A stretch of DNA of 64,000 nucleotides from an uncultured Gammaproteobacteria bacterium (GTDB lineage: Bacteria; Patescibacteriota; Patescibacteriia; UBA2196). Below the pieces are notes generated by a model. That model had not been told where the DNA came from, did not search any database, and saw only the letters and a program-made list of their open reading frames with translations. The first letter of the stretch is position 1; every line of letters begins with the position of its first letter. The position numbers and the translations under genes are program-made. The stretch lies in the NCBI GenBank assembly GCA_964522515.1, contig CAZFWC010000001.1:14536-78535 (forward strand), given 5' to 3'. This document shows positions 1 through 64,000 of the stretch, one piece after another.

Positions 1-29
1 TTTTTTCTTCGTGAGTCATTTTGAGTTTT

Positions 30-203
30 TCCGCCTTCGCCCCTAAAAAATCCTACTGGACTACGGCGGATACCTGTCTGCCGACAGGCAGGAATTCTTA
101 TTTAAAAAACACAGGAGCCTGTCCGCCGGCTTGCCCGCCGTAGCTTTTAGCGAAGGAGGGAGCTAGAGTTTTTTAGGATTGGGGGCGTAGGAGGATTAGG
201 CGA
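30..203. repeat. GC-rich composite palindromic element, full-length copy abutting stop codon of 204..1427
   Basis: CCGCCTTCGCCCC...CTACGGCGG / CCTGTCTGCCGACAGGCAGG / CTTGTGTTT..AAACACAGGAG / CCGCCGTAGC...GCGAAGGAGG...TTAGGCGA. Confidence 0.85.
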
Positions 204-1427
204 CTAAGGTAAATGATTTAAAGGATTAATTGGAATTCCATTTTTGCGAATTTCAAAATGCAAATGAGGACCTGTTGAAAGTCTGCCAGATCCAATTGTA
301 CCCGGCATCCCACCAGATAAGCCAATCACTTCACCTTGAGAAATAAATTGATCTTCAGAAACAAAAGATTTAGAAGTGTGTCCATACACTGTTGAAAAAC
401 CGTCACCGTGCACTAACATAATATATCCGTATCCTGTCCCATTAATGCTAACTTTTGCAACATAACCAGACGAAGCTGCTTTAATTGGAGAACCTTGCGC
501 TGATTTAATATCAATTGCAGGGTGTTCAAAAAGATATCTAAAAGGATAAGTTGGATCGTGAAAATAAGCTGTAATTCCTCTGTTTGGGACTGGCCACATA
601 AAATCAGAACCGCCCAAAGCTTGAAAATCATTATTTCCAGATAATTTTTGTCTGATTTTTTTTTCTAAATTTATAATATCTGCGTTTATTGAATTTTGCT
701 CTGATTTTAATTGTGCAACTAAAGATTGAAATTTAGATTCTGAATTTCTACTTTCAGAAAGCAAACTTTGTTTTGCATACGAGCGACTTGATAAACTAGA
801 TTCTTTTTCTTCTAATTCCGCGATTAAATTTTCTAAAGATTTTTTTTTCTTTTCTAAATTAGCAATATTAATTTCTAAATTAGATTTAAATTCTTTTATT
901 TCTCCTAATGATTGGCTTGTGTTGTTTTGCAAAATTTCAAGCGAATGAAGATGATTATAATAATCTGAAAAAGTATCTAAAGTTAAAACTAATTCAATTG
1001 AAGTTTTTTTATCCATTTTATTCATTTGTTGAATAAAATTAGTTAATCGTTTTTTGTTTGTTTTAATGTTTTCTTCAACAGTTGCAATTTTATTTTCTGT
1101 CTCATTTATTTCTAAATTAGCTTCGTCAATTTGATTTTTTTTAAGTTGAGTTTCTGTTTTTAATTTATTAATTTCATTATTTAAAATCCCAACTTGGTTG
1201 CCAAGAGAAAAAGATTGTTTTTTTTGATAATCAATACTTTTTTGATATTCTGAAATTTGCTCTTCAAGTTGTTTAATTGTGTTTCTTTTTTGCTCTATTT
1301 CGTTATTAATTTTTTGCACATTTTGATCCTGAGAAAAACTAATTGAAATTGGAAAAACAAAAAAATTAAACACTAAAATGCATAAAATTATTTTTGTAAA
1401 TATTTTAAAATTATTTTTGTTTAGCAT
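204..1427 (-). CDS. M23/LytM-family metallopeptidase with N-terminal signal/TM and long coiled-coil region (EnvC-like murein hydrolase activator)
   Basis: C-terminal LytM motifs (GHTS..., HLHFEIR), coiled-coil heptads in the N-terminal two thirds, hydrophobic N-terminus. Confidence 0.75.
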   Translation of the reverse strand: MLNKNNFKIFTKIILCILVFNFFVFPISISFSQDQNVQKINNEIEQKRNTIKQLEEQISEYQKSIDYQKKQSFSLGNQVGILNNEINKLKTETQLKKNQIDEANLEINETENKIATVEENIKTNKKRLTNFIQQMNKMDKKTSIELVLTLDTFSDYYNHLHSLEILQNNTSQSLGEIKEFKSNLEINIANLEKKKKSLENLIAELEEKESSLSSRSYAKQSLLSESRNSESKFQSLVAQLKSEQNSINADIINLEKKIRQKLSGNNDFQALGGSDFMWPVPNRGITAYFHDPTYPFRYLFEHPAIDIKSAQGSPIKAASSGYVAKVSINGTGYGYIMLVHGDGFSTVYGHTSKSFVSEDQFISQGEVIGLSGGMPGTIGSGRLSTGPHLHFEIRKNGIPINPLNHLP

Positions 1428-1641
1428 AAATTAATTATAGCATAATTTAAAATAATATGCATTGTGTAAAAAATGAATAAATATTTTTTATTATGTTTTA
1501 CCTAATTTTAGCCAAAATGTAATTTTAAGCTTGACAAAAAATGTAAATGTGTGTAAGGTTTATTGTGTAGAAATAATAAATATTTCACACTGTAAAACAA
1601 ATTAATTAACAATTTATTAATTAAATTAGGAGGAATCTAAA

Positions 1642-2163
1642 ATGGATTCTAGAAAATTTTTTTTAAGTTTGGTTTTTGTTTTTGTTTTGACATTATTTTT
1701 TGGATGTCAAAATCCAGAATTACTGGGTCCACAAAATTTAGTAAATGAACCAGTAACTTATACTGGCTACATTGTTCCTGATAAAAGTATTGTTTATACA
1801 GAATCAGGAACTACTGCTTTAGGAAATATAAATATTATATCTAGTGTGATTGATATTCAGTTATACATTAAGCTTGATCTAGATAATAAAAAGTTAGATT
1901 ATTTTAATGCAAAAAATTTGGATTTAACTTTGGAAGTTGTTTTTCAAACAAATCCACATGTTGTTATTCAAGCAACTGAGACGGATTTTATTAATTATTC
2001 GCTAATCAAAAAAGAATTCTCACCAAATGAATTTGTTTATAGTTTTAATTTTAATCGCCAAAAACTTCAGGTTGTTGCTCGATCGTGGTCAGATTTAAAA
2101 ATTAATCCACAAAATAATTGTAATAATAAAATTACTGTGGATGGATTTTGGAACTCCAAATAA
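1642..2163 (+). CDS. hypothetical lipoprotein
   Basis: AGGAGG 7 nt upstream of ATG; signal peptide with lipobox-like FFGC; followed by hairpin terminator. Confidence 0.5.
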   Translation: MDSRKFFLSLVFVFVLTLFFGCQNPELLGPQNLVNEPVTYTGYIVPDKSIVYTESGTTALGNINIISSVIDIQLYIKLDLDNKKLDYFNAKNLDLTLEVVFQTNPHVVIQATETDFINYSLIKKEFSPNEFVYSFNFNRQKLQVVARSWSDLKINPQNNCNNKITVDGFWNSK

Positions 2164-2179
2164 TTTTTCAACAAAAATA

Positions 2180-2211
2180 CCCCAAGGTTTTAAACTTTGG
2201 GGATTTTTTTT
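2180..2211 (+). terminator. Rho-independent terminator (CCCCAAGG...CTTTGGGG + T-run)
   Basis: 8-bp GC stem, 7-nt loop, followed by ATTTTTTTT. Confidence 0.6.
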
Positions 2212-2286
2212 AACAACAAAATATCTCCAGTCAAGAGCGAAGGAACTAAATCATTTATTTTTAGTAATTTTTAAAGTTGTTTAGAA

Positions 2287-3732
2287 TTACGAAAGTAAAT
2301 CAATTCCTTTTTTAATTCTTATTAGACTTTTTTCTTTTCCTAAAACTTCCGCTACTTCAAATGGACCAGGAGAATTTTTTCTACCTGTTAAAGCAACGCG
2401 CAAAGGCCAAAGCGTGTCCCCTGTTCCCAAATTTTTAGCTTTGATTAATCCAATAATTAATTGTTCCAAAGCGCTACGAGTCCAGTTTTGTTCAGGAATT
2501 TTTTCTAATTCTTTGTGCAAAAATTCTAATTTTTGTTTTGCGTCAATTAAATCAGATTTTTTCCATTTTAATAATTCTTTATCATAATTTATTTTTTTAA
2601 AAAAATATTCTGTAGCTTCTGAAATTTCAGAAAGTTTTTTAATTCTTTCTTGCTCTAAAGCAACAACTTTTTGAATATATTTTTCATTGTAACTTTCAGA
2701 GTCAACTAAATTATTATCAATTAAATAAGGCAAACAAAGTTCAGCAAAATTTTCTAAATTTAATTTACGAATATAAAATCCGTTCATCCAATCTAATTTT
2801 TCTTTATCAAAAATTGCTCCAGCTTTGTGAACTTTTTCTAAAGAAAATTCATATTCAAGTTTTTCTAAAGTAAAAATTTCTCTTTCATCTCCTGGATTCC
2901 AACCAAGAAGCGCAATATAATTTATTAGCGCTTGCGCTAAATATCCTAATTTTTTAAATTCTAAAACTCCAACTGCTCCGTGTCGTTTTGATAATTTAGA
3001 TTTATCTGAAGCTAAAACCATTGGCAAGTGCGCAAATTTTGGAGTTTCCCAATTAAAATAATTATATAAAATAATATGTTTTGGTGTTGAAGGCAACCAC
3101 TCTTCTGCTCTGATAATGTGAGTAATTTTCATTTCGTGGTCGTCAACTACATTTGCCAAATGATAAGTTGGGTAGCCATCTGATTTTAAAAGTATTTGGT
3201 CGTCAATTTCTTCGTGATTAAATTCAACTTGACCTCGGATTAAATCAATGAATTTTGTTTTGCCTTCTGGAATTTTCATTCTAACAACACAAGGAATTTT
3301 AGCTTTTAATTTTTTTTCAATTTCTTCTTGAGTTAAATTTAAACAGCGACGGTCGTATTTTGGCGCTTGCTTGTTTTGCTCTTGATTTTGTCGCATTTTA
3401 ACTAAAGTTTTTTGAGTACAAAAACAATAATATGCTTTGCCTTCTTGCACAAGTTGTTCTGCGTATTTTTTATAAATTTTTATTCTTGAAGATTGATAAG
3501 GAATATTATTTAAATTATCTGGTTTTATTTTTGCCCATTTTAAACCATCTAAAATCGAATCAATACTTCCCTCTTTAAATCTTGCTTGATCTGTGTCTTC
3601 AATTCTTAATAAAAATTCACCATTATTTTTTTTAGCAAATAAATATGCAAAAAGCGCAGTTCTTAAACTGCCAATGTGTAAATCACCTGTTGGGCTTGGA
3701 GGAAATCTAGTTTTTATTTTATTATTTGTCAT
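2287..3732 (-). CDS. gltX: glutamyl-tRNA synthetase
   Basis: HIGH-type motif (PSPTGDLHIGSLRTA), KLSKR motif, full-length class I GluRS architecture. Confidence 0.9.
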   Translation of the reverse strand: MTNNKIKTRFPPSPTGDLHIGSLRTALFAYLFAKKNNGEFLLRIEDTDQARFKEGSIDSILDGLKWAKIKPDNLNNIPYQSSRIKIYKKYAEQLVQEGKAYYCFCTQKTLVKMRQNQEQNKQAPKYDRRCLNLTQEEIEKKLKAKIPCVVRMKIPEGKTKFIDLIRGQVEFNHEEIDDQILLKSDGYPTYHLANVVDDHEMKITHIIRAEEWLPSTPKHIILYNYFNWETPKFAHLPMVLASDKSKLSKRHGAVGVLEFKKLGYLAQALINYIALLGWNPGDEREIFTLEKLEYEFSLEKVHKAGAIFDKEKLDWMNGFYIRKLNLENFAELCLPYLIDNNLVDSESYNEKYIQKVVALEQERIKKLSEISEATEYFFKKINYDKELLKWKKSDLIDAKQKLEFLHKELEKIPEQNWTRSALEQLIIGLIKAKNLGTGDTLWPLRVALTGRKNSPGPFEVAEVLGKEKSLIRIKKGIDLLS

Positions 3733-3815
3733 ATTAGTTTAGCACGCGAATTTTCAGAATTACCTAAAATTTACGCGAATTTAATTCTGGTTTATTATGG
3801 TTATTTTGGAAATTC
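3733..3815. repeat. AT-rich palindromic intergenic repeat family (cacgcgaatt / ccagaat modules), copy 1
   Basis: shares about 30-nt blocks AATTTTAGGTAATTCTGG.AATTCG.GT.CTAT with 17080..17165 and 30720..30840. Confidence 0.7.
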
Positions 3816-4620
3816 GTGTGCTATTTTTTAATGAATTTGTAAAAACCAACCACGAAAATCTCACAACCGCGTTAAAGATTCTTTTAAATCGGCGCGGTTC
3901 TTTTTTTAATCTATAAATCCATTCATACGAGCTCTGTAAATTTTCAGGAGCTCTTTTTATTTTTCCTGAAATGTAATCAAACGCACCCCCAACTCCAATT
4001 GCTAATTTCACACTTGGCATTTTTGATAAATTTTCATTAATCCATTTTTGCGCGTGTGGATGATTTAAAGCGACAAACAAAATATCTGTTTGAAAATTAT
4101 TTATTTTTTCAATAATATTATGTGTTTCAAAAACAGAATAATTAATTTGTAAATTTGGATTTTGTTTTTTTAAATTTTCTGCAGTTAATTCAGATGTGTT
4201 GTTGTAACCGCCCAGTAAAAATATTTTATTATTTACTAATTTACAAATTTCAGGAATTAAATCAGCGCCAGTTATTATTTCTTTAATAATATTTAATTTT
4301 TCATCATTTCTAGTTATCCCCCACCAAGCAATTTTTAATCCAATAAAAAATTTCAGAATTCTAGAATTTTTATTTTTTATTAAATCTAAATATTTTGTTG
4401 CTAATTTAATCCCGTACCCGTCTGCAACTGACAACCACGAATTATTAATTATATTTTTAAATTCTGCATCTTTTTGCGCTTCAAAAATAAATTCAGGATT
4501 AGTTGTTACTAATTGATGTTGCTCGTTTGTATTTGATAATAATAAATTCTTAATTTTATCTAAAACTTCATTTTTAGAAATTATATTAATTTTTACATCT
4601 AATATTTTAATTTGATTCAT
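3781..4620 (-). CDS. WecB/TagA/CpsF-family glycosyltransferase
   Basis: family-typical C-terminal block GVGGAFD...RAP...W..R...EPRR; size about 280 aa. Confidence 0.7.
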   Translation of the reverse strand: MNQIKILDVKINIISKNEVLDKIKNLLLSNTNEQHQLVTTNPEFIFEAQKDAEFKNIINNSWLSVADGYGIKLATKYLDLIKNKNSRILKFFIGLKIAWWGITRNDEKLNIIKEIITGADLIPEICKLVNNKIFLLGGYNNTSELTAENLKKQNPNLQINYSVFETHNIIEKINNFQTDILFVALNHPHAQKWINENLSKMPSVKLAIGVGGAFDYISGKIKRAPENLQSSYEWIYRLKKEPRRFKRIFNAVVRFSWLVFTNSLKNSTRISKITIINQN

Positions 4621-4657
4621 AAATTAATTTTAGCAATTTATTATTGATTTGACAAAT

Positions 4658-4687
4658 TTTGAATTTTTGTTATAATAAAATTATAAA
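4658..4687 (+). promoter_or_regulatory. sigma70-like promoter (TTGACA-16-TATAAT) upstream of ORF 4726
   Basis: canonical -35/-10 hexamers with 16-nt spacer; GGAGGG SD 8 nt upstream of TTG start. Confidence 0.5.
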
Positions 4688-4725
4688 AATTTTTATTAAT
4701 AACTAAACAAAATGGAGGGAATAAA

Positions 4726-5001
4726 TTGAAAATAGCAAATATTGATGGAGAGTTGGTTATTAAGTATGGAAGGAAGAAAATTTTAGATTTATTGAAAGAC
4801 AAAAAAACACAACAGGAATTAGAGAATTTTTTACAAGGCACATCAAAAGAAATTCTAATTAAATTTTGTGGGAATAGAAAAGATAATAAAAAGAAAGAGA
4901 AAAAAATTCAAAGTGTGGTAGCGAATTGGGAAGAGAATTTGATTAGAAAGGTTTTAGAGGGTACAAAATTTGAAAAAAAATTAAAAAACGCACTTAAATA
5001 A
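4726..5001 (+). CDS. hypothetical small lysine-rich protein (TTG start)
   Basis: ORF with strong SD and promoter; no recognisable domain. Confidence 0.35.
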   Translation: MKIANIDGELVIKYGRKKILDLLKDKKTQQELENFLQGTSKEILIKFCGNRKDNKKKEKKIQSVVANWEENLIRKVLEGTKFEKKLKNALK

Positions 5002-5026
5002 AAAATCAATTAGGTGCGCTATTTTT

Positions 5027-7900
5027 TTACTGCATTTTTATTAAATAATATCCATCAGTTTCTAAGTTATCTTGATAAATAATTTTTTGTCCAGATTTGT
5101 TAAGTTTATTTTTAGCTTTGTGATCAATTATTTCAAAATCAGCAGGTAAAGTGATTTGACTTGTGAAATCAGTTAAAGATAATCCTGGTTGTTTTTGAAC
5201 AATTAAATTGTATTGCAAATTATTTTTTTGATTATTAAAATTTAAAAATCCAAATATTTTTTCAAAGAAATTTTCATCATTTTTTTCAAGTTTAAAAGGT
5301 AATTTATATTTTAAAATAATTTCTTTTGATTCATTTGGTTTTAAACTTAACCACCCAGCGAAAACAGTTTTATCAAATTCTTCAGTAATTCTAACATTAA
5401 ATTCTTCATTTAAAATAGGATTTTTTTCAATATTTTTTAAATCAACATCTTCAGTTAAATTTATTTGATTGTCAGCCGCAGCTTTAACAAGAAAACTTGG
5501 TTTAATTTCAAAACCATTTGCAGAAATTAATTTACTATTTTTTGGAACATAAAATTTAATATAATCTACATTTTCTGCTTTTTCAAAAATATCATTTAAA
5601 TCCCCGTTGTGTTTTCTTTTTAAAGAAACAGTATCAATTAAATCTCCATTAGAATTTATTTCAACAAAATGAGAAATTTGATTTTTAATTACTTTATCTG
5701 TTTTTCCACCTGCTAAACTAGCGTGAAAAATTGCAAGATAATCACCTTGTGTTTGCGCGATTTTTCCAGACCAAGAAAATTCATTTGCAACTTTTTGCAT
5801 TTCATTATTTTTAAACCACAAAAGAATATTTTTGTTGGATAAATTATTAAAAATTGTTTGCGCAAAAGTTGGTGTTTGATCAATTTTTAAATTAAAAATT
5901 TTTTCTAATAATTTTGGCATCAAATCCGCAATAATTTGTTTTGGTTTATTTTTTTCTTTGTTATATTCATATTCAACAGCCATTTGAATTTCTTTAGTAA
6001 AATTTTCTTGTGAAATTGTTTTTTCATAATTTGGCATTTCAATTGGACCAGTTATTTTTAGCAAATCTTTTATTAGATCAGGCGTTAGTGTAATTATTCC
6101 GTCCAAAGTTGTTCCCCCTAAAGTGTCTTCATAAAATAATGAGATTTTTTTTGCAGACGCTTCCCAATCTGCAAACCAATTTGCGTCCCAAATTTTCCAA
6201 TCAGGTGAAAAATGTTGTAGTTGTTTTGGAGCTTCAACTTGCATTTTAGTTGAGGCTTTTAAATCATAAAATCCTCCACCAGGAATTTTTAAATTAATAA
6301 TTTTTGCGTTTTGAATTTCAATTAAAGCATAAGACCCCATAAAACCGCCAGTTGGTCTGATTTCAGAATTGTTTTGAAAAATAATTAAATATCTCATTAT
6401 TTTATTTTGTCCTAAAAATGAATCTAAAAAAATATTTAAAGTTTTCAATTTATTTATATAATTTTTTAAAGCTGGCAACGAGGATTTAAATAAAATTAAT
6501 TTTTCAATATTTTCTTCATCAATATATTTGCTTAAAATGTCAACATCAATTTTATCTGCCTTATTTAAAAGTTCTAAAATTTGTGGTTCAATTTGTTTTA
6601 ATTTTTCAGAAGTTAATTTAATTTTTTCACTTAATTTGTTTTCTGAATTTGTGTTTGAATTTATTTTTTCTAATTCTTCACTAAGCTTAGAAATATCTTG
6701 ACCAAGTTCCGCAGATATTTGCCCAATTAATAATAAATTTTCAGCTTGTTGCGCTTCAGGAATAATTTTAATAATTTGTTTGCTAAAAATTCCTAAATTA
6801 GATAAATAATTTCGCGCAATTTTAAAATTAAAATACGCTTGTTCAAAATATTCATTTGCTTCATTAAAATCTAAATCTTTTGTTAAAATAGAAGCGTCTT
6901 TTAATAAATCTAATCCTTGAATTGATTTGCCTAAAACCTGTCCTTTGATTTGATTTGTTTTTTGTTTTAAATTTAAAATTTGTAAAGGCAAAACAATAAT
7001 TAAACAAACTAAAGCAAATGATAAAATTGGTTTAAAATTAATTTTTATTTTTATTTTTTTAAAAGCGGATTGCGTTGAAATTGGAATTGGAACTTTAGCA
7101 AATTTTGATTTTTTAAAAAATAAAATAAAAGTTTTTAAATTTAAAATAAATGATTTTGCTAAATTAAAAAAAGCTAAAGTTGTGTTTTTAATTAACCACC
7201 AAATTGATTTAAGCGAACGATCAACAATAAAATCTAAAACGCGAAATGGGAAAGTTATAATTTGCCAGATTAAATTTAAATTAACTTTTATTACTTTAAA
7301 TATTTTTTGCGCTAAAGTTAGGTCGCTAAAATCTGTTTGAATTATTTGCGATTTTTTTGTTTCTAATTCTAAAAAATTTTGTGTTAGATCAAGCTTAATT
7401 TTTGATTTTATTTTTTGTTTTTCTGGTTTGTAGTATTTAATTTTTTCAATAATTCCATCAGATTCATCTGGCGATTCAAAATCAATTTTTGGTTGCTGAT
7501 CAATTTGTTGAGTATCTTGTTTTCTTTTTTTTTCCTGAACAAAATTGCTAAACCAATCTTCTGTGTTAAAATTTGGAGTTGAAAAATTTGGTAAATTGTG
7601 AAGAGGTTCTTTTTCTTGAAATTCTAATTTCAATAAATTTTTATTTGGATGTTTTAAATCAAGCAAGTGATTTGATAAATTATGTTTTTGATTTGTAAAA
7701 TTTATTTTTGATTTTATTTTTCCTGCCCGCCGTAGCTTTGGCGAAGGAGGGCTGTTGTCTAGTTTTTCTTTATTTATAGAAACAGGAAAAACAAAATCCT
7801 CTGCCCAGTTATCTGATTGAATTTTTTTAAATTTATTTTTTAATTTATTTTTTTGCATATTAAAAAATTTATTGTCCCGAGTACTAGGGATTATCCACAC
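5027..7900 (-). CDS. large membrane-anchored protein, DUF4012-like (RPTGGFMGSY motif)
   Basis: single TM at about residue 290, C-terminal 600 aa with RPTGGFMGSY motif recalled from DUF4012 proteins; N-terminal 70 aa probably not real (GTG start overlaps palindromic elements; likely start near 7858 MQKNKL). Confidence 0.5.
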   Translation of the reverse strand: MWIIPSTRDNKFFNMQKNKLKNKFKKIQSDNWAEDFVFPVSINKEKLDNSPPSPKLRRAGKIKSKINFTNQKHNLSNHLLDLKHPNKNLLKLEFQEKEPLHNLPNFSTPNFNTEDWFSNFVQEKKRKQDTQQIDQQPKIDFESPDESDGIIEKIKYYKPEKQKIKSKIKLDLTQNFLELETKKSQIIQTDFSDLTLAQKIFKVIKVNLNLIWQIITFPFRVLDFIVDRSLKSIWWLIKNTTLAFFNLAKSFILNLKTFILFFKKSKFAKVPIPISTQSAFKKIKIKINFKPILSFALVCLIIVLPLQILNLKQKTNQIKGQVLGKSIQGLDLLKDASILTKDLDFNEANEYFEQAYFNFKIARNYLSNLGIFSKQIIKIIPEAQQAENLLLIGQISAELGQDISKLSEELEKINSNTNSENKLSEKIKLTSEKLKQIEPQILELLNKADKIDVDILSKYIDEENIEKLILFKSSLPALKNYINKLKTLNIFLDSFLGQNKIMRYLIIFQNNSEIRPTGGFMGSYALIEIQNAKIINLKIPGGGFYDLKASTKMQVEAPKQLQHFSPDWKIWDANWFADWEASAKKISLFYEDTLGGTTLDGIITLTPDLIKDLLKITGPIEMPNYEKTISQENFTKEIQMAVEYEYNKEKNKPKQIIADLMPKLLEKIFNLKIDQTPTFAQTIFNNLSNKNILLWFKNNEMQKVANEFSWSGKIAQTQGDYLAIFHASLAGGKTDKVIKNQISHFVEINSNGDLIDTVSLKRKHNGDLNDIFEKAENVDYIKFYVPKNSKLISANGFEIKPSFLVKAAADNQINLTEDVDLKNIEKNPILNEEFNVRITEEFDKTVFAGWLSLKPNESKEIILKYKLPFKLEKNDENFFEKIFGFLNFNNQKNNLQYNLIVQKQPGLSLTDFTSQITLPADFEIIDHKAKNKLNKSGQKIIYQDNLETDGYYLIKMQ
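7722..7755. repeat. intragenic in-frame GC-rich element core (in DUF4012-like gene)
   Basis: CCTGCCCGCCGTAGCTTTGGCGAAGGAGG; ORF continuous across it (…PPSPKLRRAG…). Confidence 0.8.
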
Positions 7901-8001
7901 TTTAACATTTTCTTAGTTAAATTATATCATAAATAAAAAAAATCTACGAGCAATTTTAACTCGTAGATTGAGAAATTTTGAGTTTTTTATCTTTAAAAAA
8001 A

Positions 8002-8247
8002 TTACGAGTCACTAATCTGACGACTTTGTGAGTTTAAATCACCTAAATAAACAAATAAAAACACTAGTGCTAATATATTTATTAATATCGCCACTCCAAG
8101 TATTATATCAATGATAGTAATTAAATTCCATTCATTTTTTGTTGTTAACCCTAATGTTAGAATTAATGCAAATTCAAATAAAATAGAACTCCACAACCAT
8201 TTTTTGCCTTTTTTAATTTTTTCGGAAAGTGTTTTTTGTAATGGCAT
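8002..8247 (-). CDS. small hypothetical membrane protein
   Basis: two predicted TM helices; no homology recognised. Confidence 0.3.
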   Translation of the reverse strand: MPLQKTLSEKIKKGKKWLWSSILFEFALILTLGLTTKNEWNLITIIDIILGVAILINILALVFLFVYLGDLNSQSRQISDS

Positions 8248-8326
8248 ATTTTAGTCCCTCCTTTGATTTTATTGTGAAATGAAGTAAAATTAATTTGTAA
8301 AGAAAGTTTAAAAAATTAAATAAATT

Positions 8327-10429
8327 ATGTCAAGCTCAAAATTATCAATTTTAAATTTATTTTTAGCAATTTTATTAAGTTTTAATATTTTTGTTTTTCA
8401 ATCCCCTATTTTAGGAATTATTTGTGGTGTTTTATTTTTAATTTTATGCAGTTGGTTAATAAATAAAAAAAATATTATTTTTGGTTTGCTAAAATTTTTA
8501 TCAATTTTAATTATTATTTTAAGCCTGATTTATTATTTTTATGAATTAAATAATTTTGTAATTGTTGGGTTTTTAGTTTTGTCAGCTTTAGTTATTTTAT
8601 TTTTAAATATTTTAAATAAAAATAATTACAAATTACAAGTTACAAATTACAAGTTACTTTTTAATTATAAAAAAATATTATTTGTTTTATTTTATTTAAT
8701 TTTACTTACAACTACTTATTTTTTACTTAAACAAGGCTCAACTTTAGAATCAGTTCGCACACCTTGGCACTTTGTTTCTAAATGGTTTTTTGTTTTATAT
8801 TTTGTAACCTCAGCGTGGTTAATTTTTATATTAACACGCTTAAAAACGGTTTCTGTTTTAATTTTAAGTAGTTTGCATTTATTTTTTACATTTTCAATTG
8901 CTAATATTATTTTTCCTTTAGGCTTTGGTTACGATCCATTTATTCATCAAGCAACTGAAAAATATATTCTTGAACACGGGTTTATTTTGCCAAAACCATT
9001 TTATTATTTAGGTCAATATTCTTTAGTTATTTTTTTTACTAAAATTTTTCAAATTTCACACATAATTATTGATAAAAATTTAGTTCCTTTGCTTTCTGCA
9101 ATTTTACTACCGTCAACAATTTATTATTCTTTTAAAAAAATATTCCCTAATCTCTATTCTCTATTCCCTATTTTTATTTTTTTATTTATTCCTTTTTCAA
9201 TTTTAACTTTTACAACACCTCAAAATTTAGCTGATTTATTTGTAATTATTTTAGCATTTTTAGGTTTTGCTTGTTTAAATAAATCCCACATTTTACCACA
9301 AAATATTAAATCTAACACAGAAAGGGATAAACAAATTTCAATTTATTTTTTAACTTTGTTGGTTGTTGCAATTTTAATAATTCACCCAATTGCTGGTTTA
9401 GCTGGAATAATTTTTTTGTCTGTGTTGTGGGTAGATAAATTAAAAATAAAAACTTGGTTGCGTAGATTAGTTTATACTTTTTTATGTTTTTTAATGTTAA
9501 TTGCTTTTGTTATTTTGTCTTTTATTTCCAGATTTGAAATTAATTTTGTAAATAATTTTAATTTAATTAATTTTTTTAAAAATTGTTTTAGATTTTTTCC
9601 TGATTTGCACTTGAACACAAATATTGTTCACCTTGTTACAACTGTTGCTTATTTTATTTGGCAACCTTTAGTTTTATTTTTAATAATTTTAATTTTAGCA
9701 TTTTTTGGATTTAGATATTTTAAAAATAAATTACAAATTAAAAATTACGAATTACTAATTACTTTTTTAATTTTACTAATAAATTCTATTTTAGTTTTTT
9801 CTTTTTTAGATTTTGATTTTTTAATTCTTTACGAACGCGGAGATTTTGCTTTAAGGATTTTTAATCTAGCTGTTTGGTTTCTTGTGCCTTTAGCATTATA
9901 TTTTATATTTTTTTATCTTTATATTTTTATATCCAAAAATAAATATATAAAGTTAATTATGTTTTTAATTTTAGCTAGTATCTTAACTGGTTCTTTATAT
10001 TTTTCTTATCCGCGAGCAGACCGTTATTTTACTTACCGCGGTTTTAATTCTTCAATTTACGATTTTAATGCTATAAAATATTTAGAAAAAAATACAAACG
10101 AAACTTATGTTGTTTTAGCAAATCAGCAAATTGGAGCAACAGCTCTTACAATTTATGGATTTCATTATTTTGATGATAAATATTTTTTTTATTCAATTCC
10201 AACAGGCGGTGAATTGCACAAAGTTTTTTGGCAAATGGTTTATGAAGAACCAACTTATGAAAAAGCAAAAATTGCAATGGATTTAACGGGTGTAGATGTG
10301 GTTTATTTTTATTTACCAGATTATTGGTTTAATTTAAAAAAACTCTTTCCAGTTGCTTTGAAAGAGTCTAGTGGCTTAGAAATTTTAGAAAATGGAAAAA
10401 TTTGGGTTTTTAAATATATCAAAAAATAA
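8327..10429 (+). CDS. polytopic membrane protein, possible GT-C-fold glycosyltransferase/polymer glycosylase (YfhO/GtrC-like)
   Basis: 700 aa with more than 12 hydrophobic helices; context in glycosyltransferase locus with GtrA/GtrB-like pair; assignment by architecture only. Confidence 0.4.
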   Translation: MSSSKLSILNLFLAILLSFNIFVFQSPILGIICGVLFLILCSWLINKKNIIFGLLKFLSILIIILSLIYYFYELNNFVIVGFLVLSALVILFLNILNKNNYKLQVTNYKLLFNYKKILFVLFYLILLTTTYFLLKQGSTLESVRTPWHFVSKWFFVLYFVTSAWLIFILTRLKTVSVLILSSLHLFFTFSIANIIFPLGFGYDPFIHQATEKYILEHGFILPKPFYYLGQYSLVIFFTKIFQISHIIIDKNLVPLLSAILLPSTIYYSFKKIFPNLYSLFPIFIFLFIPFSILTFTTPQNLADLFVIILAFLGFACLNKSHILPQNIKSNTERDKQISIYFLTLLVVAILIIHPIAGLAGIIFLSVLWVDKLKIKTWLRRLVYTFLCFLMLIAFVILSFISRFEINFVNNFNLINFFKNCFRFFPDLHLNTNIVHLVTTVAYFIWQPLVLFLIILILAFFGFRYFKNKLQIKNYELLITFLILLINSILVFSFLDFDFLILYERGDFALRIFNLAVWFLVPLALYFIFFYLYIFISKNKYIKLIMFLILASILTGSLYFSYPRADRYFTYRGFNSSIYDFNAIKYLEKNTNETYVVLANQQIGATALTIYGFHYFDDKYFFYSIPTGGELHKVFWQMVYEEPTYEKAKIAMDLTGVDVVYFYLPDYWFNLKKLFPVALKESSGLEILENGKIWVFKYIKK

Positions 10430-10442
10430 ATATTTTTAAATT

Positions 10443-12926
10443 TTAAATTAATTTTTCTAATTTTTTAATATATTTTTCAACTCCAATTTCTTTAACTGAT
10501 TCAACGCAATTGGTTGACATATTTGCTAGTTGTTTTTTATTTTGTAAACTAAATTTTAAAATTTTTAATAAATCTTCTGTATCACCAGCTTCAAAAGTAA
10601 AGCCGTTAAAATCATCTTTAATAAATTCAATCCCGCCAATTCGCGCAGCTAAAACTGGCACACCATTTGATAAACTTTCAAAAATAACTGTTGGTGAATT
10701 TTCGTAACATAAAGACGAAACAATTGTTGCGTTGGTCTGAACAAAAATTGTGTTCAACTCAGAATTAGGAATGTAGCCTTTGAAAATAATTTGAGAACAG
10801 TCACTAGCTAATTTTTTAGCTTCATCTAATGCTGTGCCTGTGCCTGCGATTAGAAGGTTAATGTTTTTATTATTATTTTGTTCAGATAATAATTTTTTAA
10901 AAACATTTATTAAAAATAAAACACCTTTGTATTTTTCAACTTGCCCAAGAAAAAGAAAAGTAAATTTATTATCATTTGCAATATTAGCAAATGTTTTAAT
11001 GTTTTGGTGCCTGTCCGCCGTAGCCCTGCCTTGCCGGCAGGCAGGTTTAGCGAAGGAGGATTTTAATGTTTTTATGTTGATTGGATTTGTGAGAATTATT
11101 TTTTTAGATTTTGGAAAAAATCTTCTTTGATTATAAAATTCAAGTAAAAATTTTGATGATGAAATTATAATTTCAGGATTATTAAAAGCCCAGCGATTAT
11201 AAATTTGATAAAGTTTTGTTAAGAAAAAATTGTGTTGCCAAGAGTTTTCTTCGTTTTTTAAAATTAAACCAGATGGTGTTGCAAGTTGAACTTCGTGAAG
11301 TGTGTGGATATTTTTTACTTTGCATTTTTTAATTGCGCGACAAGTTAAATATCCAACACCTTTTAACATATGAGTCATTGAAACTTCTGGTTTTTCTTTT
11401 TTTAAAATATATTTAATTACCCAATAAGAATGCAAGTTAAACATATCAAAAGCGTGCCAAAATAGTCGTAGAAATGGTCTGTGAGCGTATTTATTTATAT
11501 TTAAGTATGAAAACAGGTTTAAAGGATAAAAACGATAAATAATTAAGTTGTTTTCAATAGTTTTTTTAGGCAACAAACTGCGTAAATTTTTAAATTCACA
11601 AATTGTAATTATAAAAATTTTATGATTTGTTTTTTTAAATCCTTTGACAATATTATTAACCACTGTTTCAGCGCCACCTTTTGTGTAAGGCGCAAAAACT
11701 GAAGTGATAAGGCAAATGTGCTTTCCCGCCTTCGCCTTTAACAACTCTACTGGACTATGGCGGGCAAGCCCTTTATTTTTTTGAGTTGGTAGTTTAAATT
11801 TATAATAGTTAATAATTTTTTCACAAATTTTTTTCCAATTATATTCTTTTTCAACTTTTTTTCGTCCTTCTTGCCCAAATTGTTTTGTTTTTTCTGTATC
11901 GTTTATAAAAAATAATAATTTTTTTGCAAGATCTCGGGCGTCATTTGGTTTAACAATTAAACCAGATTTATTTTTATCAGATGTAACTCGTAATCCTGGC
12001 CAATCTGAAACAACAACAGGAGCGCCACAAGCCATTGCTTCTACTGCTGTAATTGAAAAACTTTCAGTTGGCTGCGTTGATGGAACTGGAACAACAGTTG
12101 CTAAATTATAATAAAGTGGCAATTCATTATGATCAATATTGCCCAAAAAAATTACTCCAAAGTGAACACTAAATTTGTTCACTAATTTTTTATAATAATT
12201 TAATAAATTACCTTCTCCTGCAATTAATAATTTTACATCTTGATGATTTATAATTTTTATTGCTTTTATTAAAACATCAATTCCTTTAAAAAAATGGGCT
12301 TTGTCCAAAGCTTGGGCAGTAAAAATTATTTTGTCTGTGTCTTTTAAATTTAATTTATTTTTAATATTTTCAGTATTTAAATTTGGTTTGAATTTTTCAA
12401 TATCAACACCGTTTGGTACAACTTTAAATTTTTCAGAATATTTAAAATAATATTTTTTGATTTTTGAATGACGCGCGTAATCATCTGATAAAACAAAAAC
12501 TTGGTCAACTGTTTTAAATAAAAACGGTGCAATAATTTTTTGGTGTAAATTATTAACAAATTTTGTAATTCCCTTGCCAACCATATCCATTTGATAATGA
12601 AAAATAATTTTTGGACATTTTTTTCTTTTAATTTTTTTTAAAAACCACAAAAATTCTGCAACACCAAAATACGGATAATACAAATGAACTACATCAAAAT
12701 TTTTAACTAATTTCATAATTTGTGGCGCAAAATCTGCATAACCAAAAGAAAATAATGGTTTAAATAATTTTATTTTAAAATTTCCTTGTTTATAATCAAT
12801 TTTTCTGTCAGCTAAAAATACTGTCACATTATGTGACTTTCCAATTTCATTTGCAGTGTAAAAACACGCTGTCCCCATTCCGCTTGAAAGTGGAGGAAAC
12901 ACTGGACTAATGTAAGCGATTTTCAT
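10443..12926 (-). CDS. two-domain (tandem) GT4 glycosyltransferase
   Basis: two GT-B/GT4 modules, each with a C-terminal E-X7-E-like region; carries two in-frame GC-rich element insertions. Confidence 0.7.
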   Translation of the reverse strand: MKIAYISPVFPPLSSGMGTACFYTANEIGKSHNVTVFLADRKIDYKQGNFKIKLFKPLFSFGYADFAPQIMKLVKNFDVVHLYYPYFGVAEFLWFLKKIKRKKCPKIIFHYQMDMVGKGITKFVNNLHQKIIAPFLFKTVDQVFVLSDDYARHSKIKKYYFKYSEKFKVVPNGVDIEKFKPNLNTENIKNKLNLKDTDKIIFTAQALDKAHFFKGIDVLIKAIKIINHQDVKLLIAGEGNLLNYYKKLVNKFSVHFGVIFLGNIDHNELPLYYNLATVVPVPSTQPTESFSITAVEAMACGAPVVVSDWPGLRVTSDKNKSGLIVKPNDARDLAKKLLFFINDTEKTKQFGQEGRKKVEKEYNWKKICEKIINYYKFKLPTQKNKGLARHSPVELLKAKAGKHICLITSVFAPYTKGGAETVVNNIVKGFKKTNHKIFIITICEFKNLRSLLPKKTIENNLIIYRFYPLNLFSYLNINKYAHRPFLRLFWHAFDMFNLHSYWVIKYILKKEKPEVSMTHMLKGVGYLTCRAIKKCKVKNIHTLHEVQLATPSGLILKNEENSWQHNFFLTKLYQIYNRWAFNNPEIIISSSKFLLEFYNQRRFFPKSKKIILTNPINIKTLKSSFAKPACRQGRATADRHQNIKTFANIANDNKFTFLFLGQVEKYKGVLFLINVFKKLLSEQNNNKNINLLIAGTGTALDEAKKLASDCSQIIFKGYIPNSELNTIFVQTNATIVSSLCYENSPTVIFESLSNGVPVLAARIGGIEFIKDDFNGFTFEAGDTEDLLKILKFSLQNKKQLANMSTNCVESVKEIGVEKYIKKLEKLI
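11010..11060. repeat. intragenic in-frame GC-rich element (tandem GT4 gene)
   Basis: CTGTCCGCCGTAGCCCTGCCTTGCCGGCAGGCAGGTTTAGCGAAGGAGG. Confidence 0.8.
11724..11770. repeat. intragenic in-frame GC-rich element, opposite orientation (tandem GT4 gene)
   Basis: CCCGCCTTCGCC...CTACTGGACTATGGCGGGCAAG. Confidence 0.8.
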
Positions 12927-12936
12927 ATTGATTTTT

Positions 12937-13105
12937 TCCGCCTTCGCCCCTAATCCCGAGTACTCGGGACTACTGGACTATGGCGGATAAATTTCTAGTT
13001 CAGTTTTAAATTTTTTTTAATTTAAAAAAATTTAAAACTGCATTAAGAGCCTGCCCGCCGTAGCTAGGATTTTTTAGAGTTGAGGCGAAGGAGGGTTAGG
13101 CGAAT
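12937..13105. repeat. GC-rich composite palindromic element (with CCCGAGTACTCGGG sub-hairpin) filling the GT4 / radical-SAM intergenic gap
   Basis: same modules as 30..203; ends at the stop codon of 13106..14233. Confidence 0.85.
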
Positions 13106-14233
13106 TTACCGAAAAATTCCACAACATCTTGAACAAATTGGTAATAATTTTTTATTTATTGAATCACGAAATAATTTTAATTTTTTCCCTTGCCAAATTT
13201 GTTTTATTGTTTGTGAATTAAGATTACCAATTATATAATCTGGATAATCTGCGCAAATAACAACATCACCATTATGACGAATATCGATTTCTCTGTTAAC
13301 AGCGCCACATTTTTTATAATTAAATAATTCTTGATGATTTTGATAATATTTTGCAATATTTTTAGTTTTTAAATTAGGAAAAATCAAAATTGGTTTTTTG
13401 TAGAGTTTATTTTTTCTTATTTTTTTAATTAAATTTTGAATTTTTTCAGCATCTTGCGCAATTTGTTCATTTTGAAAACCTTGCCAACTAGTCGCTGAAA
13501 TATTAAATTCATTTTGCATTCTTTTTTCATATCTTTTTCCTGTTTCTTCATTAGTGAACCAACCCAACTGTAAAATACTCATATCAATCGCAGGATTTTT
13601 TTCAATTTCTTGCAGTAAATTTTCAACATTATTTATGTTATTTTTATTTAAAGTGATAATTGTTTTGATTAATGGTTTGTATTTGTAATTTTTACTTTTT
13701 TCATAAATTAAATTTAATCCAGACATTACTTTTCCAAAAGTGCCAGGAACTTGAACAATAAAATCGTGAATTTCTTTTGTGCCAATTAATGAAACATCAA
13801 TTGAATCAACTTTATTTTTTAAAATATCATCTGAATATTTTTCAAGCAAAACACCATTTGTATTAATTGTGCAAATTAATTTTTTAGTTTTTAAATATTT
13901 AATAAATTCTGCAAAATCAGGATGCAAAATTGGTTCTCCTCCCCAAATATAAATTTCTGGATTGTATTTCGCGCACTCGTCAATTAATTGTTTTAATTTT
14001 TTAATATTTAAAAAATTTTTAATTTGATCTGATTTTGAAGTGCCTTTTTGCCCCCACTGTCCGCACATTTTACATCTTAAATTGCATCCATAAAAAAGAA
14101 AAAAACGAACTAATTTTGGAAACGAATTAGTTTTAAAAAATTTTTTATTTAGCCAGTGAGATATTTTGGTTAATGTAATTTTGCGGTATTTTATAGCTAG
14201 TTTGAGTAAGTTTATGTTTTGGTTTAAGTTCAT
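13106..14233 (-). CDS. radical SAM protein with C-terminal SPASM-like Cys cluster
   Basis: CNLRCKMC (CX3CX2C) near N-terminus; C-terminal CGAVN...CADYPD...CSRCCG cysteine-rich region. Confidence 0.7.
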   Translation of the reverse strand: MNLNQNINLLKLAIKYRKITLTKISHWLNKKFFKTNSFPKLVRFFLFYGCNLRCKMCGQWGQKGTSKSDQIKNFLNIKKLKQLIDECAKYNPEIYIWGGEPILHPDFAEFIKYLKTKKLICTINTNGVLLEKYSDDILKNKVDSIDVSLIGTKEIHDFIVQVPGTFGKVMSGLNLIYEKSKNYKYKPLIKTIITLNKNNINNVENLLQEIEKNPAIDMSILQLGWFTNEETGKRYEKRMQNEFNISATSWQGFQNEQIAQDAEKIQNLIKKIRKNKLYKKPILIFPNLKTKNIAKYYQNHQELFNYKKCGAVNREIDIRHNGDVVICADYPDYIIGNLNSQTIKQIWQGKKLKLFRDSINKKLLPICSRCCGIFR

Positions 14234-14236
14234 AAA

Positions 14237-14300
14237 AAGTGATTAGTGATTAGTGATTAGTGATTAGATATTTTTATCCTGCTCACTGCTCACTATTCAC
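14237..14300. repeat. tandem heptamers (AGTGATT)x4 followed by (TGCTCAC)x2
   Basis: GTGATTAGTGATTAGTGATTAGTGATTAG...CTGCTCACTGCTCACTATTCAC. Confidence 0.7.
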
Positions 14301-15108
14301 TTTTAATATTTATCCATACAAACAAATTATAAATCCACTTACTTGGCAGTAGCAAAAGTAGAAATTCTATAAGCAATCTAATTTCTGCAAACACTGTCCA
14401 GTGTTTTTTAAATCGAAAATATTTTTGTTTAATTTTTATTGTGTCTTTAAGTTGTTTTTTTAATTCGTATTTTTTAGAACCCGCGGAATGCATTCTGTAT
14501 TTTAATAAGGGCTGTTGTAAATTATATAATTTCTTATTTTTTAAAATTAATTGACAAAATAAATCGTAATCTGAAATTTTATCAAATTCTTTTTTATAAA
14601 ATCCAATTTCTTGAAAATCTTTTTTATAAAACATTATGCTTGGATGAGCAACAACATTTCTAATCCGCATCTTTTGGCTAATTTCAGCTGAATTTTCTGG
14701 ATATTTTCGTGTTCCAATTATTTTATCATTTTCATTAATAATTGTTAAATTTGAACCAACTAAATTAATTTCAGGATTAGAAATTAAAAAATCCAACTGT
14801 TTGGACAATCTGTTTGGTTCAGAAATATCATCTGCGTCCATTCTAGCAATAATTTCACTTTGAGCTAATTTAATTCCTTTGTTTAATTGTTCTGCAAAAT
14901 TTGTTCTAGATGAATTTAAAAAATATTTAATTCTAGAATCATTAAAATTATTTATAATATTTTTTTGAGTATTTTCACTTGGATCTTCAATAATAATTAA
15001 TTCAAAATTTTTATAATCCTGATTTAAAATACTTTTGGTTGCTTGCTCAAAATATTTTTGTTTTGTATTCCAAACAGGCATTATTACTGAAATTAATTTA
15101 TTTGTCAT
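14293..15108 (-). CDS. GT2 family glycosyltransferase
   Basis: N-terminal GT-A block VIMPVWN...DYKNFELIIIEDPS, DAD motif. Confidence 0.7.
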   Translation of the reverse strand: MTNKLISVIMPVWNTKQKYFEQATKSILNQDYKNFELIIIEDPSENTQKNIINNFNDSRIKYFLNSSRTNFAEQLNKGIKLAQSEIIARMDADDISEPNRLSKQLDFLISNPEINLVGSNLTIINENDKIIGTRKYPENSAEISQKMRIRNVVAHPSIMFYKKDFQEIGFYKKEFDKISDYDLFCQLILKNKKLYNLQQPLLKYRMHSAGSKKYELKKQLKDTIKIKQKYFRFKKHWTVFAEIRLLIEFLLLLLPSKWIYNLFVWINIKSE

Positions 15109-15436
15109 ATTTTTTTATTTTTTCTAACGCGTCTTTTCTCACGATTTTAGTAATATTTTTTTCAATGTTTTCTAATTTAAGTCTAATTTTAAAAATTAAA
15201 TAAAATAAAATAATAATTCCAATGTAAAGCAAAATATCAATTCCAGAACTTGAAAATCCAAAATTTATTGCTAATTTATCAATCCACTTTAAAGATGAAA
15301 TTGCAACTGCGGAAAATATCCAAAAAATAAACCAAAATATAAATTCATTTTTTGAAATCTGTTGTTTTTGTTTTTGCAATAATAATCTTATGATAAAATA
15401 TAAAATTATTATTAAAGCAATAATTTGTTGAAGCAT
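15098..15436 (-). CDS. small 3-4 TM membrane protein, GtrA-like flippase candidate
   Basis: 112 aa, hydrophobic helices, directly downstream of a DPM/GtrB-like GT2. Confidence 0.4.
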   Translation of the reverse strand: MLQQIIALIIILYFIIRLLLQKQKQQISKNEFIFWFIFWIFSAVAISSLKWIDKLAINFGFSSSGIDILLYIGIIILFYLIFKIRLKLENIEKNITKIVRKDALEKIKKYDK

Positions 15437-15454
15437 ATATTTTTAAAATAATGT

Positions 15455-15540
15455 CATTCTGAGCGAAGCGAAGAATCTATTTTAATAAACCAGATCCTTC
15501 ACTCCCAAAAAAGCTGTTCAGGATGACAACTTTGACAAAC
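15455..15540. repeat. gtcatyc(t/c)gag...(t/c)caggatgac palindromic repeat family, copy
   Basis: GTCATTCTGAGCGAAGCGAAGAATC ... GTTCAGGATGACAA. Confidence 0.65.
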
Positions 15541-16267
15541 ATATTTCCTTAAGTATTTTAAAACCAGAGCCAACTCCTTGTCCAAATTCATTATAAATTA
15601 CTGTTACTGGAACTTCTTTAAATCTTAAATTATTTTTTTTGATTTGCGAAATTATTTCTGTGTTGTGAGACATTCTGTCTTGAAAAATTTTTATTTTTTG
15701 CCCAGCTTTATTTGATAAAACACGATAACCACAGTGAGCGTCTGTTAATTTAATTCCTGTGATTAATCTATTTATCACACGACTTACAGGATGTATAATT
15801 TTTCTTTTTGCAAATGGCATTTTTTTATTTTTTTGTAAAAAACGCGAACCTAAAATAATATCAACTTCATTATTTAATAAAGAAACTAAAGTTTGTTGAA
15901 TTTCATTTACAAGATACTGTCCGTCTGCGTCAAAGTGGACAATAATTTCAGCATTATTTTTAAGAGCAAAATCTGTGCCTGTTTGAAGAGCCGCGCCTTG
16001 CCCTCTGTTAATTTCGTGTTTTAAAACAGTGATTGGAAATTGTTTTAAAATTTCAAAAGTATTATCTGTTGAACAGTCGTCAACAACCACAATTTGATAA
16101 TTGTGTTCTAACAAATTTTTAATCACTTGCGCAATATTTTTTTCTTCATTAAAAGCTGGGATAATAATGAAAATGTTTTGGTTCATTTTGATCTGGATGT
16201 CATCCCGAGCTTTGGTAGGATTTTTTAGGATTGGGTCAATGCAACGGGATCCCATCACTTCTAGCAA
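15518..16267 (-). CDS. GT2 glycosyltransferase, dolichyl-phosphate-mannose synthase/GtrB-like
   Basis: IIIPAFNEE...VVVDDCSTDNT...DADGQY blocks; true start probably MNQNIF near 16186 because the first 27 codons lie inside a palindromic repeat. Confidence 0.7.
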   Translation of the reverse strand: MLEVMGSRCIDPILKNPTKARDDIQIKMNQNIFIIIPAFNEEKNIAQVIKNLLEHNYQIVVVDDCSTDNTFEILKQFPITVLKHEINRGQGAALQTGTDFALKNNAEIIVHFDADGQYLVNEIQQTLVSLLNNEVDIILGSRFLQKNKKMPFAKRKIIHPVSRVINRLITGIKLTDAHCGYRVLSNKAGQKIKIFQDRMSHNTEIISQIKKNNLRFKEVPVTVIYNEFGQGVGSGFKILKEICLSKLSS

Positions 16268-16310
16268 ATTCTAAAGGTCGTTCGGGATGACAACGGGTGA
16301 ATAAATATTA
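16190..16310. repeat. gtcatcccgag family copy with TTTTTTAGGATTGGGTCAATGC.ACGGGATCCC core; overlaps termini of two CDSs
   Basis: GTCATCCCGAGC ... TTTTTTAGGATTGGGTCAATGCAACGGGATCCC ... GTTCGGGATGACAA. Confidence 0.7.
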
Positions 16311-17068
16311 TTTGAGTAAGTTGTAATTTGTTCATTAAACAAAAAATCAAAACCAGTAGCAAAAGCATTTTCTAAAAGTTTTATTTTTTGATTAACTTGA
16401 TTTTCATTTGGAATAAATTCAATTTCAAAACTAGCATTTGCTTTTTCATTTAATTTTAATTCATCTAAATTCCAAGTAATTAATCTTGTTTTCTTATCAA
16501 AATTTAAAGTTTTGCCTTTGTTAACTGCGATTTTATTAGTGTAATTAATATTTGTTGGCAGTTTAGCTTGGATTTTAATATTTTTAATTGCGCGTGGTGA
16601 GCTACTTAATTCCCAAACAATTCGCGCGGAAGTTGTTGCATTAACTTTAGGAGGCCAAGCTCCAATTCCAAGTTGTTCACTTTCTTTTGTGTAGTAAATT
16701 AATTGATTATTAAAAATTAAATTTGCTGGCACAGTATCATTTTTTACTTCTTGCTTGTCTGTTTCACCGCTAACTTTTTGATGAGTAATTTTTAATTCAA
16801 AAGTTTCAATTGGGAATTTTTGAGTTAATAAAAAAATATTAATTAAAATTAAAAGAATAATTAGAAAAATTAAAATCAAATCAATAATTAAATGTTTTTT
16901 TGACTCTTTATAAAATTTATCAAATCGTTTGAGCAAAGGATTTGTAAAAATATTTAAAGTGCGAATATAAATTGGATATTTTTTTGTGTTTTCTAAATTC
17001 AAATCTTGTTTAGAGATTATTTTTTCGTCTTGTGAAACATCTTGAATTTTATTTTTTTGATTATTCAT
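16271..17068 (-). CDS. hypothetical membrane-anchored extracytoplasmic protein
   Basis: single N-terminal TM; last 8 codons (PVVIPNDL) encoded by the gtcatcccgag-family repeat arm. Confidence 0.4.
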   Translation of the reverse strand: MNNQKNKIQDVSQDEKIISKQDLNLENTKKYPIYIRTLNIFTNPLLKRFDKFYKESKKHLIIDLILIFLIILLILINIFLLTQKFPIETFELKITHQKVSGETDKQEVKNDTVPANLIFNNQLIYYTKESEQLGIGAWPPKVNATTSARIVWELSSSPRAIKNIKIQAKLPTNINYTNKIAVNKGKTLNFDKKTRLITWNLDELKLNEKANASFEIEFIPNENQVNQKIKLLENAFATGFDFLFNEQITTYSNNIYSPVVIPNDL

Positions 17069-17079
17069 ATTTTTAAAAA

Positions 17080-17165
17080 TTAATTAAGCACGCGAATTAC
17101 CAGAATAAACCAGAATTTTAATTCGTGTAAATTTTAGGTAATTCTGGTAATTCGTGTTCTATTCT
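17080..17165. repeat. AT-rich palindromic intergenic repeat family, copy 2
   Basis: AGCACGCGAATTACCAGAATAAACCAGAATTTTAATTCGTGTAAATTTTAGGTAATTCTGGTAATTCGTGTTCTAT. Confidence 0.7.
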
Positions 17166-17241
17166 ATTTAAAAAAACAATTTCCTCTCTTCTAAAAAATT
17201 TTAAAAGTCATTCAACATGACAATAAAAAATACTGACAATC

Positions 17242-19359
17242 TTAATAAGCTAAAATCTCAACTTCCTCATCTTGATCAATATCAAATGCGCTTACTTTAG
17301 CGCCGTTGCGAGAATCTGGATCAAAAGCAAAAAACCCAGGATCAACTAAATGACCAATTTTATCATAAATCCTAATGTGCGGACCGCCAGTTAAACCTGC
17401 TCCTGTAATTATCTCATCTTTTCCATCATTATTCAAATCTAGGCAAGCAACATTTACGCCACCTCTGAATTTTAAATCATAAGAAAAAAATCCAGGATCA
17501 AATAAATGTCCGTCAGATCTGAAAATTCTAATGTGTGGACCGCCACCAAAACCAGCGCCAGTTACAATTTCTTTGTAACCATTTCCATTTAAATCACCTA
17601 AAGCCACATTTACTCCACCACGAAAATTTTTATTATAAGCAAACCAGCCTGTGTGAATTAAGTTTCCTTGATAATTAAAAATTCTAATTTGCGGTCCGCC
17701 ACCTTGTTGCGTTCCAGTTACAATTTCTAATTTTTTATCATCTTGAATATTTCCAATTGCAATATTAATTCCTGAATTATATTTTTCTCCATAAGGATAA
17801 AAAGTTTTAACTAAATTATTTTGAGAATTAAAAATTTTAACTGAATTTGAATTTGCCACAATTGTTTCAAATTTTCCATCTTGGTCTAAATCAGAAATAT
17901 TAATTTGTGCGCCACCTTCAAATTTTGATAAGTAAGCAAAAAAACCAGATCTTTTATTGTTTCCGCGTTTATCAAAAATTCTTAAATAAGAACCATTTAT
18001 AAAAGTTGTATTTATTAAATTAAATTCTTCTTGATTGTTTTCCTGATTAATTAATTCTAATTTTTTTAATAAAATAATTCCGTCTTGTGCTGGTAAAAAA
18101 ATTTGTTTAACCAATTCTCCGTTATTTATTTTTTTATCTTGCACCCCACGAATTTTTTCATAAACTGCATTGTTGTCTAAATTAATTATTTGATTTTGCT
18201 GTGTAGAATTAACTAAAGCAATTCCGTTTTCAAAATCACGACGCCAAATTCCTGATTCGTATTGAACACTAAATTTGTCTTGCCCGCCGTAGCCTTGGCG
18301 AAGGTGGGTCAGTAAATTTTGCGCGGAATTAATTGGTTGACCTAAATTAATATTGTATTCATCATACCACCAAAGTTGAGAGTGATCTTCTGTGCCAAAA
18401 TCAAACGCAAAATATCCATTTTCTAACAAACTTGAAGCTAAACCAAAACGCACTTTTTTAAAATTATTTTTATCACCAGTATTATTTGTATTTGGGTTTA
18501 AAATAATAATATGTGGTAAATAATTAATAGAATTATTTAAATTTTTATAATCATTCATTTGTCCAACCCAACTTCCTTGCCATTTGTCTGGCCAAGATTC
18601 ATAAATTCTACCGTTAATAAAATTTTTTGTGTAACTTGAACTGTTAATTAAAATAATTTTATTATTTCCTAATTCTTTTCTAGTATTTTCTAATAATTTT
18701 TTCATTCCTTCTTGCCACTGGTTGTCAGTTAAATTTGTATTATTAATTTTATCTAAAACATTATCAAAAAAAACTCCATCCCAATTTCCAGTGTTAATTA
18801 ATTCTTGTTTAACAAATTTGGGTAGCCAAGAATTAAATTCAGAATTCGTAACATTAAATGAATAATTTCCTGGCCAAATTGAGTGAATATTATTTTGTTT
18901 ATCTTTTAACCACCAAGATGAATTAATTTGCGCATACATTTTATGCCACGGACCATTTGAGCTTTCTAAAATTTTATAATTTTGAATTGGAAATTCCATT
19001 GAAGAAAGATAAGCAATAATTTTAATATTAGGATTAAGATTTTTTAATTCAGAAAAAATATTTAGGTTTGTGTCTTGAACTTGCATTCCTAAAATAACCA
19101 CATCCCATTTTGCTAATTTATTTATTTCAGAATTTGAAATTGGAGTTTTTAAATAATAATTTGCAAGTTTTGGGTAGCTGTTATAACTAGCTTGCGCTGG
19201 TTGTAAAAATAAAAAAAACGCTAAAAAAATTAACGCCAATAAAACAAAAAAAGCAACATTTTTAAAGTTATTTTTTAAATTTATAAATTTGCTCCAATTC
19301 TTTATAATATTGTTCAGAATTGTACAATTTAGCCACTTTTTGTTGAATTTCATATTCAT
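17242..19359 (-). CDS. secreted protein: N-terminal glycoside-hydrolase-like domain plus C-terminal FG-GAP/beta-propeller repeats
   Basis: signal/TM anchor; repeated DxDxDG...VTGAGxGGGPHIRIF units (FG-GAP-like); contains an in-frame GC-rich element. Confidence 0.55.
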   Translation of the reverse strand: MNMKFNKKWLNCTILNNIIKNWSKFINLKNNFKNVAFFVLLALIFLAFFLFLQPAQASYNSYPKLANYYLKTPISNSEINKLAKWDVVILGMQVQDTNLNIFSELKNLNPNIKIIAYLSSMEFPIQNYKILESSNGPWHKMYAQINSSWWLKDKQNNIHSIWPGNYSFNVTNSEFNSWLPKFVKQELINTGNWDGVFFDNVLDKINNTNLTDNQWQEGMKKLLENTRKELGNNKIILINSSSYTKNFINGRIYESWPDKWQGSWVGQMNDYKNLNNSINYLPHIIILNPNTNNTGDKNNFKKVRFGLASSLLENGYFAFDFGTEDHSQLWWYDEYNINLGQPINSAQNLLTHLRQGYGGQDKFSVQYESGIWRRDFENGIALVNSTQQNQIINLDNNAVYEKIRGVQDKKINNGELVKQIFLPAQDGIILLKKLELINQENNQEEFNLINTTFINGSYLRIFDKRGNNKRSGFFAYLSKFEGGAQINISDLDQDGKFETIVANSNSVKIFNSQNNLVKTFYPYGEKYNSGINIAIGNIQDDKKLEIVTGTQQGGGPQIRIFNYQGNLIHTGWFAYNKNFRGGVNVALGDLNGNGYKEIVTGAGFGGGPHIRIFRSDGHLFDPGFFSYDLKFRGGVNVACLDLNNDGKDEIITGAGLTGGPHIRIYDKIGHLVDPGFFAFDPDSRNGAKVSAFDIDQDEEVEILAY
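18279..18310. repeat. intragenic in-frame GC-rich element core (FG-GAP protein gene)
   Basis: CTTGCCCGCCGTAGCCTTGGCGAAGGTGGG. Confidence 0.8.
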
Positions 19360-20491
19360 TCATCTTAACATTTTTTTCGTTTTTTGTCAACCATTTAATC
19401 TTACTAACTAAGTCTTGAATATCATTTGATTTAAATAAATATTTTTCTGGAACCAGCTCAGGTAAAGCTCCAATTTTACTTGCTAAAACAGTTTTGCCTA
19501 GCGCATAACTTTCTAAAACTGAAAGCCCAAAAGTTTCAGGAGCTAACGAAGGAACAATTACAAATTCTGAATTTTTAATTAAATTTTTAAGTTCAGCATT
19601 ATTTTTGTGCCCCAATAATTCAACATTCTTTAATGAATAATTAATAATGAACAGTGAATAATTATTTTTTTCTGGTCCTTCACCAACTATTTTTAATTTT
19701 ATTTCTGGCAGTTGTTTTATTGCTTCTAATAAAATTTCCACACCTTTTTCATTTGATAATCTTCCAAAATATAAAATATATTTTTCTTTCTTGTGTTCAA
19801 GTGTTTTTGTGTTCAAGTGTTTTTGTGTAAAAACAAAATGCAATAAAATTTTTATTTTATTTTTATCAAATCCAGCTTGAATTAATTTATCAGCTACAAA
19901 TTTACTTGGCGCAATAAATATATCAATATTTTTTTCATAAACTTTTAAAATTTTATGGTGCAAATACATTTCAACAACACTAATCAAAGACTGAACACTA
20001 GAATTGTTCACACATTTATCTTTTAAACATTTATAATATTTACTGCCGCAAATTTTTTCATAAAGTTTATTGTTTAAAAATAAATTATAATTTGGTGAAA
20101 TCAAAGAATAATCGTGAACTGTCATTATAATTGGAATATTTTGTTTTTTAAAAATTGGTAAAATAGAAGGTGAAATTTGATGATAAATATTATTTAAATG
20201 CGCAACATCAATTTTATTTTCAACTAATATTTTTTTAATTTTTCTTCTAGCTTCAAAAGACCACCAAAATCTAAAAACAATTTTAAAATTTTGAAAAATA
20301 TTCCAGTTGGGTTTAGTTTTTATTTCAGAAATAAAATATTTACTAAATTTTGTTGCTAAATTTTTTTGATGTTGCATTGCAAAAGGAACAACTGTGTGTC
20401 CTTTATTTTCTAATAATTTTTTTAAATCAAAAAAGTAGCGTTCCGCGCCGCCTTTCAGAAAATAAAATTTGTTAATCAGTAAAATATTCAT
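19268..20491 (-). CDS. GT4 family glycosyltransferase
   Basis: GT-B fold, ETFGLSVLESYALGKTVLAS (E-X7-E region); internal 16-nt tandem duplication. Confidence 0.7.
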   Translation of the reverse strand: MNILLINKFYFLKGGAERYFFDLKKLLENKGHTVVPFAMQHQKNLATKFSKYFISEIKTKPNWNIFQNFKIVFRFWWSFEARRKIKKILVENKIDVAHLNNIYHQISPSILPIFKKQNIPIIMTVHDYSLISPNYNLFLNNKLYEKICGSKYYKCLKDKCVNNSSVQSLISVVEMYLHHKILKVYEKNIDIFIAPSKFVADKLIQAGFDKNKIKILLHFVFTQKHLNTKTLEHKKEKYILYFGRLSNEKGVEILLEAIKQLPEIKLKIVGEGPEKNNYSLFIINYSLKNVELLGHKNNAELKNLIKNSEFVIVPSLAPETFGLSVLESYALGKTVLASKIGALPELVPEKYLFKSNDIQDLVSKIKWLTKNEKNVKMNEYEIQQKVAKLYNSEQYYKELEQIYKFKK

Positions 20492-21258
20492 ATTTTATAT
20501 TTCTTTTTATAATATTTCAAACTTTCTTTACTCCATTTTTTAATTTTGTTTTGACTACTGCTCGCGCCTGTAAAATGTTTAATTTTAATTTTACCTAAAT
20601 ACCAAACTTCAAAACCAAAATTGTTAGCGCGTTTGCAAAAATCTGTATCTTCATAATATAAAAAAAAGTTTTCATCAAACAAACCAATTTTTTCAATAAC
20701 TTGTTTTTTAATTAAAGTGAATCCGCAACCAACATAATCAACTTTTTTGTTTTTATTAAATAAATATTTTGTAAAAAAATTATACATTGTCCAATGCGCC
20801 CAAGGTGTGAACCAATAAAGTTTTAATTTGTAAGCAAGATTAGTCCAAAAACTAGGAAAATTACCAAACGAACCAGCGACTTTATTTCTATAATCAATTT
20901 GCTGACATCCAAAAATTCCAGCGTTTTGATGTTGATTTGCAAATTCAATCATTTGTGAAAAAATATTTTTATCAAATTCAGTGTCAGGATTAATTAAAAA
21001 AATATAATTTCCTTTGGCTTGTTTTAATGCCTGATTATTTGCTTTTGCAAAACCTAAATTTTCTTTATTTTTAATAAATTTTAAATTATTATAATTTTTT
21101 TCTTGAATTATTTTTTCAACTACTTCTGTTGTTTTGTCTTGTGAATTATTATCAATTACAAAAACTTCATCTGAATTTGAAATATTTTTATAAATTGATT
21201 CCAGACATTTTTTAATAAAATTTTGTGAATTGTAAGTTACAGTAATTATACTTAACAT
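20488..21258 (-). CDS. GT2 family glycosyltransferase
   Basis: LSIITVTYNS...VIDNNSQDKT GT-A N-terminal block. Confidence 0.7.
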   Translation of the reverse strand: MLSIITVTYNSQNFIKKCLESIYKNISNSDEVFVIDNNSQDKTTEVVEKIIQEKNYNNLKFIKNKENLGFAKANNQALKQAKGNYIFLINPDTEFDKNIFSQMIEFANQHQNAGIFGCQQIDYRNKVAGSFGNFPSFWTNLAYKLKLYWFTPWAHWTMYNFFTKYLFNKNKKVDYVGCGFTLIKKQVIEKIGLFDENFFLYYEDTDFCKRANNFGFEVWYLGKIKIKHFTGASSSQNKIKKWSKESLKYYKKKYKI

Positions 21259-21262
21259 AAAA

Positions 21263-22723
21263 TTAATTATTATTTTTATTATTAATTAATACAGTAATCA
21301 GACCCATGATTGTCCAATAAAAAATACTTGTTCCGTTAAACATTAAATAAATTGCAAAAAATATTCCAAAAATAGAAATTATATAAAATCCTAATAAAAT
21401 TAAACTTAAAAAATTATCTTTTTGTTTTAATGATTTTAATAAATCTTTTAGATGATAAAAATTAAACAAAATAAAAGGGATAAAACCAAGCAAACCAAGT
21501 TGAACCAACAAACTTGCAAAATCATTATGAATATTTCTAATGTCAATTAAATCAACAAAACCTCTGTATTCAAAATAAAATCGTTGACCAAGCCCAATTC
21601 CTAAAATCGGATTTGATAAAAATTTATTTAAAGCAATTTTCCAAGTTGCTAATCTCCAACCAGTAGCGCTTTCAGTGTTTGCGCCAATTTCAAAAAGCGT
21701 TTGTCCTCTGTTTAAAACTGATGAGAAAAAATTATTGTGCGCAAAAGTATATTCATTTCCAATAACACCATTAATCCAGAAAAAAAATAAGCTAATTAAA
21801 AAAATAATTAAAATAATAGTTAAGCTTAAATTAATAAACTTTGTTTTGTTTTTGAATGATAAAAAATTAAAAATTGTTAAAAAAGCTGTTGCTAAACCAA
21901 GCCACAAATGACGAAACATTCCGCCAATTAAACCAATAATTTGCAGTAAAAAAATAGTTAAATCGCTGAAAAAATTAAAAATATATTTTTTGTAAATCAA
22001 TGAAATTAATAAAATAATAATTGAAAAAGTTAAATAATATGAATGCAAACCAGAAAGATAACGAACCCCTGGTGTGATTTCTGACCAAAGTCCGTGTCCT
22101 GAAATTATTCCGTAAAACACAAATCCTAAAATTAAAATCCCTGTCCAAAAAAGAGTTTTAATTACGCGCATTATGTCTTGTTTATTTTTAAATAATGCAA
22201 TAACTAGAAAATAAACTAATAAATAGCTGTAATTTTTAAAAGTGCCAAGTGCCAATTCCGTGTTTGCATTTTTAAAAAATATACTAATTAATAAATTTAT
22301 AAAAATAAAAATAAAAAATATTATTAGCCAAAGATTTTTTTTATTGCTTAAGAAAATTTTTAAACTAAATTTTTTAATTGGTTGTTGAAACAACCAAGCT
22401 AAAAATGTAAAAATTAAAACAAAATCTAATGCGTAAACTTTGTAAATTGTTTCATTAATTTGAATTGGTAGCAAACTAAAATGTTCACCAAAAATCATTG
22501 TAACTAAAATTGCTGATAAAAATCCAGCTTGTGGTGTTTGCCAAATAAAAATAAATGATAAAATTAAAGCTCCAATATAAATAATAAAATAATTGCCAAT
22601 TATTAAATTGCTTAAAACTAGCAAACCTAAAAACACACTAATAATAATTGTGTTTAGTTCTGTTTTGCCAAAAGATTTTAGATTTTGAATTAAAGTTTGC
22701 ATAAATAAAACATTATTTTTCAC
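21263..22723 (-). CDS. O-antigen ligase/polymerase-like polytopic membrane protein (Wzy/WaaL family candidate)
   Basis: about 12 TM helices with large periplasmic-type loop near C-terminus; locus context. Confidence 0.5.
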   Translation of the reverse strand: MKNNVLFMQTLIQNLKSFGKTELNTIIISVFLGLLVLSNLIIGNYFIIYIGALILSFIFIWQTPQAGFLSAILVTMIFGEHFSLLPIQINETIYKVYALDFVLIFTFLAWLFQQPIKKFSLKIFLSNKKNLWLIIFFIFIFINLLISIFFKNANTELALGTFKNYSYLLVYFLVIALFKNKQDIMRVIKTLFWTGILILGFVFYGIISGHGLWSEITPGVRYLSGLHSYYLTFSIIILLISLIYKKYIFNFFSDLTIFLLQIIGLIGGMFRHLWLGLATAFLTIFNFLSFKNKTKFINLSLTIILIIFLISLFFFWINGVIGNEYTFAHNNFFSSVLNRGQTLFEIGANTESATGWRLATWKIALNKFLSNPILGIGLGQRFYFEYRGFVDLIDIRNIHNDFASLLVQLGLLGFIPFILFNFYHLKDLLKSLKQKDNFLSLILLGFYIISIFGIFFAIYLMFNGTSIFYWTIMGLITVLINNKNNN

Positions 22724-23717
22724 TTAAAAAATTAATTAAAAGTTTTATTATTATATCTTTTTGTTTTGGATCACTTTGGGCAGTGAGCAACGCCAATGCA
22801 ACAAGTGTGTTGTCATTTATTTTTTTCTCGCCGTCTTTTTTTAATAAATAATTATGTTTTGACAAAAAAACAATAAATAAAAAAGACGCAATTCTTTTAT
22901 TTCCATCAACAAAAGGATGGTCTTTAATTACAAAATATAAAAGGTGCGCTGCTTTTTCTTCAATACTTGGATAAAGTTCTTTTTTGTCAAAAGTTTGATA
23001 AAGTGAATTAATAATTTTTTCAAATTCTGCTTTTGCTTTTTCTTTACCAAAAAAATGACTTGCATTTTTTTGTTTTAGCAAATTTATTTTTAACTCAGTA
23101 ACTGCTGTTATAAAATCTTGAAGTTTTAATTTAATTTTACTTTTTTTTGTTTTTGGTGTTGGTATTTTTTCTTCATCGTATTTTTGCAATAAAATCCAAC
23201 TTTGAGCATAATCAGTTATTATTTCTAATAAACCTTGAGATTCTGATTTTAATATTTTTTTATTTTTTATTGTTTGTTTTATAAGTTCTACAGCATTTTC
23301 AAATTCGTCTAAGCCTTTTTCTTGTAATCTTTTTTTGTTTAAAATATAGCCGTTGAATAAATATTTTTTTAATACGGTTGTTGCCCAAATACGAAATTCT
23401 GTAGCTTTTTTTGAATTTACACGATAGCCAACAGAAATAACCATGTCTAGATTATACAAATTTATTTTTCTAATTTTTTTGTCTCCAGCAACTTGTTCCA
23501 AAATGGAACAGGTTATTTTTTTATCTAATTCTTTGCTTTTATAAATATTATTTATATGTTTTACTACTGCTGGTCTTTGCACATCAAAAATATTAGCCAT
23601 CTGACGGACATCTAACCAAATAGTTTCTTTTTCTAATTTTACTTCAAATTTAACAGAGCCTTTTTTAGGTCTATAAATTATAACTTTATTTTGTTGTTGT
23701 TTTTTTTGTTTTATCAT
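22713..23717 (-). CDS. Fic/DOC-family protein with RhuM-like N-terminal domain
   Basis: Fic motif HPFVDGNKRIASF; N-terminal VKFEVKLEKETIWLDVRQMANIF resembles RhuM-family N-termini. Confidence 0.65.
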   Translation of the reverse strand: MIKQKKQQQNKVIIYRPKKGSVKFEVKLEKETIWLDVRQMANIFDVQRPAVVKHINNIYKSKELDKKITCSILEQVAGDKKIRKINLYNLDMVISVGYRVNSKKATEFRIWATTVLKKYLFNGYILNKKRLQEKGLDEFENAVELIKQTIKNKKILKSESQGLLEIITDYAQSWILLQKYDEEKIPTPKTKKSKIKLKLQDFITAVTELKINLLKQKNASHFFGKEKAKAEFEKIINSLYQTFDKKELYPSIEEKAAHLLYFVIKDHPFVDGNKRIASFLFIVFLSKHNYLLKKDGEKKINDNTLVALALLTAQSDPKQKDIIIKLLINFLSEK

Positions 23718-23744
23718 ATTTTAATTTTAACAATTTTTTGTTTT

Positions 23745-23789
23745 TAAAGCAAAAAAAGAACCCCGCTTGATGATTTTCAAGTCGGGGTT
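23745..23789 (-). terminator. Rho-independent terminator downstream of 23825..25819
   Basis: on minus strand AACCCCGACTTGA...TCAAGCGGGGTT followed by T-run. Confidence 0.6.
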
Positions 23790-23824
23790 TAAATATATGT
23801 TTTAACCAGAGTCTCGAATTCTGG

Positions 23825-25819
23825 TTAGGGATTTTTTACAAAATATCCAGGATTGGTGTTGATTTGTGAAATACCAGATCCTTTTTGTAATTGATCCCAA
23901 TAAGCGAATCGTGGTTGAGTTCCGGATCCGCCAGATCCTTCCAAGCCAGGTGTTGCATCTTTCCAAAAAACTCCGTGGCTCAGTCGGGCGTCAGGAATAA
24001 CAAATTCAGTGTAATTTCCTTTGTCAGTTCCTTTAACCCAGTGATTTACAATCCAGCCAGTTGTTTCGTTTTGGTCAGAATCGTAAAGCTCCAGTCCGAG
24101 CCAATTTTCGTGTCCGTCACCAGAAAGTTTTACAACATTTCCAGACGCTTCCACTTTGAGCGGGTTAGCTGGTGTTTCTTCCTCTGCCAAATTAATTTCC
24201 ACCAGTGTCGTTTCATCAGCAACTGTCGTAAATTGTTTGGTTTGAGAAATCCAACCAGATTTTTCAACAGTTACTGAATGATTTCCGATGTTCAACCAGC
24301 TTATTCCTTCACCCCACGGTTGACCATTTAAACTAATGGTTGTGTGTTCCGGAGTGATTACTAAGTTGACCCAGGAGTCAGTAGTTGGTGTTGGTTGATT
24401 CCAATCAAATATGAACCAATTTTTGTAATCTATATTTGTTTCAAATGCAACACCAGAAATCATTTCCGGGTGACAGTCACTGTCTTTGTCGTACCAGTGA
24501 CCAGGATTGTCGACCAATGTGAATCTTCCGTAATCGGTGCAAGGTAGATTGTTTAGATAATATTTATACCAATCACCTTCAACTTGCATTTCAGAAAAAA
24601 ACACTTCAGTAATATTACACAAACTGGCATCAAATTTTACTTTTTCCCAGCCCAATTTTGTAACATTGGCTGAAAAATATAAATAATCTCCGTCACTTTT
24701 TGTTTTCCAGCATTCTGGTATCGGTTCAGGTTCTTCCTCTACCAAATTAATTTTCACTAAAGTTGTCTCATTAGCAACCGTAGTAAACTGTTTCGTTTGA
24801 GAAATCCAACCAGATTTTTCAACAGTTACTGAATGTTGACCAATACTTAGCCATCTTACACCCTCGCCCCAAAGTTGATCATTTAAATTAATGGTTGTGT
24901 TTTCTGGTGTGACCACTAAGTTGACCCAGGAGTCGGTGGTTGGTGTACAATTGTGGTCTAACTGAATTCGAAAGTCGTGTGTCCAATTTCCTGGACCGAC
25001 TTTTCGTGTTTCCAAAAATCCTAAATGATCTTCAGCTGTGGCGGACACAGTATAATCACCAGCTGGTAGATTCTCAATATGAACTGGAATATTTTTTTGC
25101 AAAGTCCCAGTCTGCAATCCATTATTAGGTCCTTTTACTTGGTAAGACGCAGTTTCAGGTCTTACAAGCAAAAGAGTTAGGCGACCAGTTGAGTCGGGTT
25201 CTGATTCTGACAAAACAACCAAAGTCGGATTAAAAGTCGTTGGTTGTTTTTTTAAAATTTCAAATGTTGTCACGAAATTTTGATAATTTTTCCGGCAAAT
25301 TTTTAAATCGTAGAAACCCACCTCAAGTGTGTCGCGAAAAGACGGCTGATCGTCCAAAATGTAGCCAATTAAATTTCCGCTCACCCAAACTTCGGCTCCG
25401 TTTGTGGTTTCATTTTTATTAACCACAAGGTAACCGTATTGAGTGGAGTCAATGGTTGTTGTGTCCTGCGTAGTTGTGTCAGGTTCAGCAACAACAACAG
25501 AATCCAATTCGTAGTGGTACCAACCTGGACCTATTTGGCTAACATTGATATTTTTGAAACCAGATTTTTTAATTACACCAATAATTTTTTCTTCCAAAGA
25601 AACTTGGAAAGAATCAGGTGTAACCAATGAATCAGATCCGTAGAAAAATTTGGCGTTTTGCGGAAAAGTTGAAAAACGGGCTAAATTTTTTGCAGATTCA
25701 TCAACTTTTTCAATTTTTTCTGGCTGATTTGGAGCTTTTTTTCCACAACCAACTACAACAAACAGAGAAATTGCCAAAATGGCAATTAAGACGAGATTTA
25801 AAAAATTTCGATTTAACAT
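23825..25819 (-). CDS. secreted lipoprotein with two near-identical PEGA-like beta-sandwich repeats
   Basis: lipobox VVGCGKK; two roughly 75-aa repeats (TDSWVNLV.TPE.TTI.LN.Q.WGEG..WL.IG.HSVTVEKSGWISQTKQFTTVA.ETTLV.INL) differing at only about 12 positions; locally GC-richer. Confidence 0.5.
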   Translation of the reverse strand: MLNRNFLNLVLIAILAISLFVVVGCGKKAPNQPEKIEKVDESAKNLARFSTFPQNAKFFYGSDSLVTPDSFQVSLEEKIIGVIKKSGFKNINVSQIGPGWYHYELDSVVVAEPDTTTQDTTTIDSTQYGYLVVNKNETTNGAEVWVSGNLIGYILDDQPSFRDTLEVGFYDLKICRKNYQNFVTTFEILKKQPTTFNPTLVVLSESEPDSTGRLTLLLVRPETASYQVKGPNNGLQTGTLQKNIPVHIENLPAGDYTVSATAEDHLGFLETRKVGPGNWTHDFRIQLDHNCTPTTDSWVNLVVTPENTTINLNDQLWGEGVRWLSIGQHSVTVEKSGWISQTKQFTTVANETTLVKINLVEEEPEPIPECWKTKSDGDYLYFSANVTKLGWEKVKFDASLCNITEVFFSEMQVEGDWYKYYLNNLPCTDYGRFTLVDNPGHWYDKDSDCHPEMISGVAFETNIDYKNWFIFDWNQPTPTTDSWVNLVITPEHTTISLNGQPWGEGISWLNIGNHSVTVEKSGWISQTKQFTTVADETTLVEINLAEEETPANPLKVEASGNVVKLSGDGHENWLGLELYDSDQNETTGWIVNHWVKGTDKGNYTEFVIPDARLSHGVFWKDATPGLEGSGGSGTQPRFAYWDQLQKGSGISQINTNPGYFVKNP

Positions 25820-25865
25820 TTCAATACCTCCGTAAAGTTTATTTTTCGTTTCAGTTAATTATTTT

Positions 25866-26846
25866 TTAAAAATCAAAAGTTAAACTACAATATCCTGCCA
25901 TTCTTGTTTGGATTTCAGCAAAGCTGTCATCTGTTTCAAGAACAGCACTACCAAAATGAAGTTTAACTTTTTTCCACGACAAACCTGTTCCGATTTTAAC
26001 TCCGTAGGTCTGTAACGGATACTCAAGACTGTATTTCATCCGATTCAGTTCCTGTCCATAATATGCACCAGCTTCAATAAATATGGATTTAAAAACTGGA
26101 ATTAAAAGAAATGTCTCTGCAAAAATATCTGTTACCGCAGAATCGTCGTAGTGTGGTAAAAGTCCACCACCAAAATAAACTGCAGTTCCAGAATTATTTA
26201 AATTGAATTTTAATCCCCCACCAACTCCTTGCAAATCACGCCAAGAATCAAAAAAATTAATTCCAGTGTAACCCGCGTAAATTTGGATTGGATGGGTTGT
26301 TTTCTTTTTTTCCAACTCATCCAGTTGATTTTTAATCTTCTGGATTTCTTTGTCGTGAGTCAAATCAACCTTAGCTTGCTTTTTTACTTCAACTTCTAAA
26401 TCTTGCAAGCCACCTGTTAATTCTTCAATTTTTTCTGCGGTTTTATCAACTCGCAAAAAAACCAAAACTCCACGGCGAGGTCCAACTTTGCCGAAAAGGA
26501 TTTCCACATATTTAGCGCTTTTGGGAAATTGCTTTTTAATTTCCGCACCAGCCTCAACACCTCTGAATCCAGCTAAACCGTAATTTACAATTTTGCTGAA
26601 AGCAGGTGAAAATTTTTCGTATTCTGTTGAGCGACCTTCCACAGAAATCGTAAAGCCACCACTTTGTGCTAGACTGTCAAATCTTGTCAAAATTGTGTCG
26701 TCTTTTATCTTTTTTAAAAAAGGCATTTCCTTTCTCCAAGATTTCCACGCCTCGTCTTGAATAAATACAGAATCAACAATTTGACTAAATCCTGTATTTA
26801 TCAAAACAAAACTCAACATCAAAAATAAAAAAAATAACTTTTTCAT
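25866..26846 (-). CDS. hypothetical secreted protein (signal peptide, coiled-coil segment, C-terminal aromatic terminus)
   Basis: N-terminal signal peptide; ends ...SLTFDF; no family recognised. Confidence 0.4.
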   Translation of the reverse strand: MKKLFFLFLMLSFVLINTGFSQIVDSVFIQDEAWKSWRKEMPFLKKIKDDTILTRFDSLAQSGGFTISVEGRSTEYEKFSPAFSKIVNYGLAGFRGVEAGAEIKKQFPKSAKYVEILFGKVGPRRGVLVFLRVDKTAEKIEELTGGLQDLEVEVKKQAKVDLTHDKEIQKIKNQLDELEKKKTTHPIQIYAGYTGINFFDSWRDLQGVGGGLKFNLNNSGTAVYFGGGLLPHYDDSAVTDIFAETFLLIPVFKSIFIEAGAYYGQELNRMKYSLEYPLQTYGVKIGTGLSWKKVKLHFGSAVLETDDSFAEIQTRMAGYCSLTFDF

Positions 26847-26953
26847 TTTCAGTTCTCCTTAGTTAATAAATTGTGAAATATTTTTTATATTTATTATTTA
26901 TTTCGTCACCACTACTCACAAAAATGAGTAGCAGGTGAAAAAATAAACACTAG

Positions 26954-27008
26954 AGCCTGTCCGCCGTAGTCCAGTAGTGTTTGTTAAGGGCGAAGGCGGG
27001 TTAGGCGA
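26954..27008. repeat. GC-rich element, short copy abutting stop of 27009..28472
   Basis: CTGTCCGCCGTAGTCCAGTAG...GGCGAAGGCGGGTTAGGCGA. Confidence 0.8.
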
Positions 27009-28472
27009 TTAATAATAACTTTTTCCTGTTTCAAAAGTATTAAGTTCTGCTTCAGAAATTGTTAAAACATCTTCCCAAGCATTTTGATAACGCTCAAAAG
27101 CTGATTCAGTTGCAATCCATCTTTTTTCATTATTCCAAATCCAATAAACTTTATTTGAATCATTAGTTTTTAACATTGTTCCATCAGGATATTTTGACCA
27201 AGCGTAAAATTTTTCGTCAGTCGTTTCATATTGATTAACTTCTTCCCAAGAAACAGAAATAATTGGATGACTTTGATATCTTGCTAAAGCTTGCATATCA
27301 GAAATATGCATTTTTTGATTTTGAGAAATTACAAAAACTTTATTATCAGGCGCTTGTAAAAGCTTACCTTCTTTGTAATATTTAATATTATAACCAGCAA
27401 TTTTTCCTGTCAAGTTGCCTTTTTTTTCAAACAAAGGTTGATTTTTGTAAGCTAAATAATTTTGATTTACGAAATAAGGATTCATTGCCCACTGGTGAAG
27501 AATAAATTCATCAATTCTACCAATTGAGAAAAATTTTCCATCTTCATTGTAGTCATTTCCAATTCTAAAACTTGAACAACCAGTTGCGTTATCATAATTA
27601 TTTGTGTCAACGCGTTTTCCATCAATAAATAAATTCACTTCTCCATTAAATTTACCTTCCCAAGTTAAAGTAAGAAAATGCCATTCATTAGTTCCCCAAT
27701 TTTTATTATCTAAAATATATTCAACAGATGGTAAATTTTCTAAATCATTTCCACCAGCCCAACCAATAATTTTTTTATTAAAATCATCATTTGAATCGCC
27801 AACTTCATAAGCTAATTTGTAACGATTATCATTTGTTTGCCAAATCACAGAACTTTTATCAAATTTATCAAAAGCAATCCAAGCAGTTACTGACCCAAAA
27901 CCAGAATTAAAAGTTTTGTCGCAAGTGTACTGCAAATAACTTTTAGCTGAATTAATTTTTAAAGCATTATTTACAAAACCTTTTTGGTTAAAATCCAAAG
28001 CCCAAGCGTCTTTTATTTTGCTTGGATTTAAACCATTAATATTTTTCCAATAATTATCAAAAAGCAAAGCAAAATAATTTTGATAAACAGTTAGTTGTGG
28101 TTTTGTTCCAGTTGTTTTAAAACTACCAGATTTTTCCAAGCGCTGATCATTTAAATCAAGAGCAACGATTGTATAATAATAAGTTGTGTTAGAATCTAAA
28201 ACTTTTAAAGTTGCAGAATGATTTTTTGTGGACGCGCTTGTTTCAACTAAAGTTCCGTTATTGTGCGTGTCAAGTCCGTAATAAATTTTAGTTGGCGCGC
28301 TTAATCTAGTTTGCCAAGTAATTTTAGCTCCTTGATTGTATTCTTTAATTTCAATATTATCAATTCGTTGATAATTTGAAGCTTCAGCTTGTCCAATTTT
28401 TATTGGAGTAAAAGCAAATCCTACTGCTAGAATTAAAATTACGATTGTGAATTTTGTATTAAAATTTTTCAT
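27009..28472 (-). CDS. hypothetical secreted protein, possible FN3-like plus concanavalin-A/LamG-like domains
   Basis: signal peptide; beta-rich composition; weak motif resemblance only. Confidence 0.35.
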   Translation of the reverse strand: MKNFNTKFTIVILILAVGFAFTPIKIGQAEASNYQRIDNIEIKEYNQGAKITWQTRLSAPTKIYYGLDTHNNGTLVETSASTKNHSATLKVLDSNTTYYYTIVALDLNDQRLEKSGSFKTTGTKPQLTVYQNYFALLFDNYWKNINGLNPSKIKDAWALDFNQKGFVNNALKINSAKSYLQYTCDKTFNSGFGSVTAWIAFDKFDKSSVIWQTNDNRYKLAYEVGDSNDDFNKKIIGWAGGNDLENLPSVEYILDNKNWGTNEWHFLTLTWEGKFNGEVNLFIDGKRVDTNNYDNATGCSSFRIGNDYNEDGKFFSIGRIDEFILHQWAMNPYFVNQNYLAYKNQPLFEKKGNLTGKIAGYNIKYYKEGKLLQAPDNKVFVISQNQKMHISDMQALARYQSHPIISVSWEEVNQYETTDEKFYAWSKYPDGTMLKTNDSNKVYWIWNNEKRWIATESAFERYQNAWEDVLTISEAELNTFETGKSYY

Positions 28473-28554
28473 AAATTTTTTATTATTTTTTTTACCCCTG
28501 TGAAATAATTCCGAGAATTCGGGATTCCAGCTTTGCTGGATTTAACAGGGTAAA

Positions 28555-29193
28555 TTAATTATTAAAATTATTATAAATATTATTTTCTAATTTTTTATTT
28601 ATTTTATAAAATATATTAGCTAAACTTAAAATTAATCCAATCACTAAACCAAAAAATATATTTAAAATAATATTCGGACGCGCGGGATAATTTGAAGTTA
28701 AAGGTTCATTTACAATTTTAATAACAACGCTTGAACCACTTCCGTGATATTCATTTGAATCATTTATTAAAATAAAAGCTACTGCATTTGCAATTTTGTT
28801 TGATTGAATTTTATTTTTATCAAAAACATCAACTCTTAAAATGCTACTTTCTTGTAAAAGATTTGCGCTAATTTTTTTGTTCCAAACTGTTCTTAAATCT
28901 TTTTCATTTTTTGGCAGTTTGTTTTTATCAATATTAAAATTAGTATTTAAAACTTTACTTAAAAATGATTTTGTTTTAATCACAGATATTAAAGTTTGGG
29001 CTAATTTTTCAGAAGCGCGAGCAGATTGATACGAATCCATATTAGCAGATTGCTTTTGAATAATCAATAAATCAACGCGAGTTCTGTATTCTAGAGGTTT
29101 AATTAATGACAAAATTAATGACAAAACAACCATTATTAATGTTGTAACTATAATTGTTTGCCAGTGATTTTTTATTGTATTTAAGTAATTCAT
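28555..29193 (-). CDS. Wzz/YveK-like polysaccharide chain-length determinant (N- and C-terminal TM)
   Basis: topology TM-(periplasmic about 150 aa)-TM typical of Wzz/CpsC N-terminal domain proteins. Confidence 0.45.
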   Translation of the reverse strand: MNYLNTIKNHWQTIIVTTLIMVVLSLILSLIKPLEYRTRVDLLIIQKQSANMDSYQSARASEKLAQTLISVIKTKSFLSKVLNTNFNIDKNKLPKNEKDLRTVWNKKISANLLQESSILRVDVFDKNKIQSNKIANAVAFILINDSNEYHGSGSSVVIKIVNEPLTSNYPARPNIILNIFFGLVIGLILSLANIFYKINKKLENNIYNNFNN

Positions 29194-29360
29194 AAAGAGT
29201 ATTTAACTAAAATTAGCCAAAAATTGTGGAATTAATTATGTTTTCCACAGGTGATTTGTTAATTTAATATATTATCATATTATTAAAAAAATGTCAAGAA
29301 AATAAAAAATCCATACAATGAAATATAGACTTTTTATAAAATTTTTTAGAATGGCAATAT

Positions 29361-30167
29361 TTACTTTGTCAAAATTTCACTTCCTTTTTCAGTTACTAAA
29401 ATTGTGTGTTCAAAATGCGCAGCTAAGGAATTGTCTTCGGTTTTAAACGCGTTAGTTTTTTTATCAACAACAACATCTGGATTCCCAGCTGTAACCATTG
29501 GCTCAATTGCTAAAGTCATTCCTGATTTTAAAATCGGACCAGTTCCTTTTTTCCCAAAATTTGGAATTTGTGGAGGCTCGTGCAATTTTTTTCCAACCCC
29601 GTGCCCAACTAATTCATAAACCACGCTAAATTTATTTTTTTCAACAAATCTTTGAATTTCATAAGAAATATTACCTAAATAAATTCCTGGTTTTATTTTT
29701 TTAATTGCTAAATCCAAAGATTTTTTAGTTACACTCAGAAGTTTTTTTGTTGAATGAGAAATTTTTCCAATTGAAACTGTTTTTGCCATATCTGTAATCA
29801 TTCCATTCCCTCCTTCGCCAAGCCTGCCTGACGGCAAGGCAGGGCTACAGCGGGCAGGTTTTGCAGGATATCTTAATCCAATATCAATACTTAAAATATC
29901 TCCATCTTGTAAAATGCGATTTGGAATTGCTGGCGCGTGCACAACTTCATTATTAATACAAGTACAAATCGCTGTTGGAAATCCTTGATAACCTTTAAAT
30001 ATTGGCCAACCATTTATTTTTTTTATTTCTTTTTCCGCTAATTCATTTAGTTCTTTTGTGCCAACACCAATATCAGCTTTTTTAATAAGCAAATTTAAAA
30101 TTCGCGCTAAATGTTTTCCGCATTCTCGCATTATTTCAATTTCTTTTGGGGTTTTTATGATAATCAT
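29361..30167 (-). CDS. map: methionine aminopeptidase type I
   Basis: MetAP pita-bread fold motifs (HGVGKKLHEPPQIPNFG, metal ligands); carries about 57-bp in-frame GC-rich element insertion. Confidence 0.85.
   Translation of the reverse strand: MIIIKTPKEIEIMRECGKHLARILNLLIKKADIGVGTKELNELAEKEIKKINGWPIFKGYQGFPTAICTCINNEVVHAPAIPNRILQDGDILSIDIGLRYPAKPARCSPALPSGRLGEGGNGMITDMAKTVSIGKISHSTKKLLSVTKKSLDLAIKKIKPGIYLGNISYEIQRFVEKNKFSVVYELVGHGVGKKLHEPPQIPNFGKKGTGPILKSGMTLAIEPMVTAGNPDVVVDKKTNAFKTEDNSLAAHFEHTILVTEKGSEILTK
29808..29866. repeat. intragenic in-frame GC-rich element (map)
   Basis: CCTCCTTCGCCAAGCCTGCCTGACGGCAAGGCAGGGCTACAGCGGGCAGG. Confidence 0.8.
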
Positions 30168-30174
30168 TTTTTTC

Positions 30175-30245
30175 TTAATGTCATCCCGAGTTTTGATAGA
30201 ATTTTTTAGGATTGGGTCAAGGCGATGGGATCCCGTTTTTATACA
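30175..30245. repeat. gtcatcccgag family copy upstream of map
   Basis: TGTCATCCCGAGTTTTGATAGAATTTTTTAGGATTGGGTCAAGGCGATGGGATCCCG. Confidence 0.7.
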
Positions 30246-30402
30246 AATAATTCTAATTTAAACCAACACTGCGAATTTTTAATTATTTATTTTTATCTAA
30301 TATTAATTTAAAAAATAGTTTTCCACAGTTTCGGGCTTGACTTCTTCTTCTTTTGCTAGACTTAAAATTGATTAAAATAATTCACAATTAAATTTAATTT
30401 AA

Positions 30403-30648
30403 ATGGAGGAAGTTAAGATGAAAAAAGGATGTTTAATTATTTTGATTATATTTATAATCAATCTTACAATTGGTGGTTTTGCCACAGAATATATAGTTGA
30501 ATTTTGGGGATCTGTTGTTAAAGAACAACCAGTTGATGTTCCTTTTGCTCCGTGCGTTGTAGCAGGATTATTTTTAGGAGAAGCAACTATCCCGTTGGCA
30601 GCCTTAACTTGGATTTTATCGTTTGTTGTAGATCGCCCAACGAAATAG
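30403..30648 (+). CDS. small hypothetical membrane protein (likely start at second ATG, 30418)
   Basis: GGAGG 8 nt upstream of second ATG; two hydrophobic helices. Confidence 0.35.
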   Translation: MEEVKMKKGCLIILIIFIINLTIGGFATEYIVEFWGSVVKEQPVDVPFAPCVVAGLFLGEATIPLAALTWILSFVVDRPTK

Positions 30649-30719
30649 AAATAAATTTTACAACATCAAATACTCAAAGTCCTCAATTTTTTAGGGGACT
30701 TTTTTATTTTCAAAAAATA

Positions 30720-30840
30720 ATCAAGCACGCGAATTTCCAGAAGCGAAAAAGTAAATGATTTTACTTTTGAGACAGAATAAACCAGAATTTAAATTCGCGT
30801 CAATTTTAGGTAATTCTGGAAATTCGCGTTCTATTTTATT
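30720..30840. repeat. AT-rich palindromic intergenic repeat family, copy 3 (longest)
   Basis: AGCACGCGAATTTCCAGAAGCG...AAACCAGAATTTAAATTCGCGTCAATTTTAGGTAATTCTGGAAATTCGCGTTCTAT. Confidence 0.7.
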
Positions 30841-30851
30841 TACTTAATTTT

Positions 30852-31580
30852 TCAATTTTTTAATCCCAAGCTAGAAAATATATCTCTCTTAACCTTCTCA
30901 ATACTTTGCTCACCATTTATTTCAATTAACAAATTTTTATCACGATAATATTCAACAACTTCTTCTGTTTCAGTGTGATAAATTTTTAATCGTTTGCGAA
31001 TTGAATCTTCTGTGTCATCTTCACGAATTTCTAATTTTCCACCGCATTTATCACAAATATTTTCTGTTTTAGGAGGATTAAATTTAATGTGATAAATCTC
31101 ACCACATTTAGTGCAAGTTCTGCGACCAGACAAACGATAAATTGCTTCATCATCTGAAATATTAACTAAAATTACAGAAGAAATATTTGTGACTGTTTCA
31201 ATAAATTTAGCTTGAATAATTATTCTAGGAAAACCATCAAAAATAAAACCATTTTTGCAGTCGTCTTTTTTTATTCTGTTTTTTGCTAATTTGTGCGCGA
31301 TTGAATTTGGAACAAGCTGTCCTTTGTTCATAAATTCTTTTGCTTGTTTTCCAATCTCTGTTTTGTTTTCAATTTCATTTCGTAAAAGTTGACCAATTGA
31401 AATATTTGGAACAATTAATTTTTTAGATAAAAATTCAGCTTGTGTTCCTTTGCCAGATCCTTGTGGTCCAAGAATAATTATTTTATGGATTTTGTTTTTC
31501 ATATAATTTATTTTAACATTTGCGTATTTAATTTGCAATAAAAAAACAGGCAAAATCAAAATGCCTTTTTTTATTCGCAT
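30852..31580 (-). CDS. adk: adenylate kinase (Zn-lid type); probable true start near 31502 (MKNKIHKIIILGPQGSGKGT)
   Basis: P-loop GPQGSGKGT, LID with CTKCG...CDKCG zinc motif; 26-codon N-terminal extension looks spurious. Confidence 0.9.
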   Translation of the reverse strand: MRIKKGILILPVFLLQIKYANVKINYMKNKIHKIIILGPQGSGKGTQAEFLSKKLIVPNISIGQLLRNEIENKTEIGKQAKEFMNKGQLVPNSIAHKLAKNRIKKDDCKNGFIFDGFPRIIIQAKFIETVTNISSVILVNISDDEAIYRLSGRRTCTKCGEIYHIKFNPPKTENICDKCGGKLEIREDDTEDSIRKRLKIYHTETEEVVEYYRDKNLLIEINGEQSIEKVKRDIFSSLGLKN

Positions 31581-31594
31581 TATTAGTTTAAATT

Positions 31595-31670
31595 AGCACT
31601 ATTCGCATTTTACAGACCCTTCCGCCCCGACCCAATCCTAAAAACTCTGTCGGAATTCAGGATGACAAAA
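31595..31670. repeat. gtcatcccgag family copy (reverse orientation) upstream of adk
   Basis: CCTTCCGCCCCGACCCAATCCTAAAAA...TTCAGGATGACAA. Confidence 0.65.
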
Positions 31671-31680
31671 TAAATAAAAA

Positions 31681-32967
31681 TCAAAGTCCCTCATAATCTC
31701 TCATCACTAGTTGCGAATCAATTTGTCTAACAGTTTCTAAAACAACAGAAACAACAATCAAAAGTGAAGCTCCAGAAATCGCGATACTTTTGATATCTGT
31801 GATTGGTCCAATTAATAATGGTAAAACCGCAATCAAACCAAGCGACAAAGCGCCAGCTAACATTATTCTAATTGAAACCTTGCTTAAATAATCTGTTGTT
31901 TGTCTGCCTGGTCGAATTCCAGGAATAAATCCGCCTTGCTTTTGTAAATTTTCTGAAATTTGATTTGGATGAAAAATAACAGAAGTATAAAAATAAGTAA
32001 ATCCAAAAACCAAAAAGAAATATAAAATTCCGTAAGCCCAACCACCTGGTTGTAAAATATGAGTTACAAATTGCGAAGCGTTGCGGATAAATTCTGATTT
32101 AGCGTTTACAAAAAATTGCGCAATTAAAGTTGGGAACATCACAATTGCAATCGCAAAAATAATTGGAATCATTCCTGCTTGATTAACTTTTAAAGGCAAA
32201 TGTGTATCAAAACCGCCGTACATTCTGTTTCCTCTAACTCTTTTTGCGTAAGAAATTGGAATATTTCTTTGTCCTTCAGTAATTATTACAACACCAGCAA
32301 CTGTTAAAACAGCGATTATTAAAAACGCAATGTAGCCTGGAGCTTTGCTCGGGTTTGTTGAAATATCAGTTAACATTCGCGGAACCGCAGTTGGAATTCC
32401 AGAAACAATTCCCGCAAAAATGATTAAAGAAATACCGTTGCCAATTTTCTTTTCAGAAATTAATTCACCAAGCCACATTAAAAATACTGTGCCAGCTGTT
32501 AAAATAATTATTGTTGATAAATATTGACCAGTGCCTAAATCTCCAATAATTCCGCCAGAGCTTTGCAGAATTTTTATCATACTGTAACCTTGAAGAATTG
32601 CTAAAGGAATTGTTAACATTCTTGTGTACTGATTAATTTTTTTCTGTCCGCTTTCACCTGATTTTGATAATTCTTCAAGAGCTGGAACAATCATTGTTAA
32701 AAGTTGAAAAATAATTGAAGCAGTAATATAAGGACCAATTCCTAAAGCAACAATTGAAAAATTACTCATTCCTCCACCTGAGAAAACATTTAATAAACCT
32801 AATAATTCATTTCTGTTAAATAAATCTTTTAATGCTTCCAAATCAACTCCTGGCATTGGGATTTGCGCTGCGATTCTAAAAACAATAAGTAATCCTAAAA
32901 CAAACAGAATTGATCTGCGCAAATCGTGGTCTTTCCAAATTTGATGAATTTTAGAAATGAATTTCAT
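31681..32967 (-). CDS. secY: preprotein translocase subunit SecY
   Basis: 10-TM SecY architecture, conserved blocks; position between rplO and adk. Confidence 0.95.
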   Translation of the reverse strand: MKFISKIHQIWKDHDLRRSILFVLGLLIVFRIAAQIPMPGVDLEALKDLFNRNELLGLLNVFSGGGMSNFSIVALGIGPYITASIIFQLLTMIVPALEELSKSGESGQKKINQYTRMLTIPLAILQGYSMIKILQSSGGIIGDLGTGQYLSTIIILTAGTVFLMWLGELISEKKIGNGISLIIFAGIVSGIPTAVPRMLTDISTNPSKAPGYIAFLIIAVLTVAGVVIITEGQRNIPISYAKRVRGNRMYGGFDTHLPLKVNQAGMIPIIFAIAIVMFPTLIAQFFVNAKSEFIRNASQFVTHILQPGGWAYGILYFFLVFGFTYFYTSVIFHPNQISENLQKQGGFIPGIRPGRQTTDYLSKVSIRIMLAGALSLGLIAVLPLLIGPITDIKSIAISGASLLIVVSVVLETVRQIDSQLVMRDYEGL

Positions 32968-32970
32968 ATT

Positions 32971-33402
32971 TTACTTTATTTTTCCGCCAGCTTTTTCTAT
33001 TTTTTCTTTTGCTGATTTTGAAAATTCACAATTTTCTATTTCTAATTTTATACTAATTTTTCCGTTACCCAAAATTTTAACTCCATTATTTATTTTATCA
33101 ACTAATTTATTTTTTTTCAAAATTTCCGGGGTGATTTTGTCACCATCTTTAAATTTTTCATTTAAGATATCTAAATTTAAAATCTCTGGTTTTTTATTTC
33201 TTGATTTAAAACCTTTTAATTTGTGTGTGCTTTCAATTAATTGTCGCGCTCCTAATCTTTTCAAACCTGAAACACCAGAACGAGCTTTTTGTCCTTTTTG
33301 TCCTTTTCCAGAATAAGTTCCGCGTTTTCCACCGCGACCAATTGTTTTGCGCGATTTTGTGCTACCTTTGGCTGGTTTAATTGTGTGTAAAGATAAAGTC
33401 AT
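32971..33402 (-). CDS. rplO: 50S ribosomal protein L15
   Basis: Gly/Lys/Arg-rich N-terminus, conserved L15 blocks; operon position. Confidence 0.9.
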   Translation of the reverse strand: MTLSLHTIKPAKGSTKSRKTIGRGGKRGTYSGKGQKGQKARSGVSGLKRLGARQLIESTHKLKGFKSRNKKPEILNLDILNEKFKDGDKITPEILKKNKLVDKINNGVKILGNGKISIKLEIENCEFSKSAKEKIEKAGGKIK

Positions 33403-33471
33403 AAAATTTTGTAATCTGTAATCCGTAATTTGTAACTTGTAAATTTATTTTAAATAATTACAAATTACAAG
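33403..33471. repeat. inverted arrays of TGTAAYN heptamers in the rpsE-rplO spacer (where L30 would lie)
   Basis: TGTAATC TGTAATC CGTAATT TGTAACT TGTAAAT ... AATTACA AATTACA AGTTAC. Confidence 0.7.
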
Positions 33472-33951
33472 TTACTTTTTTTCTTTTGGTTTTTTCAAAT
33501 TTTTTAACGCTTGATAAGTGCAAGCAACATTATTAATTTTATTTTTACTTCCCATCATTTTGCCAACAACATTTTCAATTCCAGCTAAATCCAAAACAAC
33601 ACGAATTGCTCCGCCAGCTTTTAACCCTGTTCCTTTTGGCGCTGGTTTTAACATTACGCAAGCTGCGTTAAATTTTTCTCTAATTTCGTGAGTGATTGTT
33701 CCATTAACAATTTGAATTTCAAACATTATTTTTTTAGCTTGTTCAACTGCTTTTGAAACTGCAATTGTAACATCTTTTCCTTTTGCAATTCCGTAGCCAA
33801 TTTTGCCTTTTTTATTTCCAAGCACAACTAAAGCGCGGAAGTTTAATCTTTTTCCTCCACGGGTAACACGAGTTACACGCGCTAAATCAACCAACTTTTG
33901 TTCAAATTCTGGTTTTTCTCGTTTAAATTCTTTTTTATTATTTTTTCTCAT
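33472..33951 (-). CDS. rpsE: 30S ribosomal protein S5
   Basis: S5 dsRBD-like and C-terminal domains (RVTRVTRGGKR...); no L30 gene between rpsE and rplO. Confidence 0.9.
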   Translation of the reverse strand: MRKNNKKEFKREKPEFEQKLVDLARVTRVTRGGKRLNFRALVVLGNKKGKIGYGIAKGKDVTIAVSKAVEQAKKIMFEIQIVNGTITHEIREKFNAACVMLKPAPKGTGLKAGGAIRVVLDLAGIENVVGKMMGSKNKINNVACTYQALKNLKKPKEKK

Positions 33952-33960
33952 AATTTATTT

Positions 33961-34096
33961 CTCCGCCTTCGCTTCTAAAAAATCCTACTGGACTACGGCG
34001 GATAAACTCTTGTGTTTAAAATTTAAAAAACATAGGAGCCTGTCCGCCGTAGCTAGAGTTTTTTTAGGATTGAAGGCGGAGGAGGATTAGGCGCAA
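33961..34096. repeat. GC-rich composite element between rplR and rpsE
   Basis: shared modules; right end at rplR stop, left end 9 nt from rpsE start. Confidence 0.85.
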
Positions 34097-34528
34097 TTAA
34101 AATTTAAAACCTGCTTTACGAGCACCTTCTGCTACTGCTTTAACTCGTCCGTGATATTTATATTTTGATTTATCAAAAACACAAGTTTTTATTTTTTTTG
34201 CAATTGCTTTTTTTGCTAAAAGTTTTCCAACTTCAAAAGATATTAATATTTTATTAGTTAGTTTATTATTATTTTTTTTATTTTCAACTCCTTCCTTTCC
34301 CTGCCCGTCAGGCAGACGGGTTAATTTCTCAATTTCTTTTTTATTTATTTCTTTATCACTTGCGCTAACTAATGTTTTGCCTTTTTCATCATCAATTAAT
34401 TGCGCTGAAATATTTTTTAAACTTCTAAATACGCTTAATCTTGGTTTTGTTGCTGTACCAAAAATTTGAGCTCTTACACGGGCTTTTCTTCTTTGCTGTT
34501 TTTTATTTTTTATTTTTTGTGGATTCAT
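34097..34528 (-). CDS. rplR: 50S ribosomal protein L18 (with in-frame palindrome insertion)
   Basis: L18 conserved N- and C-terminal blocks; operon position. Confidence 0.85.
   Translation of the reverse strand: MNPQKIKNKKQQRRKARVRAQIFGTATKPRLSVFRSLKNISAQLIDDEKGKTLVSASDKEINKKEIEKLTRLPDGQGKEGVENKKNNNKLTNKILISFEVGKLLAKKAIAKKIKTCVFDKSKYKYHGRVKAVAEGARKAGFKF
34299..34322. repeat. intragenic GC palindrome module (rplR)
   Basis: CCTGCCCGTCAGGCAGACGGG. Confidence 0.6.
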
Positions 34529-34531
34529 ATT

Positions 34532-35086
34532 TTAAGTTGTAGCTCCTTTCGCTTGCTTCCCTGCTTTTCTGCGAATTACTTCATCAACATATTTAATTCC
34601 TTTTCCTTTGTAAGGTTCTGGTTTTTTAATTTTTCTAATTTGCGCTGAAGTCTCCCCAACTAAATATTTATCAAAACCTTTAACAATAATTATATTTTTT
34701 TCAACAGAAATGTCAATATTTTCTGGAATTTTAAAATTAACTTGATGCGAAAAACCCACATTTAAAATTAATTCTTGTCCTTTAACCACAGCTTTGTAAC
34801 CAACTCCGTTAATTTCTAATTTTTTTTCAAATCCTTCTGTCACACCAATAATCATATTATTAATTAATTGTCTAAAAGTTCCCCAAACAGATTTTTCTTT
34901 TTTTACTTCTTTATTTTTTACATCAACTGTTAATTCTTTTTTATCATCTGAAAAAATTAGTTTAATTTCTGGAATTAATTTTTGTTTTAATTCTCCTTTT
35001 GGTCCTTTGACAACCACAAAATCAGCATCAATTTTTACATCAATTTTTTCTGGAATTAAAATTGGTTTTTTCCCGATTCTAGACAT
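34532..35086 (-). CDS. rplF: 50S ribosomal protein L6
   Basis: two L6 alpha/beta repeats; SRIGKKPI N-terminus. Confidence 0.9.
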   Translation of the reverse strand: MSRIGKKPILIPEKIDVKIDADFVVVKGPKGELKQKLIPEIKLIFSDDKKELTVDVKNKEVKKEKSVWGTFRQLINNMIIGVTEGFEKKLEINGVGYKAVVKGQELILNVGFSHQVNFKIPENIDISVEKNIIIVKGFDKYLVGETSAQIRKIKKPEPYKGKGIKYVDEVIRRKAGKQAKGATT

Positions 35087-35096
35087 AAATTTATAA

Positions 35097-35282
35097 TTTA
35101 TCCGCCTTCGCCCCTAAAAAATCCTATTGGACTACGGCGGATACCTGTCTGCCGACAGGCAGGAACTCTTGTGTTTAAAATTTAAAAAACACAGGAGCTT
35201 GCCTCCTCCTTCGCTAAAGCTACGGCGGGACAGGCGCCGTAGCAATTAAAGAGTTGCTAGGGAGCGAAGGAGGGGAAGCGAT
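35097..35282. repeat. GC-rich composite element between rpsH and rplF
   Basis: full module set incl. CCTGTCTGCCGACAGGCAGG palindrome. Confidence 0.85.
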
Positions 35283-35720
35283 TTAATAAATTTCACAAAC
35301 TACTTCCCCACCTAAATTTTCTTTCTTAGCTTTCACATTTGTCATTAATCCTTTTGATGTTGAAATAATTGCAATACCGTAATTATTTAAAACTACTGGC
35401 AAATTATCTTTTGAAACATAAATTCTGCGACCTGGTTTTGAAATTCTTTTTATTTTGCTAATTTTAGGATTATTTCCATTGTAAAATAATTTAATTTTTA
35501 ATTGATTAAATTTAGCATTTTTTTCTTGCGCGCTTTTTGCAACAATTTTTTTAGAAATTTGTGGTTCTATTTTTTCAACGTCTTTAATCCATTTTTCTGT
35601 TTCTAAAATTTTAGCAATATTAAATTTTAATTTTGAATACGGCAAAATCACCTCAAGTTTTTTAACTGCTTGAGCGTTTCTAATTCTTGTTAACATATCT
35701 GCGATTGGATCTGTGTACAT
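35283..35720 (-). CDS. rpsH: 30S ribosomal protein S8
   Basis: DPIADMLTRIRNA N-terminus, GGE..CEIY C-terminus. Confidence 0.9.
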   Translation of the reverse strand: MYTDPIADMLTRIRNAQAVKKLEVILPYSKLKFNIAKILETEKWIKDVEKIEPQISKKIVAKSAQEKNAKFNQLKIKLFYNGNNPKISKIKRISKPGRRIYVSKDNLPVVLNNYGIAIISTSKGLMTNVKAKKENLGGEVVCEIY

Positions 35721-35734
35721 AATTTTGTAATTTC

Positions 35735-35900
35735 TCCGCCTTCGCCCTTAAAAAATCCTTTAACACTACGGCGGATAAATTTTTAGTGTTTTTTTATAAA
35801 AAAGAATTAAGAGCCTGCCCGCGCCGGCTTGTCCGCCGTAGCCTTTGGCAAGGAGGAAGCTAGAGTTTTTTTAGAGTTGAAGCGAAGGAGGGTTAGGCGA
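35735..35900. repeat. GC-rich composite element between rpsN and rpsH
   Basis: shared modules. Confidence 0.85.
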
Positions 35901-36086
35901 CTACCAACTTGATTTTTTAATTCCTGGAATTTCGCCTTTGTTTGCTAATTCTCTAAAGCAAATTCTACACAAACCAAAATCTCGCATAAAACCTCTGTTT
36001 CTACCACAACGCCAACAACGATTCACTTTTTGCGTTGTGAATTTTGGTTTTCTTTTTGATTTTGCGATTTGCGCTTTAGTTGCCAT
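35901..36086 (-). CDS. rpsN: 30S ribosomal protein S14 type Z (zinc-binding)
   Basis: 61 aa, CWRCGR...CRIC zinc ribbon. Confidence 0.9.
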
Positions 36087-36096
36087 AAAAGTTTTT

Positions 36097-36221
36097 CTCC
36101 GCCTTCGTTCCCTAAAAATCCTACTGGACTACGGCGGATAAACTCTTGTGTTAAAAAAACACAGAAGCTTGCCCGCCGTAGCTGGGACTTTTAGGATTGA
36201 AGCGAAGGAGGGGAAGCTAAA
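36097..36221. repeat. GC-rich composite element between rplE and rpsN
   Basis: shared modules. Confidence 0.85.
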
Positions 36222-36764
36222 TTATTTCTGAAATGGAAACCCAAATAATTTTAATAATTCAAAACCTTGTTCTTTGTTTTTTGCTGTTGTTGTAATTGCT
36301 ACTTCTAAGCCGTGAATTGTTTCAACTTTTGACATTTCAATTTCTGCAAAAGCAGTGTGGTCTTTAAATCCTATATTTAAATTACCTTGTTTGTCAATAT
36401 TTTTTTGATTAATCCCTCTAAAATCTCTAACCCTTGGCAAAGTAACATTAATTAATTTATCAAAAAAATCATACATTCTATTTCCGCGCAATGTGACTTT
36501 TGCTCCAACAATATTTCCTTGTCTTGTTTTAAAAGCTGAAATTGCTTTTTTAGCTTTTGTAAAAATTGGTTTTTGTCCAGTAATTTTAGTTAAAGTTTTT
36601 TCAATTAATTCTAAATATTTATTTTCTCTTTTTGATGTTGAAATTCCTACATTTAAAGTTATTTTTTCTAATTTTGGAACAGCTAAATTATTTTTAAAAC
36701 CAAACTTTTCCTTAAGCGCAGGAATAATCTCGACAGTAAATTTATTTTTTAGACGATTTGACAT
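36222..36764 (-). CDS. rplE: 50S ribosomal protein L5
   Basis: L5 conserved blocks; operon position. Confidence 0.9.
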   Translation of the reverse strand: MSNRLKNKFTVEIIPALKEKFGFKNNLAVPKLEKITLNVGISTSKRENKYLELIEKTLTKITGQKPIFTKAKKAISAFKTRQGNIVGAKVTLRGNRMYDFFDKLINVTLPRVRDFRGINQKNIDKQGNLNIGFKDHTAFAEIEMSKVETIHGLEVAITTTAKNKEQGFELLKLFGFPFQK

Positions 36765-36831
36765 ACAATATTATTGTTTATTATTTTTTATAATTTTACC
36801 CGAATTTTTATGAATTGTTTTATTCGGGTGG

Positions 36832-37188
36832 CTAGAAACTAGCTTTACATTTTTTACAAATTCTATTCTTTTTTTCACGAGAAATATCTGATTTTCCTTC
36901 TTGCAATTTAAATCCTACTCTAGTTGGTTTTCCGCATTTTGGACAAATTAATTGCACATTTGAAATATTCATTGGAGCTGGAAACATAATTCTTTGTCCT
37001 TTTTCACCTGATTTTTTTGGTCGCAAATGTTTGTATCTTAAATTTAAACCTTCAACAACAACTTTAAGATCTTTTCCTGAGTGAGTTTTAACTGATTTGG
37101 AAGGATGCAACACAGTTAAAACTTTCCCAGTTTTACCTTGGTCTTTACCTGTTAATATTTTTATTGTGTCATTTTTTTTAATTTTCAT
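36832..37188 (-). CDS. rplX: 50S ribosomal protein L24 with C-terminal Cys4 zinc-ribbon extension
   Basis: KOW motif KIKKNDTIKILTGKDQGKTGKVL; C-terminal CPKCG...CKKCK. Confidence 0.85.
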   Translation of the reverse strand: MKIKKNDTIKILTGKDQGKTGKVLTVLHPSKSVKTHSGKDLKVVVEGLNLRYKHLRPKKSGEKGQRIMFPAPMNISNVQLICPKCGKPTRVGFKLQEGKSDISREKKNRICKKCKASF

Positions 37189-37192
37189 ATTT

Positions 37193-37564
37193 TTAAAGTA
37201 CCTCTGGCGCTAACGAAATAATTTTATTAAATCCTTTTGCGCGGAGTTCTCTTGCAACTGGACCAAAAATTCTTGTTGCTTTTGGTTCTTTTGTTTTTGG
37301 GTCAACAACTACGCCTGCGTTTTCATCAAAACGAATATAAATTCCAGATTTTCTGCGAGTTTCTTTTTTTGTTCTAACAAGCACTGCTTTAACAACATCA
37401 CCTTTTTTAATTTGTCCGTGTGGAACAACTTCTTTAACAGCGCAAGTTACAATGTCTCCAATTCTAGCAAATCTTTTTTTGTAACCGCCAGTAACTCTAA
37501 TAACCTGGAGTTTTTTAGCTCCGGAATTATCTGCTAGTTTCATTGTTGACATTAGTTGTAACAT
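37193..37564 (-). CDS. rplN: 50S ribosomal protein L14
   Basis: highly conserved L14 sequence (DNSGAK...[10 protein letters not shown]). Confidence 0.95.
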
Positions 37565-37569
37565 AAAAA

Positions 37570-37815
37570 TTAATTTTTAATTTTCCACCTTTTGCCTTTT
37601 GACAACGGTTTACATTCAACAAAATTTACTTTATCATTAATTTTACATTTATTATTTTTATCGTGAACTTTATAATTTTTTGAAACAGTATATCTTTTTT
37701 TATATTTTGGATGAATTTTTGTGCGGTCAACTTTAACAACAATGGTTTTATCCATTTTATCCGAAATAACGATTCCTGTGAAGGCGCGTTTTATTGTTTT
37801 TTTATTTTCTTTCAT
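37570..37815 (-). CDS. rpsQ: 30S ribosomal protein S17
   Basis: OB-fold S17 blocks ([14 protein letters not shown]...). Confidence 0.85.
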
Positions 37816-37833
37816 AAAATTTTATAAATAAAA

Positions 37834-38037
37834 TTATTTAGTTTTTTCTTTTAAAATAGTTTGTATTTGCGCGATTAATTTTTTAGTTGTGCCAACATCA
37901 CTAACTTTTTTTAATTGTCTTTGCGCAACTTTAAATCTCATCTCGCGTAATTTTTCTTGAGACTCAGTTAGTAATGTTTTTAATTCATTTTCTGATTTTA
38001 ATTTTAGTTCTTTAATTTTCATAAAATTATTTTCCAA
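37834..38037 (-). CDS. rpmC: 50S ribosomal protein L29
   Basis: 67-aa helical protein at canonical position between rplP and rpsQ. Confidence 0.75.
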   Translation of the reverse strand: MENNFMKIKELKLKSENELKTLLTESQEKLREMRFKVAQRQLKKVSDVGTTKKLIAQIQTILKEKTK

Positions 38038-38437
38038 CCACCTTACATTTTACAGGTAACTTGTGAGCAGCTGATGTTAAAGCTTCACGAGCTTTGTGTT
38101 CTGGAATTCCATCAATTTCAAACATTATTGCTCCTGGTTTTACAACTGTGACAAAATGATCTGGAGCGCCTTTTCCTTTTCCCATTTTCATTTCATTTCC
38201 GTGAAAAGTCACAGGTTTGTCTGGAAAAAGTCTAATCCAAATTTTTCCGCCTTTTCTTGTGTGCCTAACAATCACGCGTCGAGTTGCTTCAATTTGTCTT
38301 GAAGTTACCCAAGAAGCTGTTAATGCTTTTAAACCAAAACTGCCAAAATCAACTTTTGTTAAACGCGACGCCTGACTGCCAGAAGTACCAGCTTGTAAGT
38401 GCCATTTTCTGTGTTTTGTTTTTTTTGGTGCTAACAT
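38027..38437 (-). CDS. rplP: 50S ribosomal protein L16
   Basis: L16 conserved blocks (RGGKIWIRLFPDKP..., FEI.G). Confidence 0.9.
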   Translation of the reverse strand: MLAPKKTKHRKWHLQAGTSGSQASRLTKVDFGSFGLKALTASWVTSRQIEATRRVIVRHTRKGGKIWIRLFPDKPVTFHGNEMKMGKGKGAPDHFVTVVKPGAIMFEIDGIPEHKAREALTSAAHKLPVKCKVVGK

Positions 38438-38452
38438 AATTTTTTATAGTTT

Positions 38453-38598
38453 ATCCGCCTTCGCCCCTAATCCCGAGTACTCGGGACTACTGGACTACGG
38501 CGGATACCTGTCTGCCGACAGGCAGGAACTCTTGTGTTAAAAAAGCACAGGAGCTTGCCCGCCGTAGCTAGGACTTTTAGGGTTGAAGCGAAGGAGGG
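38453..38598. repeat. GC-rich composite element between rpsC and rplP
   Basis: shared modules incl. CCCGAGTACTCGGG sub-hairpin. Confidence 0.85.
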
Positions 38599-39240
38599 TT
38601 AAACAAATTTTTCACCTTTATAAATCCAAATCTTAACTCCAATTGCTCCGTAAGTTGTGCGAGCTGTTGCTGTTCCATAATCAATATCAGCGCGCAAAGT
38701 GTGCAAAGGAATTTTTCCTTGAGTTAATTTTTCAGTGCGAGCAATTTCTACTCCGCCTAATCTTCCAGCGCAATGAACTTTCACACCTTGCGCACCAGCT
38801 TTTATAATTGCTTCAATATTTCTTTTCATTGAACGACGGTACGGAATTCTTTTTTCTAATTCAAGAGCAATATTTTGCGCCATTATTTGCGCGCAAAGTT
38901 GTGGCTTGTTAACTTCTTTTATATTAATTTGTAGTTTGATTTTTTTATTTTTTATAATTTTTTTTAATAAATAATTTTTAATTTCTTCAACTCCAACTCC
39001 GCCTCGCCCAATAATAATTCCTGGTTTTGATGAATGCAAAATTATATTAATGTTGTCGGGTGATCTTTCAATTTCAACACTTTTTAAACTGCAGTCCCTA
39101 AGTTTACTATTTAAATATTCTCTCAATTTTGTATCTTGTTCAAGTTGTCGCGCAAAAGCAGGTCCACGCTTAAACCAGCGAGAAGCCCAATTTTCGCTTA
39201 AACCAATTCTGAAAATTTTAGGATTTACTTTGTGACCCAT
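38599..39240 (-). CDS. rpsC: 30S ribosomal protein S3
   Basis: KH domain and S3 C-terminal domain (GRLGGVEIARTE). Confidence 0.9.
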   Translation of the reverse strand: MGHKVNPKIFRIGLSENWASRWFKRGPAFARQLEQDTKLREYLNSKLRDCSLKSVEIERSPDNINIILHSSKPGIIIGRGGVGVEEIKNYLLKKIIKNKKIKLQINIKEVNKPQLCAQIMAQNIALELEKRIPYRRSMKRNIEAIIKAGAQGVKVHCAGRLGGVEIARTEKLTQGKIPLHTLRADIDYGTATARTTYGAIGVKIWIYKGEKFV

Positions 39241-39252
39241 AAAAATAAAATT

Positions 39253-39903
39253 TTATATTGATTTTCTTCTAAACATTTTTTTCAAAGCGCCACCTTTGCT
39301 TTTTTTACGAACAGTGTCTAAATGTTGCTTTCCTCTATCAGATCCTTCTCGTCTAACATCTTTAATTTCTTTTTTATATTCTTCTTCTTTTAATTTTTTA
39401 ATTTTAGGTTCTAATTTGGTCTCTTGTTTCTCTAATTCTTTAACTTCATCTAAAGATTTTACTATTTTTATATTTTTATCAATTTTTTTCTTGTCTTTTT
39501 TATCTTTTTTAATATCAGATTTATCAGCTTTTACCTGCCTGTCTGGCAGGTGGACCTGTGATTTATTAGTGTCTTTCTCTTCCAAAATTATTGAAATGTG
39601 ACTTGTCCTTTTGTTAATTGCTGAAGCTCTTCCAAATGCTCTTGGTTGCCACCTTTTTAAAACAGGACCTTCATCAACTTTTAATTCTGAAATATATAAA
39701 TTATTTTCTGCTAATTTAAAATTATTTTTTGCATTTGCAATCGCGCTGTTTAATAATTTCAACATTGAATCAGCTACTTTTTTGTTTATAAATTTTAACT
39801 GATTTTGCGCGACTTCAACATCTAGCCCCCGAATTAAATCGGCCACTAATCTAACTTTGCGAGGTGATATTCTTAAATGTCGTAATTTTGCAGAAACTTT
39901 CAT
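39253..39903 (-). CDS. rplV: 50S ribosomal protein L22 with about 100-aa Lys/Glu-rich C-terminal extension
   Basis: L22 core in N-terminal about 115 aa; extension carries in-frame CCTGCCTGTCTGGCAGG palindrome. Confidence 0.85.
   Translation of the reverse strand: MKVSAKLRHLRISPRKVRLVADLIRGLDVEVAQNQLKFINKKVADSMLKLLNSAIANAKNNFKLAENNLYISELKVDEGPVLKRWQPRAFGRASAINKRTSHISIILEEKDTNKSQVHLPDRQVKADKSDIKKDKKDKKKIDKNIKIVKSLDEVKELEKQETKLEPKIKKLKEEEYKKEIKDVRREGSDRGKQHLDTVRKKSKGGALKKMFRRKSI
39534..39560. repeat. intragenic GC palindrome module (rplV extension)
   Basis: CCTGCCTGTCTGGCAGGTGG. Confidence 0.6.
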
Positions 39904-39926
39904 AATTTTTTCCCGGGTACTCGGGA

Positions 39927-40223
39927 TTACTTTTTTTCTTTTGATTTTTTTTCAACTTCTTTTTGTTTTTTACCGCCGTGTTTAACAAATTTGCGAGTGG
40001 GAGAAAATTCACCAAGTTTGTGACCAACCATATCTTCAACAACAAAAACTGGAATGTGAATTTTACCATTGTGAACTCCAAATGTAAAACCAACCATTTC
40101 AGGCGTGATTGTTGAATTTCTTGCCCAAGTTTTAATCACAATTTTGTCACCAATCTTAAGCTTGCCGACTTTTTTCATCAGTTTTGCGTCAATGTATGGC
40201 CCTTTTTTTAAACTTCTTGACAT
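39927..40223 (-). CDS. rpsS: 30S ribosomal protein S19
   Basis: [11 protein letters not shown]... and GHKLGEF blocks. Confidence 0.9.
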
Positions 40224-40316
40224 AAAATATTTAGCAACTTGTAATTCGTAACTAGTAACTTGTAAATTGATTTTTTATTTTTTAAAATAAAACAATTACG
40301 AGTTACAAATTACAGA
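40224..40316. repeat. inverted arrays of GTAAYNN heptamers in the rplB-rpsS spacer
   Basis: TTGTAAT TCGTAAC TAGTAAC TTGTAAA ... AATTACG AGTTACA AATTACA GATTAC. Confidence 0.7.
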
Positions 40317-41156
40317 TTACTTGCGTTTCTTTCGTCTTTTAATAATTAATTTATCTGTCCATTTTTTCTTTCTTGTTTTTACTCCAAGAGATGGTTTTCC
40401 CCATTTTGTTTTAGGGTGTTTCATTCCAATTGGGTGTTTTCCTTCTCCGCCACCGTGAGGATGATCAACTGGGTTCATTGCTTTACCACGAACAGTTGGT
40501 TTAATTCCCATATGTCTTTTCCTTCCAGCTTTACCAATTCTAACTAATTTTGCTTCAGGATTTGAAACTTGTCCAATGGTCGCAAAGCATTCTTTTTTAA
40601 ATAATTTAATTTCTCCCGAAGGAATTTTTAACTGAGCATATTTTCCTTCAACATTTTGTAAAACAATTCCTGTCCCAGCGCTTCTTGCGACTTTACCACC
40701 TCTGTTTGGCTCTACTTCAACATTGTACACCATACTTCCTTGTGGAATCAACTCTAAAGGCATTCTGTTTCCATTTTTAGCTTCTATTTTTTTGTCTGAA
40801 CTCATCACAGTGTCATTAACTTTCATATCAACAGCAGCTAAAATATATGATTTTGTATTATCTTTGTATTTTATCAGCGCAATTCTAGCGTTACGATTTG
40901 GATCGTATTCAATTGCTTCAACAGTAGCTTGAACATCAAATTTTGTTCTTTTAAAATCAATTATTCTATAAATTTTTTTAGATCCGCCACCACGGTGCCT
41001 AACAGTAATTCTGCCTTGATTATTTCTTCCCGAATATTTTTTTAAACTTTTACACAATTGTTTTTCTCTTTTTTTATTTTTTGTTAAATCAGAAGAATCA
41101 ACAACAGATGTTCTGCGTCGCGCTGGTGTTGTTGGTTTGTATAATTTAATAGGCAT
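40317..41156 (-). CDS. rplB: 50S ribosomal protein L2
   Basis: highly conserved L2 blocks incl. GGGEGK, HPHGGGEG. Confidence 0.95.
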   Translation of the reverse strand: MPIKLYKPTTPARRRTSVVDSSDLTKNKKREKQLCKSLKKYSGRNNQGRITVRHRGGGSKKIYRIIDFKRTKFDVQATVEAIEYDPNRNARIALIKYKDNTKSYILAAVDMKVNDTVMSSDKKIEAKNGNRMPLELIPQGSMVYNVEVEPNRGGKVARSAGTGIVLQNVEGKYAQLKIPSGEIKLFKKECFATIGQVSNPEAKLVRIGKAGRKRHMGIKPTVRGKAMNPVDHPHGGGEGKHPIGMKHPKTKWGKPSLGVKTRKKKWTDKLIIKRRKKRK

Positions 41157-41162
41157 AAAAGT

Positions 41163-41356
41163 TTTTCCGCCTTCGCCCCTAATCCCGAGTACTCGGGACT
41201 ACTGGACTACGGCGGATACCTGTCTAGCTGACAGGCAGGAACTCTTGTGTTTAAAATTTAAAAAACACAGGAGCTTGCCTCCTCCTTCGCTAAAGCTACG
41301 GCGGACAGGCGCCGTGGCAATTAAAGGGTCGCTAGGGAGCGAAGGAGGGGAAGCGA
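41163..41356. repeat. GC-rich composite element between rplW and rplB
   Basis: near-identical to 35097..35282 plus sub-hairpin. Confidence 0.85.
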
Positions 41357-41803
41357 CTAAACTCCTTCGTAAACATCTAATTTATCATTTTTTTGTAAAA
41401 TAATTATTGCTTTTTTCCAATTTTTTAATTTACCAAATTTTCTTCCGTATCTTACCATTTTACCGCGCATATTTACAGTATTAATTTTAACTGGTTTTAC
41501 ACCATAAAGTGTTTCAATTGCTTTTTTAATTTCTGATTTATTTGATTTTATCGCAACTTCAAAAACATATTGATTAAACTCTCCTAAGGAAGATGCTTGT
41601 TCAGTAATTATTGGTCTGATTAAATTTTTGTAAGCGTTGCCGTGATATTTTGTTGCCAGACTTTTATTTTTTGGTAATTTAGTTTTTTTTAATATTTTTT
41701 TTTCTTCAACTTCAACTTCATCAAATTTTTTAATCTGTTTTTTAGCTGTGTCTGATTTTTTCTTTTTAAATTTATCAAAAATACTCATATTGTCATTTAT
41801 CAA
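41357..41803 (-). CDS. rplW: 50S ribosomal protein L23 (N-terminally extended)
   Basis: L23 core IIRPIITEQA...; operon position. Confidence 0.85.
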   Translation of the reverse strand: MINDNMSIFDKFKKKKSDTAKKQIKKFDEVEVEEKKILKKTKLPKNKSLATKYHGNAYKNLIRPIITEQASSLGEFNQYVFEVAIKSNKSEIKKAIETLYGVKPVKINTVNMRGKMVRYGRKFGKLKNWKKAIIILQKNDKLDVYEGV

Positions 41804-41853
41804 ATATCAGTTATCAGTTGCTTTTGATAATTGATAAATGATACTTGATATTT

Positions 41854-42618
41854 TTATTTATTTTTTAAATATATTTTTTCAATTATTTCTAAACTTTTTT
41901 CAATAATTAATATTTTCTCAAACTTCAAAAGATCCAAAACATTTAAACTGTCTGCTGTTGTGATTTTAATTCCTTGCAAATTTTTTCCTGCGCTAAATAT
42001 TTTTCTGTCTGCTTTTTCTAAAATAATTAATAATGATAATTTGTAATTTTTAATGTCAAAATTGCGCTTTCCCTCCTTCGCTCCCTGAGTGTCCTTTATC
42101 ACTTCGGCGGGCAAGCTTTTAGTTTTTTTTGTTTTCTTTTCAATCTCTTTAATATTTATTATACTTTTTAAATTTTTCAAAATTTCAACAAATTCTTTTG
42201 TTTTACCTTCAGCTAAATTTAATTTGTCTAATAAAATAAATAAATTATTGTTTACTTTATCAGACAAACACATAAATAATGCTTTTGTTTTTTGTTTTTT
42301 ATTAACTTTTTTAGAAAAGTTTCTGTCTTTTGTGGGTCCAAAAGTCACACCGCCCCCAACCCAAATTGGTGAACGACTTGAACCGTGTCTTGCGCGTCCA
42401 GTTCCTTTTTGTTTCCAAGGTTTTTTCCCACCACCGCGAACTTCACTTTTATCTTTTGTGTGAGCAATCGCAACTCTTGAATTTGCCATTTGCGCAACTG
42501 CGACTTGATGTACAACAGAATTTTTTATTTCAATTCCAAAAATTTTAGAATTTAATTCTAGTTCTTTTACTTTTTCTCCAAGTTGGTTGTAGATTTGTAT
42601 TTTTTTCATGTTAGTCAT
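41854..42618 (-). CDS. rplD: 50S ribosomal protein L4 (C-terminally extended, with in-frame element insertion)
   Basis: L4 core blocks; operon position. Confidence 0.85.
   Translation of the reverse strand: MTNMKKIQIYNQLGEKVKELELNSKIFGIEIKNSVVHQVAVAQMANSRVAIAHTKDKSEVRGGGKKPWKQKGTGRARHGSSRSPIWVGGGVTFGPTKDRNFSKKVNKKQKTKALFMCLSDKVNNNLFILLDKLNLAEGKTKEFVEILKNLKSIINIKEIEKKTKKTKSLPAEVIKDTQGAKEGKRNFDIKNYKLSLLIILEKADRKIFSAGKNLQGIKITTADSLNVLDLLKFEKILIIEKSLEIIEKIYLKNK
42070..42116. repeat. intragenic in-frame GC-rich element (rplD)
   Basis: CCTCCTTCGCTCCCTGAGTG...CTTCGGCGGGCAAG. Confidence 0.75.
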
Positions 42619-42710
42619 CCTGATCCCGAGTGCTCGGGAGAAGGATCTGTTTTTTTAATTATTTATTTTATTAATTTTTGGCTAATTTTAGCTAATAATA
42701 CGAATGGGCT

Positions 42711-42739
42711 TGACATTTTTTTAAAAATTTATTAAAATT
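42711..42739 (+). promoter_or_regulatory. sigma70-like promoter TTGACA-17-TAAAAT for opposite-strand small ORF
   Basis: canonical hexamers and spacing; GGAGG SD 8 nt upstream of ATG at 42787. Confidence 0.5.
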
Positions 42740-42786
42740 TATATAAAATAATTTACAATTTAATTAACTAAAATGGAGGCAAAAAA

Positions 42787-43002
42787 ATGGAATTAAAAGT
42801 TCGGGCAATAAAGCCTGATGATTTTAAAGAATTTAAAGAAATTTTTTCCGACAAAAAAGCAGATTACGATAATTGTTTGTTTTGTAATGAGAAAGCTACT
42901 AAAGTTACAGAATCTGCTGATAAAACTATTCAAATTCGTAGTTGCGACGAAAAAAAATGTCTAAAAATAGCTTTAAATTTTGTTTCAAAATATTCAATCT
43001 AA
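42787..43002 (+). CDS. small Cys-rich (CxxC...C..C) hypothetical protein inserted antisense between rplC and rplD
   Basis: strong SD, promoter and downstream terminator; 4 Cys in zinc-ribbon-like spacing. Confidence 0.4.
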   Translation: MELKVRAIKPDDFKEFKEIFSDKKADYDNCLFCNEKATKVTESADKTIQIRSCDEKKCLKIALNFVSKYSI

Positions 43003-43043
43003 AAATTAATAAACTGTTTCTCTTACTCATTTCATTATTCTGC

Positions 43044-43084
43044 CGAGCAGGATTTGAAATGAGTTTTTTATTTTGAAAAAATTT
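43044..43084 (+). terminator. Rho-independent terminator (10-bp stem ACTCATTTCA/TGAAATGAGT + T-run)
   Basis: perfect 10-bp inverted repeat followed by TTTTTATTTT. Confidence 0.6.
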
Positions 43085-43131
43085 ATTTTAAAAAAAATTT
43101 ATATCTTATATCTTATATTTTATATTCTATA

Positions 43132-43887
43132 TTATTTGTTTTCTTCAACTTTTTTTTCAGTTTCCTTATTTTCTGCTTTCTCAATTTTTTTATCAGAGTT
43201 TATCTGCTTTTCATCAGTATTTTTATCAGTGATTTTCAACTCCCCTTCCCCTTGAATTAAAACTAAACTATTTCTCGCTCCCGGAACAGCGCCTTTAACA
43301 TACAAAATATTTTTTTCTTTATCAATTTTTATTATTTCTAAATTTTTAACAGTAATTTGCTCTGAACCCATATGACCTGGCATTTTTTTTCCTTTAAAAA
43401 CTCTTGCTGGATCAGTGGCGCCAATTGAACCACCTAATCTTAATTGATCTTTGTGTCCGTGGCTTGCTGGACTTCCGTGAAAACCATGGCGTCTTACAAC
43501 ACCTTGAAAACCTTTACCTTTTGAAACACCTGTTATTTTAATTTTATCTTTAATTTCAAAAGTTTCTACTGTAATTTTGTCCCCGCGTTTTAGTTTGTTG
43601 GCTCCATCGCTCTGCGTGGAACCTTCTTGTTCAGTTTTAGGATTTAATCTAAATTCTTTAAGCCAACGAAAATTTTCTAAATCTTTTAAGTGTCCTTTTA
43701 CTGCTTTTGACAAACTTTTCTTTTTATCAAATCCAATTTGCACTGCTGAATATTTATCTTTGCTGTCTTTTTTTTTAACTTGAGTAATTAAACACGGACC
43801 AGCATTAACAAGAGTGACAGGAATAACTTCACCTTTTTCATTAAAAATTTGTGACATTTCTAATTTTTTTCCTAAAATAAATTTCAT
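43132..43887 (-). CDS. rplC: 50S ribosomal protein L3 (C-terminally extended)
   Basis: L3 conserved blocks; operon position after rpsJ. Confidence 0.9.
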   Translation of the reverse strand: MKFILGKKLEMSQIFNEKGEVIPVTLVNAGPCLITQVKKKDSKDKYSAVQIGFDKKKSLSKAVKGHLKDLENFRWLKEFRLNPKTEQEGSTQSDGANKLKRGDKITVETFEIKDKIKITGVSKGKGFQGVVRRHGFHGSPASHGHKDQLRLGGSIGATDPARVFKGKKMPGHMGSEQITVKNLEIIKIDKEKNILYVKGAVPGARNSLVLIQGEGELKITDKNTDEKQINSDKKIEKAENKETEKKVEENK

Positions 43888-44102
43888 AAAATAAAAACTG
43901 GTTACTAAAAACCAGACTAAAAAAATAAATAGTATTTTAATTTTATTTTCTTAATTTGATTTACCCTGTTAATTTAGGGTTAATTAATCTTTTTTAATCA
44001 TTTCAACGATATTGTGAACTGTCCCCGCCTAAATTTTTTTTCAAAAAACTTGGGCGGGCATCATTCATTTTATCTAAATGATATATAAAATTGCATTTTT
44101 GT

Positions 44103-44465
44103 TTACATTTTAATCTCAATATCAACACCACTTGGTAAGCTAAGATTTGATAATTGATCAATTGTTTTAGCGGTTGGATTAAAAATATCAATTAATCTTT
44201 TGTGAATTCTCATTTCAAATTGTTCGCGAGCGTCTTTGTGCACAAATGTTGAACGATTAACAGTGTATTTTTTTGTTTCAGTTGGCAAAGGCACTGGGCC
44301 TTTAACTTCAACACCTGTTTTTTTAACATTTTCAATAATTGTTCGCACAGCTTGATCAATAACTTTGTGATCGTAGGCGCGAACTTTAATGCGAACTCTT
44401 TGTTTAAATTCTTCTTCTGGTTTTGAATTGTTTTGACTTTCGTCTTTTTTAATTTTGTCTGGCAT
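44103..44465 (-). CDS. rpsJ: 30S ribosomal protein S10
   Basis: [13 protein letters not shown]...VKGPVPLPT blocks. Confidence 0.9.
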
Positions 44466-44472
44466 TTAATTT

Positions 44473-44886
44473 TTAAATTGTTGCTAATTCTTGTTTTAAA
44501 AAATCTAAAGTTTGTGTTTGTTTTTTAGTTTGCTTTCCAGGAATTTTTTTAATAGCTTCTATTATTAATAAAATAACTTCTTTTAATTTATTTCTGTCTT
44601 TAATAACTCCACTTTCTATTAATTCCTGTAGTTTATTTAATTTTTTGTCAAGATAATCTTTTGTCACAATTTCGCCACTTAAACCAGCTGAAAAGTTGTT
44701 AAATTCTTCTTTAAAAGTATCCTTGGTCACTGTTACTTCTTTTAAGTCTTCTATTTTTTTATCCATTCTTTTTTCTAAACTTTCTAAATCATCTTTAGTT
44801 GCTAAAACAGGAAACAAAACTTCTTCAGCAAATTGTCCCAAAATTTCTAAAGTTAATGGTTTTTGTAATTCTTTTTTGTTTGACAT
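44473..44886 (-). CDS. hypothetical helical/coiled-coil protein between tuf and rpsJ
   Basis: intact 137-aa ORF in a normally gene-free junction; no family recognised. Confidence 0.45.
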   Translation of the reverse strand: MSNKKELQKPLTLEILGQFAEEVLFPVLATKDDLESLEKRMDKKIEDLKEVTVTKDTFKEEFNNFSAGLSGEIVTKDYLDKKLNKLQELIESGVIKDRNKLKEVILLIIEAIKKIPGKQTKKQTQTLDFLKQELATI

Positions 44887-44996
44887 TTAATTTTTATTTT
44901 AATTTCCCAATTTTATCTCCAATATTTCTGCGTTTAATCCGCGAGTTTAGAAACAAAATTAGAAATCCCGATTTAAAAAACCGAGATTTCGTAAAC

Positions 44997-46199
44997 TTAT
45001 TTTATAATTTTAGTAACAACACCAGCGCCAACAGTGTGACCGCCTTCACGAATCGCAAATTTAAGTTTTTCTTCCAAAGCAATTGGTTGAATTAATTTAA
45101 CTTTTAAATTAACAGTGTCGCCCGGCATTACCATTTCTGTTCCTTCTGGCAATTCAATATCACCGGTTACATCAGTTGTTCTAATATAAAATTGCGGTTT
45201 GTATCCTTTCATAAAAGGAGTGTGTCGTCCGCCTTCTTCTTTTGTTAAAATATAAATTTCAGCTTCAAATTCAGTGTGTGGAGTAATTGATCCTGGTTTT
45301 GCTAAAACTTGTCCGCGTAAAATATCTTCTTTTTTAGTTCCACGAAGTAAAATTCCAGCGTTGTCACCAGCTCTGCCTTCATCAAGTGACTTGTTAAACA
45401 TTTCAATTCCAGTTACAACAGTTTTTGCTGTGTCTTTTAAACCAACAATTTCAATTTCATCATTTAATTTAACAATTCCTCTTTCAATTCTACCAGTTGA
45501 AACAGTTCCACGACCTTCAATTGAGAAAACATCTTCAACAGGCATTAAGAAAGGTTTTTCAGTGTCTCGTTTTGGTTCTGGAATGTAAGAATCAAGTTTG
45601 TCCATTAATTCCAAAATTGATTTGTAATTTTCATCATCTTTGTTTCCAGCTTGAGCTGCTTCTAAAGCTTTAAGAGCAGATCCTTTAATAAATGGGATTT
45701 CGTCACCTGGAAATTCATATTTTTTTAAAAGATCTTTGATTTCTTCTTCAACTAAATCAATTAATTCAGGATCATCAACTTGATCTGTTTTGTTTAAATA
45801 AACAACAATTGAAGGAACACCAACTTGGCGAGCAAGTAAAATGTGTTCACGAGTTTGAGGCATTGGACCGTCAGCAGCAGACACAACTAAAATTGCACCA
45901 TCCATTTGAGCAGCGCCGGTAATCATATTTTTAATGTAATCTGCGTGACCTGGACAATCAATGTGAGCGTAGTGTCGTTTGTCAGTTTCGTATTCAACAT
46001 GAGCTGTGTTAATTGTAATTCCACGAGCTTTTTCTTCAGGCGCGTTGTCGATTTCATTTAGACTTTTATTTTGCGCAGTTTTACCTTCAGCATTAAGAAC
46101 TGCAAGGATTGCCGCAGTTAAAGTTGTTTTACCGTGATCAACATGACCAATTGTGCCAATGTTAACATGCGGTTTTGTTCGTTCGAATTTTTCAGCCAT
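44997..46199 (-). CDS. tuf: elongation factor Tu
   Basis: [22 protein letters not shown]-motifs; full-length EF-Tu. Confidence 0.97.
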
Positions 46200-46400
46200 T
46201 TTATTTATGATTTGCTAACAACCTTTCCCTAAAGGGAAAGTTTTCTCCAGTTGTTAGAGTTAATTTTTTTATTAATTAAATTTTAACAGATGCTAAAAAT
46301 AATGTCAAACAACAAACCCAAAGTTCAAAGTTAAAAGCTCAAAAAAATATCAAATACTAAATATTAAATTTTTAAATAAAATTTTTTCTAAAAGAACAAG

Positions 46401-46458
46401 GAGCCTGTCCGCCGTAGCTAGAGTTTTTTAGGATTGGGGGCGTAGGCGGATTAGGCGA
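46401..46458. repeat. GC-rich element short copy abutting stop of acidic protein gene
   Basis: GAGCCTGTCCGCCGTAGC...TTTTTTAGGATTGGGGGCGTAGGCGGATTAGGCGA. Confidence 0.8.
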
Positions 46459-47094
46459 TTAATAAACTGCTTCTTCCTCAAATTCATTTTCTATTTCTTC
46501 ATCATTATTTTCATCAATATCTTTTTCATCAAACGAAACATCAATAATTGGTTTTTCTTCTGTTCTAAAAAAATCTGAGGCTGTTACATCTGGTGGAGGT
46601 GGAATATCTTCGTATTTAATTGGTTCTGTTTCAGAATTGTCTTTTAAATTATCAAATTTTAAATCATTGTTTTTTATTTCATCTGCGTCCAAATCATATT
46701 TAGGTGCAGTAAAATCCTCTTCCTCTTCCTCATCTTCATTTTCATTTTCGTAATCATCTTCTTCCCAATTATTATTTTTAAAATCTTTTTTTTCATCTTC
46801 ATCTTCCCAAGGTCTGTAATCTAATTCAGGTTTATCAAATTCAGATTTAAATGGATCTTCAATTTCTAATTCGTCTTCTTGTTCTGGATGTTCTTGTTTC
46901 CAAATTGAAATATCACGATCAATTTGGTTTAACATTTCTTTTTCGTTTAAATTTTTAATATTGTCCGCATTTTCAATAATTTTTTCATAATCTGAAAAAG
47001 GCATTAAAACTAAATTTGTATTATTGTTTTCATCCACAATAATAATTTTGTCATTTGTTTTTTTAACTAAGTTGATGATTTTGTCTAGGTTCAT
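46459..47094 (-). CDS. highly acidic hypothetical protein (Asp/Glu-rich C-terminal two thirds)
   Basis: composition; no domain recognised; adjacent to TA pair and RM-like gene. Confidence 0.45.
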   Translation of the reverse strand: MNLDKIINLVKKTNDKIIIVDENNNTNLVLMPFSDYEKIIENADNIKNLNEKEMLNQIDRDISIWKQEHPEQEDELEIEDPFKSEFDKPELDYRPWEDEDEKKDFKNNNWEEDDYENENEDEEEEEDFTAPKYDLDADEIKNNDLKFDNLKDNSETEPIKYEDIPPPPDVTASDFFRTEEKPIIDVSFDEKDIDENNDEEIENEFEEEAVY

Positions 47095-47111
47095 AAAATT
47101 ATTTTATTATT

Positions 47112-47378
47112 TTAAAAATTTCGAATTTTTCTTAAAAGATCGTGTGGACCGACTTTTACTAAAAAACAAATATTATTAATAACTTTAAAAATAAATCTGT
47201 AATTTCTGGTTACTCTGCCTTCCCAGGTATTAACAAGACCTTTTATTTTTTTAATTTGCAAAGATGGATGTCTGAAATTAACAGTAAATAAAGCCAATTG
47301 TTTTTTAGTCTGAATTTTAATTTCATTAGGTAATTTTAAAAAATCTTTATCAAAACTTTTTGTGGTTTTAATTTCCAT
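47112..47378 (-). CDS. RelE/ParE-superfamily type II toxin candidate
   Basis: 88 aa; ...NYRFIFKVINNICFLVKVGPHD resembles the RelE/ParE C-terminal signature; overlaps upstream partner by 11 nt. Confidence 0.55.
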   Translation of the reverse strand: MEIKTTKSFDKDFLKLPNEIKIQTKKQLALFTVNFRHPSLQIKKIKGLVNTWEGRVTRNYRFIFKVINNICFLVKVGPHDLLRKIRNF

Positions 47379-47835
47379 ATTTTAAAGAATCTAAATAATT
47401 GATTAATTCATCAGCACTTTTATAAGATTGCGAAACTCTGCCTACTTTTATATCTCTTTCTGATTCTCGCATTCCTGTTTGCCATTCTTCTGTCCAAAAA
47501 TATTTTTGATCAGAATCAATTAATCCAGATTTACTAGCTGTTTCAATTTCTTCATTATTTAAACTTTTTGAATTTAAAATATTGTTATTAATAGTTTTAA
47601 TTTTATTTTTAGCTAATTTTAATACTCTTTGTTCCTGATCATTTAGTTTTAATCCTGTTTTTTTTAAAAGTGATAATTTGAATTTAGCTAATTTATTCAT
47701 TAATTTTTCTATTTCTTTAACTGTTTCCATTTCTATTGAAGTTTGAGAAGTTTGAATTGTGGTTGATTGTAAAGACATATTTTTTTTAATTTTATTTCCT
47801 GTGTTTATTTTATAAAAATATAAAAAATCTGTCAA
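47368..47835 (-). CDS. putative cognate antitoxin (start likely internal)
   Basis: upstream overlapping partner of toxin-like ORF; no confident family. Confidence 0.35.
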   Translation of the reverse strand: MTDFLYFYKINTGNKIKKNMSLQSTTIQTSQTSIEMETVKEIEKLMNKLAKFKLSLLKKTGLKLNDQEQRVLKLAKNKIKTINNNILNSKSLNNEEIETASKSGLIDSDQKYFWTEEWQTGMRESERDIKVGRVSQSYKSADELINYLDSLKYGN

Positions 47836-47978
47836 ATGCTTTATTCAACTAAGAACTAACAAATAAAATTTAACAAAATTTTATCTAACATTAGCCGTTT
47901 TAAAAAAGTCAAGTGCTAATAAAAAATAAATTAAATAATTAAAAAGGCTTTTTGATATTTTGCTTTTTATTTAGTTGA

Positions 47979-49490
47979 GTGTATAATAAAAATGAGGTGA
48001 TAATAATTAAAAATAAAATTATGGAAAACAGAACACTTTATTTTGGCGACAATTTAGAAATTTTAAAAGAAAAAATTCCTGATGAAGTTTTTGATTTGAT
48101 TTATCTTGATCCGCCTTTTAATTCCAATCGCAACTACAATGTCATTTTTAAAGAAGGACTGATGGATAGCGAAGCGCAAATTCAAGCATTTGAAGATTCT
48201 TGGCATTGGACACCAGAAACTAAAAAAACATTTGATTATTTGGTAAGAAAAACCAATGATGGAATTTCAAATTTAATGCAGGCTTTGGAAAAAATGATTG
48301 GCAATAATGATATGCTGGCGTATTTAACAATGATGACAGTGCGATTGATTGAATTGCATCGAGTTTTAAAAAAAACCGGCAGTTTATATTTACACTGCGA
48401 CCCAACAGCAAGTCATTATTTAAAACTCGTTTTGGATGTGATTTTTGGAAAAGATAAATTTAGAAATGAGATAGTGTGGTGGTATCACGATCCTTCTGGT
48501 ACAACTTTAAATAAGTTTAAAAGGAAGCATGATATAATATTCTTTTATACCAAATCCGATGATTATATTTTTAATGCAGATGCAGTTAGGACTCCTTATA
48601 CAGAAAGCACTTTAAAGCAAGGTGAAAGAGGGACAATTTCTTTTGGAAGACCAACCAAAACTCATCCTCTAGGGAGAGTATGTGAAGATGTTTGGGAAAT
48701 ACCAATAATTAATTCTATGTCTAAAGAACGGCTTGGCTATCCTACCCAAAAACCAGAAATGCTTTTGGAAAGAGTTATCAGGGCATCATCAAAAGAAGGT
48801 GATTTAATTTTAGATCCATTTTGTGGTTGTGGCACAACTGTTTCTGTGGCAGAAAGATTAGACAGAAAGTGGGTTGGTATTGATATTACAATGTTAGCTA
48901 TAAATCTTATTAAGAAAAGAATGAGAGAGCAGTTTGAAGATAAAAATATAAAAATAAATATTGATGGTTTGCCAAAAGATTTATCTGGTGCATTGGCTTT
49001 GGCAAAAAAGGATAGATTTGAATTTGAATATTGGGCATTAAGTTTAATTGATGCAATGCCAGCAAAAAGTAAAAGCAAAGAAAATATGCGAGGCGCTGAC
49101 AAAGGTATTGACGGCACACTAGCACCAATTACCGGCGTTAAAAATGGCAATATGCAATATGGCAGAATTTTAATTCAAGTAAAAAGTGGTGGTGTAAAAC
49201 GAAATGATATTGCCACACTCAAAGGAGATATTGAAAGAGAAAAAGCAATTGGTGGTGTTTTTGTCACTTTAGAAAAACCAAGTAAGCCAATGTTGGAAGA
49301 GGCAGTTTTATCCGGAGAATATACTGTTGAATTTTTTAAAGGTGAATTTCCTAAAGTACAAATTTTAACCATAGAAGAATTGTTGCACGGGAAAAAATTA
49401 AATTTGCCATTATGGTCAAAAGAATATCATAAAAAAGCAAAAAAAGTTGAAATTGAAAAAAATAAATTTCAGGTGGGATTGGGGGTGTAG
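47979..49490 (+). CDS. beta-class N6A/N4C DNA methyltransferase fused to C-terminal Mrr-like (PD-D/ExK) restriction-endonuclease domain; likely true start near 48021 (MENRTLYFGDNLEIL)
   Basis: motif IV DPPF (IYLDPPFNSN) before motif I (DPFCGCGTT); C-terminal DKGIDG...ILIQVK resembles Mrr catalytic core. Confidence 0.8.
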   Translation: MYNKNEVIIIKNKIMENRTLYFGDNLEILKEKIPDEVFDLIYLDPPFNSNRNYNVIFKEGLMDSEAQIQAFEDSWHWTPETKKTFDYLVRKTNDGISNLMQALEKMIGNNDMLAYLTMMTVRLIELHRVLKKTGSLYLHCDPTASHYLKLVLDVIFGKDKFRNEIVWWYHDPSGTTLNKFKRKHDIIFFYTKSDDYIFNADAVRTPYTESTLKQGERGTISFGRPTKTHPLGRVCEDVWEIPIINSMSKERLGYPTQKPEMLLERVIRASSKEGDLILDPFCGCGTTVSVAERLDRKWVGIDITMLAINLIKKRMREQFEDKNIKINIDGLPKDLSGALALAKKDRFEFEYWALSLIDAMPAKSKSKENMRGADKGIDGTLAPITGVKNGNMQYGRILIQVKSGGVKRNDIATLKGDIEREKAIGGVFVTLEKPSKPMLEEAVLSGEYTVEFFKGEFPKVQILTIEELLHGKKLNLPLWSKEYHKKAKKVEIEKNKFQVGLGV

Positions 49491-49508
49491 TAATTGTGGA
49501 TAACTCAA

Positions 49509-49537
49509 CTTGACAAATTTTTTTAAAAAATTTATAA
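49509..49537 (+). promoter_or_regulatory. sigma70-like promoter TTGACA-17-TATAAT immediately downstream of MTase stop
   Basis: canonical hexamers and spacing. Confidence 0.4.
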
Positions 49538-49548
49538 TTATGTTGAAA

Positions 49549-49590
49549 CCTATGCTCGTCTTCATTTTTAATTTGAGCATGGGTTTTTAA
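49549..49590 (+). terminator. hairpin + T-tract (terminator/attenuator-like)
   Basis: CCTATGCTC...GAGCATGGG + TTTTT. Confidence 0.45.
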
Positions 49591-49768
49591 ATTAAAAAGG
49601 CGACGATGCCGTTCGCCAATTTGCAAAAAATATATGCAGGATTTTTACAGAGGAGCGGACGCATTGTAAAATGCTATTTTTCCGCTTCTTTTTAATTTGT
49701 CAAAAGTCGTTTTAAATTAATATTTATTATTATGCCTGTATTAGGATAACAATAAATAAAATAAAAAT

Positions 49769-50080
49769 ATGGCTAAAAATAAAAAGCAAGGCACAAAGAT
49801 AGCAATTACATTTCCTGATAAAATTCAGGTGGATTTAGTTCCAGCAAATGACTTAAAACTTTATGAAAGATTTCAATGGTTGATTGTTTTATTGGCGCCA
49901 ATATCAGCTAGTTTTTTTACCGCATATTTTACAGATGTCAACAAGACGGATTCTTTATTGTGGAGTGCTATAATATTTGCGATAGTTTCAATAATTTTTA
50001 TATTTTTTGCTTTTAGTCATCGTAAAAAAATATTTAACGGAAAAATATTGCGAGAAAAATCATTAGATGATTTTAATTAA
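49769..50080 (+). CDS. hypothetical small membrane protein
   Basis: two hydrophobic helices; no SD; weak. Confidence 0.25.
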   Translation: MAKNKKQGTKIAITFPDKIQVDLVPANDLKLYERFQWLIVLLAPISASFFTAYFTDVNKTDSLLWSAIIFAIVSIIFIFFAFSHRKKIFNGKILREKSLDDFN

Positions 50081-50108
50081 AAAAATAATTAATTAAATTT
50101 AAAAATAT

Positions 50109-50345
50109 ATGCAAAAAAGAAAAGCAACTAAAACTCAAATTAAAAAAGAAAGAAATCCAAAAAAAGTTAAAAAAGTAATCAAACAAAAAGGATATCCGTC
50201 TGGTAAATTGCCAAAAACTAAAGTTTTACATCATCTTAAAACTGTTGCAATTGGCGGAAAAACAACAAAGAAAAATACAAGAATTGTTTCTGTTCGAAAA
50301 CATAAAAAGATTCATAAAAATAGAAACAAAAGAGGAAAAATTTAA
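50109..50345 (+). CDS. hypothetical very basic Lys-rich small protein
   Basis: 78 aa, about 35% Lys/Arg; no SD; weak. Confidence 0.25.
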   Translation: MQKRKATKTQIKKERNPKKVKKVIKQKGYPSGKLPKTKVLHHLKTVAIGGKTTKKNTRIVSVRKHKKIHKNRNKRGKI

Positions 50346-50503
50346 TTTAAAAACCTCAGAGTTTTATTTCTGGGTTTTTTATTTTTAAAAAATTTAAAAC
50401 ATAAGTCAAATGCAATTTTTCAGTATTTGTGGTTTGAACAAAATGGCTCCACCCAAGAGGGACGGAGCCAACTCTAAAAGCCGTTCGGGATGACAGCTGT
50501 GCT

Positions 50504-52636
50504 TTATTTATTTTTTCCTTCCACAATTTCCTCTGCCACATTTTTCGGAACTTCTGCGTAGTGATGAAATTCCATTGTTGAAGTTCCACGGCCTTGAGTA
50601 ATTGAACGCAAAGTTGTAACATATCCAAACATTTGAGCCAAAGGCACTTCCCCATCAATAACTTTTAAATTCCCGCGCTCTTTCATTTCATTAATTTTCG
50701 CGCGTCTAGAACTTAAATCACCAATCACATCACCCATATATTCTTCAGGCACAAGAACTTCAATTTTCATAATTGGTTCAAGCAAAATTGAACCCGCATT
50801 TTTAGCAGCTGCTTGAAAAGCAATTGAGCCCGCCATTTTAAACGCAATTTCAGAAGAATCAACTTCGTGAAAAGATCCATCAAACACACTTGCTTTAATA
50901 TCTACCATTTGATAACCAGCAACAATTCCTCGGCTCATTGCTTCTTTAACGCCTTTTTGAATTGCTGGAATATATTCTTTTGGAATCACTCCGCCTTTAA
51001 TTGCGTCAACAAATTCAAAATTTTCTGTTTTAAGAGATTGATCTTTAGAATCTTTTTCTTTTGGTTCAATTCTAAGCCAGCAGTGTCCATATTGTCCGCG
51101 TCCACCAGATTGTTTAATATATTTTCCTTCTGCTTCAGCTATTTTTTTAATTGTTTCTTTGTAAGCAACTTGCGGTTTGCCAACATTACATTCAACTTTA
51201 AATTCTCGTTTCATTCTTTCAACTAAAACATCTAAATGCAATTCTCCCATTCCCGAAATAATTGTTTCTAAAGTTTCTTCATCGGTTTTAATTTGAAAAG
51301 TTGGATCTTCTTGCGCTAATTTATTTAAAGCCAATCCCATTTTTTCTTGATCAGTTTTTGTTTTTGGTTCAACAACAACTGAAATTACTGGCACTGGAAA
51401 AATAATTTTTTCTAACACAACAGGACTATTTTCACTACAAATTGTGTCGCCAGTTGTTGTTTGTTTTAATCCAACAGCCGCGGCAATTTCACCAGAAAAA
51501 ACTTCATCAACATCTTCTCGCGAGTTTGCGTGCATTCTTAAAATTCGTCCTAATCTTTCTTTTTTCCCAGTAGTTGTGTTTAAAATATAAGTTCCAGCTT
51601 TAATTGTTCCGGAGTAAACTCTAAAAAAAGCCAAACTGCCAACAAAAGGATCAGTTGCAATTTTAAAAGCTAAAGCAGAAAACGGTTCTTTGTCATCAGC
51701 TTTTCTAATTTCTTTTTGAGATTCCCTGTCCGCCGTAGCTTTAGCGAAGGAGGAATTTTTTGGATTAAAACCTTGAACAGACGGGACATCTAAAGGCGAA
51801 GGCAAAAAATCATTAACAGCGTCCAAAACAAACTGCACACCAATATTTTTTAAAGCAGAACCTGCTAAAACTAAATAAATATTATTTGATAAAGTTCCTT
51901 TTCTTAAACCTTTTTTAATTTCGTCAATATTTAATTCTTTTCCATTTAAAAATTTTTCTAACAAATCATCATCTTGTTCAGCGGCTTTTTCAATTAATTC
52001 TGCGCGATATTTTTCAGCCTGCTCTTTTAAATCAGCTGGGATTTCAATTTCATTAATTTCTTCGCCGTGCTCTCCTTTAAATTCAAAAGCTTTCATTTCT
52101 AAAATATGAATTACGCCTTTTAAATTTTCTTCAGCTCCAATTGGAATTGTATAAGCAATTGCGTTTGGATTTAATCTTTGTTTAATTGATTCAATACTCA
52201 TTTTAAAATCCCCGCCCATTTTATCCATTTTATTAATAAAAGCGATTCTTGGAACTTTGTATTTATCAGCTTGACGCCAAACAGTTTCTGATTGTGGCTC
52301 AACACCTTGGGCTCCGTCAAAAACCGCAACTGCTCCGTCAAGCACACGCAAACTTCTTTCAACTTCTGCTGTAAAATCAACATGACCCGGAGTGTCAATA
52401 ATGTTGTAGCAAAAATCTTTCCAAAAACAAGTTGTCGCTGCTGAAGTAATTGTAATTCCTCTTTCTTTTTCTTGTTCCATCCAATCCATTTCAGATTCAC
52501 CTGTGTGAGTCTCGCCAATTTTGTGTTTTTTTCCAGTGTAAAATAAAACACGCTCTGTAAAAGTTGTTTTACCAGCATCAATGTGGGCTATTATTCCAAT
52601 ATTTCTAGTTTTTTCTAAAGTATATTTTCTTGGCAT
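50504..52636 (-). CDS. fusA: elongation factor G (with in-frame GC-rich element insertion)
   Basis: [18 protein letters not shown]-motifs, full five-domain length. Confidence 0.95.
51724..51755. repeat. intragenic in-frame GC-rich element core (fusA)
   Basis: CTGTCCGCCGTAGCTTTAGCGAAGGAGG encodes ...AKATADRES... in an EF-G loop that is longer than in E. coli EF-G. Confidence 0.8.
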
Positions 52637-52641
52637 ATTTT

Positions 52642-53115
52642 TTACCCAAACCTTGCAAAATGCGCAAAAGCTTTATTTGCTTCAGCCATTCTGTGAGTGT
52701 CTTCGCGTTTTTTAATTGCAGGTCCTTCACCTTTTGCAGATTGCATTAATACATCAGCCAACTTTGCGCACATTGGTTTTCCTTTTATTTTTTTAGCTGC
52801 GACAATTATCCACCTGCAAGCTAAAGTAAAACGGCGCTGTTCACGAACTGGAAAAGGAATTTGATAATTCGCGCCACCAACTCTTCTTCCGCAAATTTCA
52901 ACTGTTGGTCCAACTTTTTTAATTGCTTGTTCAAAAATTTGAACACCTTCTTTTTTTGTTTTTTCTTTTATAATATCAAAAGCGCTGTAGATAATTTTTT
53001 GAGCTACAGTTTTTTTGCCTCGCTCCATAATATAATTAGTAAATTTTGCTACACTTAAATTATTATATTTTGGATCAGCAATGATTTTTCTTTTTGGCGC
53101 TTGTTTTCCTCGCAT
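52642..53115 (-). CDS. rpsG: 30S ribosomal protein S7
   Basis: conserved S7 blocks. Confidence 0.95.
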
Positions 53116-53118
53116 AAA

Positions 53119-53538
53119 TTATTTTTTCTCTTTCTTTGCTCCATATAAACTTCTTGATTGTTTTCGACTTTCAACTCCTTGCGCGTCATATCTTCCACGC
53201 ACAATGTGGTAACGCACACCTGGTAAATCTTTAACTCTTCCGCCACGAATCATCACAATTGAATGTTCTTGCAAATTATGTCCAACACCAGGAATGTAAG
53301 CCCAGACTTCGCGTCCGTTTGATAATCTAACTCGCGCAACTTTTCTTAAAGCTGAATTCGGTTTTTTAGGAGTTTTAGTTGTAACTTTAACACAAACTCC
53401 GCGTTTAAAACTAGAGCCTTTTTTTAAATCTCTTGATTTTCTTTTCATCACATTTAAAGTTGACCGTAAATCAGGTGATTTGGTTTTTTTAATTTTTGAC
53501 TTTCGTCCTTTTTTAATTAATTGATTTATTGTGGGCAT
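53119..53538 (-). CDS. rpsL: 30S ribosomal protein S12
   Basis: PTINQLI...highly conserved S12. Confidence 0.95.
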
Positions 53539-53546
53539 TTTTATTT

Positions 53547-53632
53547 CTCCGCCTTCGCCCCTAAAAAATCCTACTGGACTACGGCGCCTGTCCGCCGTAG
53601 CCTTGGCAAAGGAGGAGATAAACTCTTGTGTT
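53547..53632. repeat. GC-rich element upstream of rpsL start
   Basis: CTCCGCCTTCGCCCC...CTACGGCGCCTGTCCGCCGTAGCC...GGAGG. Confidence 0.8.
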
Positions 53633-53766
53633 AAATTATTTTAAATTATTGATATTAAAAAAACCATCTTTTGATGATTAAAAAATAATCTACATTAAGA
53701 TTAAACTATTTTAAAAATTGTGTCAAATAAAAAAAGTAATCTGTAAATTGTAAATTGTAAAAAAAT

Positions 53767-54378
53767 TCAACTACCAATAAATAAATTATAAATAAAATAA
53801 ATTATTGGTGAGATTAAACGAAAAAGAAAGAATATAAAAAATAAAAGCAAAATGTATCCGTAGCGTTCTAAAAATGCGCGAATTTGAATACTAATTTCAT
53901 TATCAGGTAAAAGCGAAAATAAAATTTTTGATCCGTCTAAAGGCGGAATCGGAACTAAATTAAAAACAGCAAGCAAAATATTTGCGTAGACTATAATTGA
54001 TAAAATAAATGAAAAATCATTTAAAGGCAAAAATCTAATTAGCATTGCAAAAATAAAAGCCAGCAATAAATTAGAAACAGGACCAGCAGCCGCAACTAAA
54101 CCAATATCTCGTTTTTGATTTTTTAAATTAAAAGGATTAAACGGAACTGGTTTTGCGTAAGCAAAAATAAAATTACCGCCAGAAACAAGCAAAAGAATTA
54201 CAGGCAACAAAAAAGTGCCAAAAAAATCAATATGAGCTTTTGGATTTAAAGTCAACCGACCTGCATTTCGCGCTGTTGGATCGCCTAATTGATCAGCTGT
54301 CCACGCGTGAGCGTATTCGTGAATAATCGCAGACGGAATTATTATTAAGAAAAAAAATATTAATTGTGAAGGGTCCAT
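53767..54378 (-). CDS. M50-family (site-2 protease-like) membrane metalloprotease
   Basis: HEYAHAW (HExxH) inside TM helix, multiple TM segments. Confidence 0.6.
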   Translation of the reverse strand: MDPSQLIFFFLIIIPSAIIHEYAHAWTADQLGDPTARNAGRLTLNPKAHIDFFGTFLLPVILLLVSGGNFIFAYAKPVPFNPFNLKNQKRDIGLVAAAGPVSNLLLAFIFAMLIRFLPLNDFSFILSIIVYANILLAVFNLVPIPPLDGSKILFSLLPDNEISIQIRAFLERYGYILLLFFIFFLFRLISPIIYFIYNLFIGS

Positions 54379-54384
54379 AAATTA

Positions 54385-54540
54385 TTTTAATTTCCAATTT
54401 CCAAGATACAATTTCCAAATAAATCTCAAAAATCAAATTCCAAAAAAATATTATAAAATAATAATTTAAATAAAATATTGGAAATTGAAATTTGGAACTT
54501 ATTTGGAAATTGGAAATTGTATCTTGGAAATTTAAATCTT
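54385..54540. repeat. long AT-rich inverted repeat built from TTCCAAN heptamers flanking M50 protease gene start
   Basis: AATTTCCAATTTCCAAGATACAATTTCCAAATAA ... TTATTTGGAAATTGGAAATTGTATCTTGGAAATT. Confidence 0.7.
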
Positions 54541-54610
54541 GACACTTTTATTTTATCATAGTAAAATAAAAATATCTAATTAAATTAGTTTTGAAAAAAG
54601 GATAAATTTT

Positions 54611-54790
54611 ATGGCAACAGTATGCGACCTTTGCGGACGCGGTTCGCAAAAATCTCAAAAAAAATCTCATTCAAACATTAAAACGATTCGTCGTCAGTAT
54701 TTGAATTTGCAAAAAAGAACAATTGATGGAAAGAAAAAAAATGTGTGCATTAAATGTATTCGCACAATGAAAAAGAATTTGAAAGTTTAA
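54611..54790 (+). CDS. rpmB: 50S ribosomal protein L28 (59 aa; below ORF-track cutoff)
   Basis: own translation: MATVCDLCGRGSQKSQKKSHSNIKTIRRQYLNLQKRTIDGKKKNVCIKCIRTMKK; matches L28 pattern. Confidence 0.65.
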   Translation: MATVCDLCGRGSQKSQKKSHSNIKTIRRQYLNLQKRTIDGKKKNVCIKCIRTMKKNLKV

Positions 54791-55234
54791 ATTTTAAATA
54801 ATTTTTAAATTTAAAAACAGGATTAAAACTGTTTTTTGTGTTTTTAAAAACCCCACAAAATTTAAATACCGCTGAAAATCAAGTCCAATATTTTTAACGG
54901 ATCTACCAGATAATTTAACAAAATAAAATGAAAACACTTTAGAAGTTACACACTGGACTAACAATCGCTGGTGTTTGCTTGCTTAAATCCTGGTCAAACC
55001 AGAAACCTAAGCAAATATAAACCCCAAGCAGAAAAATTGAAGAAATGATTTAGGATATTTTTTCTGTGGGGCTAAATTTATTGTAGCATTTTTAATTAAA
55101 AAAGCAAAATAAAAACCACCCATTATTTATTCCTCGTGAGAATATTTAAATGGGCGGAGTTTAATCACAAATGGTGGTTTGCGATTAAAAATTTTGTCTT
55201 TTTTTTGGACGAAATAATCCTTTGTGGATAAGTT

Positions 55235-55837
55235 TTATTCTTTAATCCCGTCCAAATTTATATCATATAAAATTTTATCTTGAACTAAATTATATTTTAA
55301 AATTTCATTTTCAGAAAACCAAATTTTAATTTCTCGTTCAGCTTCTTCTGGAGATTCAGAAGCGTGGATTAAATTACGCACTGCTCTGTTGTCTAAATTA
55401 GCAATTTGATAAGAATCAATTGTAAAATCTCCGCGAAGCGTGCCAACATCAGATGAAAGAGGTTCTGTAGTACCAACAATTTTACGAATAATTCCACAAG
55501 CTTTATTTCCTTGCCAAATCATAACCACAATTGGTCCTGCAGTTAAAAAATCAACTAAAGCTTTTTGAATTTCTTTTCCATATTCACTAGCATTTTTTTT
55601 AACTGGTTCATTTTTTTGTTTTTTAATATCAATGGTTTTCTCGCCTACTTTTTGAAACCACTCGTCTTCTTTATAATAATGTTCAAAAGATTGTTCTGAT
55701 GTTGCGATTATTATTTTAAGAGCGCAAAGTTTTAAACCAGTTTGCTCAAAGCGTTTGATAATTTCACCAATTAAAGAACGCTGAACTCCGTCAGGTTTTA
55801 TTAAAACTAAACTTCTTTCGTATTTAGGGTGGAGCAT
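55235..55837 (-). CDS. ndk: nucleoside diphosphate kinase with about 45-aa internal insertion
   Basis: LVLIKPDGVQR..., active-site region NLIHASES..., REIKIWF. Confidence 0.75.
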   Translation of the reverse strand: MLHPKYERSLVLIKPDGVQRSLIGEIIKRFEQTGLKLCALKIIIATSEQSFEHYYKEDEWFQKVGEKTIDIKKQKNEPVKKNASEYGKEIQKALVDFLTAGPIVVMIWQGNKACGIIRKIVGTTEPLSSDVGTLRGDFTIDSYQIANLDNRAVRNLIHASESPEEAEREIKIWFSENEILKYNLVQDKILYDINLDGIKE

Positions 55838-55843
55838 ATTTTT

Positions 55844-56887
55844 TTATGTGCTGATTCTAAAATAAATGACATCTCCATCTTTCACAATATAATCTTTCCC
55901 TTCTAAACGCACAAGCCCTTTTTCTTTTGCTTTTAATTCACTGCCCGAAAAAATAAAATCTTCATATTTACAAACTTCAGCGCGAATAAAACCTTTTTCA
56001 AAATCAGTATGAATTTTTCCAGCAGCTTGCGGGGCTTTAGTTCCTTGCTTAATTGTCCAAGCGCGAGTTTCATCTTGCCCGGTTGTTAAAAATGTGATTA
56101 AATTTAATAAATTATAACTTGCTTGAATTAATTTGTCTAATCCTGTTCGTTTTATTTTTAATTCTTTTAATTCTTCGTCAGATAACTCACCGTATTCAGA
56201 TTCTAATTTTGCATTAATTAAAATTGTGTTTTTTAATTCCTGTTCACTGCTCACTAATAACTGACTTTTTATATTTCTTACAAAAATGATGGGTTTTAAA
56301 GTCAACAAATTTAAATCGCGAATTAATAATTCTTCTTCTTTATTTAATTTAATTTCATTTGCTAATTTTTCATTGTTTAAAGTTTCTTCTAAAATTTTTA
56401 ATATTTCTAATAATTTTATCGCTTCAGCATTTCCTGATTTTGCTTCTTTACTAACTTTTTCTAATCTTTTTTCAACAGTTTGCAAATCAGCCATTATTAA
56501 TTCAAAATGAATAATTGATTTGTCGCGTTCTGGATTAATTTCTCCTTCAATGTGTGTAATATTTTTATCTTCAAAATCTCTTAACACTTCAATAATCGCG
56601 TCAACTTCACGAATGTGAGATAAAAATTTATTTCCCAAACCCTCGCCTTTGTGCGCATTTTTAACCAGACCCGCAATGTCAACAAACTCAATTACTGTTG
56701 GAGTTATTTTTTTTGATTTATAAATTTCAGCTAACTTTTCTAATCGTTCATCAGGAACCTTAACAATTCCAATGTTTGGATCAATGGTGCAAAAAGGATA
56801 ATTTTCAACATCAACTTGTTTTTTTGTTAATGCTTTAAATAGTGTAGATTTGCCAACATTTGGTAGACCAACAATTCCGACTTTCAT
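55844..56887 (-). CDS. ychF: ribosome-binding ATPase YchF (Obg-like, TGS domain)
   Basis: GIVGLPNVGKST P-loop; C-terminal TGS domain. Confidence 0.85.
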   Translation of the reverse strand: MKVGIVGLPNVGKSTLFKALTKKQVDVENYPFCTIDPNIGIVKVPDERLEKLAEIYKSKKITPTVIEFVDIAGLVKNAHKGEGLGNKFLSHIREVDAIIEVLRDFEDKNITHIEGEINPERDKSIIHFELIMADLQTVEKRLEKVSKEAKSGNAEAIKLLEILKILEETLNNEKLANEIKLNKEEELLIRDLNLLTLKPIIFVRNIKSQLLVSSEQELKNTILINAKLESEYGELSDEELKELKIKRTGLDKLIQASYNLLNLITFLTTGQDETRAWTIKQGTKAPQAAGKIHTDFEKGFIRAEVCKYEDFIFSGSELKAKEKGLVRLEGKDYIVKDGDVIYFRIST

Positions 56888-56897
56888 TTTTTTTAAG

Positions 56898-56945
56898 CCT
56901 GCCTGCCCGCCGTAGCTTTAGCGAAGGAGGGTCCTGAGGAGGAAC
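56898..56945. repeat. GC-rich element core upstream of ychF
   Basis: CCTGCCTGCCCGCCGTAGCTTTAGCGAAGGAGGG. Confidence 0.75.
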
Positions 56946-57000
56946 GACCAAAGATCCCATTGTTAAACAAAACTTTCAGGATTAATTAATTTTTTTTAAA

Positions 57001-57366
57001 TCAAATAATTTTTTTTACTTTTTCAACAACTTGCGCAGGAGTTGAATTTGCTTTAACAATATAATCTTTTGCGCCTAATTCTTTTCCTTTTTTAATATCT
57101 TCTTCTTGCCCTAAATTTGTTAGCATAATAACTGGAATATTTTTTAATTTAGAATTTGCTTTTAACTCAGCTAAAATATCAAAACCATTTGTTTTTGGTA
57201 AAATAACATCAAGCAAAATTAAATCAGGCTTTTCTTTTTTAACTTTTTCTAAAACTTCTCCACCGTCTTCAACATTAACAACTTCAAATTTTTCCCGTTC
57301 TAATTTTGTCTGATACATTTCAGATAATATTTTTTCATCTTCAACTAAAAGAATTTTTTTAGGCAT
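57001..57366 (-). CDS. stand-alone response-regulator receiver domain (CheY-like)
   Basis: KILLVEDE...DLILLDVILP...K motif set. Confidence 0.7.
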   Translation of the reverse strand: MPKKILLVEDEKILSEMYQTKLEREKFEVVNVEDGGEVLEKVKKEKPDLILLDVILPKTNGFDILAELKANSKLKNIPVIMLTNLGQEEDIKKGKELGAKDYIVKANSTPAQVVEKVKKII

Positions 57367-57391
57367 ATGTTTTTAAAGATTAAAAAATTTT

Positions 57392-57997
57392 TTAGATTAA
57401 TTTTATTTTATCCCCTTCTATTAATAAAGCTTGTTCATTTGTTAAAGGCATAATTTTGTTACTATATTTTTTCCTAAATTCATCAATAATCTTTTTTTCT
57501 TCATCTACATAATGTGGCGAAACAATGATGTCAGTTAGATTTAGGGCTGATAAATCTTTTAAGCCAACATCATTTTTATCAAATGGGCTGGCAATATCTA
57601 TATTCGGTCCAGCCAATATACTTCCAGCACTTACTCCAACAAAAACTTTTCCTTTATTAACCATTTTTATAATTTTTTTATCAAACCCGCTTTCTCGTAT
57701 TTTGTGCAATAAATAAAAAGTATTACCACCACAAACATAAATTACATCAATTTCTTTTAACTTAGTATTATCTGAATTTTTATCACAATTAAACTCTAAA
57801 ATATTTTTTGATTGAATACCAAGATGTTCTAATTCTTTTTTGGAGGATTTAACATAACGCAATGCCCCATCTGATATTGCTGCTGTCGGGATAAATAAAA
57901 CTTTAATTTGATTTGGTTCTTTGTTAACCAATCTTAAAAACTCCTGCACTATTTTAGGATTTACAAAAGCTGCCGATGTTAATAATAGTTTTTTCAT
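57392..57997 (-). CDS. peptidase S51 (dipeptidase E-like) family protein
   Basis: GGNTFYLL and GVSAGS motifs. Confidence 0.55.
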   Translation of the reverse strand: MKKLLLTSAAFVNPKIVQEFLRLVNKEPNQIKVLFIPTAAISDGALRYVKSSKKELEHLGIQSKNILEFNCDKNSDNTKLKEIDVIYVCGGNTFYLLHKIRESGFDKKIIKMVNKGKVFVGVSAGSILAGPNIDIASPFDKNDVGLKDLSALNLTDIIVSPHYVDEEKKIIDEFRKKYSNKIMPLTNEQALLIEGDKIKLI

Positions 57998-58002
57998 ATA
58001 TT

Positions 58003-58992
58003 TTATAATCTAATTTCCTTTTCCAACCATGGAATATTTTCATTTTTTCTTTTCCAAAATAAATTTTCCCAAATGTAGTGAACTGCCAGCTGTTTGTATT
58101 CACCGAATTTTTCAAAATATTTTAATAATTTTTTAACTGGCACAGGGTTTTCTGGATTTTTATTGAAAAATAGTTTTGAATATATTTTTTGTTCCCACGG
58201 AGAAATATGGTTGAAAAAGTCCCAATGATGAAAAACATCAAACAAAATATACCAAACCGTTGCAGGACCAACTCCATATAATTTTAATAATTCTTGCATT
58301 TGTGTTTCCCTGTCTTTGATTCTTAATTCCATTTCATCTATTAATCCTTTTCCAAAATGCTCATCTATTTTTTTAATTGATTTATCTCTGTATCCCACTT
58401 TAAGTTTTCTTAAGTCATCAGTGGTTACTTTTTCCAAATCACCAGGATTCCAGAAACACCATAATTTTTTGTCATCAAACTCCAACAACTTGCCATAATT
58501 TTCAAGTAGCATCTGAAACATTTGAACCGATCTTTTAATAGGGGCGTTTTGCAAAACAATTCCAATAATTAAATATTCATACAGAGAACTTGGATGTCCT
58601 GGTCGCATTCCTTTCCATTTTTTAATAATATCTCCTAGAGTTTTATCATCTTTAAATTCTTTATAAAAATTTTTTAAATCTAAACACAAACTATATGAAT
58701 ATTTAATTTCTTTAATCAACGAATTAATAAATTCATTTGATAATTTACTTTTTGAATATATTTTTACTTCAATTACTGGATTACTAACCGTCCCCTTATC
58801 AACGAACTTAATTCCCAAAGGAGTCTTTTGCCAATTCCAAGTTTGCCAACGAATCCCGGGTTGCCAAAAATTATCACCAGAAGTAAAATGGTCTGGTTTA
58901 TGAAAAGTTGAATCAAAAGCAAACGGCTTGGTTGGTTTGATTTTGATTGTTTTTTGAAGAGTTAGTTTCATTAACTTTTTTATAAAATACAC
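58003..58992 (-). CDS. HhH-GPD-type DNA glycosylase candidate (Ogg/AlkA-like)
   Basis: LYGVGPATVWYIL helix-hairpin-helix-like segment; weak. Confidence 0.45.
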   Translation of the reverse strand: MYFIKKLMKLTLQKTIKIKPTKPFAFDSTFHKPDHFTSGDNFWQPGIRWQTWNWQKTPLGIKFVDKGTVSNPVIEVKIYSKSKLSNEFINSLIKEIKYSYSLCLDLKNFYKEFKDDKTLGDIIKKWKGMRPGHPSSLYEYLIIGIVLQNAPIKRSVQMFQMLLENYGKLLEFDDKKLWCFWNPGDLEKVTTDDLRKLKVGYRDKSIKKIDEHFGKGLIDEMELRIKDRETQMQELLKLYGVGPATVWYILFDVFHHWDFFNHISPWEQKIYSKLFFNKNPENPVPVKKLLKYFEKFGEYKQLAVHYIWENLFWKRKNENIPWLEKEIRL

Positions 58993-59093
58993 TTTACTCT
59001 AAAAATTAAACAATATAAAAAATAAATAATTTTTATTCTTTCAAAATATTTTTTCTGGCTGGACGCTAAGCATCCTAATAGCCACGCTCAGCG

Positions 59094-59167
59094 TGGCTGC
59101 CGGACAGGGACTCGAACCCCGGTTACCAGGATCAAAACCTGGCGTCCTACCACTAGACGATCCGGCA
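59094..59167 (-). tRNA. tRNA-Gln (anticodon UUG), CCA encoded
   Basis: manual cloverleaf: acceptor UGCCGGA/UCCGGCA, D-stem GUCU/GGAC, anticodon stem CCAGG/CCUGG, loop UUUUGAU, T-stem CGGGG/CCCUG, TTCGAGT loop; followed by hairpin. Confidence 0.8.
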
Positions 59168-59170
59168 AAA

Positions 59171-60088
59171 TTACACCCTTAAATATTTTCCAATTGAGAT
59201 AAAACTAGAAATTGTATTTAACACAATAATTACAATTAATTCAAATCCAAAAATATAAATAAAATGACCTGAAATATAAGACATTAAATTAAAATTAATA
59301 TCAATAAAAAAATTGTAAAAAATTGGTTGCAAAACTCCGGCAATTAAATAAAAAATTATCCAAAAAATAACACTGCCAACAATTGCATAAAGCGCGCCTT
59401 CAAGTAAAAACGGCACTCTAATAAACCAATTTGACGCGCCAACTAATTTCATAATTCCAATTTCTTCACGGTGAGTGTAAATTCCAATTCTAATTGTATT
59501 AAAAACAACAAGCAACGCAATCAAAGCAAAAAAACCACTTACAATTAATCCAAATGTTTTAATTTTATTTCCAATATTTTCAAGTTTTTGAATTACTAAT
59601 TTGTTATCGTCGTAATCAATATCTTGCGCAAGCTCGTCAATTTTATCTTTTTTTAAATTATTTAAAATTTCTGGATACAAATTAACATTTTCAGCTTTAA
59701 TCGTCAAGGTTGGTCCCAAAGGATTTTCATTAAGTTCAATTAAAGATTCTTGAACAAGTTCGTTGTTTTCGTGAAATTTTTTAAATTTGCTTAAAGCTTG
59801 TTCTGCGGAAATAAATTTTACTTCTTTAACTTGATCGTATTTTTCAATATTTTGTTTTATTAATTTAACTTGTTGTTCTTCTGCGTTAGATTCAAAATAT
59901 ATTGAAATATCAATTTTATTTTTAATTGCCAAAATTGCGTTGTCTGTTGCCGCGTTTAAAACAATAAGTGAAGTTAAAGAAAATAAAGTTAAAATAATAA
60001 TTGTAATTGTAACCAAAGACAGCCAGAAATTTCTGTAAAAATTTTGGAAAGAAAATTTAATAATTCTTGTTAAAGTTAGTAAAAACAT
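59171..60088 (-). CDS. ftsX: cell division permease FtsX-like
   Basis: N-terminal TM, periplasmic domain, 3 C-terminal TM; adjacent to ftsE. Confidence 0.7.
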   Translation of the reverse strand: MFLLTLTRIIKFSFQNFYRNFWLSLVTITIIILTLFSLTSLIVLNAATDNAILAIKNKIDISIYFESNAEEQQVKLIKQNIEKYDQVKEVKFISAEQALSKFKKFHENNELVQESLIELNENPLGPTLTIKAENVNLYPEILNNLKKDKIDELAQDIDYDDNKLVIQKLENIGNKIKTFGLIVSGFFALIALLVVFNTIRIGIYTHREEIGIMKLVGASNWFIRVPFLLEGALYAIVGSVIFWIIFYLIAGVLQPIFYNFFIDINFNLMSYISGHFIYIFGFELIVIIVLNTISSFISIGKYLRV

Positions 60089-60094
60089 ATTTAT

Positions 60095-60245
60095 TTTTTA
60101 AAGCTCCAAGATACAAGTTCCAAATCCCAAATAAATATCAAATTTCAATTTTCAGTATTTTATTAAAATTATATTTTTATAATATTTTTTTGTAATTTGA
60201 TTTTTGGAATTTATTTGGAAATTGTTTTTTTGGAAATTGGAAATT
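60095..60245. repeat. related AT-rich GGAAATT/CCAAAT heptamer inverted repeat between ftsE and ftsX
   Basis: CCAAGATACAAGTTCCAAATCCCAAATAAAT ... ATTTATTTGGAAATTG...GGAAATTGGAAATT. Confidence 0.6.
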
Positions 60246-60995
60246 TTAGAGTAGATATCTTCCTTTTTCCTGATCAGCAGACACAGTACCATTTTCTAAA
60301 GTAATCACGCGTTTATGCAAAGAATTTACAACTTCTCTGTCGTGCGTAACTAAAAGAATTGTTGTGCCAAACTCATTTATTTTTTGTAAAATATCAATAA
60401 TATCTCGTGTGTTAATTGAATCTAAATTTCCAGTTGGCTCGTCAGCAATTAAAATTTTTGGCCTGTGAATTAATGCTCTGGCAATTGAAACTCGTTGTTG
60501 TTCCCCGCCAGATAATTCTTGCGGGTACCTGTTTGTTTTTTCTTCAAGCCCAACAATTTTTAAAACTTGCGGAACAATTTTTTCTATTTTTTTATTTGTG
60601 GAACCAGAAACTTCTAAAGCAAAAGCAACATTTTCAAACGCGGTTTTTTTTGGAAGTAATTTAAAATCCTGCCAAACTACACCAATTTGTCTTCGTAAAA
60701 GCGGAACATGTCTGCGTTTTATTTTTGTAATATCCCAACCGCCAACAATAATTTTCCCTTTAGAAATTGGTTCTTCTGAAATCAAAAGTCGCACAGCTGT
60801 TGTTTTGCCTGTGCCTGATTGACCAACTAAAAAAACAAACTCTCCTGGTTTAATATGGAACGAAGCATTTTTTAATGCATTTACATCGGGTTTATAAAAT
60901 TTTGATACATTTCTAAATTGAATCATAAAATAATTTTCAGTAATCAATTTTCCCGCCTGCCAAATCTCACTGGCGGGCAGGCAATTTTCAAACAA
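60246..60995 (-). CDS. ftsE: cell division ATP-binding protein FtsE (true start probably MIQFRNV near 60926)
   Basis: Walker A GQSGTGKTT, ABC signature LSGGEQQR, Walker B ILIADEPT. Confidence 0.85.
   Translation of the reverse strand: MFENCLPASEIWQAGKLITENYFMIQFRNVSKFYKPDVNALKNASFHIKPGEFVFLVGQSGTGKTTAVRLLISEEPISKGKIIVGGWDITKIKRRHVPLLRRQIGVVWQDFKLLPKKTAFENVAFALEVSGSTNKKIEKIVPQVLKIVGLEEKTNRYPQELSGGEQQRVSIARALIHRPKILIADEPTGNLDSINTRDIIDILQKINEFGTTILLVTHDREVVNSLHKRVITLENGTVSADQEKGRYLL
60950..60983. repeat. GC palindrome (CCCGCCTGCC...GGCGGGCAGG) in ftsE 5' region
   Basis: 10-bp arms, 14-nt loop; related to element helix module. Confidence 0.55.
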
Positions 60996-61121
60996 TTAAT
61001 TAATTTTAAAATTTTCAAATATTTCTCTGAAAAGTTTTTACTATTTTTTATTTAAAGATGATGTTATTTTGTTAAAAATTAAACTTAAACTTGTTTTGTT
61101 TAATTTTGATTATATCTTATT

Positions 61122-61364
61122 TTATATTCCCCATCTCCATCTTGGTTTTTCGCCTTTTTTATAACATGTTATAAAAAGAGCTATAAAATCTAGGATTATT
61201 ATTAAACTGTTTGTTATAATTTCTTTTCCTTGCATAATCCTTGTCCAAGCAAATACAAAGATTAGAATTGATAATAAAGTAATTGTAAATCCTTGCCAAG
61301 TACAAGGATACCACCCCCAACCATACCATTTTGCTTTAAACCAAAGTTTTTTATTTTTTTTCAT
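61122..61364 (-). CDS. small hypothetical membrane protein (Trp-rich)
   Basis: two TM helices. Confidence 0.3.
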   Translation of the reverse strand: MKKNKKLWFKAKWYGWGWYPCTWQGFTITLLSILIFVFAWTRIMQGKEIITNSLIIILDFIALFITCYKKGEKPRWRWGI

Positions 61365-61394
61365 ATATTTTTTTAAAATTATTTAAGAATTGTT

Positions 61395-61475
61395 TAGAAA
61401 TTGAGAACTGAAAATTGAAAATTGAAAATTTTTTAATCCCTTAATTTCTAATTTCTCAATTTCTCAATTTCTATT
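61395..61475. repeat. inverted arrays of GAAAATT heptamers
   Basis: AGAAATTGAGAACTGAAAATTGAAAATTGAAAATT ... AATTTCTAATTTCTCAATTTCTCAATTTCT. Confidence 0.7.
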
Positions 61476-62285
61476 TTAATAAGACACAACTCTAACTCCT
61501 AAAACCCCTCCCCCTGGATTTCCAATTTTACTAAAAGCTGTTTTTGTTAAATCAACAATTCTGTTATCAACAAAAGGTCCTGTGGAAACTACTTTAACTT
61601 TAACACATTTTTGCAAATTATCTAAACGACAAACTTTAATAAAAGTTCCAATTTTGTAATTGTTTGACGCGCAGTTGTAAGCAGAACTTGGAGTTAACGC
61701 GTCTCCGTACCAACTTGCCCAAGCTTCAAATTCATTTGGAATTTCAAAAACAGCTAAAATCGCGTAAGGCAAATGAATCACAGCGCGAGTTAAATTATTT
61801 TCTAAATCATTTGTGCCAGGCAAAGGTTTCCATTTTTTTGATCCTCCGTCCCAAAAAAACATTTGTTTGCGAAGCATTTTTGTATTTTTAAATTCATCTT
61901 TTAATTCAGGATTTTTAATTGCCACAAAAAGTGGTTTGTTTAAAACACCAATTCTTGGATCTCCTAAAAAATCAAATTCCCAAGCAGATGAAACTCGTTT
62001 GTAATTTAACTCGTTTCCGAATTTGTCAACCACTGGTCCAACAGGCGCCCAGCTTTCATTTAATTCTCGTAAAACCGCAGTGGCAGACTGTGAAATTGCT
62101 TTGTCCACTACACCTAATTTAAATTCGTTGTCTCCTGCAACAACTGTGTAGCCTTTTAAAATTGTTGCTTCATCAATAAATAATTTCCACTCTCTTTTTG
62201 TCCAAGGTTCTGTTTGAGCCTCTACAAAATTAAAAGTTAAAAAAGTTAAAATTAATAAAATTAGTAGTAAAATTTTTCTTGACAT
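61476..62285 (-). CDS. secreted RlpA-like double-psi beta-barrel protein
   Basis: signal peptide; C-terminal WASWYGD...VVSTGPF...IVDLTKTAF resembles RlpA DPBB. Confidence 0.6.
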   Translation of the reverse strand: MSRKILLLILLILTFLTFNFVEAQTEPWTKREWKLFIDEATILKGYTVVAGDNEFKLGVVDKAISQSATAVLRELNESWAPVGPVVDKFGNELNYKRVSSAWEFDFLGDPRIGVLNKPLFVAIKNPELKDEFKNTKMLRKQMFFWDGGSKKWKPLPGTNDLENNLTRAVIHLPYAILAVFEIPNEFEAWASWYGDALTPSSAYNCASNNYKIGTFIKVCRLDNLQKCVKVKVVSTGPFVDNRIVDLTKTAFSKIGNPGGGVLGVRVVSY

Positions 62286-62328
62286 AAAATTAGTTGTTAT
62301 TTGATAATTGATATTTTTTATATTAAAA

Positions 62329-62826
62329 TTAATTTACTTCCCCAATATTTTCTGCAATGATTTCTAAAGCTGCATTATGGAGTTTATTTCCAGAATTATT
62401 AGCACATAAATTTTTTAAAACAATAATTTTAAAACCCCGATCAAACGCATCGCGTGCAAAAGTCAAAACACAATTTTCAGTCTGGATTCCTCCTAAATAA
62501 ATATCTGTAATTTTGTTTTCCTTTAAAATATTAAAAATTTTGTTATCAACAAAACTGCTGTAAGTATTTTTTACAAAAAGATTGTTTTGATTAATAAATT
62601 TTTTTATTTCATCAACTAAATCATATTCTGCTCGTTTCATAAAACTATGATAATTTAAATTTTTAACAAAATAACTGTCGGGTTTGTTTTTAAATTGAGT
62701 AAATAAAATAAGATCAAATTTATTTTTGTTTCTTTGAATAAAATTCTTAGTTCTTGCTGGCAGATGTTTTGTTCTCTTATCTATAAAACCTTTTTGCAAG
62801 TCAATAATTATTAAAGCTTTTTTCAT
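62329..62826 (-). CDS. isochorismatase-family (cysteine hydrolase) protein
   Basis: ALIIIDLQKGF N-terminus, catalytic-Cys region NCVL. Confidence 0.6.
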   Translation of the reverse strand: MKKALIIIDLQKGFIDKRTKHLPARTKNFIQRNKNKFDLILFTQFKNKPDSYFVKNLNYHSFMKRAEYDLVDEIKKFINQNNLFVKNTYSSFVDNKIFNILKENKITDIYLGGIQTENCVLTFARDAFDRGFKIIVLKNLCANNSGNKLHNAALEIIAENIGEVN

Positions 62827-62867
62827 ATTTTTATTTTTCTAATTTTTATATTAAAATTAATTTAGTT

Positions 62868-62938
62868 GCGGGTGTAGTTCAGTGGCAGAACATGAGCTTC
62901 CCAAGCTTAAGACGGCAGTTCGATTCTGCTCACCCGCT
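62868..62938 (+). tRNA. tRNA-Gly (anticodon CCC)
   Basis: close to canonical bacterial tRNA-Gly(CCC): GCGGGTGTAGTTCAGTGGCAGAAC...GCTTCCCAAGC... Confidence 0.85.
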
Positions 62939-62943
62939 TTTTG

Positions 62944-63126
62944 GCCGAAGTAGCTCAGTTGGTAGACCTGCCCGCCCTAGCCTGAGCCCTTTTAGCTCAA
63001 TTGGTAGAGCAACGGTATCGTAAACCGTAGGTTGTCAGTTCGAATCTGACAAAGGGCTAAGGCGATGGCAGGCGGGGCAGTGCTTTCGTAAAGCAAAGGT
63101 CGTGAGTTCAATTCTCGCCTTCGGCT
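62944..63126 (+). other. tRNA-like gene (anticodon loop UUCGUAA, CGU) split at D-stem positions 23/24 by a 110-bp insertion (62967..63076) closed by a 10-bp GC helix and containing tRNA-Thr
   Basis: 5' part GCCGAAG-TA-GCTC-AGTTGGTA-GA; 3' part GC-A-GTGCT-TTCGTAA-AGCAA-AGGTC-GTGAG-TTCAATT-CTCGC-CTTCGGC-T; acceptor 7/7 complementary. Confidence 0.5.
62986..63058 (+). tRNA. tRNA-Thr (anticodon CGU)
   Basis: perfect cloverleaf GCCCTTT-TA-GCTC-AATTGGTA-GAGC-A-ACGGT-ATCGTAA-ACCGT-AGGTT-GTCAG-TTCGAAT-CTGAC-AAAGGGC-T. Confidence 0.85.
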
Positions 63127-63190
63127 TTTTAAACTTTAATGCTTTTAAATAAAAATTTTAATCTAAAATTTTTTATTTAAAAGAACTAGA

Positions 63191-63243
63191 AGCCCGCCAG
63201 CCGAAGCAATAAAGGGTTGTTAAAGGCGAAGGCGGGTGAGCGA
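63191..63243. repeat. GC-rich element short copy abutting ftsB stop
   Basis: GCCCGCCAGCCGAAGC...GGCGAAGGCGGGTGAGCGA. Confidence 0.7.
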
Positions 63244-63609
63244 TTACTGAAAAAAATATTCAAACCACAATTCTGGCATTGATTTGTTTTTTTGTGTTTT
63301 TGTATTTTCTTGTTTTTGTTCTGGAATAATTACAAGTTTTTCTCCGGGCTTTGCTAAACCTAATTTTTCCCTAGCTTGTTTTTCCACAAATTCTGTTTCA
63401 GAAAAAAAATCAATTAATTGACTTAATTCTTGATTTTGTTTTTCTAAAACAAAAATTTCATTTTCAAGTTCAAATGCTTTTTCTGTATTATTTTTTTGTT
63501 GATTTAAATTTTTAACAATAACACTAGCTAATAAAATAAAAATAATTAACAAACAAAAAATAGCTAATTTAGAAGATAATATTTTTTTAGCAGTATAATT
63601 CTGTTTCAT
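63244..63609 (-). CDS. ftsB: FtsB/DivIC-like septum formation initiator
   Basis: N-terminal TM, coiled coil, ...EKQAREKLGLAKPGEKLVII motif. Confidence 0.5.
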   Translation of the reverse strand: MKQNYTAKKILSSKLAIFCLLIIFILLASVIVKNLNQQKNNTEKAFELENEIFVLEKQNQELSQLIDFFSETEFVEKQAREKLGLAKPGEKLVIIPEQKQENTKTQKNKSMPELWFEYFFQ

Positions 63610-63659
63610 ATTTTAATTATATCACAAAAACACCAAAACATAAATTACTATTTTACTTT

Positions 63660-63880
63660 TTACATTTTATTTTAGCCCCCTTTAAGGGGGCTTCTGTTTG
63701 TTTTAACCTGACCCTTTAGGGTTAGGGGTTTAGAAAAAAAATTTTCTTTTTCAGCCTAGCCCTAAAAGGGCAAGGTTAATTTCTCAAGCCCTCTGAAGAG
63801 GGCTAATTTATTTTCAAAATTATTTTATTTATTAACCACCCCACAGCCCCTCCCTGCCTACCGGACAGGCAGGCTTGAAA
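63660..63880. repeat. array of five short GC-clamped hairpins in AT-rich background
   Basis: AGCCCCCTTTAAGGGGGCT; ACCCTTTAGGGT; AGCCCTAAAAGGGCA; AGCCCTCTGAAGAGGGCT; CCTGCCTACCGGACAGGCAGG. Confidence 0.6.
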
Positions 63881-64000
63881 ATGAGGGGAGAAAATTTAAT
63901 TCTAACCTAATTTTTTCACAAACTGCCTAGCTTGTTTTTTATTTTTAATTTTATTTACTAATTGTTTTTCTCTAATTTTATTTTTAATTTCTCCTATTTT

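Follow-up and report, generated by a model that had tools for sequence, protein, structure and literature searches.

Hairpin repeats resembling the Ssn-associated NTS/SRM family overlap gene ends in the genome of a putative Patescibacteria bacterium

The 64,000-nt stretch of DNA analysed here, referred to as the window, has a G+C content of 28.8% and carries nearly all of its genes on the minus strand. A cluster of glycosyltransferase genes occupies 10-23 kb of the window, and the small minus-strand ORFs adjoining secY-adk-map at 29-46 kb correspond to the ribosomal-protein operon that is annotated in a relative (L142). From the ORF list, and by eye, we take 44997..46199 to encode EF-Tu and 50504..52636 probably to encode EF-G (fusA). 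The 90%-identity cluster to which the window SecY belongs has members named 'Patescibacteria group bacterium' and 'Candidatus Parcubacteria bacterium', names which indicate that the host is a tiny-genome bacterium of the CPR (Patescibacteria). The window is also dotted with short G+C-rich repeat modules from several families.

Distributed among these genes is a family of short hairpin repeats, eight units of which are present in the window at six loci: two inverted doublets (A and D), three single units (B, C and F) and one partial unit (E) (Table 1). Exact matches to GTCATCCYGA occur seven times in the window against an expectation of 0.05, a count that was reached in none of 100 shuffles. 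The family had been picked out in an initial annotation as a third palindromic family; all of the copies listed there exist, with their coordinates refined here, and unit F is added as a copy that the list had missed. The palindrome reported at 16190..16310 is likewise present, however it is a doublet of two hairpin units, and its kinship with the NTS/SRM repeats and Ssn proteins discussed below had not been recognised. Element A is identical across eight independent public contigs (JGI, ENA and Logan) and is therefore not an artefact of assembly.

Table 1. Hairpin units of the window and the two genes whose ends are discussed in the text (coordinates counted from the first letter of the window).
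Feature	Coordinates	Strand	Description
Element A, doublet	16198..16292		TGTCATCCCGAG...TTCGGGATGACA, 93 nt from GTC to GAC
Element A, left arm	16198..16253	+	TGTC head, outer stem ATCCC/GGGAT, inner stem GCTTTGG/TCAATGC, C after the palindrome
Element A, right arm	16246..16292	-	Second, diverged unit in inverted orientation, TGTCATCCCGAACGACCTTTAGAATTTGCTAGAAGTGATGGGATCC
Element D, doublet	15452..15528	+	75-nt doublet between the GT2 and DUF2304 genes
Element D, left arm		+	Minimal unit TGTC-ATTCT-GAGCGAAGCGA-AGAAT-C
Element D, right arm		-	TGTCATCCTGAACAGCTTTTTTGGGAGTGAAGGATC
Unit B	30179..30234	+	Single unit, 11 nt upstream of the map start codon; 86.7 bits
Unit C	31613..31667	-	Single unit, 13 nt downstream of the secY stop; 60.9 bits
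Unit F	42613..42649	+	AGTCATCCTGA[TCCCGAGTGCTCGGGA]GAAGGATCT; outer stem ATCCT/AGGAT, nested hairpin in the loop; 19.1 bits
Unit E, partial	50444..50495	-	Head TGTCATCCCGAACGGCTTTTAGAGTTGG at 50485..50495, followed by an unrelated GC hairpin
Gene for 265-aa membrane-anchored protein	16271..17068	-	Final six codons and stop within element A
GT2 glycosyltransferase gene, 222 aa	15518..16186	-	Start ATG at 16186; identity to L009 10655..11320

Matches to a covariance model of the unit differ in strength among these copies. The left arm of element A, whose loop contains TTTTTTAGGATTGG, matches at 77.1 bits as a copy that belonged to the training set, while the right arm, a sequence outside the training set, matches at 33.5 bits (E=5e-6) and the two matches in element D score 13.2 and 18.2 bits. 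Unit E is without the 3' half of the outer stem, matches the model at just 8.6 bits and follows the stop of the 710-aa ORF (50504..52636) at a distance of 9 nt. The head of unit F contains the ATG of the longest ORF of gene 41854..42618, and an identical unit was found in another locus (L069). Relative to transcription in the window, units B and F are antisense and units C and E are sense. An AT-rich module is common to B and C, located at 30236..30283 after B and at 31565..31612 after C. The reading of B and C as the ends of a composite transposon carrying adk was ruled out, as these are separate single units each bearing the same AT-rich module, and the conserved secY-adk-map order argues against adk as the cargo of a B/C transposon.

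The basic unit consists of Y-GTC, a palindrome running from AT(C/T)C(C/T) to (A/G)G(A/G)AT, and a C. Its minimal 27-nt form, YGTC-ATYCY-GAGCGAAGCGA-RGRAT-C, is that of the left arm of element D, while in the lineage found in the window a second conserved hairpin, with TTTTTAGGATTGG in its own loop, adds to the size of the unit loop; loops as a whole range from GCGAAGC to inserts of approximately 35 nt with nested modules. In an alignment of 15 copies, 96.7% of cells pair and six of the 12 pairs have changed on both sides, a result matched by none of 500 shuffles and lost in all slid controls, which collapsed. Both stems covary, the outer one through ATCCC/GGGAT, ATCCT/AGGAT, ATTCC/GGAAT and ATTCT/AGAAT, and each unit is a hairpin kept by compensatory change. 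Positions G2, T3, C4 and C54 are invariant in this alignment, and likewise in the unit variants. A T-G wobble on the GTCAT strand, present at one stem position in 10 of the 15 copies, favours one strand over the other, as expected of a strand-specific single-strand binder.

Homologues of the full element were obtained by scanning species-representative genomes, which yielded two low-GC MAGs. In these, the 127-nt element reads GTCATCCCGAG-TCTTGAT-AGGACTTTTTAGGATTGG-GTCAAGG-CGATGGGATCCC, followed by a centre of approximately 29 nt and a second, diverged, inverted unit. Element A corresponds to this full element minus its centre, and the same short form is present in a further contig (L134). A metagenome scan found the same outer sequence in contigs ranging from 26% to 64% G+C.

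The block shared with the GC-rich repeat family, and the common modular origin that had been proposed from it, are supported by the loop block, by a covariance-model match and by nested modules. In the present family the TTTTTAGGATTGG block forms the inner-hairpin loop, and five GC-rich copies contain it as well. With up to one mismatch, TTTTAGGATTG has 18 matches in the window compared to 5.5 expected, and its eight exact matches are divided between the hairpin-repeat family (three) and the GC-rich family (five). A full-length but weak match of the unit covariance model (19.7 bits, E about 0.01) falls on the GC-rich copy at 46406..46451. In this copy the same loop block is combined with a TGTC head and, by our reading, the outer stem is replaced by CCGCC/GGCGG. 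Further hairpin modules are nested within the loops of the units.

Elements A and D reach into coding sequence at the ends of the genes that they separate. On the minus strand, 16291..16271 reads GTC ATC CCG AAC GAC CTT TAG, which encodes the VIPNDL* terminus of the 265-aa protein, and element A also provides the third base of the Val codon preceding it. The initial annotation had attributed the last eight codons and the stop (PVVIPNDL*) to the element; a coding end is indeed supplied, however it comprises six codons rather than eight, the P and V before VIPNDL being flanking DNA that is conserved in orthologues. Homologues of the 265-aa protein (n=7) end in ...YSPKVTK*, ...YTPNIIQ*, ...YSPVVQ* and the like, none of them in VIPNDL*, so that the C-terminal residues supplied by the element are not shared among orthologues. 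The VIPNDL* tail is shared by three unrelated ORFs across CPR-like contigs, and the same right-arm sequence gives it to two unrelated ORFs of another genome (L014 and L015). That the element contributes coding termini is thus borne out by the differing C-termini of orthologues, by the same tail on unrelated ORFs and by element-free junctions in two syntenic relatives.

On the other side of element A, the longest ORF of the GT2 gene starts at a TTG inside the element and extends the protein over 16187..16267; public gene calls made on identical DNA disagree on its length, which is 245 aa in certain contigs and 222 aa in the rest. When read from the ATG in Table 1, the GT2 protein is 87% identical to its L009 orthologue, which begins MQQNIF..., and is collinear with it from residue 1. 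The 27 additional N-terminal codons, already suspected of being spurious, are therefore an artefact of ORF extension. The C-terminus of the same protein lies in element D, which supplies two serine codons and the TGA stop (15526..15518), giving KLSS* in the window as opposed to KLNN* in L009. All 12 entry frames into elements A and D meet a stop within the element, and 15 of the 63 unit heads found in CPR-like loci bring an ORF of 120 aa or more to its end.

Comparison with related genomes shows that units are present at some orthologous junctions and absent from others, that is, that they are polymorphic as insertions. At the position of element A, two syntenic relatives are element-free, with the upstream stop placed directly before the GT2 ATG in L009 and two bases from it in L141. 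Element D is absent from L009, where 3 nt separate the GT2 and DUF2304 genes. At the sites of elements A and D, the neighbouring genes of relatives are 0-3 nt apart; in the window, the two elements have taken the place of the terminal codons and stops of the upstream genes. In L141 a unit with a different loop is found at the codon position of D, and this copy could be an inherited rather than a new insertion. Excision of D (75 nt) in silico gives an ORF equal in length to that of L009, and excision of A together with one base (94 nt) gives a stop overlapping the GT2 ATG.

Copies at other sites complete this picture in the relatives. In L009, one unit encodes CHPERSKGSI* at the end of Wzy_C, another abuts the stop of a GHL15 gene, and a 114-nt doublet lies between GT2 and GT4 genes that overlap in the window. 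The L009 copy at 5378 is bordered on either side by around 10 additional nt and is accompanied by a duplicated ATGAAT. In relatives that share 93% SecY identity with the window, secY is not followed by a unit, corresponding to a lack of C, and adk and map overlap with no spacer and no unit B (e.g., in L143); the same relatives carry a 114-nt doublet upstream of adk, and the 3' end of their adk contains an in-frame unit encoding VIPAKAGIHSCL*. No target-site duplication was detected beside the eight full doublets of a related MAG, nor beside A or D, and the conserved bases in doublet flanks are just a T before GTC and an A after GAC. Exact boundaries, in the form of an empty-site/filled-site pair, were not definable among the relatives compared because these are too diverged.

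A literature match on a related string, GTCATTCCCGCG, led to the Ssn repeats and nucleases described by Chenal et al. (2025, Nat Commun 16:2388, PMC11893778); searches by sequence string found no literature on CPR or high-GC variants of the repeat. The Neisseria NTS is CGTCATTCCCGCGMAVGCGGGAATCYRG, a longer form of the dRS3 repeat ATTCCC-N8-GGGAAT, and SsnA is a 94-aa single-domain GIY-YIG protein that binds the NTS hairpin as ssDNA only, on one strand only, does not bind the RNA form of the repeat and cleaves a few bases upstream of it (PMC11893778). Cleavage requires the GTC before the palindrome and binding depends most on the C that follows it, while the loop is tolerant of change and can be extended (PMC11893778). 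Genes encoding Ssn proteins are typically flanked by repeats and Rickettsia are among the SRM-rich genomes (PMC11893778). Patescibacteria are not mentioned in that paper, and no follow-up paper was found.

Window units resemble NTS/SRM repeats in their YGTC head, AT-bounded palindrome and invariant C directly after it, as well as in a tolerant loop and in the presence of many copies clustered around genes. They differ in the stem, which is ATCCC-GA...GA-GGGAT with G-A mismatches compared to the NTS ATTCCCGCG...CGCGGGAAT, in a loop expanded by a conserved second hairpin, and in their Patescibacteria/CPR host. The published SRM pattern, HGTCWYN(0-2)YYVSBRHN(0-5)WNVSBRGN(0-2)RNCYNB, matches the canonical NTS and has zero sites on either strand of the window. 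Neither this pattern nor the strict NTS motif matches the window units A-left, B, D-left and F, the in-frame adk unit of L143, a high-GC minimal unit, or the ssn-flanking units of L048 and L160. The window units fail the published pattern because their stem sequence differs.

A motif search of the related loci identified in L048 a 95-aa single-domain GIY-YIG ORF (PF01541, E=6.7e-16) located between two doublets. The outer sequence of the unit in these doublets, GTCATCCCGAG...CGATGGGATCCC, is exactly that of window unit B. BLASTP analysis reveals that the L048 protein and a second CPR homologue (P0098) share 42% and 41% identity, respectively, over their full length with a 94-aa N. gonorrhoeae ORF (E=2e-27 and 7e-26). 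The gonococcal SsnA sequence was taken from a chromosome mislabelled as a plasmid in PLSDB, on which the 94-aa ORF is surrounded by 10 canonical NTS copies within 3.3 kb. The CPR homologues are 93-99 aa in length and are named in Kuenenbacteria, Daviesbacteria and Parcubacteria; the CPR proteins, candidate members of the Ssn family (CDD cd10448), match PF01541 alone in Pfam, and the best match to solved structures is to UPF0213 proteins, weakly (E=5e-5).

In five of the six CPR ssn loci examined (L048, L152, L158, L160 and L166) units are found on both sides of the gene, and in L170 on one side. CPR genomes therefore contain SsnA homologues of approximately 95 aa flanked by inverted units of this kind, a resemblance to the NTS/SRM system. 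One genome (L150-L157) carries a 417-bp unit-ssn-unit element and, 0.7 kb from it, a gene-less 130-nt doublet with the same ends, the latter situated in frame inside a NAD-binding/DHOD-B-type gene. A 52-nt length difference between L150 and L152 is due to a scaffold gap. The 64-kb window contains no GIY-YIG ORF, and no GIY-YIG gene adjoining a unit with the TTTTTAGGATTGG loop was found among the loci examined.

Judged by its sequence, the family is a CPR dialect of the NTS/SRM repeats, and the link to Ssn rests on the shared outer sequence and on the relatives. We consider it probable (roughly 70%) that the third palindromic family consists of NTS/SRM-type hairpin repeats that are associated with Ssn. 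The host would then encode an Ssn protein outside the window, and this protein would recognise each unit by its top strand, in single-stranded DNA. Such an interaction may underlie the spread of the repeats, an effect on the recombination of incoming DNA, or both. Doublets A and D would be the two ends of a unit-ssn-unit element without its gene, non-autonomous derivatives comparable to MITEs or REPINs, and the single units B, C and F would be half-sites of the ssn element. In a genome nearly devoid of intergenic space, an insertion between genes would strike a gene end and would presumably be tolerated only if few terminal residues were lost and a stop was quickly supplied; coding ends are affected because there is almost no intergenic space and because A and D supply a stop in every frame.

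A comparable architecture is found in REP/REPIN elements mobilised by RAYT, a Y1 HUH transposase of the IS200/IS605 type, under which the units would be REPs, the inverted doublets REPINs and the mosaic BIMEs. Short hairpins with a conserved 5' head, inverted doublets, the lack of target-site duplications and a mosaic of modules are all compatible with such an origin, and the analogy of the Ssn system to REP/RAYT was drawn by Chenal et al. (PMC11893778). The gene found between units is GIY-YIG rather than a Y1 transposase in all six CPR loci, however, which makes this explanation improbable. The head of the units is GTCA, unlike the typical REP head GT(A/G)G. The family would nonetheless parallel REPINs in having an inverted-unit doublet as the replicating form and the same units around a single-copy nuclease gene, and would depart from REPINs and RAYT in the associated protein, which is GIY-YIG and not Y1 HUH. 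Even less probable is an origin as classical MITEs, deletion derivatives of a DDE-transposase IS that move by cut-and-paste via 11-12-nt terminal inverted repeats (TGTCATCCCGAG / CTCGGGATGACA). The TG...CA-type inverted-repeat termini, the length of 75-130 nt and the presence/absence polymorphism would suit MITEs, but neither the eight full doublets of the related MAG nor A and D have a target-site duplication, single units, which have one terminus, occur as often as doublets, and in approximately 170 loci no pair of termini encloses a transposase, ssn being the sole gene enclosed. An autonomous element was also sought between distant terminus pairs and none was found; termini 0.4-3.5 kb apart belong to separate neighbouring elements.

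Alternatively, the hairpins could have been selected where they stand, rather than inserted, for a role in the RNA or the operon, whether as terminators, as mRNA stabilisers or as processing sites. Elements A and D fold more stably than shuffles on either strand (z = -3.0 to -5.4), the elements lie between co-transcribed genes, and MITE-type repeats are used elsewhere as RNase sites and promoters (PMC10969869). Units are nevertheless found in both orientations relative to transcription and are absent at orthologous junctions in close relatives, and the failure of SsnA to bind the RNA form of its repeat (PMC11893778) points in the same direction, such that selection as an RNA signal is very improbable as an account of the family. 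Consistent with this, the elements have no Rfam match: scanning the window and 20 loci at the gathering threshold, and the elements permissively, yielded just tRNA, rRNA and chance hairpins far below threshold. No terminator-like sites are present in 15000..17300, where promoter-like sites occur at chance level. Individual copies may still have acquired a secondary use.

Beyond an association of the repeats with Ssn, the unit-ssn-unit arrangement might constitute a genuine mobile element that is active in CPR, with the GIY-YIG ssDNA nuclease as the mobilising enzyme and the gene-less doublets and single units as its non-autonomous offspring. We advance this only tentatively and regard it as rather unlikely; to our knowledge, GIY-YIG nucleases are not known transposases. 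If true, it would define a class of single-strand-DNA transposon built on GIY-YIG rather than on a DDE, HUH, serine or tyrosine enzyme, and one that routinely rewrites the termini of CPR genes.

Other repeat families offer further points of comparison. Neisseria intergenic mosaic elements (NIMEs) consist of repeat units with inverted copies of dRS3 at their borders, the BIMEs of E. coli are REP mosaics, and both are described as extragenic. The present family is similar to these in its inverted hairpin pairs around a short centre and in its mosaic with other modules, and differs in that copies overlap gene ends or lie in frame inside genes. The RPEs of Rickettsia, together with other MITEs, fuse with host ORFs (PMC10969869), so that the coding effect of palindromic repeats observed here is a known kind of event. 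Compared by description, RPEs share with the present repeats a short palindromic form, a reduced symbiont-type genome and the gain of coding sequence without destruction of the gene; RPEs are mostly internal in-frame inserts of approximately 150 bp, whereas element A replaces a C-terminus and its stop. The insertion polymorphism, the ends-only doublets and the remodelled gene ends go beyond what is reported in PMC11893778.

The identification of this family extends the Ssn/NTS system, described in 2025, to Patescibacteria, by way of a dialect that the published search pattern misses and whose natural loop expansions fit the reported tolerance of the loop. Comparative evidence for repeats that behave as inserted elements comes from reciprocal presence and absence at orthologous junctions, from ends-only doublets beside a gene-carrying element and from in-frame copies within genes. 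For annotation, the family explains why unusual protein ends and false starts recur among CPR gene calls, as exemplified by the VIPNDL*, CHPER... and KLSS tails and by the 27-codon false N-terminus of the GT2 protein. In a genome as compact as this one, insertions of this kind visibly alter gene ends and give rise to gene fusions.

The loops of the hairpin units contain smaller GC hairpin modules, for example CCTGCCTGCCGGCAGGCAGG and TCCCGAGTGCTCGGGA, and closely similar variants of these also stand alone in the GC-rich repeat family of the window. Being both nested in unit loops and free-standing in the GC-rich family, these hairpins of 16-24 nt appear as if they had themselves been inserted. 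Coordinates of these units, and of the other features discussed here, are collected in the table.

Positions of nested modules, composites and repeat-bearing genes
Feature	Locus	Position	Strand or frame
Unit with nested GC hairpin module	L034	2924	+
Unit with nested GC hairpin module	L025	4405	minus
Unit with nested GC hairpin module (unit F)	window	42613..42649	+
AT-rich module, ~45 nt, after unit B	window	30236..30283	
AT-rich module, ~45 nt, after unit C	window	31565..31612	
Unit + AT-rich module composite, third case	L044	about 3190..3240	
AT-rich palindromic repeat family	window	17101..17170, 30773..30842, 3721..3784	
114-nt doublet with flanking extras	L009	5340..5520	
827-aa ORF, two GT4 glycosyltransferase genes	window	10443..12926	minus
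map (methionine aminopeptidase)	window	29361..30167	minus
GC-rich palindromic module in map	window	29808..29860	in frame

An in-frame GC-rich palindromic module within map adds 17 residues (PARCSPALPSGRLGEGG) to methionine aminopeptidase, and the map product of the relative L143 is without them. Two GT4 glycosyltransferase genes that are separate and overlapping in the syntenic relative L009 form a single in-frame fusion in the window; the joint, near 11741..11774, comprises approximately 15 residues, among them GLARHSPVE, in our reading a piece of a GC-rich family repeat. A further module at 10997..11063, placed by coordinates, corresponds to amino acids 621-643 in the second half of this ORF. 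Between small ORFs at 33900..46500 of the window, many spacers are occupied by GC-rich mosaic repeats of 60-270 nt, whereas spacers between the annotated ribosomal-protein genes of the relative L142 (SecY 93% identical) are mostly 3-17 nt and at most 25 nt; this difference suggests a recent burst of the GC-rich family.

The longest-ORF ATG of the minus-strand gene at 41854..42618 falls within the GGATGAC of unit F and an alternative ATG lies 9 nt downstream, so that the repeat causes another ambiguous start codon. One and the same AT-rich module, with two TGCGAAT boxes (TGTAAAATGCGAATA..CTAATTTAAAC..TGCGAAT), follows both unit B and unit C, and in all three cases (B, C and L044) a same-strand gene lies downstream of the composite of unit and AT-rich module. 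The AT-rich palindromic family (CAGAATAAACCAGAATTT.AATTCG.G...) is unrelated to the hairpin units.

At the beginning of the window (14..54), a degenerate unit head, AGTCATTTTGAG, adjoins a GC-rich module and matches the covariance model of the unit weakly (10.1 bits). The L009 doublet, two units in inverted orientation, carries approximately 10 additional AT-rich bases on each side, and the whole insert is bracketed by an ATGAAT duplication, an arrangement that preserves the stop of the upstream gene as well as the start of the downstream one; a simple insertion bounded by the terminal repeats does not fit this locus.

Two Neisseria gonorrhoeae 'plasmids' of 2.17 Mb in PLSDB (NZ_CP119140.1 and NZ_CP119142.1) are evidently chromosomes. 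On a Kuenenbacteria contig (L158, 3001..5246), a ComEC-type competence gene adjoins the homologue of ssn, the SsnA-type GIY-YIG single-strand nuclease gene, an adjacency that is suggestive because Neisseria SsnA is a modulator of transformation (PMC11893778).

Follow-up and report, generated by a model that had tools for sequence, protein, structure and literature searches.

Heptanucleotide-repeat hairpins in the rpsE/rplO spacer and other short spacers of a Patescibacteria genome

Tandem heptamer repeats have been known for decades in cyanobacteria, Xanthomonas and Beggiatoaceae. To our knowledge neither the preference for a unit of seven nucleotides nor the inverted pairing of the arrays has yet been explained, and we found no report of such repeats from the CPR/Patescibacteria in the searchable literature. 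Among the long simple sequence repeats (SSRs) of prokaryotes, those with a heptanucleotide unit are reported to be the most abundant, and polymerase slippage has been proposed for them (Mrazek 2007, as relayed in PMC4679880 and PMC4692102). Xanthomonas carries about 185 arrays of GGGAATC, 89–93% of them intergenic, and 70–75 convergent pairs capable of forming stem-loops (PMC4692102). In the Beggiatoaceae, cyanobacteria and some Bacteroidetes direct repeats of TAACTGA are found just upstream of start codons, including those of ribosomal protein operons (PMC4679880).

Here we describe arrays of this type in a stretch of 64,000 nucleotides of a patescibacterial contig, hereafter the window, which has 28.8% G+C and nearly every gene on the minus strand. 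Related copies occupy the rpsE/rplO spacer, at least six other short spacers and one gene within it.

The rpsE/rplO spacer and the absence of L30

The genes around the spacer, all assigned through Pfam, and the spacer itself, defined by sequence, fold and sister-genome comparison, are as follows.

31681..32967, minus strand: gene for SecY
32971..33402, minus strand: rplO (L15)
33403..33471, minus strand: rpsE/rplO spacer, heptamer-repeat hairpin element of 69 nt
33472..33951, minus strand: rpsE (S5)

The gene assignments uphold the initial annotation, made from the sequence alone, in its reading of rpsE followed by rplO with a 69-bp spacer. On the plus strand 33403..33471 reads AAAATTT TGTAATC TGTAATC CGTAATT TGTAACT TGTAAAT, an AT loop, and ATTACAA ATTACAA GTTAC. 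Five direct units with a GTAA core occupy 33410..33444, and three inverted units span 33457 to 33475 with TTAC cores at 33458, 33465 and 33472, the third of them overlapping the S5 stop codon. The described layout of five direct plus three inverted units stands, while the unit given for it, TGTAAYN, fits only three of the five direct copies exactly; the GTAA core is present in all five, and the GTAA/TTAC core is common to all eight units. As in heptanucleotide SSRs generally, at least three 7-nt copies lie head to tail, which both TRF and lag-7 scans detect.

The transcript of the spacer is predicted to fold into a stem of 15–19 bp (RNA dG −15.4 kcal/mol, z −3.35, equalled by 0 of 200 shuffles). 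By inspection a second pairing register, shifted by 14 nt, is possible, in which the stop-codon end of the element and the last units would pair, leaving 8 nt up to the rplO start. Depending on the register the rplO start codon lies 8–20 nt past the hairpin, and no Shine-Dalgarno sequence is visible. No Rfam model matched the spacers, whether the gathering threshold or E ≤ 1 was applied, and a known RNA family was rejected on this count. The rpsE/rplO spacer is unchanged in 10 contigs assembled independently from other samples (99.9–100% identical overall), so its array is no assembly artefact. On the plus strand, antisense to the operon, weak promoter-like sequences of the form TTGTAA-17-(A/T)A(T/A)AAT (9 of 12) were seen at 33430..33458 and 40260..40288; such matches are common in the AT-rich DNA of the window.

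In other bacteria rpmD, the gene for L30, stands at this position, and the loss of L30 is ancestral to the entire CPR radiation. The 69 nt of the spacer are too few for L30, a tblastn search of the window with two hand-entered L30 queries gave no signal, and genome contigs searched with SecY put the window among the Patescibacteria, near Kuenenbacteria-like lineages; in both respects, the absence of L30 and the nature of the host, the earlier reading was correct. The closest relatives (L011 and L171–L176) have a SecY that is ~93–94% identical to that of the window. Neither the protein collection nor the contig collections contained a relative with a SecY between 94% and 100%; the SecY cluster consists of an identical group and the ~93–94% identical group.

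In these closest relatives L30 is also missing, and rpsE either overlaps rplO (ATGA) or is separated from it by 11 nt; the more distant L012 (SecY 75% identical) has a gap of 6 nt and no hairpin. The spacers of the S10-spc operon measure 1–31 nt throughout the sister genomes, and the number of heptamer arrays in the sister species of the window is zero. Since the sister genomes have no L30 and yet retain a tight junction, the hairpin is a species-specific insertion, as are those between L2 and S19 and between L4 and L23, which are not found in the sister genomes either. The gap between S5 and L15 has a median of 9 nt among 131 loci of the Patescibacteria. Six of these loci carry a heptamer array at S5/L15, compared with nine at S14/S8, twelve at L15/SecY and five at L2/S19. 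S5/L15 was rejected as a preferred site, arrays being found at most operon junctions.

These comparisons bear on the view that the spacer is the decayed remnant of a lost rpmD, which is almost certainly wrong. The spacer does sit where rpmD would be expected, but its 69 nt are composed of repeats devoid of L30 similarity in tblastn, the nearest genomes have at most a short gap (6–11 nt) or an overlap and are themselves devoid of L30, the median gap is equally small, and the gene was lost before the radiation of the whole group. The rpmD pseudogene was accordingly refuted by the sister genomes, and the proposal that the array has taken the place of L30 falls as well. The sequences indicate instead that L30 was lost anciently, that the junction had long been closed, and that the rpsE/rplO hairpin is a recent insertion in the species of the window. 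Relative to its sister species S5 bears an additional EKK at the C-terminus, where the frame enters the first heptamer and meets a TAA stop; S5 acquired these three codons following the insertion, the TAA of the first heptamer now ending rpsE. A tempting but wrong tie between the loss of L30 and this spacer is thereby removed.

Period-7 arrays in the window and in other Patescibacteria

An array was scored where 16 or more of 21 consecutive lag-k comparisons matched, and TRF was also run. The intergenic DNA of the window contains 12 period-7 arrays where 0.38 are expected (~30-fold; maximum of 3 in 200 dinucleotide shuffles). The initial annotation had made its reading depend on an enrichment of heptamers over shuffled sequence, and period 7 is far in excess of the shuffles. 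Periods 4–6, 8, 9 and 12 do not rise above background, while 10, 11, 13 and 15 show a marginal excess at most (2–3 arrays); the harmonic period 14, with 7 arrays, is the sole other period clearly raised. The window contains GTAANNNGTAA 25 times where 2.6 occurrences are expected (maximum of 8 in 100 shuffles), and the GTAA-core unit is found at no fewer than five places. Apart from the rpsE/rplO spacer we were able to identify the following elements.

40224..40316, minus strand: rplB/rpsS (L2/S19) spacer, GTAAYNN hairpin of 5 + 4 units; fold dG −26.8, z −5.6
41789..41853, minus strand: rplD/rplW (L4/L23) spacer, TATCAAN / NTGATAA hairpin; fold dG −16.5, z −6.0
14234..14292, minus strand: glycosyltransferase/radical-SAM spacer, AGTGATT x4 opposite CTGCTCA x2; fold dG −22.1, z −5.0
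54385..54540, minus strand: palindrome of ~156 nt made of TTCCAAN-type heptamers; fold of 54375..54545 −51.2 kcal/mol, z −7.6
60089..60245, minus strand: ftsE/ftsX spacer, degenerate copy of the 54385 element by alignment; fold of 60085..60250 −24.6, z −2.4
61394..61475, minus strand: GAAAATT/GAAATTG hairpin; fold of 61385..61480 −22.2, z −3.8
43096..43131, no strand assigned: direct-only TATATCT array (scan), no hairpin when folded
46314..46379, no strand assigned: direct-only degenerate array (scan), NNCAAAG then AAATANT
53730..53765, no strand assigned: direct-only GTAAATT array (scan), no hairpin when folded
62288..62325, no strand assigned: short TTGATAN array (scan) in a 43-nt spacer
8617..8668, plus strand: CDS-internal ATTACAA/GTTACAA array inside the membrane-protein ORF 8327..10429

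Recurrence of the design had been noted at 40224..40316, 54385..54540, 60095..60245 and 61395..61475 and, inside a coding sequence, at 8625..8660; a like design is indeed present at all of these. The further suggestion that these AT-rich arrays form hairpins is borne out by predicted folds that are stable beyond shuffles in the window hairpins. Among the direct-only arrays those at 43096 and 53730 alone were folded.

The L2/S19 element is an insertion with TAA...TAA at its bounds. On the transcribed strand the L4/L23 spacer contains AACTGATAACTGATA, including the heptamer TAACTGA, and the hairpin at 14234..14292 shows periodic mismatches. The palindrome at 54385..54540, which RNA folding predicts to be paired across most of its length, stops 10 nt upstream of the start codon of the gene for an M50 protease, and the GTAAATT array lies on the M50 stop-codon side of the spacer 53539..53766. 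The hairpin at 61394..61475 is directly 3' of the stop codon of a gene for a DPBB-domain protein, and the next start codon is ~31 nt off.

The array at 8617..8668 encodes NNYKLQVTNYKLL, in a polar stretch of ORF 8327..10429 (plus strand). The product of this ORF is a polytopic membrane protein of 700 aa, for which there was no Pfam match. Further in-frame arrays are located at 9138..9172 and 9719..9774, and these three within one ORF show that coding sequence can absorb heptamer arrays.

We surveyed 160 Patescibacteria loci, 2.18 Mb in total, and found 199 arrays of period 7 against 10–65 for each of the periods 4–6, 8–13 and 15. Period 7 thus exceeds the shuffles in the window, and the other non-harmonic periods in the window and in these loci alike, as is typical of heptanucleotide SSRs. 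Their preference for intergenic DNA is present too, 139 of the arrays scored by context being intergenic and 36 in coding sequences while intergenic DNA makes up 11% of the sequence (~30-fold density). An inverted partner was counted wherever the reverse complement of the unit stood at least twice in tandem no more than 120 nt away; 63 of the 139 intergenic arrays (45%) have one, while the reverse-only and complement-only controls gave 5 and 4. These pairs, together with the hairpin folds, correspond to the convergent inverted pairs of the Xanthomonas type. Recurrence of inverted-pair arrays, a central claim of the initial annotation, is therefore far above chance (12 against 0.38; 63 of 139 against 4–5 in the controls).

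The 139 arrays comprise 92 distinct canonical units, which are AT-rich (mean 26% GC); AAAATTG recurs 11 times and some units recur across lineages. Typical heptamer hairpins are found in L066, L063, L055, L149 and L017, many of them in ribosomal protein junctions. Their spread is patchy, at least one array being present in 42 and three or more in 14 of the 109 loci with a length of at least 8 kb.

The heptamer hairpins and the GC-rich palindromes of this genome are distinct classes of spacer, as had been supposed. The latter measure ~80–200 nt, contain motifs including CCGCCTTCGCC and GGACTACGGCGG and occupy many spacers, among them most ribosomal protein junctions. They are located as follows.

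33952..34096, 35087..35282, 35721..35900, 36142..36221, 38438..38598, 41157..41356: GC-rich palindromes
12927..13105, 1..203, 53539..53640, 56888..56960, 63185..63243: further GC-rich palindromes

Copies of these palindromes are up to 95.6% identical and are not found in any sister species, and those of the ribosomal protein operon are, like the heptamer hairpins there, recent insertions. At 38486 one of them differs among strains by an indel of 5 nt, and the 3' arms carry a GGAG-like sequence ~10 nt ahead of start codons. At 62944..63125 a gene for tRNA-Thr(CGT) is interrupted by an insert of ~110 nt, and ARAGORN calls a normal tRNA-Thr once 62967..~63076 is removed. The insert holds a second, intact tRNA-Thr(CGT) at 62985..63059, between the GC-rich inverted repeats CCTGCCCGCC and GGCAGGCGGG. 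The spacers 3733..3780, 17088..17165 and 30760..30840 contain palindromic repeats of yet another, third family, AGCACGCGAATTnCCAGAA ... TTCTGGnAATTCGCGT. The window also contains an ORF fusing N6/N4 DNA methylase and Mrr-type endonuclease domains (47979..49490, plus strand), which a gene for a Phd/YefM-like antitoxin (46459..47094) adjoins.

Probable slippage and dispersal, and possible functions

The loci L149 and L150 are 99% identical, and the indels between them include one 7-nt unit and one whole hairpin of ~62 nt. A complete TGACTAA/GTCATAA hairpin (L149 3080..3155) is present in one of the two and missing from the other, and at the filled site the upstream stop codon lies within the first heptamer, as with rpsE in the window. 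The initial annotation suggested that the repeats may be slippage-prone. The 7-nt change between L149 and L150 speaks for this in another lineage, while at 33403..33471 there is none among 10 assemblies. The copy-number variation between strains for which it proposed a check was likewise not seen at the rpsE/rplO spacer, all 10 assemblies being identical there. None of the heptamer arrays of the window varies in length across the 10 assemblies of this population, in which the sole indel falls in a GC-rich element; array slippage is not fast in the population of the window.

Identity of units within an arm averages 0.83, and complementarity between arms 0.76 (p=0.005). The arms commonly differ at one or two fixed positions, which results in helices with periodic mismatches (for example L066 9361..9425). 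The greater likeness within arms means that the arms were homogenised separately, as slippage predicts, and not by copying from arm to arm. Whole elements share sequence as well. Those at 54385..54540 and 60095..60245 have an irregular order of units in common over ~150 nt and are oppositely oriented relative to the genes, the S5/L15 and L2/S19 hairpins align with 79% column identity, and two copies in L149 are 85% identical with a like asymmetry of the arms. Dispersed copies having an ordered sequence in common, as MITE/REP-type elements do, are thus represented by all three pairs. Regarding a target-site duplication, nothing comparable to the TAA...TAA that bounds the L2/S19 insert was seen at S5/L15 or at the polymorphic site of L149, and a Pfam scan of ~40 ORFs of the window revealed neither a transposase or RAYT nor any other gene that might mobilise the elements.

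The spacer is, in our judgement, probably a heptanucleotide SSR hairpin of the inverted-pair form, which spreads within the genome and changes by slippage, and which is unrelated to the loss of L30. A palindromic element with GTAA-core heptamers was inserted, in this species only, into an rpsE/rplO junction that was overlapping or ~10 nt long. Replication slippage, for which units of 7 nt appear to be favoured in many prokaryotes, would lengthen and shorten the arrays and homogenise each arm independently, and a putative further route would copy entire hairpins to new genomic sites. In compact genomes survival of the insertions would be restricted to the tiny spacers. The insert may be tolerated because it folds back in the operon mRNA, such that the upstream stop and the downstream start stay near one another, and because it carries no terminator; this folding-back may be the reason why palindromic inserts survive. 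Slippage alone leaves the preference for 7 nt and the frequent inverted pairing unaccounted for, and it could be selection for the hairpin that makes pairing so common. No conserved function of the heptamer hairpins is evident, and an effect on mRNA processing or coupling would be secondary.

One might nevertheless ask whether the hairpins are selected post-transcriptional elements, that is, stem-loops serving as RNase III sites or exonuclease barriers, or hairpins coupling translation. We think this unlikely, although a number of observations are in its favour. Every hairpin of the window starts either at the upstream stop codon or no more than a few nt from it, and, with the exception of that at 61394..61475, ends 5–20 nt before an unpaired start codon without a Shine-Dalgarno sequence; the downstream genes, moreover, are coupled by overlap in the sister species. 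The paired fraction of the arrays is far over the controls (45%), stem length is sufficient for RNase III (with −51 kcal/mol predicted for the 54385 element), and the TAACTGA repeats of the Beggiatoaceae also stand just upstream of starts, ribosomal protein operons included (PMC4679880). Yet the sister species do without all these hairpins, turnover is fast, whole hairpins being gained or lost between 99%-identical strains, and there are partnerless arrays that fail to fold (53730 and 43096). The adjacency to stops and starts follows automatically from insertion into ancestral spacers of just 1–15 nt, where no other placement was available.

Nor do the hairpins bear the mark of a selected RNA. 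Over 93 co-directional spacers sense and antisense folding stood at 41 against 35 spacers (p=0.49), and G-U pairs were equally unbiased. RNA-level selection was looked for as a sense-strand bias in stability or G-U pairs, and none was found; the want of a difference between the strands means that the symmetry of the palindromes is one of the DNA. A variant of the post-transcriptional reading, which we consider quite doubtful, regards the hairpins as a functional evolvable operon module, a "sliding" stem-loop with registers 7 nt apart that would tune the stoichiometry of genes without Shine-Dalgarno sequences. If this were true they would be selected to hold stop and start together or for cutting by RNase III, and would have a transposase-independent spread.

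It is scarcely credible that the hairpins are intrinsic terminators or attenuators fitted to an AT-rich genome, as the initial annotation had entertained. They are stable, and a short UUUU is found ahead of the rplO start codon; however, AAAA intervenes between the stem and this UUUU, the stems are AT-rich, and a terminator scan reported 0 of the heptamer hairpins. The sites would also split essential co-transcribed genes (S5/L15/SecY, L2/S19, L4/L23 and ftsE/ftsX), the hairpin spacers of S5/L15, L2/S19 and L4/L23 yielded no promoter-like site on the sense strand, and at these junctions sister genomes are without a spacer. The rpsE/rplO element, internal to the S10-spc-secY gene string, does not have the G+C-rich stem and abutting U-tract of an intrinsic terminator and was rejected as one; the wider claim is abandoned on the same grounds, the negative scan, the AT-rich stems, the displaced U-tract and the position inside an essential operon.

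Highly improbable, too, is the idea that the arrays are sequence-specific sites bound by proteins on DNA or RNA, or phase-variable contingency repeats which switch their neighbours. The GTAA-core unit at its five or more places in the window, the recurrence of some units across lineages (AAAATTG 11 times) and the 7-nt change between L149 and L150 would all be compatible with it. The 92 units among 139 arrays, and several unrelated units within the window, argue against a single sequence-specific binding factor, and binding sites in the sense of one universal heptamer motif, as mentioned in the initial annotation, are rejected on this count. As to contingency, the neighbours are housekeeping operon genes and not surface or restriction genes, array length is constant in 10 assemblies, and an intercistronic change of 7 nt leaves reading frame and promoter spacing intact; phase-variable SSRs were dismissed for the first two reasons. 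Resemblances to TIGR arrays, Pumilio-type UGUA sites and Fur boxes were dropped since the units vary between loci.

Heptamer-repeat hairpins constitute an abundant, fast-evolving intergenic filler in the Patescibacteria, even within the ribosomal protein operon with its normally tight packing. Compact CPR genomes offer clean empty and filled sites between near-identical strains, which makes the heptamer question easier to study. The arrays should be useful as strain markers and are a likely cause of assembly breaks in CPR metagenome-assembled genomes.

Comparison with known heptamer repeats and palindromic elements

The elements of the window have the defining features of the bacterial heptanucleotide repeats and thus belong to a known class. 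With the GGGAATC repeats of Xanthomonas and the GGGGA(C/T)T repeats of Nostoc (Rehm et al. 2015, PMC4692102) they share tandem 7-nt units, typically in ~4 copies there, an intergenic location (~90% there), many convergent arrays on opposite strands which are capable of forming stem-loops or cruciforms, and the want of an assigned function. Length and presence vary among close species there; here such differences were seen between L149 and L150 and, for presence, against the sister species, with none at 33403..33471 among the 10 assemblies. The units of Xanthomonas and Nostoc are G-rich, with one dominant unit per genome and a proposed G-quadruplex, whereas those of the Patescibacteria are AT-rich (26% GC) and several unrelated ones coexist. 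Unlike the former, the patescibacterial arrays fill intercistronic junctions of the ribosomal protein operon.

In this last respect they resemble the TAACTGA repeats of the marine Beggiatoaceae (MacGregor 2015, PMC4679880; 2–6 copies), which are located a few nt before start codons, in ribosomal protein operons among others, where Shine-Dalgarno sequences are rare. The TAACTGA heptamer itself is present on the transcribed strand of the L4/L23 spacer of the window. The Beggiatoaceae have one heptamer genome-wide, in 169 direct sets versus 1 indirect set (PMC4679880), while here the units are many and inverted pairs account for roughly half of the arrays.

From what PMC4679880 and PMC4692102 relay of Mrazek et al. 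2007, the cyanobacterial STRR and other long SSRs are likewise dominated by period 7, intergenic and patchy in distribution, with slippage proposed as their origin; what stands out more in the Patescibacteria is the hairpin layout, along with the dispersal of copies with ordered units. The REP/BIME elements of E. coli, the Correia elements of Neisseria and the Rickettsia palindromic elements are, as here, short, dispersed and imperfect palindromes in intercistronic positions, co-transcribed as stem-loops, and elements of the REP/BIME/MITE type also differ in presence between close relatives. Unlike these, the heptamer hairpins have no family consensus and no clear target-site duplication, and no RAYT or transposase accompanies them among the ~40 ORFs. 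The internal 7-nt periodicity of the arms is a property of the heptamer hairpins that the REP/BIME, Correia and Rickettsia families do not share.

Follow-up and report, generated by a model that had tools for sequence, protein, structure and literature searches.

The S10/spc operon of a tiny, AT-rich candidate-phyla-radiation (CPR) bacterium (a Patescibacteria genome with ~29% GC) carried GC-rich elements of 135-200 nt in six spacers, namely L23/L2, S3/L16, L5/S14, S14/S8, S8/L6 and L18/S5, and these elements were probably palindromic repeats of the REP/REPIN (BIME) type, selfish and non-autonomous. The family expanded recently in this lineage, after the split from its nearest sampled relative. 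All positions below are counted in the window, which means the whole stretch of DNA analysed (64,000 nt). The genes flanking the six elements (L23, L2, S3, L16, L5, S14, S8, L6, L18 and S5) were all on the minus strand and were confirmed by Pfam, and every element which a preliminary description of this DNA had placed in six ribosomal-protein spacers was found at its site.

Units and elements of the S10/spc operon

The basic unit of 24-50 nt was CC(G/T)CCTTCGC-loop-CTACGGCGG(A/G)CA(A/G)G, which read CCGCC-GTAG-[stem-loop]-CGAA-GGCGG on the opposite strand. Its parts were a GC clamp, a conserved internal loop (GUA/GAA) in which GTAG was contained, and an inner hairpin that varied. The GTAG (CTAC on the other strand) was invariant in 23 copies and was flanked by the outer CCGCC/GGCGG clamp and the inner stem rather than being free at an end. 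In a full element (135-200 nt) units were inverted around a variable core, and the whole folded back on itself; eight such elements were present in the window, each made of two or three inverted units. Palindromes of smaller size, CCCGAGTACTCGGG and CCTGYC..GRCAGG, were either nested in the elements or solo. The elements encoded nothing.

The copies could be aligned with one another beyond chance, as the preliminary description had supposed: CTACGGCGG was observed 23 times in the window against 0.02 expected and CCKCCTTCGC 26 times against 0.03, and an HMM of the unit gave 29 matches in 64 kb, 18 of them with E<1e-8. Pairwise identity among copies was 83-96%, and every one of the reusable modules named earlier was present and non-random. 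Predicted folding of the eight full elements gave z-scores between -6 and -10 for both strands. The earlier idea that a single element is one long hairpin held for the copies of 135-161 nt, which were predicted to form it on either strand (z -7 to -10), but not for the copies of 196-200 nt, which were three-unit composites folding into several adjacent hairpins.

The simplest full copy, with two inverted units and a central hairpin (dG -60.8, z -8.0), was that between L5 and S14 (36094..36221, minus strand), where the spacer (36087-36221) measured 135 nt compared with 6 nt in relative L057; a variant core was seen in one contig. In the S3/L16 spacer (38438-38598; 161 nt versus 15 nt in L057), the TAA in the 5' box of the full element (38450..38601, minus strand) was the stop codon TAA of S3, and two strains had a variant with a 5-nt deletion. 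The S14/S8 spacer (35721-35900; 180 nt versus 17 nt in L057) held a full element at 35732..35900 (minus strand), and the S14 stop codon at this site was TAG here and TAA in L057. Three-unit composites occupied L23/L2 (41162..41356, minus strand; spacer 41157-41356, 200 nt versus 6 nt in L057) and S8/L6 (35097..35282, minus strand; spacer 35087-35282), with 95.6% identity over 159 nt between them, and the former carried CCCGAGTACTCGGG and CCTGTC..GACAGG sub-palindromes. The full element of L18/S5 (33958..34096, minus strand; spacer 33952-34096) gave a folding z of -8.3 on the minus strand and -10.0 on the plus strand.

In addition, a solo CCCGGGTACTCGGG mini-palindrome (39912..39925) made up most of the S19/L22 spacer, and a second solo copy was located upstream of L4 (42625-42638). 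Further spacers of the same S10/spc operon were filled by other repeat families, a point absent from the preliminary description.

Other copies in the window

The extra copies listed in the preliminary description were real. Full elements were present within 1-203 (26..203, minus strand, between an M23 peptidase gene and the next gene) and 12927-13105 (12933..13105, minus strand, between a radical-SAM gene and a glycosyltransferase gene), and the other five were single or partial units. Immediately past a stop codon were found a single unit behind gene 27009-28472 (26954..27008, minus strand; unit HMM E 1e-13), another behind gene 46459-47094 and upstream of tuf (46402..46458, minus strand), and a degenerate unit behind a DivIC-like gene (63212..63243, minus strand). 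A unit with an inverted minimal unit (53544..53620, plus strand) ended 10 nt before the start codon of rpsL (S12), and a minimal unit (56902..56931, minus strand) was just upstream of the ychF start codon.

Units and sub-palindromes also existed in frame inside protein-coding genes, which the preliminary description did not mention. In fusA, a 30-nt minimal unit (51726..51755, minus strand) encoded 10 residues that fell exactly on a gap when EF-G was aligned with that of S. aureus. Three ribosomal proteins were longer here than in relatives: L18 by a 28-aa insertion, missing in three relatives, with a GC-rich palindrome (CCCGTCTGCCTGACGGG; 34284..34328, minus strand); L22 by 13 aa with a CCTGCC..GGCAGG palindrome (39527..39563, minus strand); and L4 by 28 aa with a degenerate unit antisense to the gene (42062..42117, plus strand). 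The methionine aminopeptidase gene, whose product had 268 aa here versus 250-252 aa in relatives, contained a unit with an inner CCTGCC..GGCAGG palindrome (29809..29853, plus strand). A glycosyltransferase gene (10443-12926) carried one unit with an inner palindrome in frame (11009..11061, minus strand) and a second unit at 11722-11769 (plus strand). Minimal units in frame encoded PPSPKLRRAG in a DUF4012 gene (7723..7750, minus strand) and HLRQGYGGQ in a GHL15-family gene (18280..18311, minus strand).

Assemblies, relatives and rival explanations

Ten contigs from ten samples, produced by different assembly pipelines, reproduced the region with the same elements at the same sites and 99.9-100% identity. 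Some contigs did break or mis-join at elements, one (L077) ending inside an element and two (L076 and L078) joining S8 to S4/rpoA through one. However, since ten independent assemblies agreed, the elements were not assembly artefacts; repeat collapse, chimeric contigs or faulty binning, a possibility raised in the preliminary description, is refuted for the six operon copies and hardly conceivable as the source of the pattern. Strain-level variants of the elements existed among the contigs and, like the 83-96% identity among copies, spoke for recent copying, and no empty-site allele was found among 12 contigs of this population.

The nearest relative found (SecY 93% identical) had spacers of 4-17 nt at each of the six sites, and its ~30 kb contained no copy of the unit motif, compared with 8.3 per 10 kb here. 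Together with three further related genomes it had a compact S10/spc operon, so that the earlier statement on normally tiny spacers was borne out. In the L061 and L203 lineages, elements were present in different spacers. No target-site duplication was detected at any of the six sites when the filled sites were compared with the empty ones of L057. Insertion took place at stop codons or immediately behind them, in spacers of the S10/spc operon and elsewhere, as well as in frame in ORFs, and left no target-site duplication.

The placement of the elements was regular. On the stop side they began 0-3 nt past the stop codon in 11/11 intergenic cases, with TAA changed to TAG at two insertion sites, and on the start side they ended 10-17 nt before ATG in 9/9, long spacers included; all eight full elements shared one orientation relative to the genes. 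This regularity would suit cis-acting RNA structures that selection maintains in the polycistronic mRNA, either processing and stability hairpins or devices coupling termination to initiation, in which the anti-SD-like 5' arm CCCUCCUUCGC adjoins the stop codon, the SD-like 3' arm GCGAAGGCGGAG stands before the ATG, and a ribosome that terminates there would open the stem and so free the 3' arm. The sense strand also had U.G wobbles where the other strand had G.A mismatches. Yet we consider such a selected role unlikely. The elements were missing in the nearest relatives and therefore were not required, the same units occurred inside ORFs and in unrelated contexts, and the antisense strand folded equally well or better. 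A Shine-Dalgarno sequence preceded only ~5/63 genes, so masking or unmasking of it was unlikely to matter, and the shared orientation may just as well follow the direction of replication, as nearly all genes in the window were on one strand. No Rfam family matched: only three tRNAs passed the gathering threshold, and within the elements only weak miRNA-precursor models matched (E>0.5), which set aside known structured RNAs with a curated covariance model, ribosomal-protein autoregulatory leaders included. Classical MITEs, that is internally deleted DDE-transposase insertion sequences moved via terminal inverted repeats as in Correia/NEMIS, were judged very unlikely. The outer arms could serve as terminal inverted repeats of ~25 nt, and the length of 135-200 nt without coding capacity would fit, but inverted termini came with no target-site duplication between filled and empty sites, single and minimal units of 24-30 nt occurred alone and in tandem as REPs do, unlike MITEs, and neither a related IS nor a related transposase turned up in the window, in the loci searched or beside the units of other Patescibacteria.

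Class, mobilisation and wider occurrence

The MITE/REP/Correia/RPE-like reading of the preliminary description was supported by the small spacers in relatives and by the elements being non-coding hairpins. Among those families REP/REPIN/BIME fitted best, with RPE-like in-frame insertions, because the elements were inverted dimers of a short GTAG unit, lacked target-site duplications and adjoined stop codons; DDE-type MITEs and Correia elements fitted worse. As in REPs and REPINs, a short, GC-rich, imperfect palindromic unit with invariant GTAG was present in many copies in one lineage and absent from close relatives, and occurred as single units, as inverted dimers folding to a larger hairpin and as clustered or nested groups, directly downstream of ORFs without target-site duplication, sometimes supplying the TAG stop codon and occasionally in frame within genes. 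The GTAG-REPs of Di Nocera et al. 2013 (PMC3733652) likewise adjoin ORF 3' ends, can provide the TAG stop codon, occur as inverted dimers and are also found inside genes, and REPINs were described by Bertels and Rainey 2011 (PMC3116915). In contrast to described REPs, the GTAG was inside the hairpin between clamp and inner stem instead of forming an unpaired end tag, the loops could be long with further nested palindromes, the host was a member of Patescibacteria, a phylum outside the REP surveys, with a densely colonised S10/spc operon, and the ~84 kb of this genome searched contained no RAYT gene.

Other systems were alike in part. Rickettsia palindromic elements (RPE), known from the work of Ogata et al. 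in 2000 and mentioned in PMC3733652, reportedly enter essential genes in frame, where they contribute short stretches of peptide. The likeness, namely palindromic repeats in the small AT-rich genome of a host-dependent bacterium and in frame in essential protein genes, was one of behaviour only (the EF-G, L18, L22 and L4 insertions), probably with no relationship in sequence. RPE-1 is ~100-150 bp and mostly intragenic, whereas the intragenic pieces here were mostly units of 24-50 nt and the large composites were intergenic. Correia/NEMIS of Neisseria and ERIC/IRU are also hairpin-forming repeats of 100-160 bp, located between operon genes and co-transcribed with their neighbours. Correia elements have 26-bp terminal inverted repeats, a duplicated TA target and an IHF site; neither a duplication nor features of this kind were seen here, and the modular single-unit structure differed. 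The GC clusters of yeast mitochondrial DNA are short, GC-rich, palindromic mobile modules, nested and occasionally in frame, in a very AT-rich genome; they belong to an organelle and have unrelated sequences, so the likeness is an analogy only. An integron attC site, which would have an R'' box (RYYYAAC) at one end and its inverse, the R' box (GTTRRRY), at the other, was rejected, as the stop-side end had GCCTAAC while the other end (..GGCGAAGGCGGA) was without GTTRRRY. An intrinsic terminator was also rejected: the sequence after the outer hairpins was A-rich with no U tract, and only weak 5-bp internal stems were flagged.

As REP/REPIN-type repeats, the copies would spread in the form of single-stranded DNA hairpins that an HUH/Y1 (RAYT-like) transposase, with its gene in another part of the genome, would cut and join. 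Since neither the 64-kb window nor its flanks of ~20 kb (~84 kb of this genome) yielded a transposase of any kind, we only infer the mobilising enzyme. None was found next to the units in other Patescibacteria either, and the only RAYT-like ORF in 1.9 Mb of loci searched (L104) was flanked by a different REP, i.e. an unrelated REPtron. The operon copies would be co-transcribed with the ribosomal-protein genes, as essential genes are downstream and no U-tract terminator exists. The hairpins could be tolerated because each ends shortly before the next ATG and leaves the AU-rich initiation region free, and because Shine-Dalgarno sequences are rarely used in this genome.

Occurrence of the unit was not restricted to this genome. 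It was present in MAGs of other Patescibacteria, there too close to ORF 3' ends, and probably, though less securely, in GC-rich non-CPR and viral contigs. It is improbable, though conceivable, that the unit is no lineage-specific parasite and instead belongs to a very widespread, undescribed class of structured nucleic-acid modules. Such a class may be defined by the CCGCC/GGCGG clamp, the invariant GUA/GAA internal loop and an inner hairpin that covaries, may be common to CPR bacteria, GC-rich phyla and (pro)viral contigs, and may have ORFs, RNase P RNA and tRNA genes among its insertion sites. A conserved factor may recognise it, either a single cross-phylum transposase lineage that CPR episymbionts and their hosts would have exchanged, or a part of the translation machinery, the latter being proposed because the element ends abut stop and start codons precisely.

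The elements of the S10/spc operon were part of a lineage-specific expansion of non-coding, probably mobile DNA, a mobility which we infer from presence and absence between lineages of different species. The family probably belongs to the known GTAG-type REP/REPIN-like repeats and appears to be new for CPR; the earlier claim that no such family had been described there agreed with the literature searched, in which no matching paper was found.

Elements of the S10/spc operon and their structure

The window has a G+C content of about 29% and carries nearly every gene on the minus strand. Six GC-rich elements of 135-200 nt, the intercistronic copies claimed in the preliminary description, were located between L23/L2 (41157-41356), S3/L16 (38438-38598), L5/S14 (36087-36221), S14/S8 (35721-35900), S8/L6 (35087-35282) and L18/S5 (33952-34096), flanking genes that Pfam assigned to these ten proteins of the S10/spc operon, with tuf and fusA upstream of the operon and secY, adk and map downstream. 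The best named relatives in a SecY search belonged to Candidatus Kuenenbacteria and other Patescibacteria, so the host is a CPR bacterium, as had been guessed. The further copies claimed were also present, two of them full elements (26-203 and 12933-13105) and the others single or partial units (26954-27008, 46402-46458, 53544-53620, 56902-56931 and 63212-63243).

Every module named earlier was found and was non-random. The aligned copies were 83-96% identical in pairs, CTACGGCGG occurred 23 times in the window versus 0.02 expected and CCKCCTTCGC 26 times versus 0.03 expected. A profile built from 17 units, the kind of check that had been proposed, gave 29 matches in the window, and in the sequence covered a unit occurred about every 3 kb.

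The repeat unit consists of CC(G/T)CCTTCGC, a loop of 5 to about 50 nt and CTACGGCGG, usually followed by (A/G)CA(A/G)G; its reverse complement is CCGCC-GTAG-[stem-loop]-CGAA-GGCGG. Its parts are a GC clamp of 5 bp, a 3x3 internal loop (GUA/GAA) and an inner hairpin, which is variable. In a full element, a unit on the gene-sense strand comes first, then a variable core and last a unit in inverted orientation. The core is formed by a CTCCTGTGTTT..AAACACAAGAG hairpin, to which a CCTGYC..GRCAGG palindrome may be added; a third, minimal unit lies inside the S8/L6 and L23/L2 elements. The small palindromes CCCGAGTACTCGGG and CCTGYC..GRCAGG are nested in elements and also stand alone (39912-39925, 42625-42638, and inside L18 and L22), thus the composites are nested mosaics.

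The proposal that each element is one long hairpin held for the copies of 135-161 nt (z -7 to -10 on either strand), but not for those of 196-200 nt, which are built from three units each and fold into several hairpins side by side. Selection on the sense-strand RNA was unsupported, since the antisense strand folded equally well or better. The one asymmetry between the strands is that sense units carry CCTCC and antisense units CCGCC.

The exact S8 protein was found on 12 contigs, and the ten listed were each from a different sample and had been assembled by several pipelines. An assembly artefact was ruled out by these ten concordant assemblies, which were 99.9-100% identical to the window through the elements. 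Small strain variants included the loss of 5 nt from the CCCGAGTACTCGGG sub-hairpin and a swapped core in the L5/S14 copy. One contig terminated within an element. On two contigs of the same population from other assemblies (L076 4211-4411 and L078 2169-2368), S8 runs via an element into S4/rpoA and not into L6, which is either a repeat-induced mis-join or a genuine rearrangement; these junctions imply an additional element copy upstream of rpsD.

Several other features of the region were observed. An N6/N4 DNA methylase fused to an Mrr-like restriction endonuclease domain (47979-49490, +) lies between fusA and tuf on the opposite strand, with the GC skew locally reversed, and has the look of an island inserted into the str region. 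Between tuf and rpsJ there is an additional 137-aa ORF (44473-44886, -) which has no Pfam match and is called in independent assemblies as well. Plus-strand ORFs of 67-95 aa running through GC-rich elements (33803-34090, 35938-36141 and 41137-41403) are spurious and could be mis-called as genes.

Insertion sites in spacers, coding sequences and RNA genes

The polarity of the element relative to its flanking genes was identical in all eight full elements. An extra box, TCGCCTAA or TCGCTTCC, marks the end on the stop-codon side and starts 0-3 nt past the stop codon in all 11 intergenic cases, three of which are single units whose spacers measure 160-260 nt. The other end lies 10-17 nt upstream of the next ATG (9/9 cases). 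The window has six TAG stop codons, three of which adjoin an element. In the nearest relative found, L057 (SecY 93% identical), L23 and S14 end with TAA; here both end with TAG directly followed by the element, and from the aligned sequences these two sites look like insertions within or just past the stop codon.

Comparison of spacers with a sister genome, as had been suggested, revealed empty sites. The six spacers in L057 measure 6, 15, 6, 17, 4 and 12 nt with conserved gene ends, and no unit motif occurred in about 30 kb of L057, versus 8.3 motifs per 10 kb here. Three more relatives (L063, L201 and L202) also have compact operons. In two others, L061 and L203, most S10/spc spacers are occupied by hairpin elements of about 80-250 nt, mainly of other, unrelated families, the GC-rich family being represented by no more than one or two copies in each, at S19/L22 in L061 and at L5/S14 and L6/L18 in L203. 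Palindromic repeats have thus colonised the spacers of this clade repeatedly and independently.

The hairpin families of L061 (1-10000) and L203 (600-10000) include TTCGGAAATAATTCGGA, GCGAATATTTGCGAATA, GTAATCCGTAAC and TTTATCTCGAGCGA..TCGCTCGGGATAAAC, and L061 has inserts of 588 and 538 nt around L16. The window itself holds a second, AT-rich palindromic family (GTAATTTGTAACTCGTAATTG...) in the L2/S19 (40224-40316) and S5/L15 (33403-33471) spacers, which in a relative are 5 nt and overlapping, respectively. Other enlarged spacers are L24/L5 (67 nt), L4/L23 (50 nt) and L3/L4 (513 nt). Two more dispersed families were seen, one at 16183-16253 and 30164-30234 and another at 17068-17170, 30705-30842 and 3722-3759; one of these two (GTCATCCCGAG...GGGATCCC) is similar to hairpins in the L061 and L203 spacers.

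Units and sub-palindromes were also found in frame inside several genes, and all three reading frames of the unit are in use. EF-G contains an in-frame minimal unit of 30 nt, whose 10 residues match exactly a 10-residue gap in the alignment with S. aureus EF-G. Compared with three relatives, L18 is longer by 28 residues and L22 by 13, and L4 exceeds that of L057 by 28; in each case the extra segment holds a GC module, and the L4 segment is variable in L063. MetAP has 268 aa here and 250-252 aa in relatives. Further genes that harbour units code for a glycosyltransferase, a DUF4012 protein and a GHL15-family protein; two more, for DnaK and the CCA-adding enzyme, lie on contigs of this genome that flank the window.

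As for RNA genes, a tRNA-Thr(CGT) gene (62944-63136) is interrupted past the D-arm by some 105-118 nt of inserted sequence. Within this insert lies another tRNA-Thr(CGT), complete in itself (62985-63059), between GC-rich inverted arms (CCTGCCCGCC / GGCAGGCGGGG) that are akin to the repeat family; ARAGORN called the outer tRNA only with the insert removed. A bacterial RNase P RNA on a metagenome contig of 58% GC (L177, 287-730), 444 nt long versus the 367-nt model, holds two GC units (546-573 and 654-700), so a structured RNA gene can also host the unit. On three non-CPR contigs (L100 at about 4000-4090, L225 and L234), the unit starts exactly at an apparent tRNA 3' acceptor end (...GGTTCAAATCCCACCCTCTCCGCC|TTCGCC...), which hints at targeting or mimicry of tRNA ends.

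Mode of spread and alternative identities

Published REPs are short palindromic units containing GTAG whose inverted dimers form larger hairpins directly after ORFs; they sometimes supply a TAG stop codon, have intragenic copies and leave no target-site duplication (PMC3733652). The present family agrees with them in the GTAG unit, inverted dimers, position after ORFs, TAG supply, intragenic copies and absence of duplication, but the position of GTAG in the unit is atypical. Because of this match, REP/REPIN-type spread through single-stranded hairpin intermediates would be the likeliest mechanism, catalysed by a putative HUH/Y1 transposase acting in trans. Among the kinds named in the claimed MITE/REP/Correia/RPE-like expansion, REP/REPIN fits best: the family works like REP/REPIN with RPE-like behaviour. 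No target-site duplication was visible at any of the six operon sites against the empty sites of L057. The family is a candidate, not a proven, member of the RAYT-mobilised REPs, in view of the atypical place of GTAG and the small part of the genome in which a transposase was sought.

No HUH/Y1 transposase turned up in the window and 20 kb of its flanks, together less than 10% of a genome of about 1 Mb and too small a share to be informative, nor beside units of other Patescibacteria. Six-frame ORFs of all loci (1.9 Mb fetched) were searched for RAYT by phmmer and jackhmmer, with two queries, an approximate E. coli RAYT sequence and an ORF from locus L104; only L104 matched, which is an unrelated REPtron with its own, different REPs. 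Pfam revealed only housekeeping genes among window ORFs and among unit-adjacent ORFs of other Patescibacteria.

Other identities were considered. A known RNA family or ribosomal-protein leader was rejected, since Rfam gave no match whether the gathering or a permissive threshold was applied. For an integron attC site only one of the two boxes was present, and for TIGR arrays the elements are dispersed instead of arrayed and no Tas gene is present. GGCGAAGGCGG and GGACTAC are similar to the 720 and 806 regions of 16S rRNA, but their order and spacing are wrong, so the resemblance is a coincidence. The SD-like 3' arm and anti-SD-like 5' arm might suggest that the elements are tolerated through SD masking or unmasking; this was downgraded to an unlikely cause because an SD sequence was present in only about 5 of 63 genes. 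Intrinsic terminators were rejected because no U tract follows the outer hairpins. Essential genes lie downstream of each operon element and no promoter-like sense-strand match inside elements was noticed among the matches listed; together with the missing U tract, this points to elements that are probably co-transcribed within the polycistronic mRNA.

Distribution beyond this genome and significance

When GTDB species representatives were scanned with a 17-nt pattern, most matches were chance ones in GC-rich genomes. The pattern also matched eight contigs of three Patescibacteria MAGs, one of them a Falkowbacteria MAG; on these contigs flanking unit parts outside the search pattern were conserved too and the units lay 1-21 nt past ORF ends. 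Scans of metagenome and IMG/VR contigs gave many matches in coding sequences, plus several dozen non-coding units on contigs of 45-70% G+C, which have the clamp, internal loop and trailing RCARG seen here and frequently lie in tandem or inverted. A single base separates one 24-mer of the present 29% GC genome from its counterpart on contigs of 59-68% GC.

Raw match counts outside CPR were rejected as evidence, since a composition-matched reversed control pattern gave 104 raw matches versus 57 for the real one. Only short gaps (27/48 real matches versus 16/79 controls), the trailing RCARG motif (10/48 versus 1/79) and multi-copy arrangement carry weight. A shuffle test of inner-stem pairing was weakly positive (0.82 versus 0.56 +/- 0.11). 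A wider distribution of the unit is probable, not proven. A phage database search gave no match, no relevant paper on the sequence or on REP, REPIN, RAYT or MITE elements in Patescibacteria was found in the literature searched, and the Di Nocera supplements contain no such sequence.

CPR/Patescibacteria genomes are regarded as extremely streamlined, and the one described here bears a young, dense repeat family, possibly with a cross-phylum unit. The elements complicate assembly, where contigs break or are mis-joined at them, and annotation, where they give rise to spurious ORFs. Hairpins of 135-200 nt between cistrons, in a genome barely using SD, raise the question of how tight operons are expressed. 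Whether REP/RAYT-type systems are present in CPR or borrowed from hosts is now a directly testable question. CPR ribosomes are already known as unusual; in this bacterium repeats have entered the most conserved bacterial operon, and the peptide segments added to L18, L22, L4 and EF-G are a further oddity of CPR ribosomes.

Follow-up and report, generated by a model that had tools for sequence, protein, structure and literature searches.

The window analysed here is a stretch of 64,000 nucleotides with a GC content of ~28%, in which the minus strand carries nearly all genes. It includes a standard S10-spc ribosomal protein operon (31681-44465), running from S10 through SecY without L30. The S8 homologues place the host in the Patescibacteria/CPR. 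Over the parts that align, the window is matched at 99.7-100% identity by eight metagenome contigs obtained from several samples. Hence, the sequence is no assembly artefact. Contigs L003 and L005 diverge from the window inside an element of the type described below. Within the operon, a composite element separates the genes encoding S8 and L6. On the plus strand it runs from TCCGCCTTCGCC (35101) to …GGGGAAGCGA (35281). Its 5' terminus in the mRNA sense, TCGCTTCCCC, starts 1 nt past the S8 stop codon (TTA, 35283-35285). The 3' GGCGGA (TCCGCC on the plus strand) is 14 nt from the L6 start codon (CAT, 35084-35086). Of the copies in the 64 kb window, 12 are intergenic and at least 7 intragenic (Table 1).

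The building block of the family is a unit of ~30-45 nt with the form (TCGCCTAAY)CCKCCTTCGC-linker-CTACGGCGGRCARG. Elements of 130-200 nt comprise two such units, inverted with respect to each other, to which small hairpin modules may be added. A unit may also stand alone, at the end of an operon or within an ORF. All elements are co-oriented with transcription. Read in the mRNA sense, a stop codon (TAA or TAG) and 0-3 nt are followed by TCGCCTAAY-CCTCCTTCGCC, a linker and CTACGGCGGRCAGGC. The middle part is an A/T loop with optional small hairpin modules (CCTGCCTGTCGGCAGACAGG, TCCCGAGTACTCGGGA). The 3' part consists of TCCGCCGTAG…GGGGCGAAGGCGGA, then DAAAMT, a few A/T bases and the ATG. The element termini are TCGCCTAA… on the 5' side and …GGCGGA on the 3' side, and the outer stem is formed by CCUCCUUCGCC/GGCGAAGGCGG. 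The terminal inverted repeats are arms of 11-13 nt (CCKCCTTCGCC and GGCGAAGGMGG) with one constant mismatch. A conserved GTAG motif lies away from the ends (CCGCCGTAG/CTACGGCGG), at a loop position in the singlet fold. Full copies are predicted to fold into one long hairpin or several in a row, with a ΔG of -48 to -89 kcal/mol. Compared with dinucleotide shuffles, eight of nine copies have z-scores of -4 to -7; the remaining copy scores -1.8. The outer stem of the full copies starts 1-15 nt past the stop codon in the predicted folds. Searching Rfam with the interval 33900-36300, at the gathering threshold and at E≤5, returned tRNAs and noise only, with no matching family. Similarly, full-text literature searches with element DNA strings and encoded peptides found no publication of these sequences.

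Table 1. Positions of the repeat copies in the window. Remarks give junctions in the mRNA sense; ΔG values (kcal/mol) and z-scores refer to predicted folds.
Feature	Coordinates	Strand	Remarks
Full element after M23 peptidase gene	26..203	-	TAG-TCGCC junction (0 nt); 3' end to ATG 10 nt
In-frame unit, DUF4012 protein	7722..7751	-	encodes PPSPKLRRAG
In-frame unit and hairpin module, GT4 glycosyltransferase	11010..11062	-	
Second GT4 glycosyltransferase unit	11722-11768		orientation opposite to the 11010..11062 unit
Full element, radical-SAM gene to glycosyltransferase gene	12931..13103	-	2 nt past TAA; 10 nt to ATG; z -7.0
In-frame unit, GHL15/FG-GAP protein	18280..18309	-	encodes LRQGYGGQ
Half (singlet) unit, 162-nt spacer	26950..27008	-	0 nt past stop 27009; CCGCC arm; T-rich tract follows
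In-frame unit and hairpin module, methionine aminopeptidase (MetAP)	29809..29858	-	
Full element, L18-S5 spacer	33958..34094	-	2 nt past TAA; 3' end GGCGGAGAAATAAATT-ATG; ΔG -55.9, z -7.3
Full composite element, S8-L6 spacer	35101..35281	-	three consecutive hairpins; ΔG -79.6, z -6.7
Full element, S14-S8 spacer	35731..35900	-	TAG-TCGCC junction (0 nt)
Full element, L5-S14 spacer	36094..36219	-	5' terminus truncated (AGCTTCCCC), 3 nt past TAA
Full element, S3-L16 spacer	38452..38601	-	S3 stop (38599-38601) is the element's own TAA
Full composite element, L23-L2 spacer	41163..41356	-	TAG-TCGCT junction (0 nt); 9 nt to ATG; ΔG -89.3
In-frame unit, ribosomal protein L4	42072..42115	-	within a 24-aa segment missing from L089 and L092
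Half (singlet) unit, 259-nt spacer	46394..46458	-	0 nt past stop 46459
Short in-frame unit, EF-G	51725..51769	-	encodes 11 residues
Copy upstream of S12 gene	53544..53640	-	without canonical 5' terminus; 3' end to ATG 9 nt
Single unit, ychF 5' leader	56902..56932	-	~70 nt past upstream stop, not stop-adjacent
Half (singlet) unit	63197..63243	-	TAA-TCGCT junction, 0 nt past stop 63244

The initial annotation proposed that one terminus of the elements falls at the stop codon of the upstream gene, and named eleven such stops. This held in every case: all eleven canonical termini are -8 to +3 nt from the minus-strand stop codon. At stops 204, 27009, 35901, 41357, 46459 and 63244 the gap is 0 nt, generating the junction TAR-TCGC (TCGCC or TCGCT). 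The gap is 1 nt at stop 35283, 2 nt at stops 13106 and 34097, and 3 nt at stop 36222, where the terminus is truncated. At position 38599 the stop codon of the S3 gene is a TAA within the element's own CGCCTAAC. A census of the window with nhmmer found no canonical 5' terminus beyond these eleven. The copy upstream of the S12 gene is not stop-adjacent; the nearest stop is ~126 nt away. The spacing of 8-15 nt reported for the other terminus was equally reproducible. Thus, GGCGGA is 9-16 nt from the ATG in nine of nine copies, equivalent to 8-15 nt counted from GGCGGAG, and the string quoted for the start-proximal end, GCGAAGGCGGAGAAATAAATT-ATG, matches exactly at the L18-S5 junction.

The closest relative with a usable contig, L089, carries the same operon and has an S8 protein 76-81% identical to that of the window. 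At six junctions occupied here, the L089 spacers are empty and composed of A/T only. They measure 6 nt (L23-L2), 15 nt (S3-L16), 6 nt (L5-S14), 17 nt (S14-S8), 4 nt (S8-L6) and 12 nt (L18-S5). For five of the six junction proteins (L23, S14, S8, L5 and L18), the C-terminus, taken as the last five codons, is collinear with L089. The stops of L23 and S14 show a TAA>TAG change, and the stop codon might there belong to the element. Hence, with empty junctions and collinear C-termini, the elements are lineage-specific insertions at unchanged stop codons. These comparisons show that each copy was inserted, or kept, precisely where a pre-existing stop codon ends, with the A/T leader of the next gene left downstream. 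The suggestion that the elements occupy polycistronic spacers with neither gene damaged is therefore upheld, the upstream stop and the downstream A/T leader both being intact. Scanning genome contigs with an S8 profile gave distant relatives among the matches listed (best 60%) and no empty sites.

We compared the placement of the copies with chance expectations. For uniform insertion into the non-element part of each spacer, the Fisher-combined p value for 12 copies is 2.5e-5. The same calculation for the eight full between-gene copies alone gives p = 0.007. Inside operons, ancestral spacers of 4-17 nt left few positions available, which forces much of the adjacency. With a bare TAA/TAG target as the null, the joint probability for the three half copies, which lie in 162-260-nt spacers, is 8e-4. 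We also scanned metagenome data with the terminus alone, so that the search was blind to the preceding sequence, and counted new low-GC termini. Five were found, on contigs of the same or related organisms, and four of these are at stop codons. Three lie 0 nt past the stop and, in one case, the rpoA stop is the internal TAA of the element. The fifth is promoter-proximal, just downstream of a -10 box. Taking window and metagenome together, 15 of 16 canonical termini are -8 to +3 nt from a stop, and TAR-TCGC is exact at nine junctions overall. No further canonical 5' terminus was present in ~20 kb of extra flanking DNA from this genome, which therefore provided no out-of-sample test.

The layout of stop codon, hairpin, leader and start codon is shared by unrelated hairpins. 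These include heptamer arrays in the L2-S19 and S5-L15 spacers, a TCCCGAG palindrome between S19 and L22, and CCAGTAAC arrays in the relative L094. Such hairpins, here and in L094, begin 0-3 nt past stops. Because unrelated sequences share the arrangement, placement might come from selection or compaction alone, without targeting. Selection in a compact genome poor in Shine-Dalgarno (SD) sequences would be at least part of the explanation for placement.

The core of the unit is also found far from this host. In the metagenome terminus scan there were many further matches in contigs of 45-68% GC. On ~10 such contigs the 18-nt query is followed by GCTACGGCGG, itself outside the query. In five or six independent cases the TAA of the unit ends an ORF of 93-483 codons, for example ilvB preceding ilvN; in soil contigs the ORFs measure 265-483 codons. 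Phage contigs were scanned with the pattern CCTTCGC-N4-GCTACGGCGG, with the reversed pattern as the control. There were 56 matches compared with 28 for the control. An unqueried CCG/CCT flank is present in 38 of 52 distinct phage matches, and RCARG in many too. As the raw count is just twice that of the control, any claim of a cross-taxon distribution rests on the conserved flanks of these 38 matches. Eight of the 38 phage units lie 1-3 nt past a stop codon that ends an ORF of 80 codons or more, compared with 0 of 25 controls. In one phage contig (L241), two spacers consist of TGA-T-unit-ATG. Since phage and soil units repeat it, the stop-abutting habit is not peculiar to this genome. The hosts of the core unit are thus a CPR bacterium of 28% GC, soil bacteria of 54-68% GC, and phages. 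The near-identity of a 30-nt unit across genomes of such different GC content could point to conserved function rather than selfish spread. We put forward only very tentatively that the core unit, (T)CCKCCTTCGC-N4-GCTACGGCGG-RCARG, is an undescribed cross-phylum hairpin that abuts stop codons, beginning 0-1 nt past the stop and finishing a few nucleotides short of the next start. This position would stem either from insertion that recognises gene ends or from a conserved intercistronic function, in processing or in termination-reinitiation, with coupling bridged by the hairpin where SD sequences are scarce as one variant.

The initial annotation also suggested that the start-proximal end of the elements, GGCGGAG, supplies an SD sequence to the next gene. 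This part of its reading is not supported. The motif is predicted to be mostly paired, and SD sequences are absent from 61 of 65 window genes and from the L089 orthologues; residence in spacers without damage to genes, the other part, stands. Genuine SD sequences, defined by a ΔG ≤ -9 kcal/mol, precede four of 65 window genes. These are of the AGGAGG type with values of -9.4 to -12.5 kcal/mol. The typical gene leader in the window is pure A/T. The L089 orthologues of six genes downstream of elements have A/T spacers of 4-17 nt with no SD sequence, so the element-downstream genes need none. In the outer stem of the elements, the SD-like motif GAAGGCGGAG makes up the 3' side and pairs with CCUCCUUCGC. 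Its mean pairing probability in the predicted ensemble is 0.66-1.00. The duplex of the motif with an anti-SD sequence, which was not from the host's own 16S rRNA, is bulged and predicted at -7.2 to -7.9 kcal/mol. GGAG is found in four of nine window copies with a 3' arm; the other five read GGCGGA[T/A]. Across 14 copies, GGCGG is kept in 13 and GGAGG appears only once. A single C to A change would make the stem perfect and at the same time create an exact AAGGAGG, and this change is seen once in the 14 copies. Rather than being accessible, positioned 5-10 nt from the start and of a kind used by host genes, the motif lies 8-16 nt from the ATG. Because the duplex is weak and bulged, the motif is paired, SD sequences are rare and the C mismatch is kept, we consider GGCGGAG to be a stem component, not an SD sequence, although it might act weakly as one once the stem has melted. 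On the basis of these predicted folds, the SD-like element end is probably one strand of a hairpin stem. Directly after GGCGGA, DAAAMT recurs and is followed by 3-10 nt of native spacer. The resulting leaders of 9-16 nt are mostly unpaired in several copies (probability of being paired 0.13-0.61).

A role as a stabiliser or terminator-like hairpin, also raised initially, is possible. Terminator calls on the mRNA strand were limited to short hairpins inside three elements, with none at the 3' ends of full copies. The promoter and terminator scan detected no U-tract terminator after full copies; its promoter calls were weak antisense promoter-like matches only, inside two elements. Arm sequences differ between copy types. 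The sense-oriented 5' arm contains CCTCC (CCUCC in mRNA) in all 14 full copies. In the three half copies at operon ends it is CCGCC in each case, which pairs perfectly with the element's own GGCGG. The predicted self-hairpins of the half copies reach -14 to -15 kcal/mol, versus -9 to -12 kcal/mol, and have loops of ~30 nt; T-rich tracts lie 3' of all three. This split could mean that the units act like terminators where operons end, and that termination is avoided within operons.

Many copies lie within genes. Conserved genes, including those for EF-G, L4, L18 (7 aa), L22 and MetAP, carry short units in frame, and certain small hairpin modules too. Further in-frame copies are in a glycosyltransferase (two sites) and a GHL15 protein and, outside the window, in DnaK and the CCA-adding enzyme. 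The relative L092 has an in-frame copy in S17. The intragenic units occupy several reading frames and both orientations. Comparison of the arms showed that substitutions are mostly uncompensated, and so gave no support for a selected RNA helix; the constant U·C mismatch has been inherited in 13 of 14 copies. Near-identical strains differ by swaps of inner modules and by indels. Thus, at the L5-S14 element, contig variant L005 carries a different inner module. Predicted folds of the antisense RNA are more stable than those of the mRNA in 11 of 12 copies, which argues against strong selection on mRNA structure. The family reads as decaying selfish DNA, not as a selected RNA helix.

Taken together, we favour, with moderate confidence, a lineage-specific family of GC-rich, modular, nested-palindromic and non-autonomous repeats, similar to REP/BIME/REPIN or MITE sequences and resembling Rickettsia palindromic elements (RPEs) where they enter ORFs. 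Placement would result from an insertion preference for the stop codon boundary combined with purifying selection. The latter may act because spacers are just 4-17 nt and initiation presumably depends on the A/U-rich leader. The gap of 9-16 nt before the ATG would then comprise the A-rich tail of the element (GGCGGA-DAAAMT) and the native leader. The stable intercistronic hairpin may be tolerated, or be mildly useful, for instance in protecting 3' ends or as a processing site. No transposase or RAYT was detected by Pfam among the ~60 window ORFs or in the Pfam annotations of the ~20 kb flanks. Two genes for XerC/D-like tyrosine recombinases lie just beyond the left end of the window. The full L18-S5 element had no blastn match among plasmid and phage records.

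A less probable but possible reading is that the hairpins, with a base starting 1-11 nt past the stop, are selected intercistronic RNA devices, which might protect the 3' end of the upstream cistron, provide an RNase III site or, in an organism largely devoid of SD sequences, bridge stop codon and AUG for shunt-like reinitiation. The elements are precise at both ends and strictly co-directional with transcription, and their long stems are near-perfect in the predicted folds. The common layout of unrelated hairpins here and in L094, and of the unit in phage L241, points the same way, as does the contrast between CCUCC (14/14) in full operon copies and CCGCC (3/3) with a T-rich tail in singlets. 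In addition, REPs of E. coli influence translation when a stop codon is no more than 15 nt away (PMC12306157). However, L089 manages the same operon with hairpin-free spacers of 4-17 nt. Stem mutations are uncompensated, and the antisense strand is predicted to fold better in 11 of 12 copies. Units also lie within ORFs, where they use several frames and either orientation, a pattern typical of selfish insertion. We regard it as unlikely that the start-proximal terminus donates an SD sequence (GGCGGAG), with the terminating ribosome melting the outer stem so that translation is preserved or coupled. A ribosome at the stop codon would open the 5' arm and could free the 3' arm. GGAG is 8-13 nt ahead of the ATG in four copies, the predicted duplex (-7.2 to -7.9 kcal/mol) beats that of most window genes, and a related copy in contig L121 has a true AGGAGGAG. 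Set against this are the absence of SD sequences from 61 of 65 genes and all L089 orthologues, the five of nine copies without GGAG, the central C mismatch kept in 13 of 14 copies, pairing of the motif (0.66-1.0), and a spacing at or beyond the usual optimum.

Positional specificity could be illusory, since any insertion into spacers of 4-17 nt, the lengths found in L089, is close to a stop; the p value of 0.007 for the eight full copies is compatible with this explanation. It is nevertheless improbable. In spacers of 162-260 nt, three half copies directly follow the stop (0 nt), nine TAR-TCGC junctions are exact, and copies outside the window, as well as units in phage or soil DNA, repeat the 0-1-nt junction. 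We also considered whether the elements are integron attC-like recombination sites. These sites, too, start at the stop codon of the cassette or overlap it. The 5' GCCTAAC fits an R'' sequence (RYYYAAC), the plus-strand element end being GTTAGGC. In some copies the stop is inside the site, and two tyrosine recombinase genes are just outside the window. Conversely, the other end is GGCGGAGAAA, with no complementary R' core (GTTRRRY). Instead of forming a cassette array, the copies are scattered over essential operons and ORFs, and the recombinases score best as XerC/XerD, far below integron-integrase cut-offs. Hence, an attC identity is extremely unlikely.

Genomes of the CPR/Patescibacteria are regarded as minimal and streamlined, and the elements described here show active repeat invasion of one. 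Six spacers of the essential S10-spc operon have expanded from ~4-17 nt to GC-rich hairpins of 135-200 nt, and the genes for EF-G, L4 and MetAP have been invaded too. Placement at stop codons with nucleotide precision offers a handle on how small repeats locate gene ends, and the elements offer another on how SD-poor bacteria translate cistrons across a stable hairpin. There are practical consequences as well. The repeats break or chimerise metagenome assemblies (as in L003 and L005), create spurious database peptides such as SFAKATADK and can mislead the prediction of SD sequences and terminators.

The elements resemble REP, BIME and REPIN sequences, which are short, GC-rich, imperfect palindromes found either singly or as inverted pairs that fold into long hairpins. 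Likewise, those sequences lie mostly 3' of ORFs in co-directional or convergent spacers, their ends contact the stop codon or provide it, and some are intragenic. Previous work found REPs mostly downstream of ORFs, with GTAG REP termini often supplying the stop and some copies inside ORFs (PMC3733652). Around half of E. coli REPs are within ~15 nt of a stop, where ribosome stalling is possible, according to PMC12306157 (citing its ref. 17). In the window we find both a short repeated palindrome downstream of ORFs and an inverted-doublet hairpin. Conversely, the terminal GTAG/CGTC tag of GTAG REPs is absent, GTAG here being internal (CCGCCGTAG). A REP has a compact stem of 6-9 bp and a small loop, whereas the unit described here has a two-part stem and a loop of 14-30 nt. 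The elements also differ from REPs in being mosaics with extra hairpin modules, and no RAYT accompanies them in the window and its ~20 kb flanks. A literature search combining Patescibacteria with REP and MITE found no REP or MITE report for the CPR. We regard the elements as a new family within a known type of repeat, apparently the first to be described for this phylum.

RPEs provide a second parallel. They too inhabit a reduced, AT-rich genome, with intergenic and in-frame copies that leave genes intact. Here, in-frame insertion with the ORF remaining open is found in EF-G, L4, L18, MetAP, the GT4 glycosyltransferase and S17 of L092. We know of no report of stop-codon-precise placement for RPEs. 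Insofar as this was tested, RPE sequences are not related to ours, and the units here are far GC-richer than their host. RPEs carry a CGTC tag (PMC3733652). A different comparison is with eukaryotic organelles; the yeast clusters described next have an organellar host, sequences unrelated to ours and no link to operon spacers. The G+C clusters of yeast mitochondrial DNA are GC-rich, palindromic and mobile in an AT-rich genome, mostly intergenic and occasionally in frame, and short TAG/AG flanks have been reported for them.

Finally, the elements share with MITEs (Correia, ERIC/IRU and RUP) a length of 100-200 nt, terminal inverted repeats, transcripts that form long hairpins and sites between co-transcribed genes. 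Neisseria Correia, ERIC/IRU and RUP sequences between co-transcribed genes have known effects on mRNA processing and stability. The elements differ from MITEs in their asymmetric termini (TCGCCTAAY on one side only), in their strict orientation to transcription and in having no identified target-site duplication or parent IS in the sequence examined. In nine junction pairs, where flanks are A/T-only, no consistent target-site duplication was seen. One tRNA-associated unit, in contig L121, is flanked by a duplicated GCGGG.

The core unit of the GC-rich palindromic element, CCKCCTTCGC-N4-GCTACGGCGG-RCARG, was found in two further sets of sequences. These are IMG/VR phage contigs (L226-L281; 38-71% GC) and soil metagenome contigs (L103-L207; 45-68% GC). 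The unit often occupies an intercistronic spacer. In phage contigs L246 and L254, the unit is flanked by heptamer arrays.

Within the window, GC-rich units or small hairpin modules also lie in frame inside protein genes (see table). RLGEGG is among the peptides that they encode. The nucleoside diphosphate kinase (55235-55837) is 200 aa long and its Pfam match falls in two separate stretches. These features suggest a further conserved protein with an insertion.

Window coordinates of units inside genes, parts of the tRNA insert and Shine-Dalgarno sequences
Feature	Gene or sequence	Window coordinates
In-frame GC-rich unit or small hairpin module	EF-G	51725-51769
In-frame GC-rich unit or small hairpin module	L4	42072-42115
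In-frame GC-rich unit or small hairpin module	L18	34290-34320
In-frame GC-rich unit or small hairpin module	L22	39527-39564
In-frame GC-rich unit or small hairpin module	MetAP	29809-29858
In-frame GC-rich units or small hairpin modules, two sites	GT4 glycosyltransferase	11010-11062, 11722-11768
In-frame GC-rich unit or small hairpin module	GHL15 protein	18280-18309
In-frame GC-rich unit or small hairpin module	DUF4012 protein	7722-7751
111-nt insert, part 1, element-like arm	CCTGCCCGCCCTAGCC	within 62967-63077
111-nt insert, part 2, intact second tRNA	tRNA-Thr(CGT)	62985-63059
111-nt insert, part 3, second arm	AAGGCGATGGCAGGCGGGG	within 62967-63077
Clear Shine-Dalgarno sequences (n=4)		1642, 8002, 23825, 25866

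Element-like sequence is also associated with tRNA genes. The tRNA-Thr(CGT) gene at 62943-63130 (+) is split after its D-loop by a 111-nt insert, composed of two arms and a second tRNA. When the insert was excised in silico, a tRNA that ARAGORN calls was regained. In L121 (~1420-1520), a contig of the same or a related organism, the 5' end of a tRNA-Gly(GCC) gene carries the unit CCTGCCCGCCGAAGCAAAGCGTAG, with GCGGG present on both sides. This pair is the sole hint of a possible target-site duplication.

Two metagenome contigs otherwise near-identical to the window, L003 (3597-3640) and L005 (2326-2370), depart from it within the S8>L6 element, at the equivalent of window position ~35124. Past this point, both run into S4-rpoA. 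Either the assemblies are chimeric at this point, or repeat copies have genuinely recombined.

Spacers are also filled by hairpin repeats unrelated to the palindromic element (40224-40316, 33403-33471, 41804-41853, 39904-39926 and 61365-61475). One type consists of A/T-rich heptamers in inverted arrays (GTAATTT/TTACAAG, GAAATTGA), the other of a single TCCCGAGTACCCGGGA palindrome. These hairpins start 0-2 nt past the stop codon and end 6-16 nt ahead of the ATG. The same layout was seen for CCAGTAAC arrays in spacers of L094, a relative's contig.

Across the window (1-64000), most genes have no Shine-Dalgarno sequence at all and their leaders are A/T only. Two of the clear examples, at 23825 and 25866, fall in a segment (24001-26000) with a raised GC content of 0.37 and a possibly foreign origin. 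Near gene starts there are more small repeat families, with no relation to the palindromic element (16183-16253, 30164-30234, 3722-3784, 17068-17180 and 30705-30842); examples are TGTCATCCCGAG…GGGATCCC and AAGCACGCGAATT…CAGAATAAACCAGAATTT.
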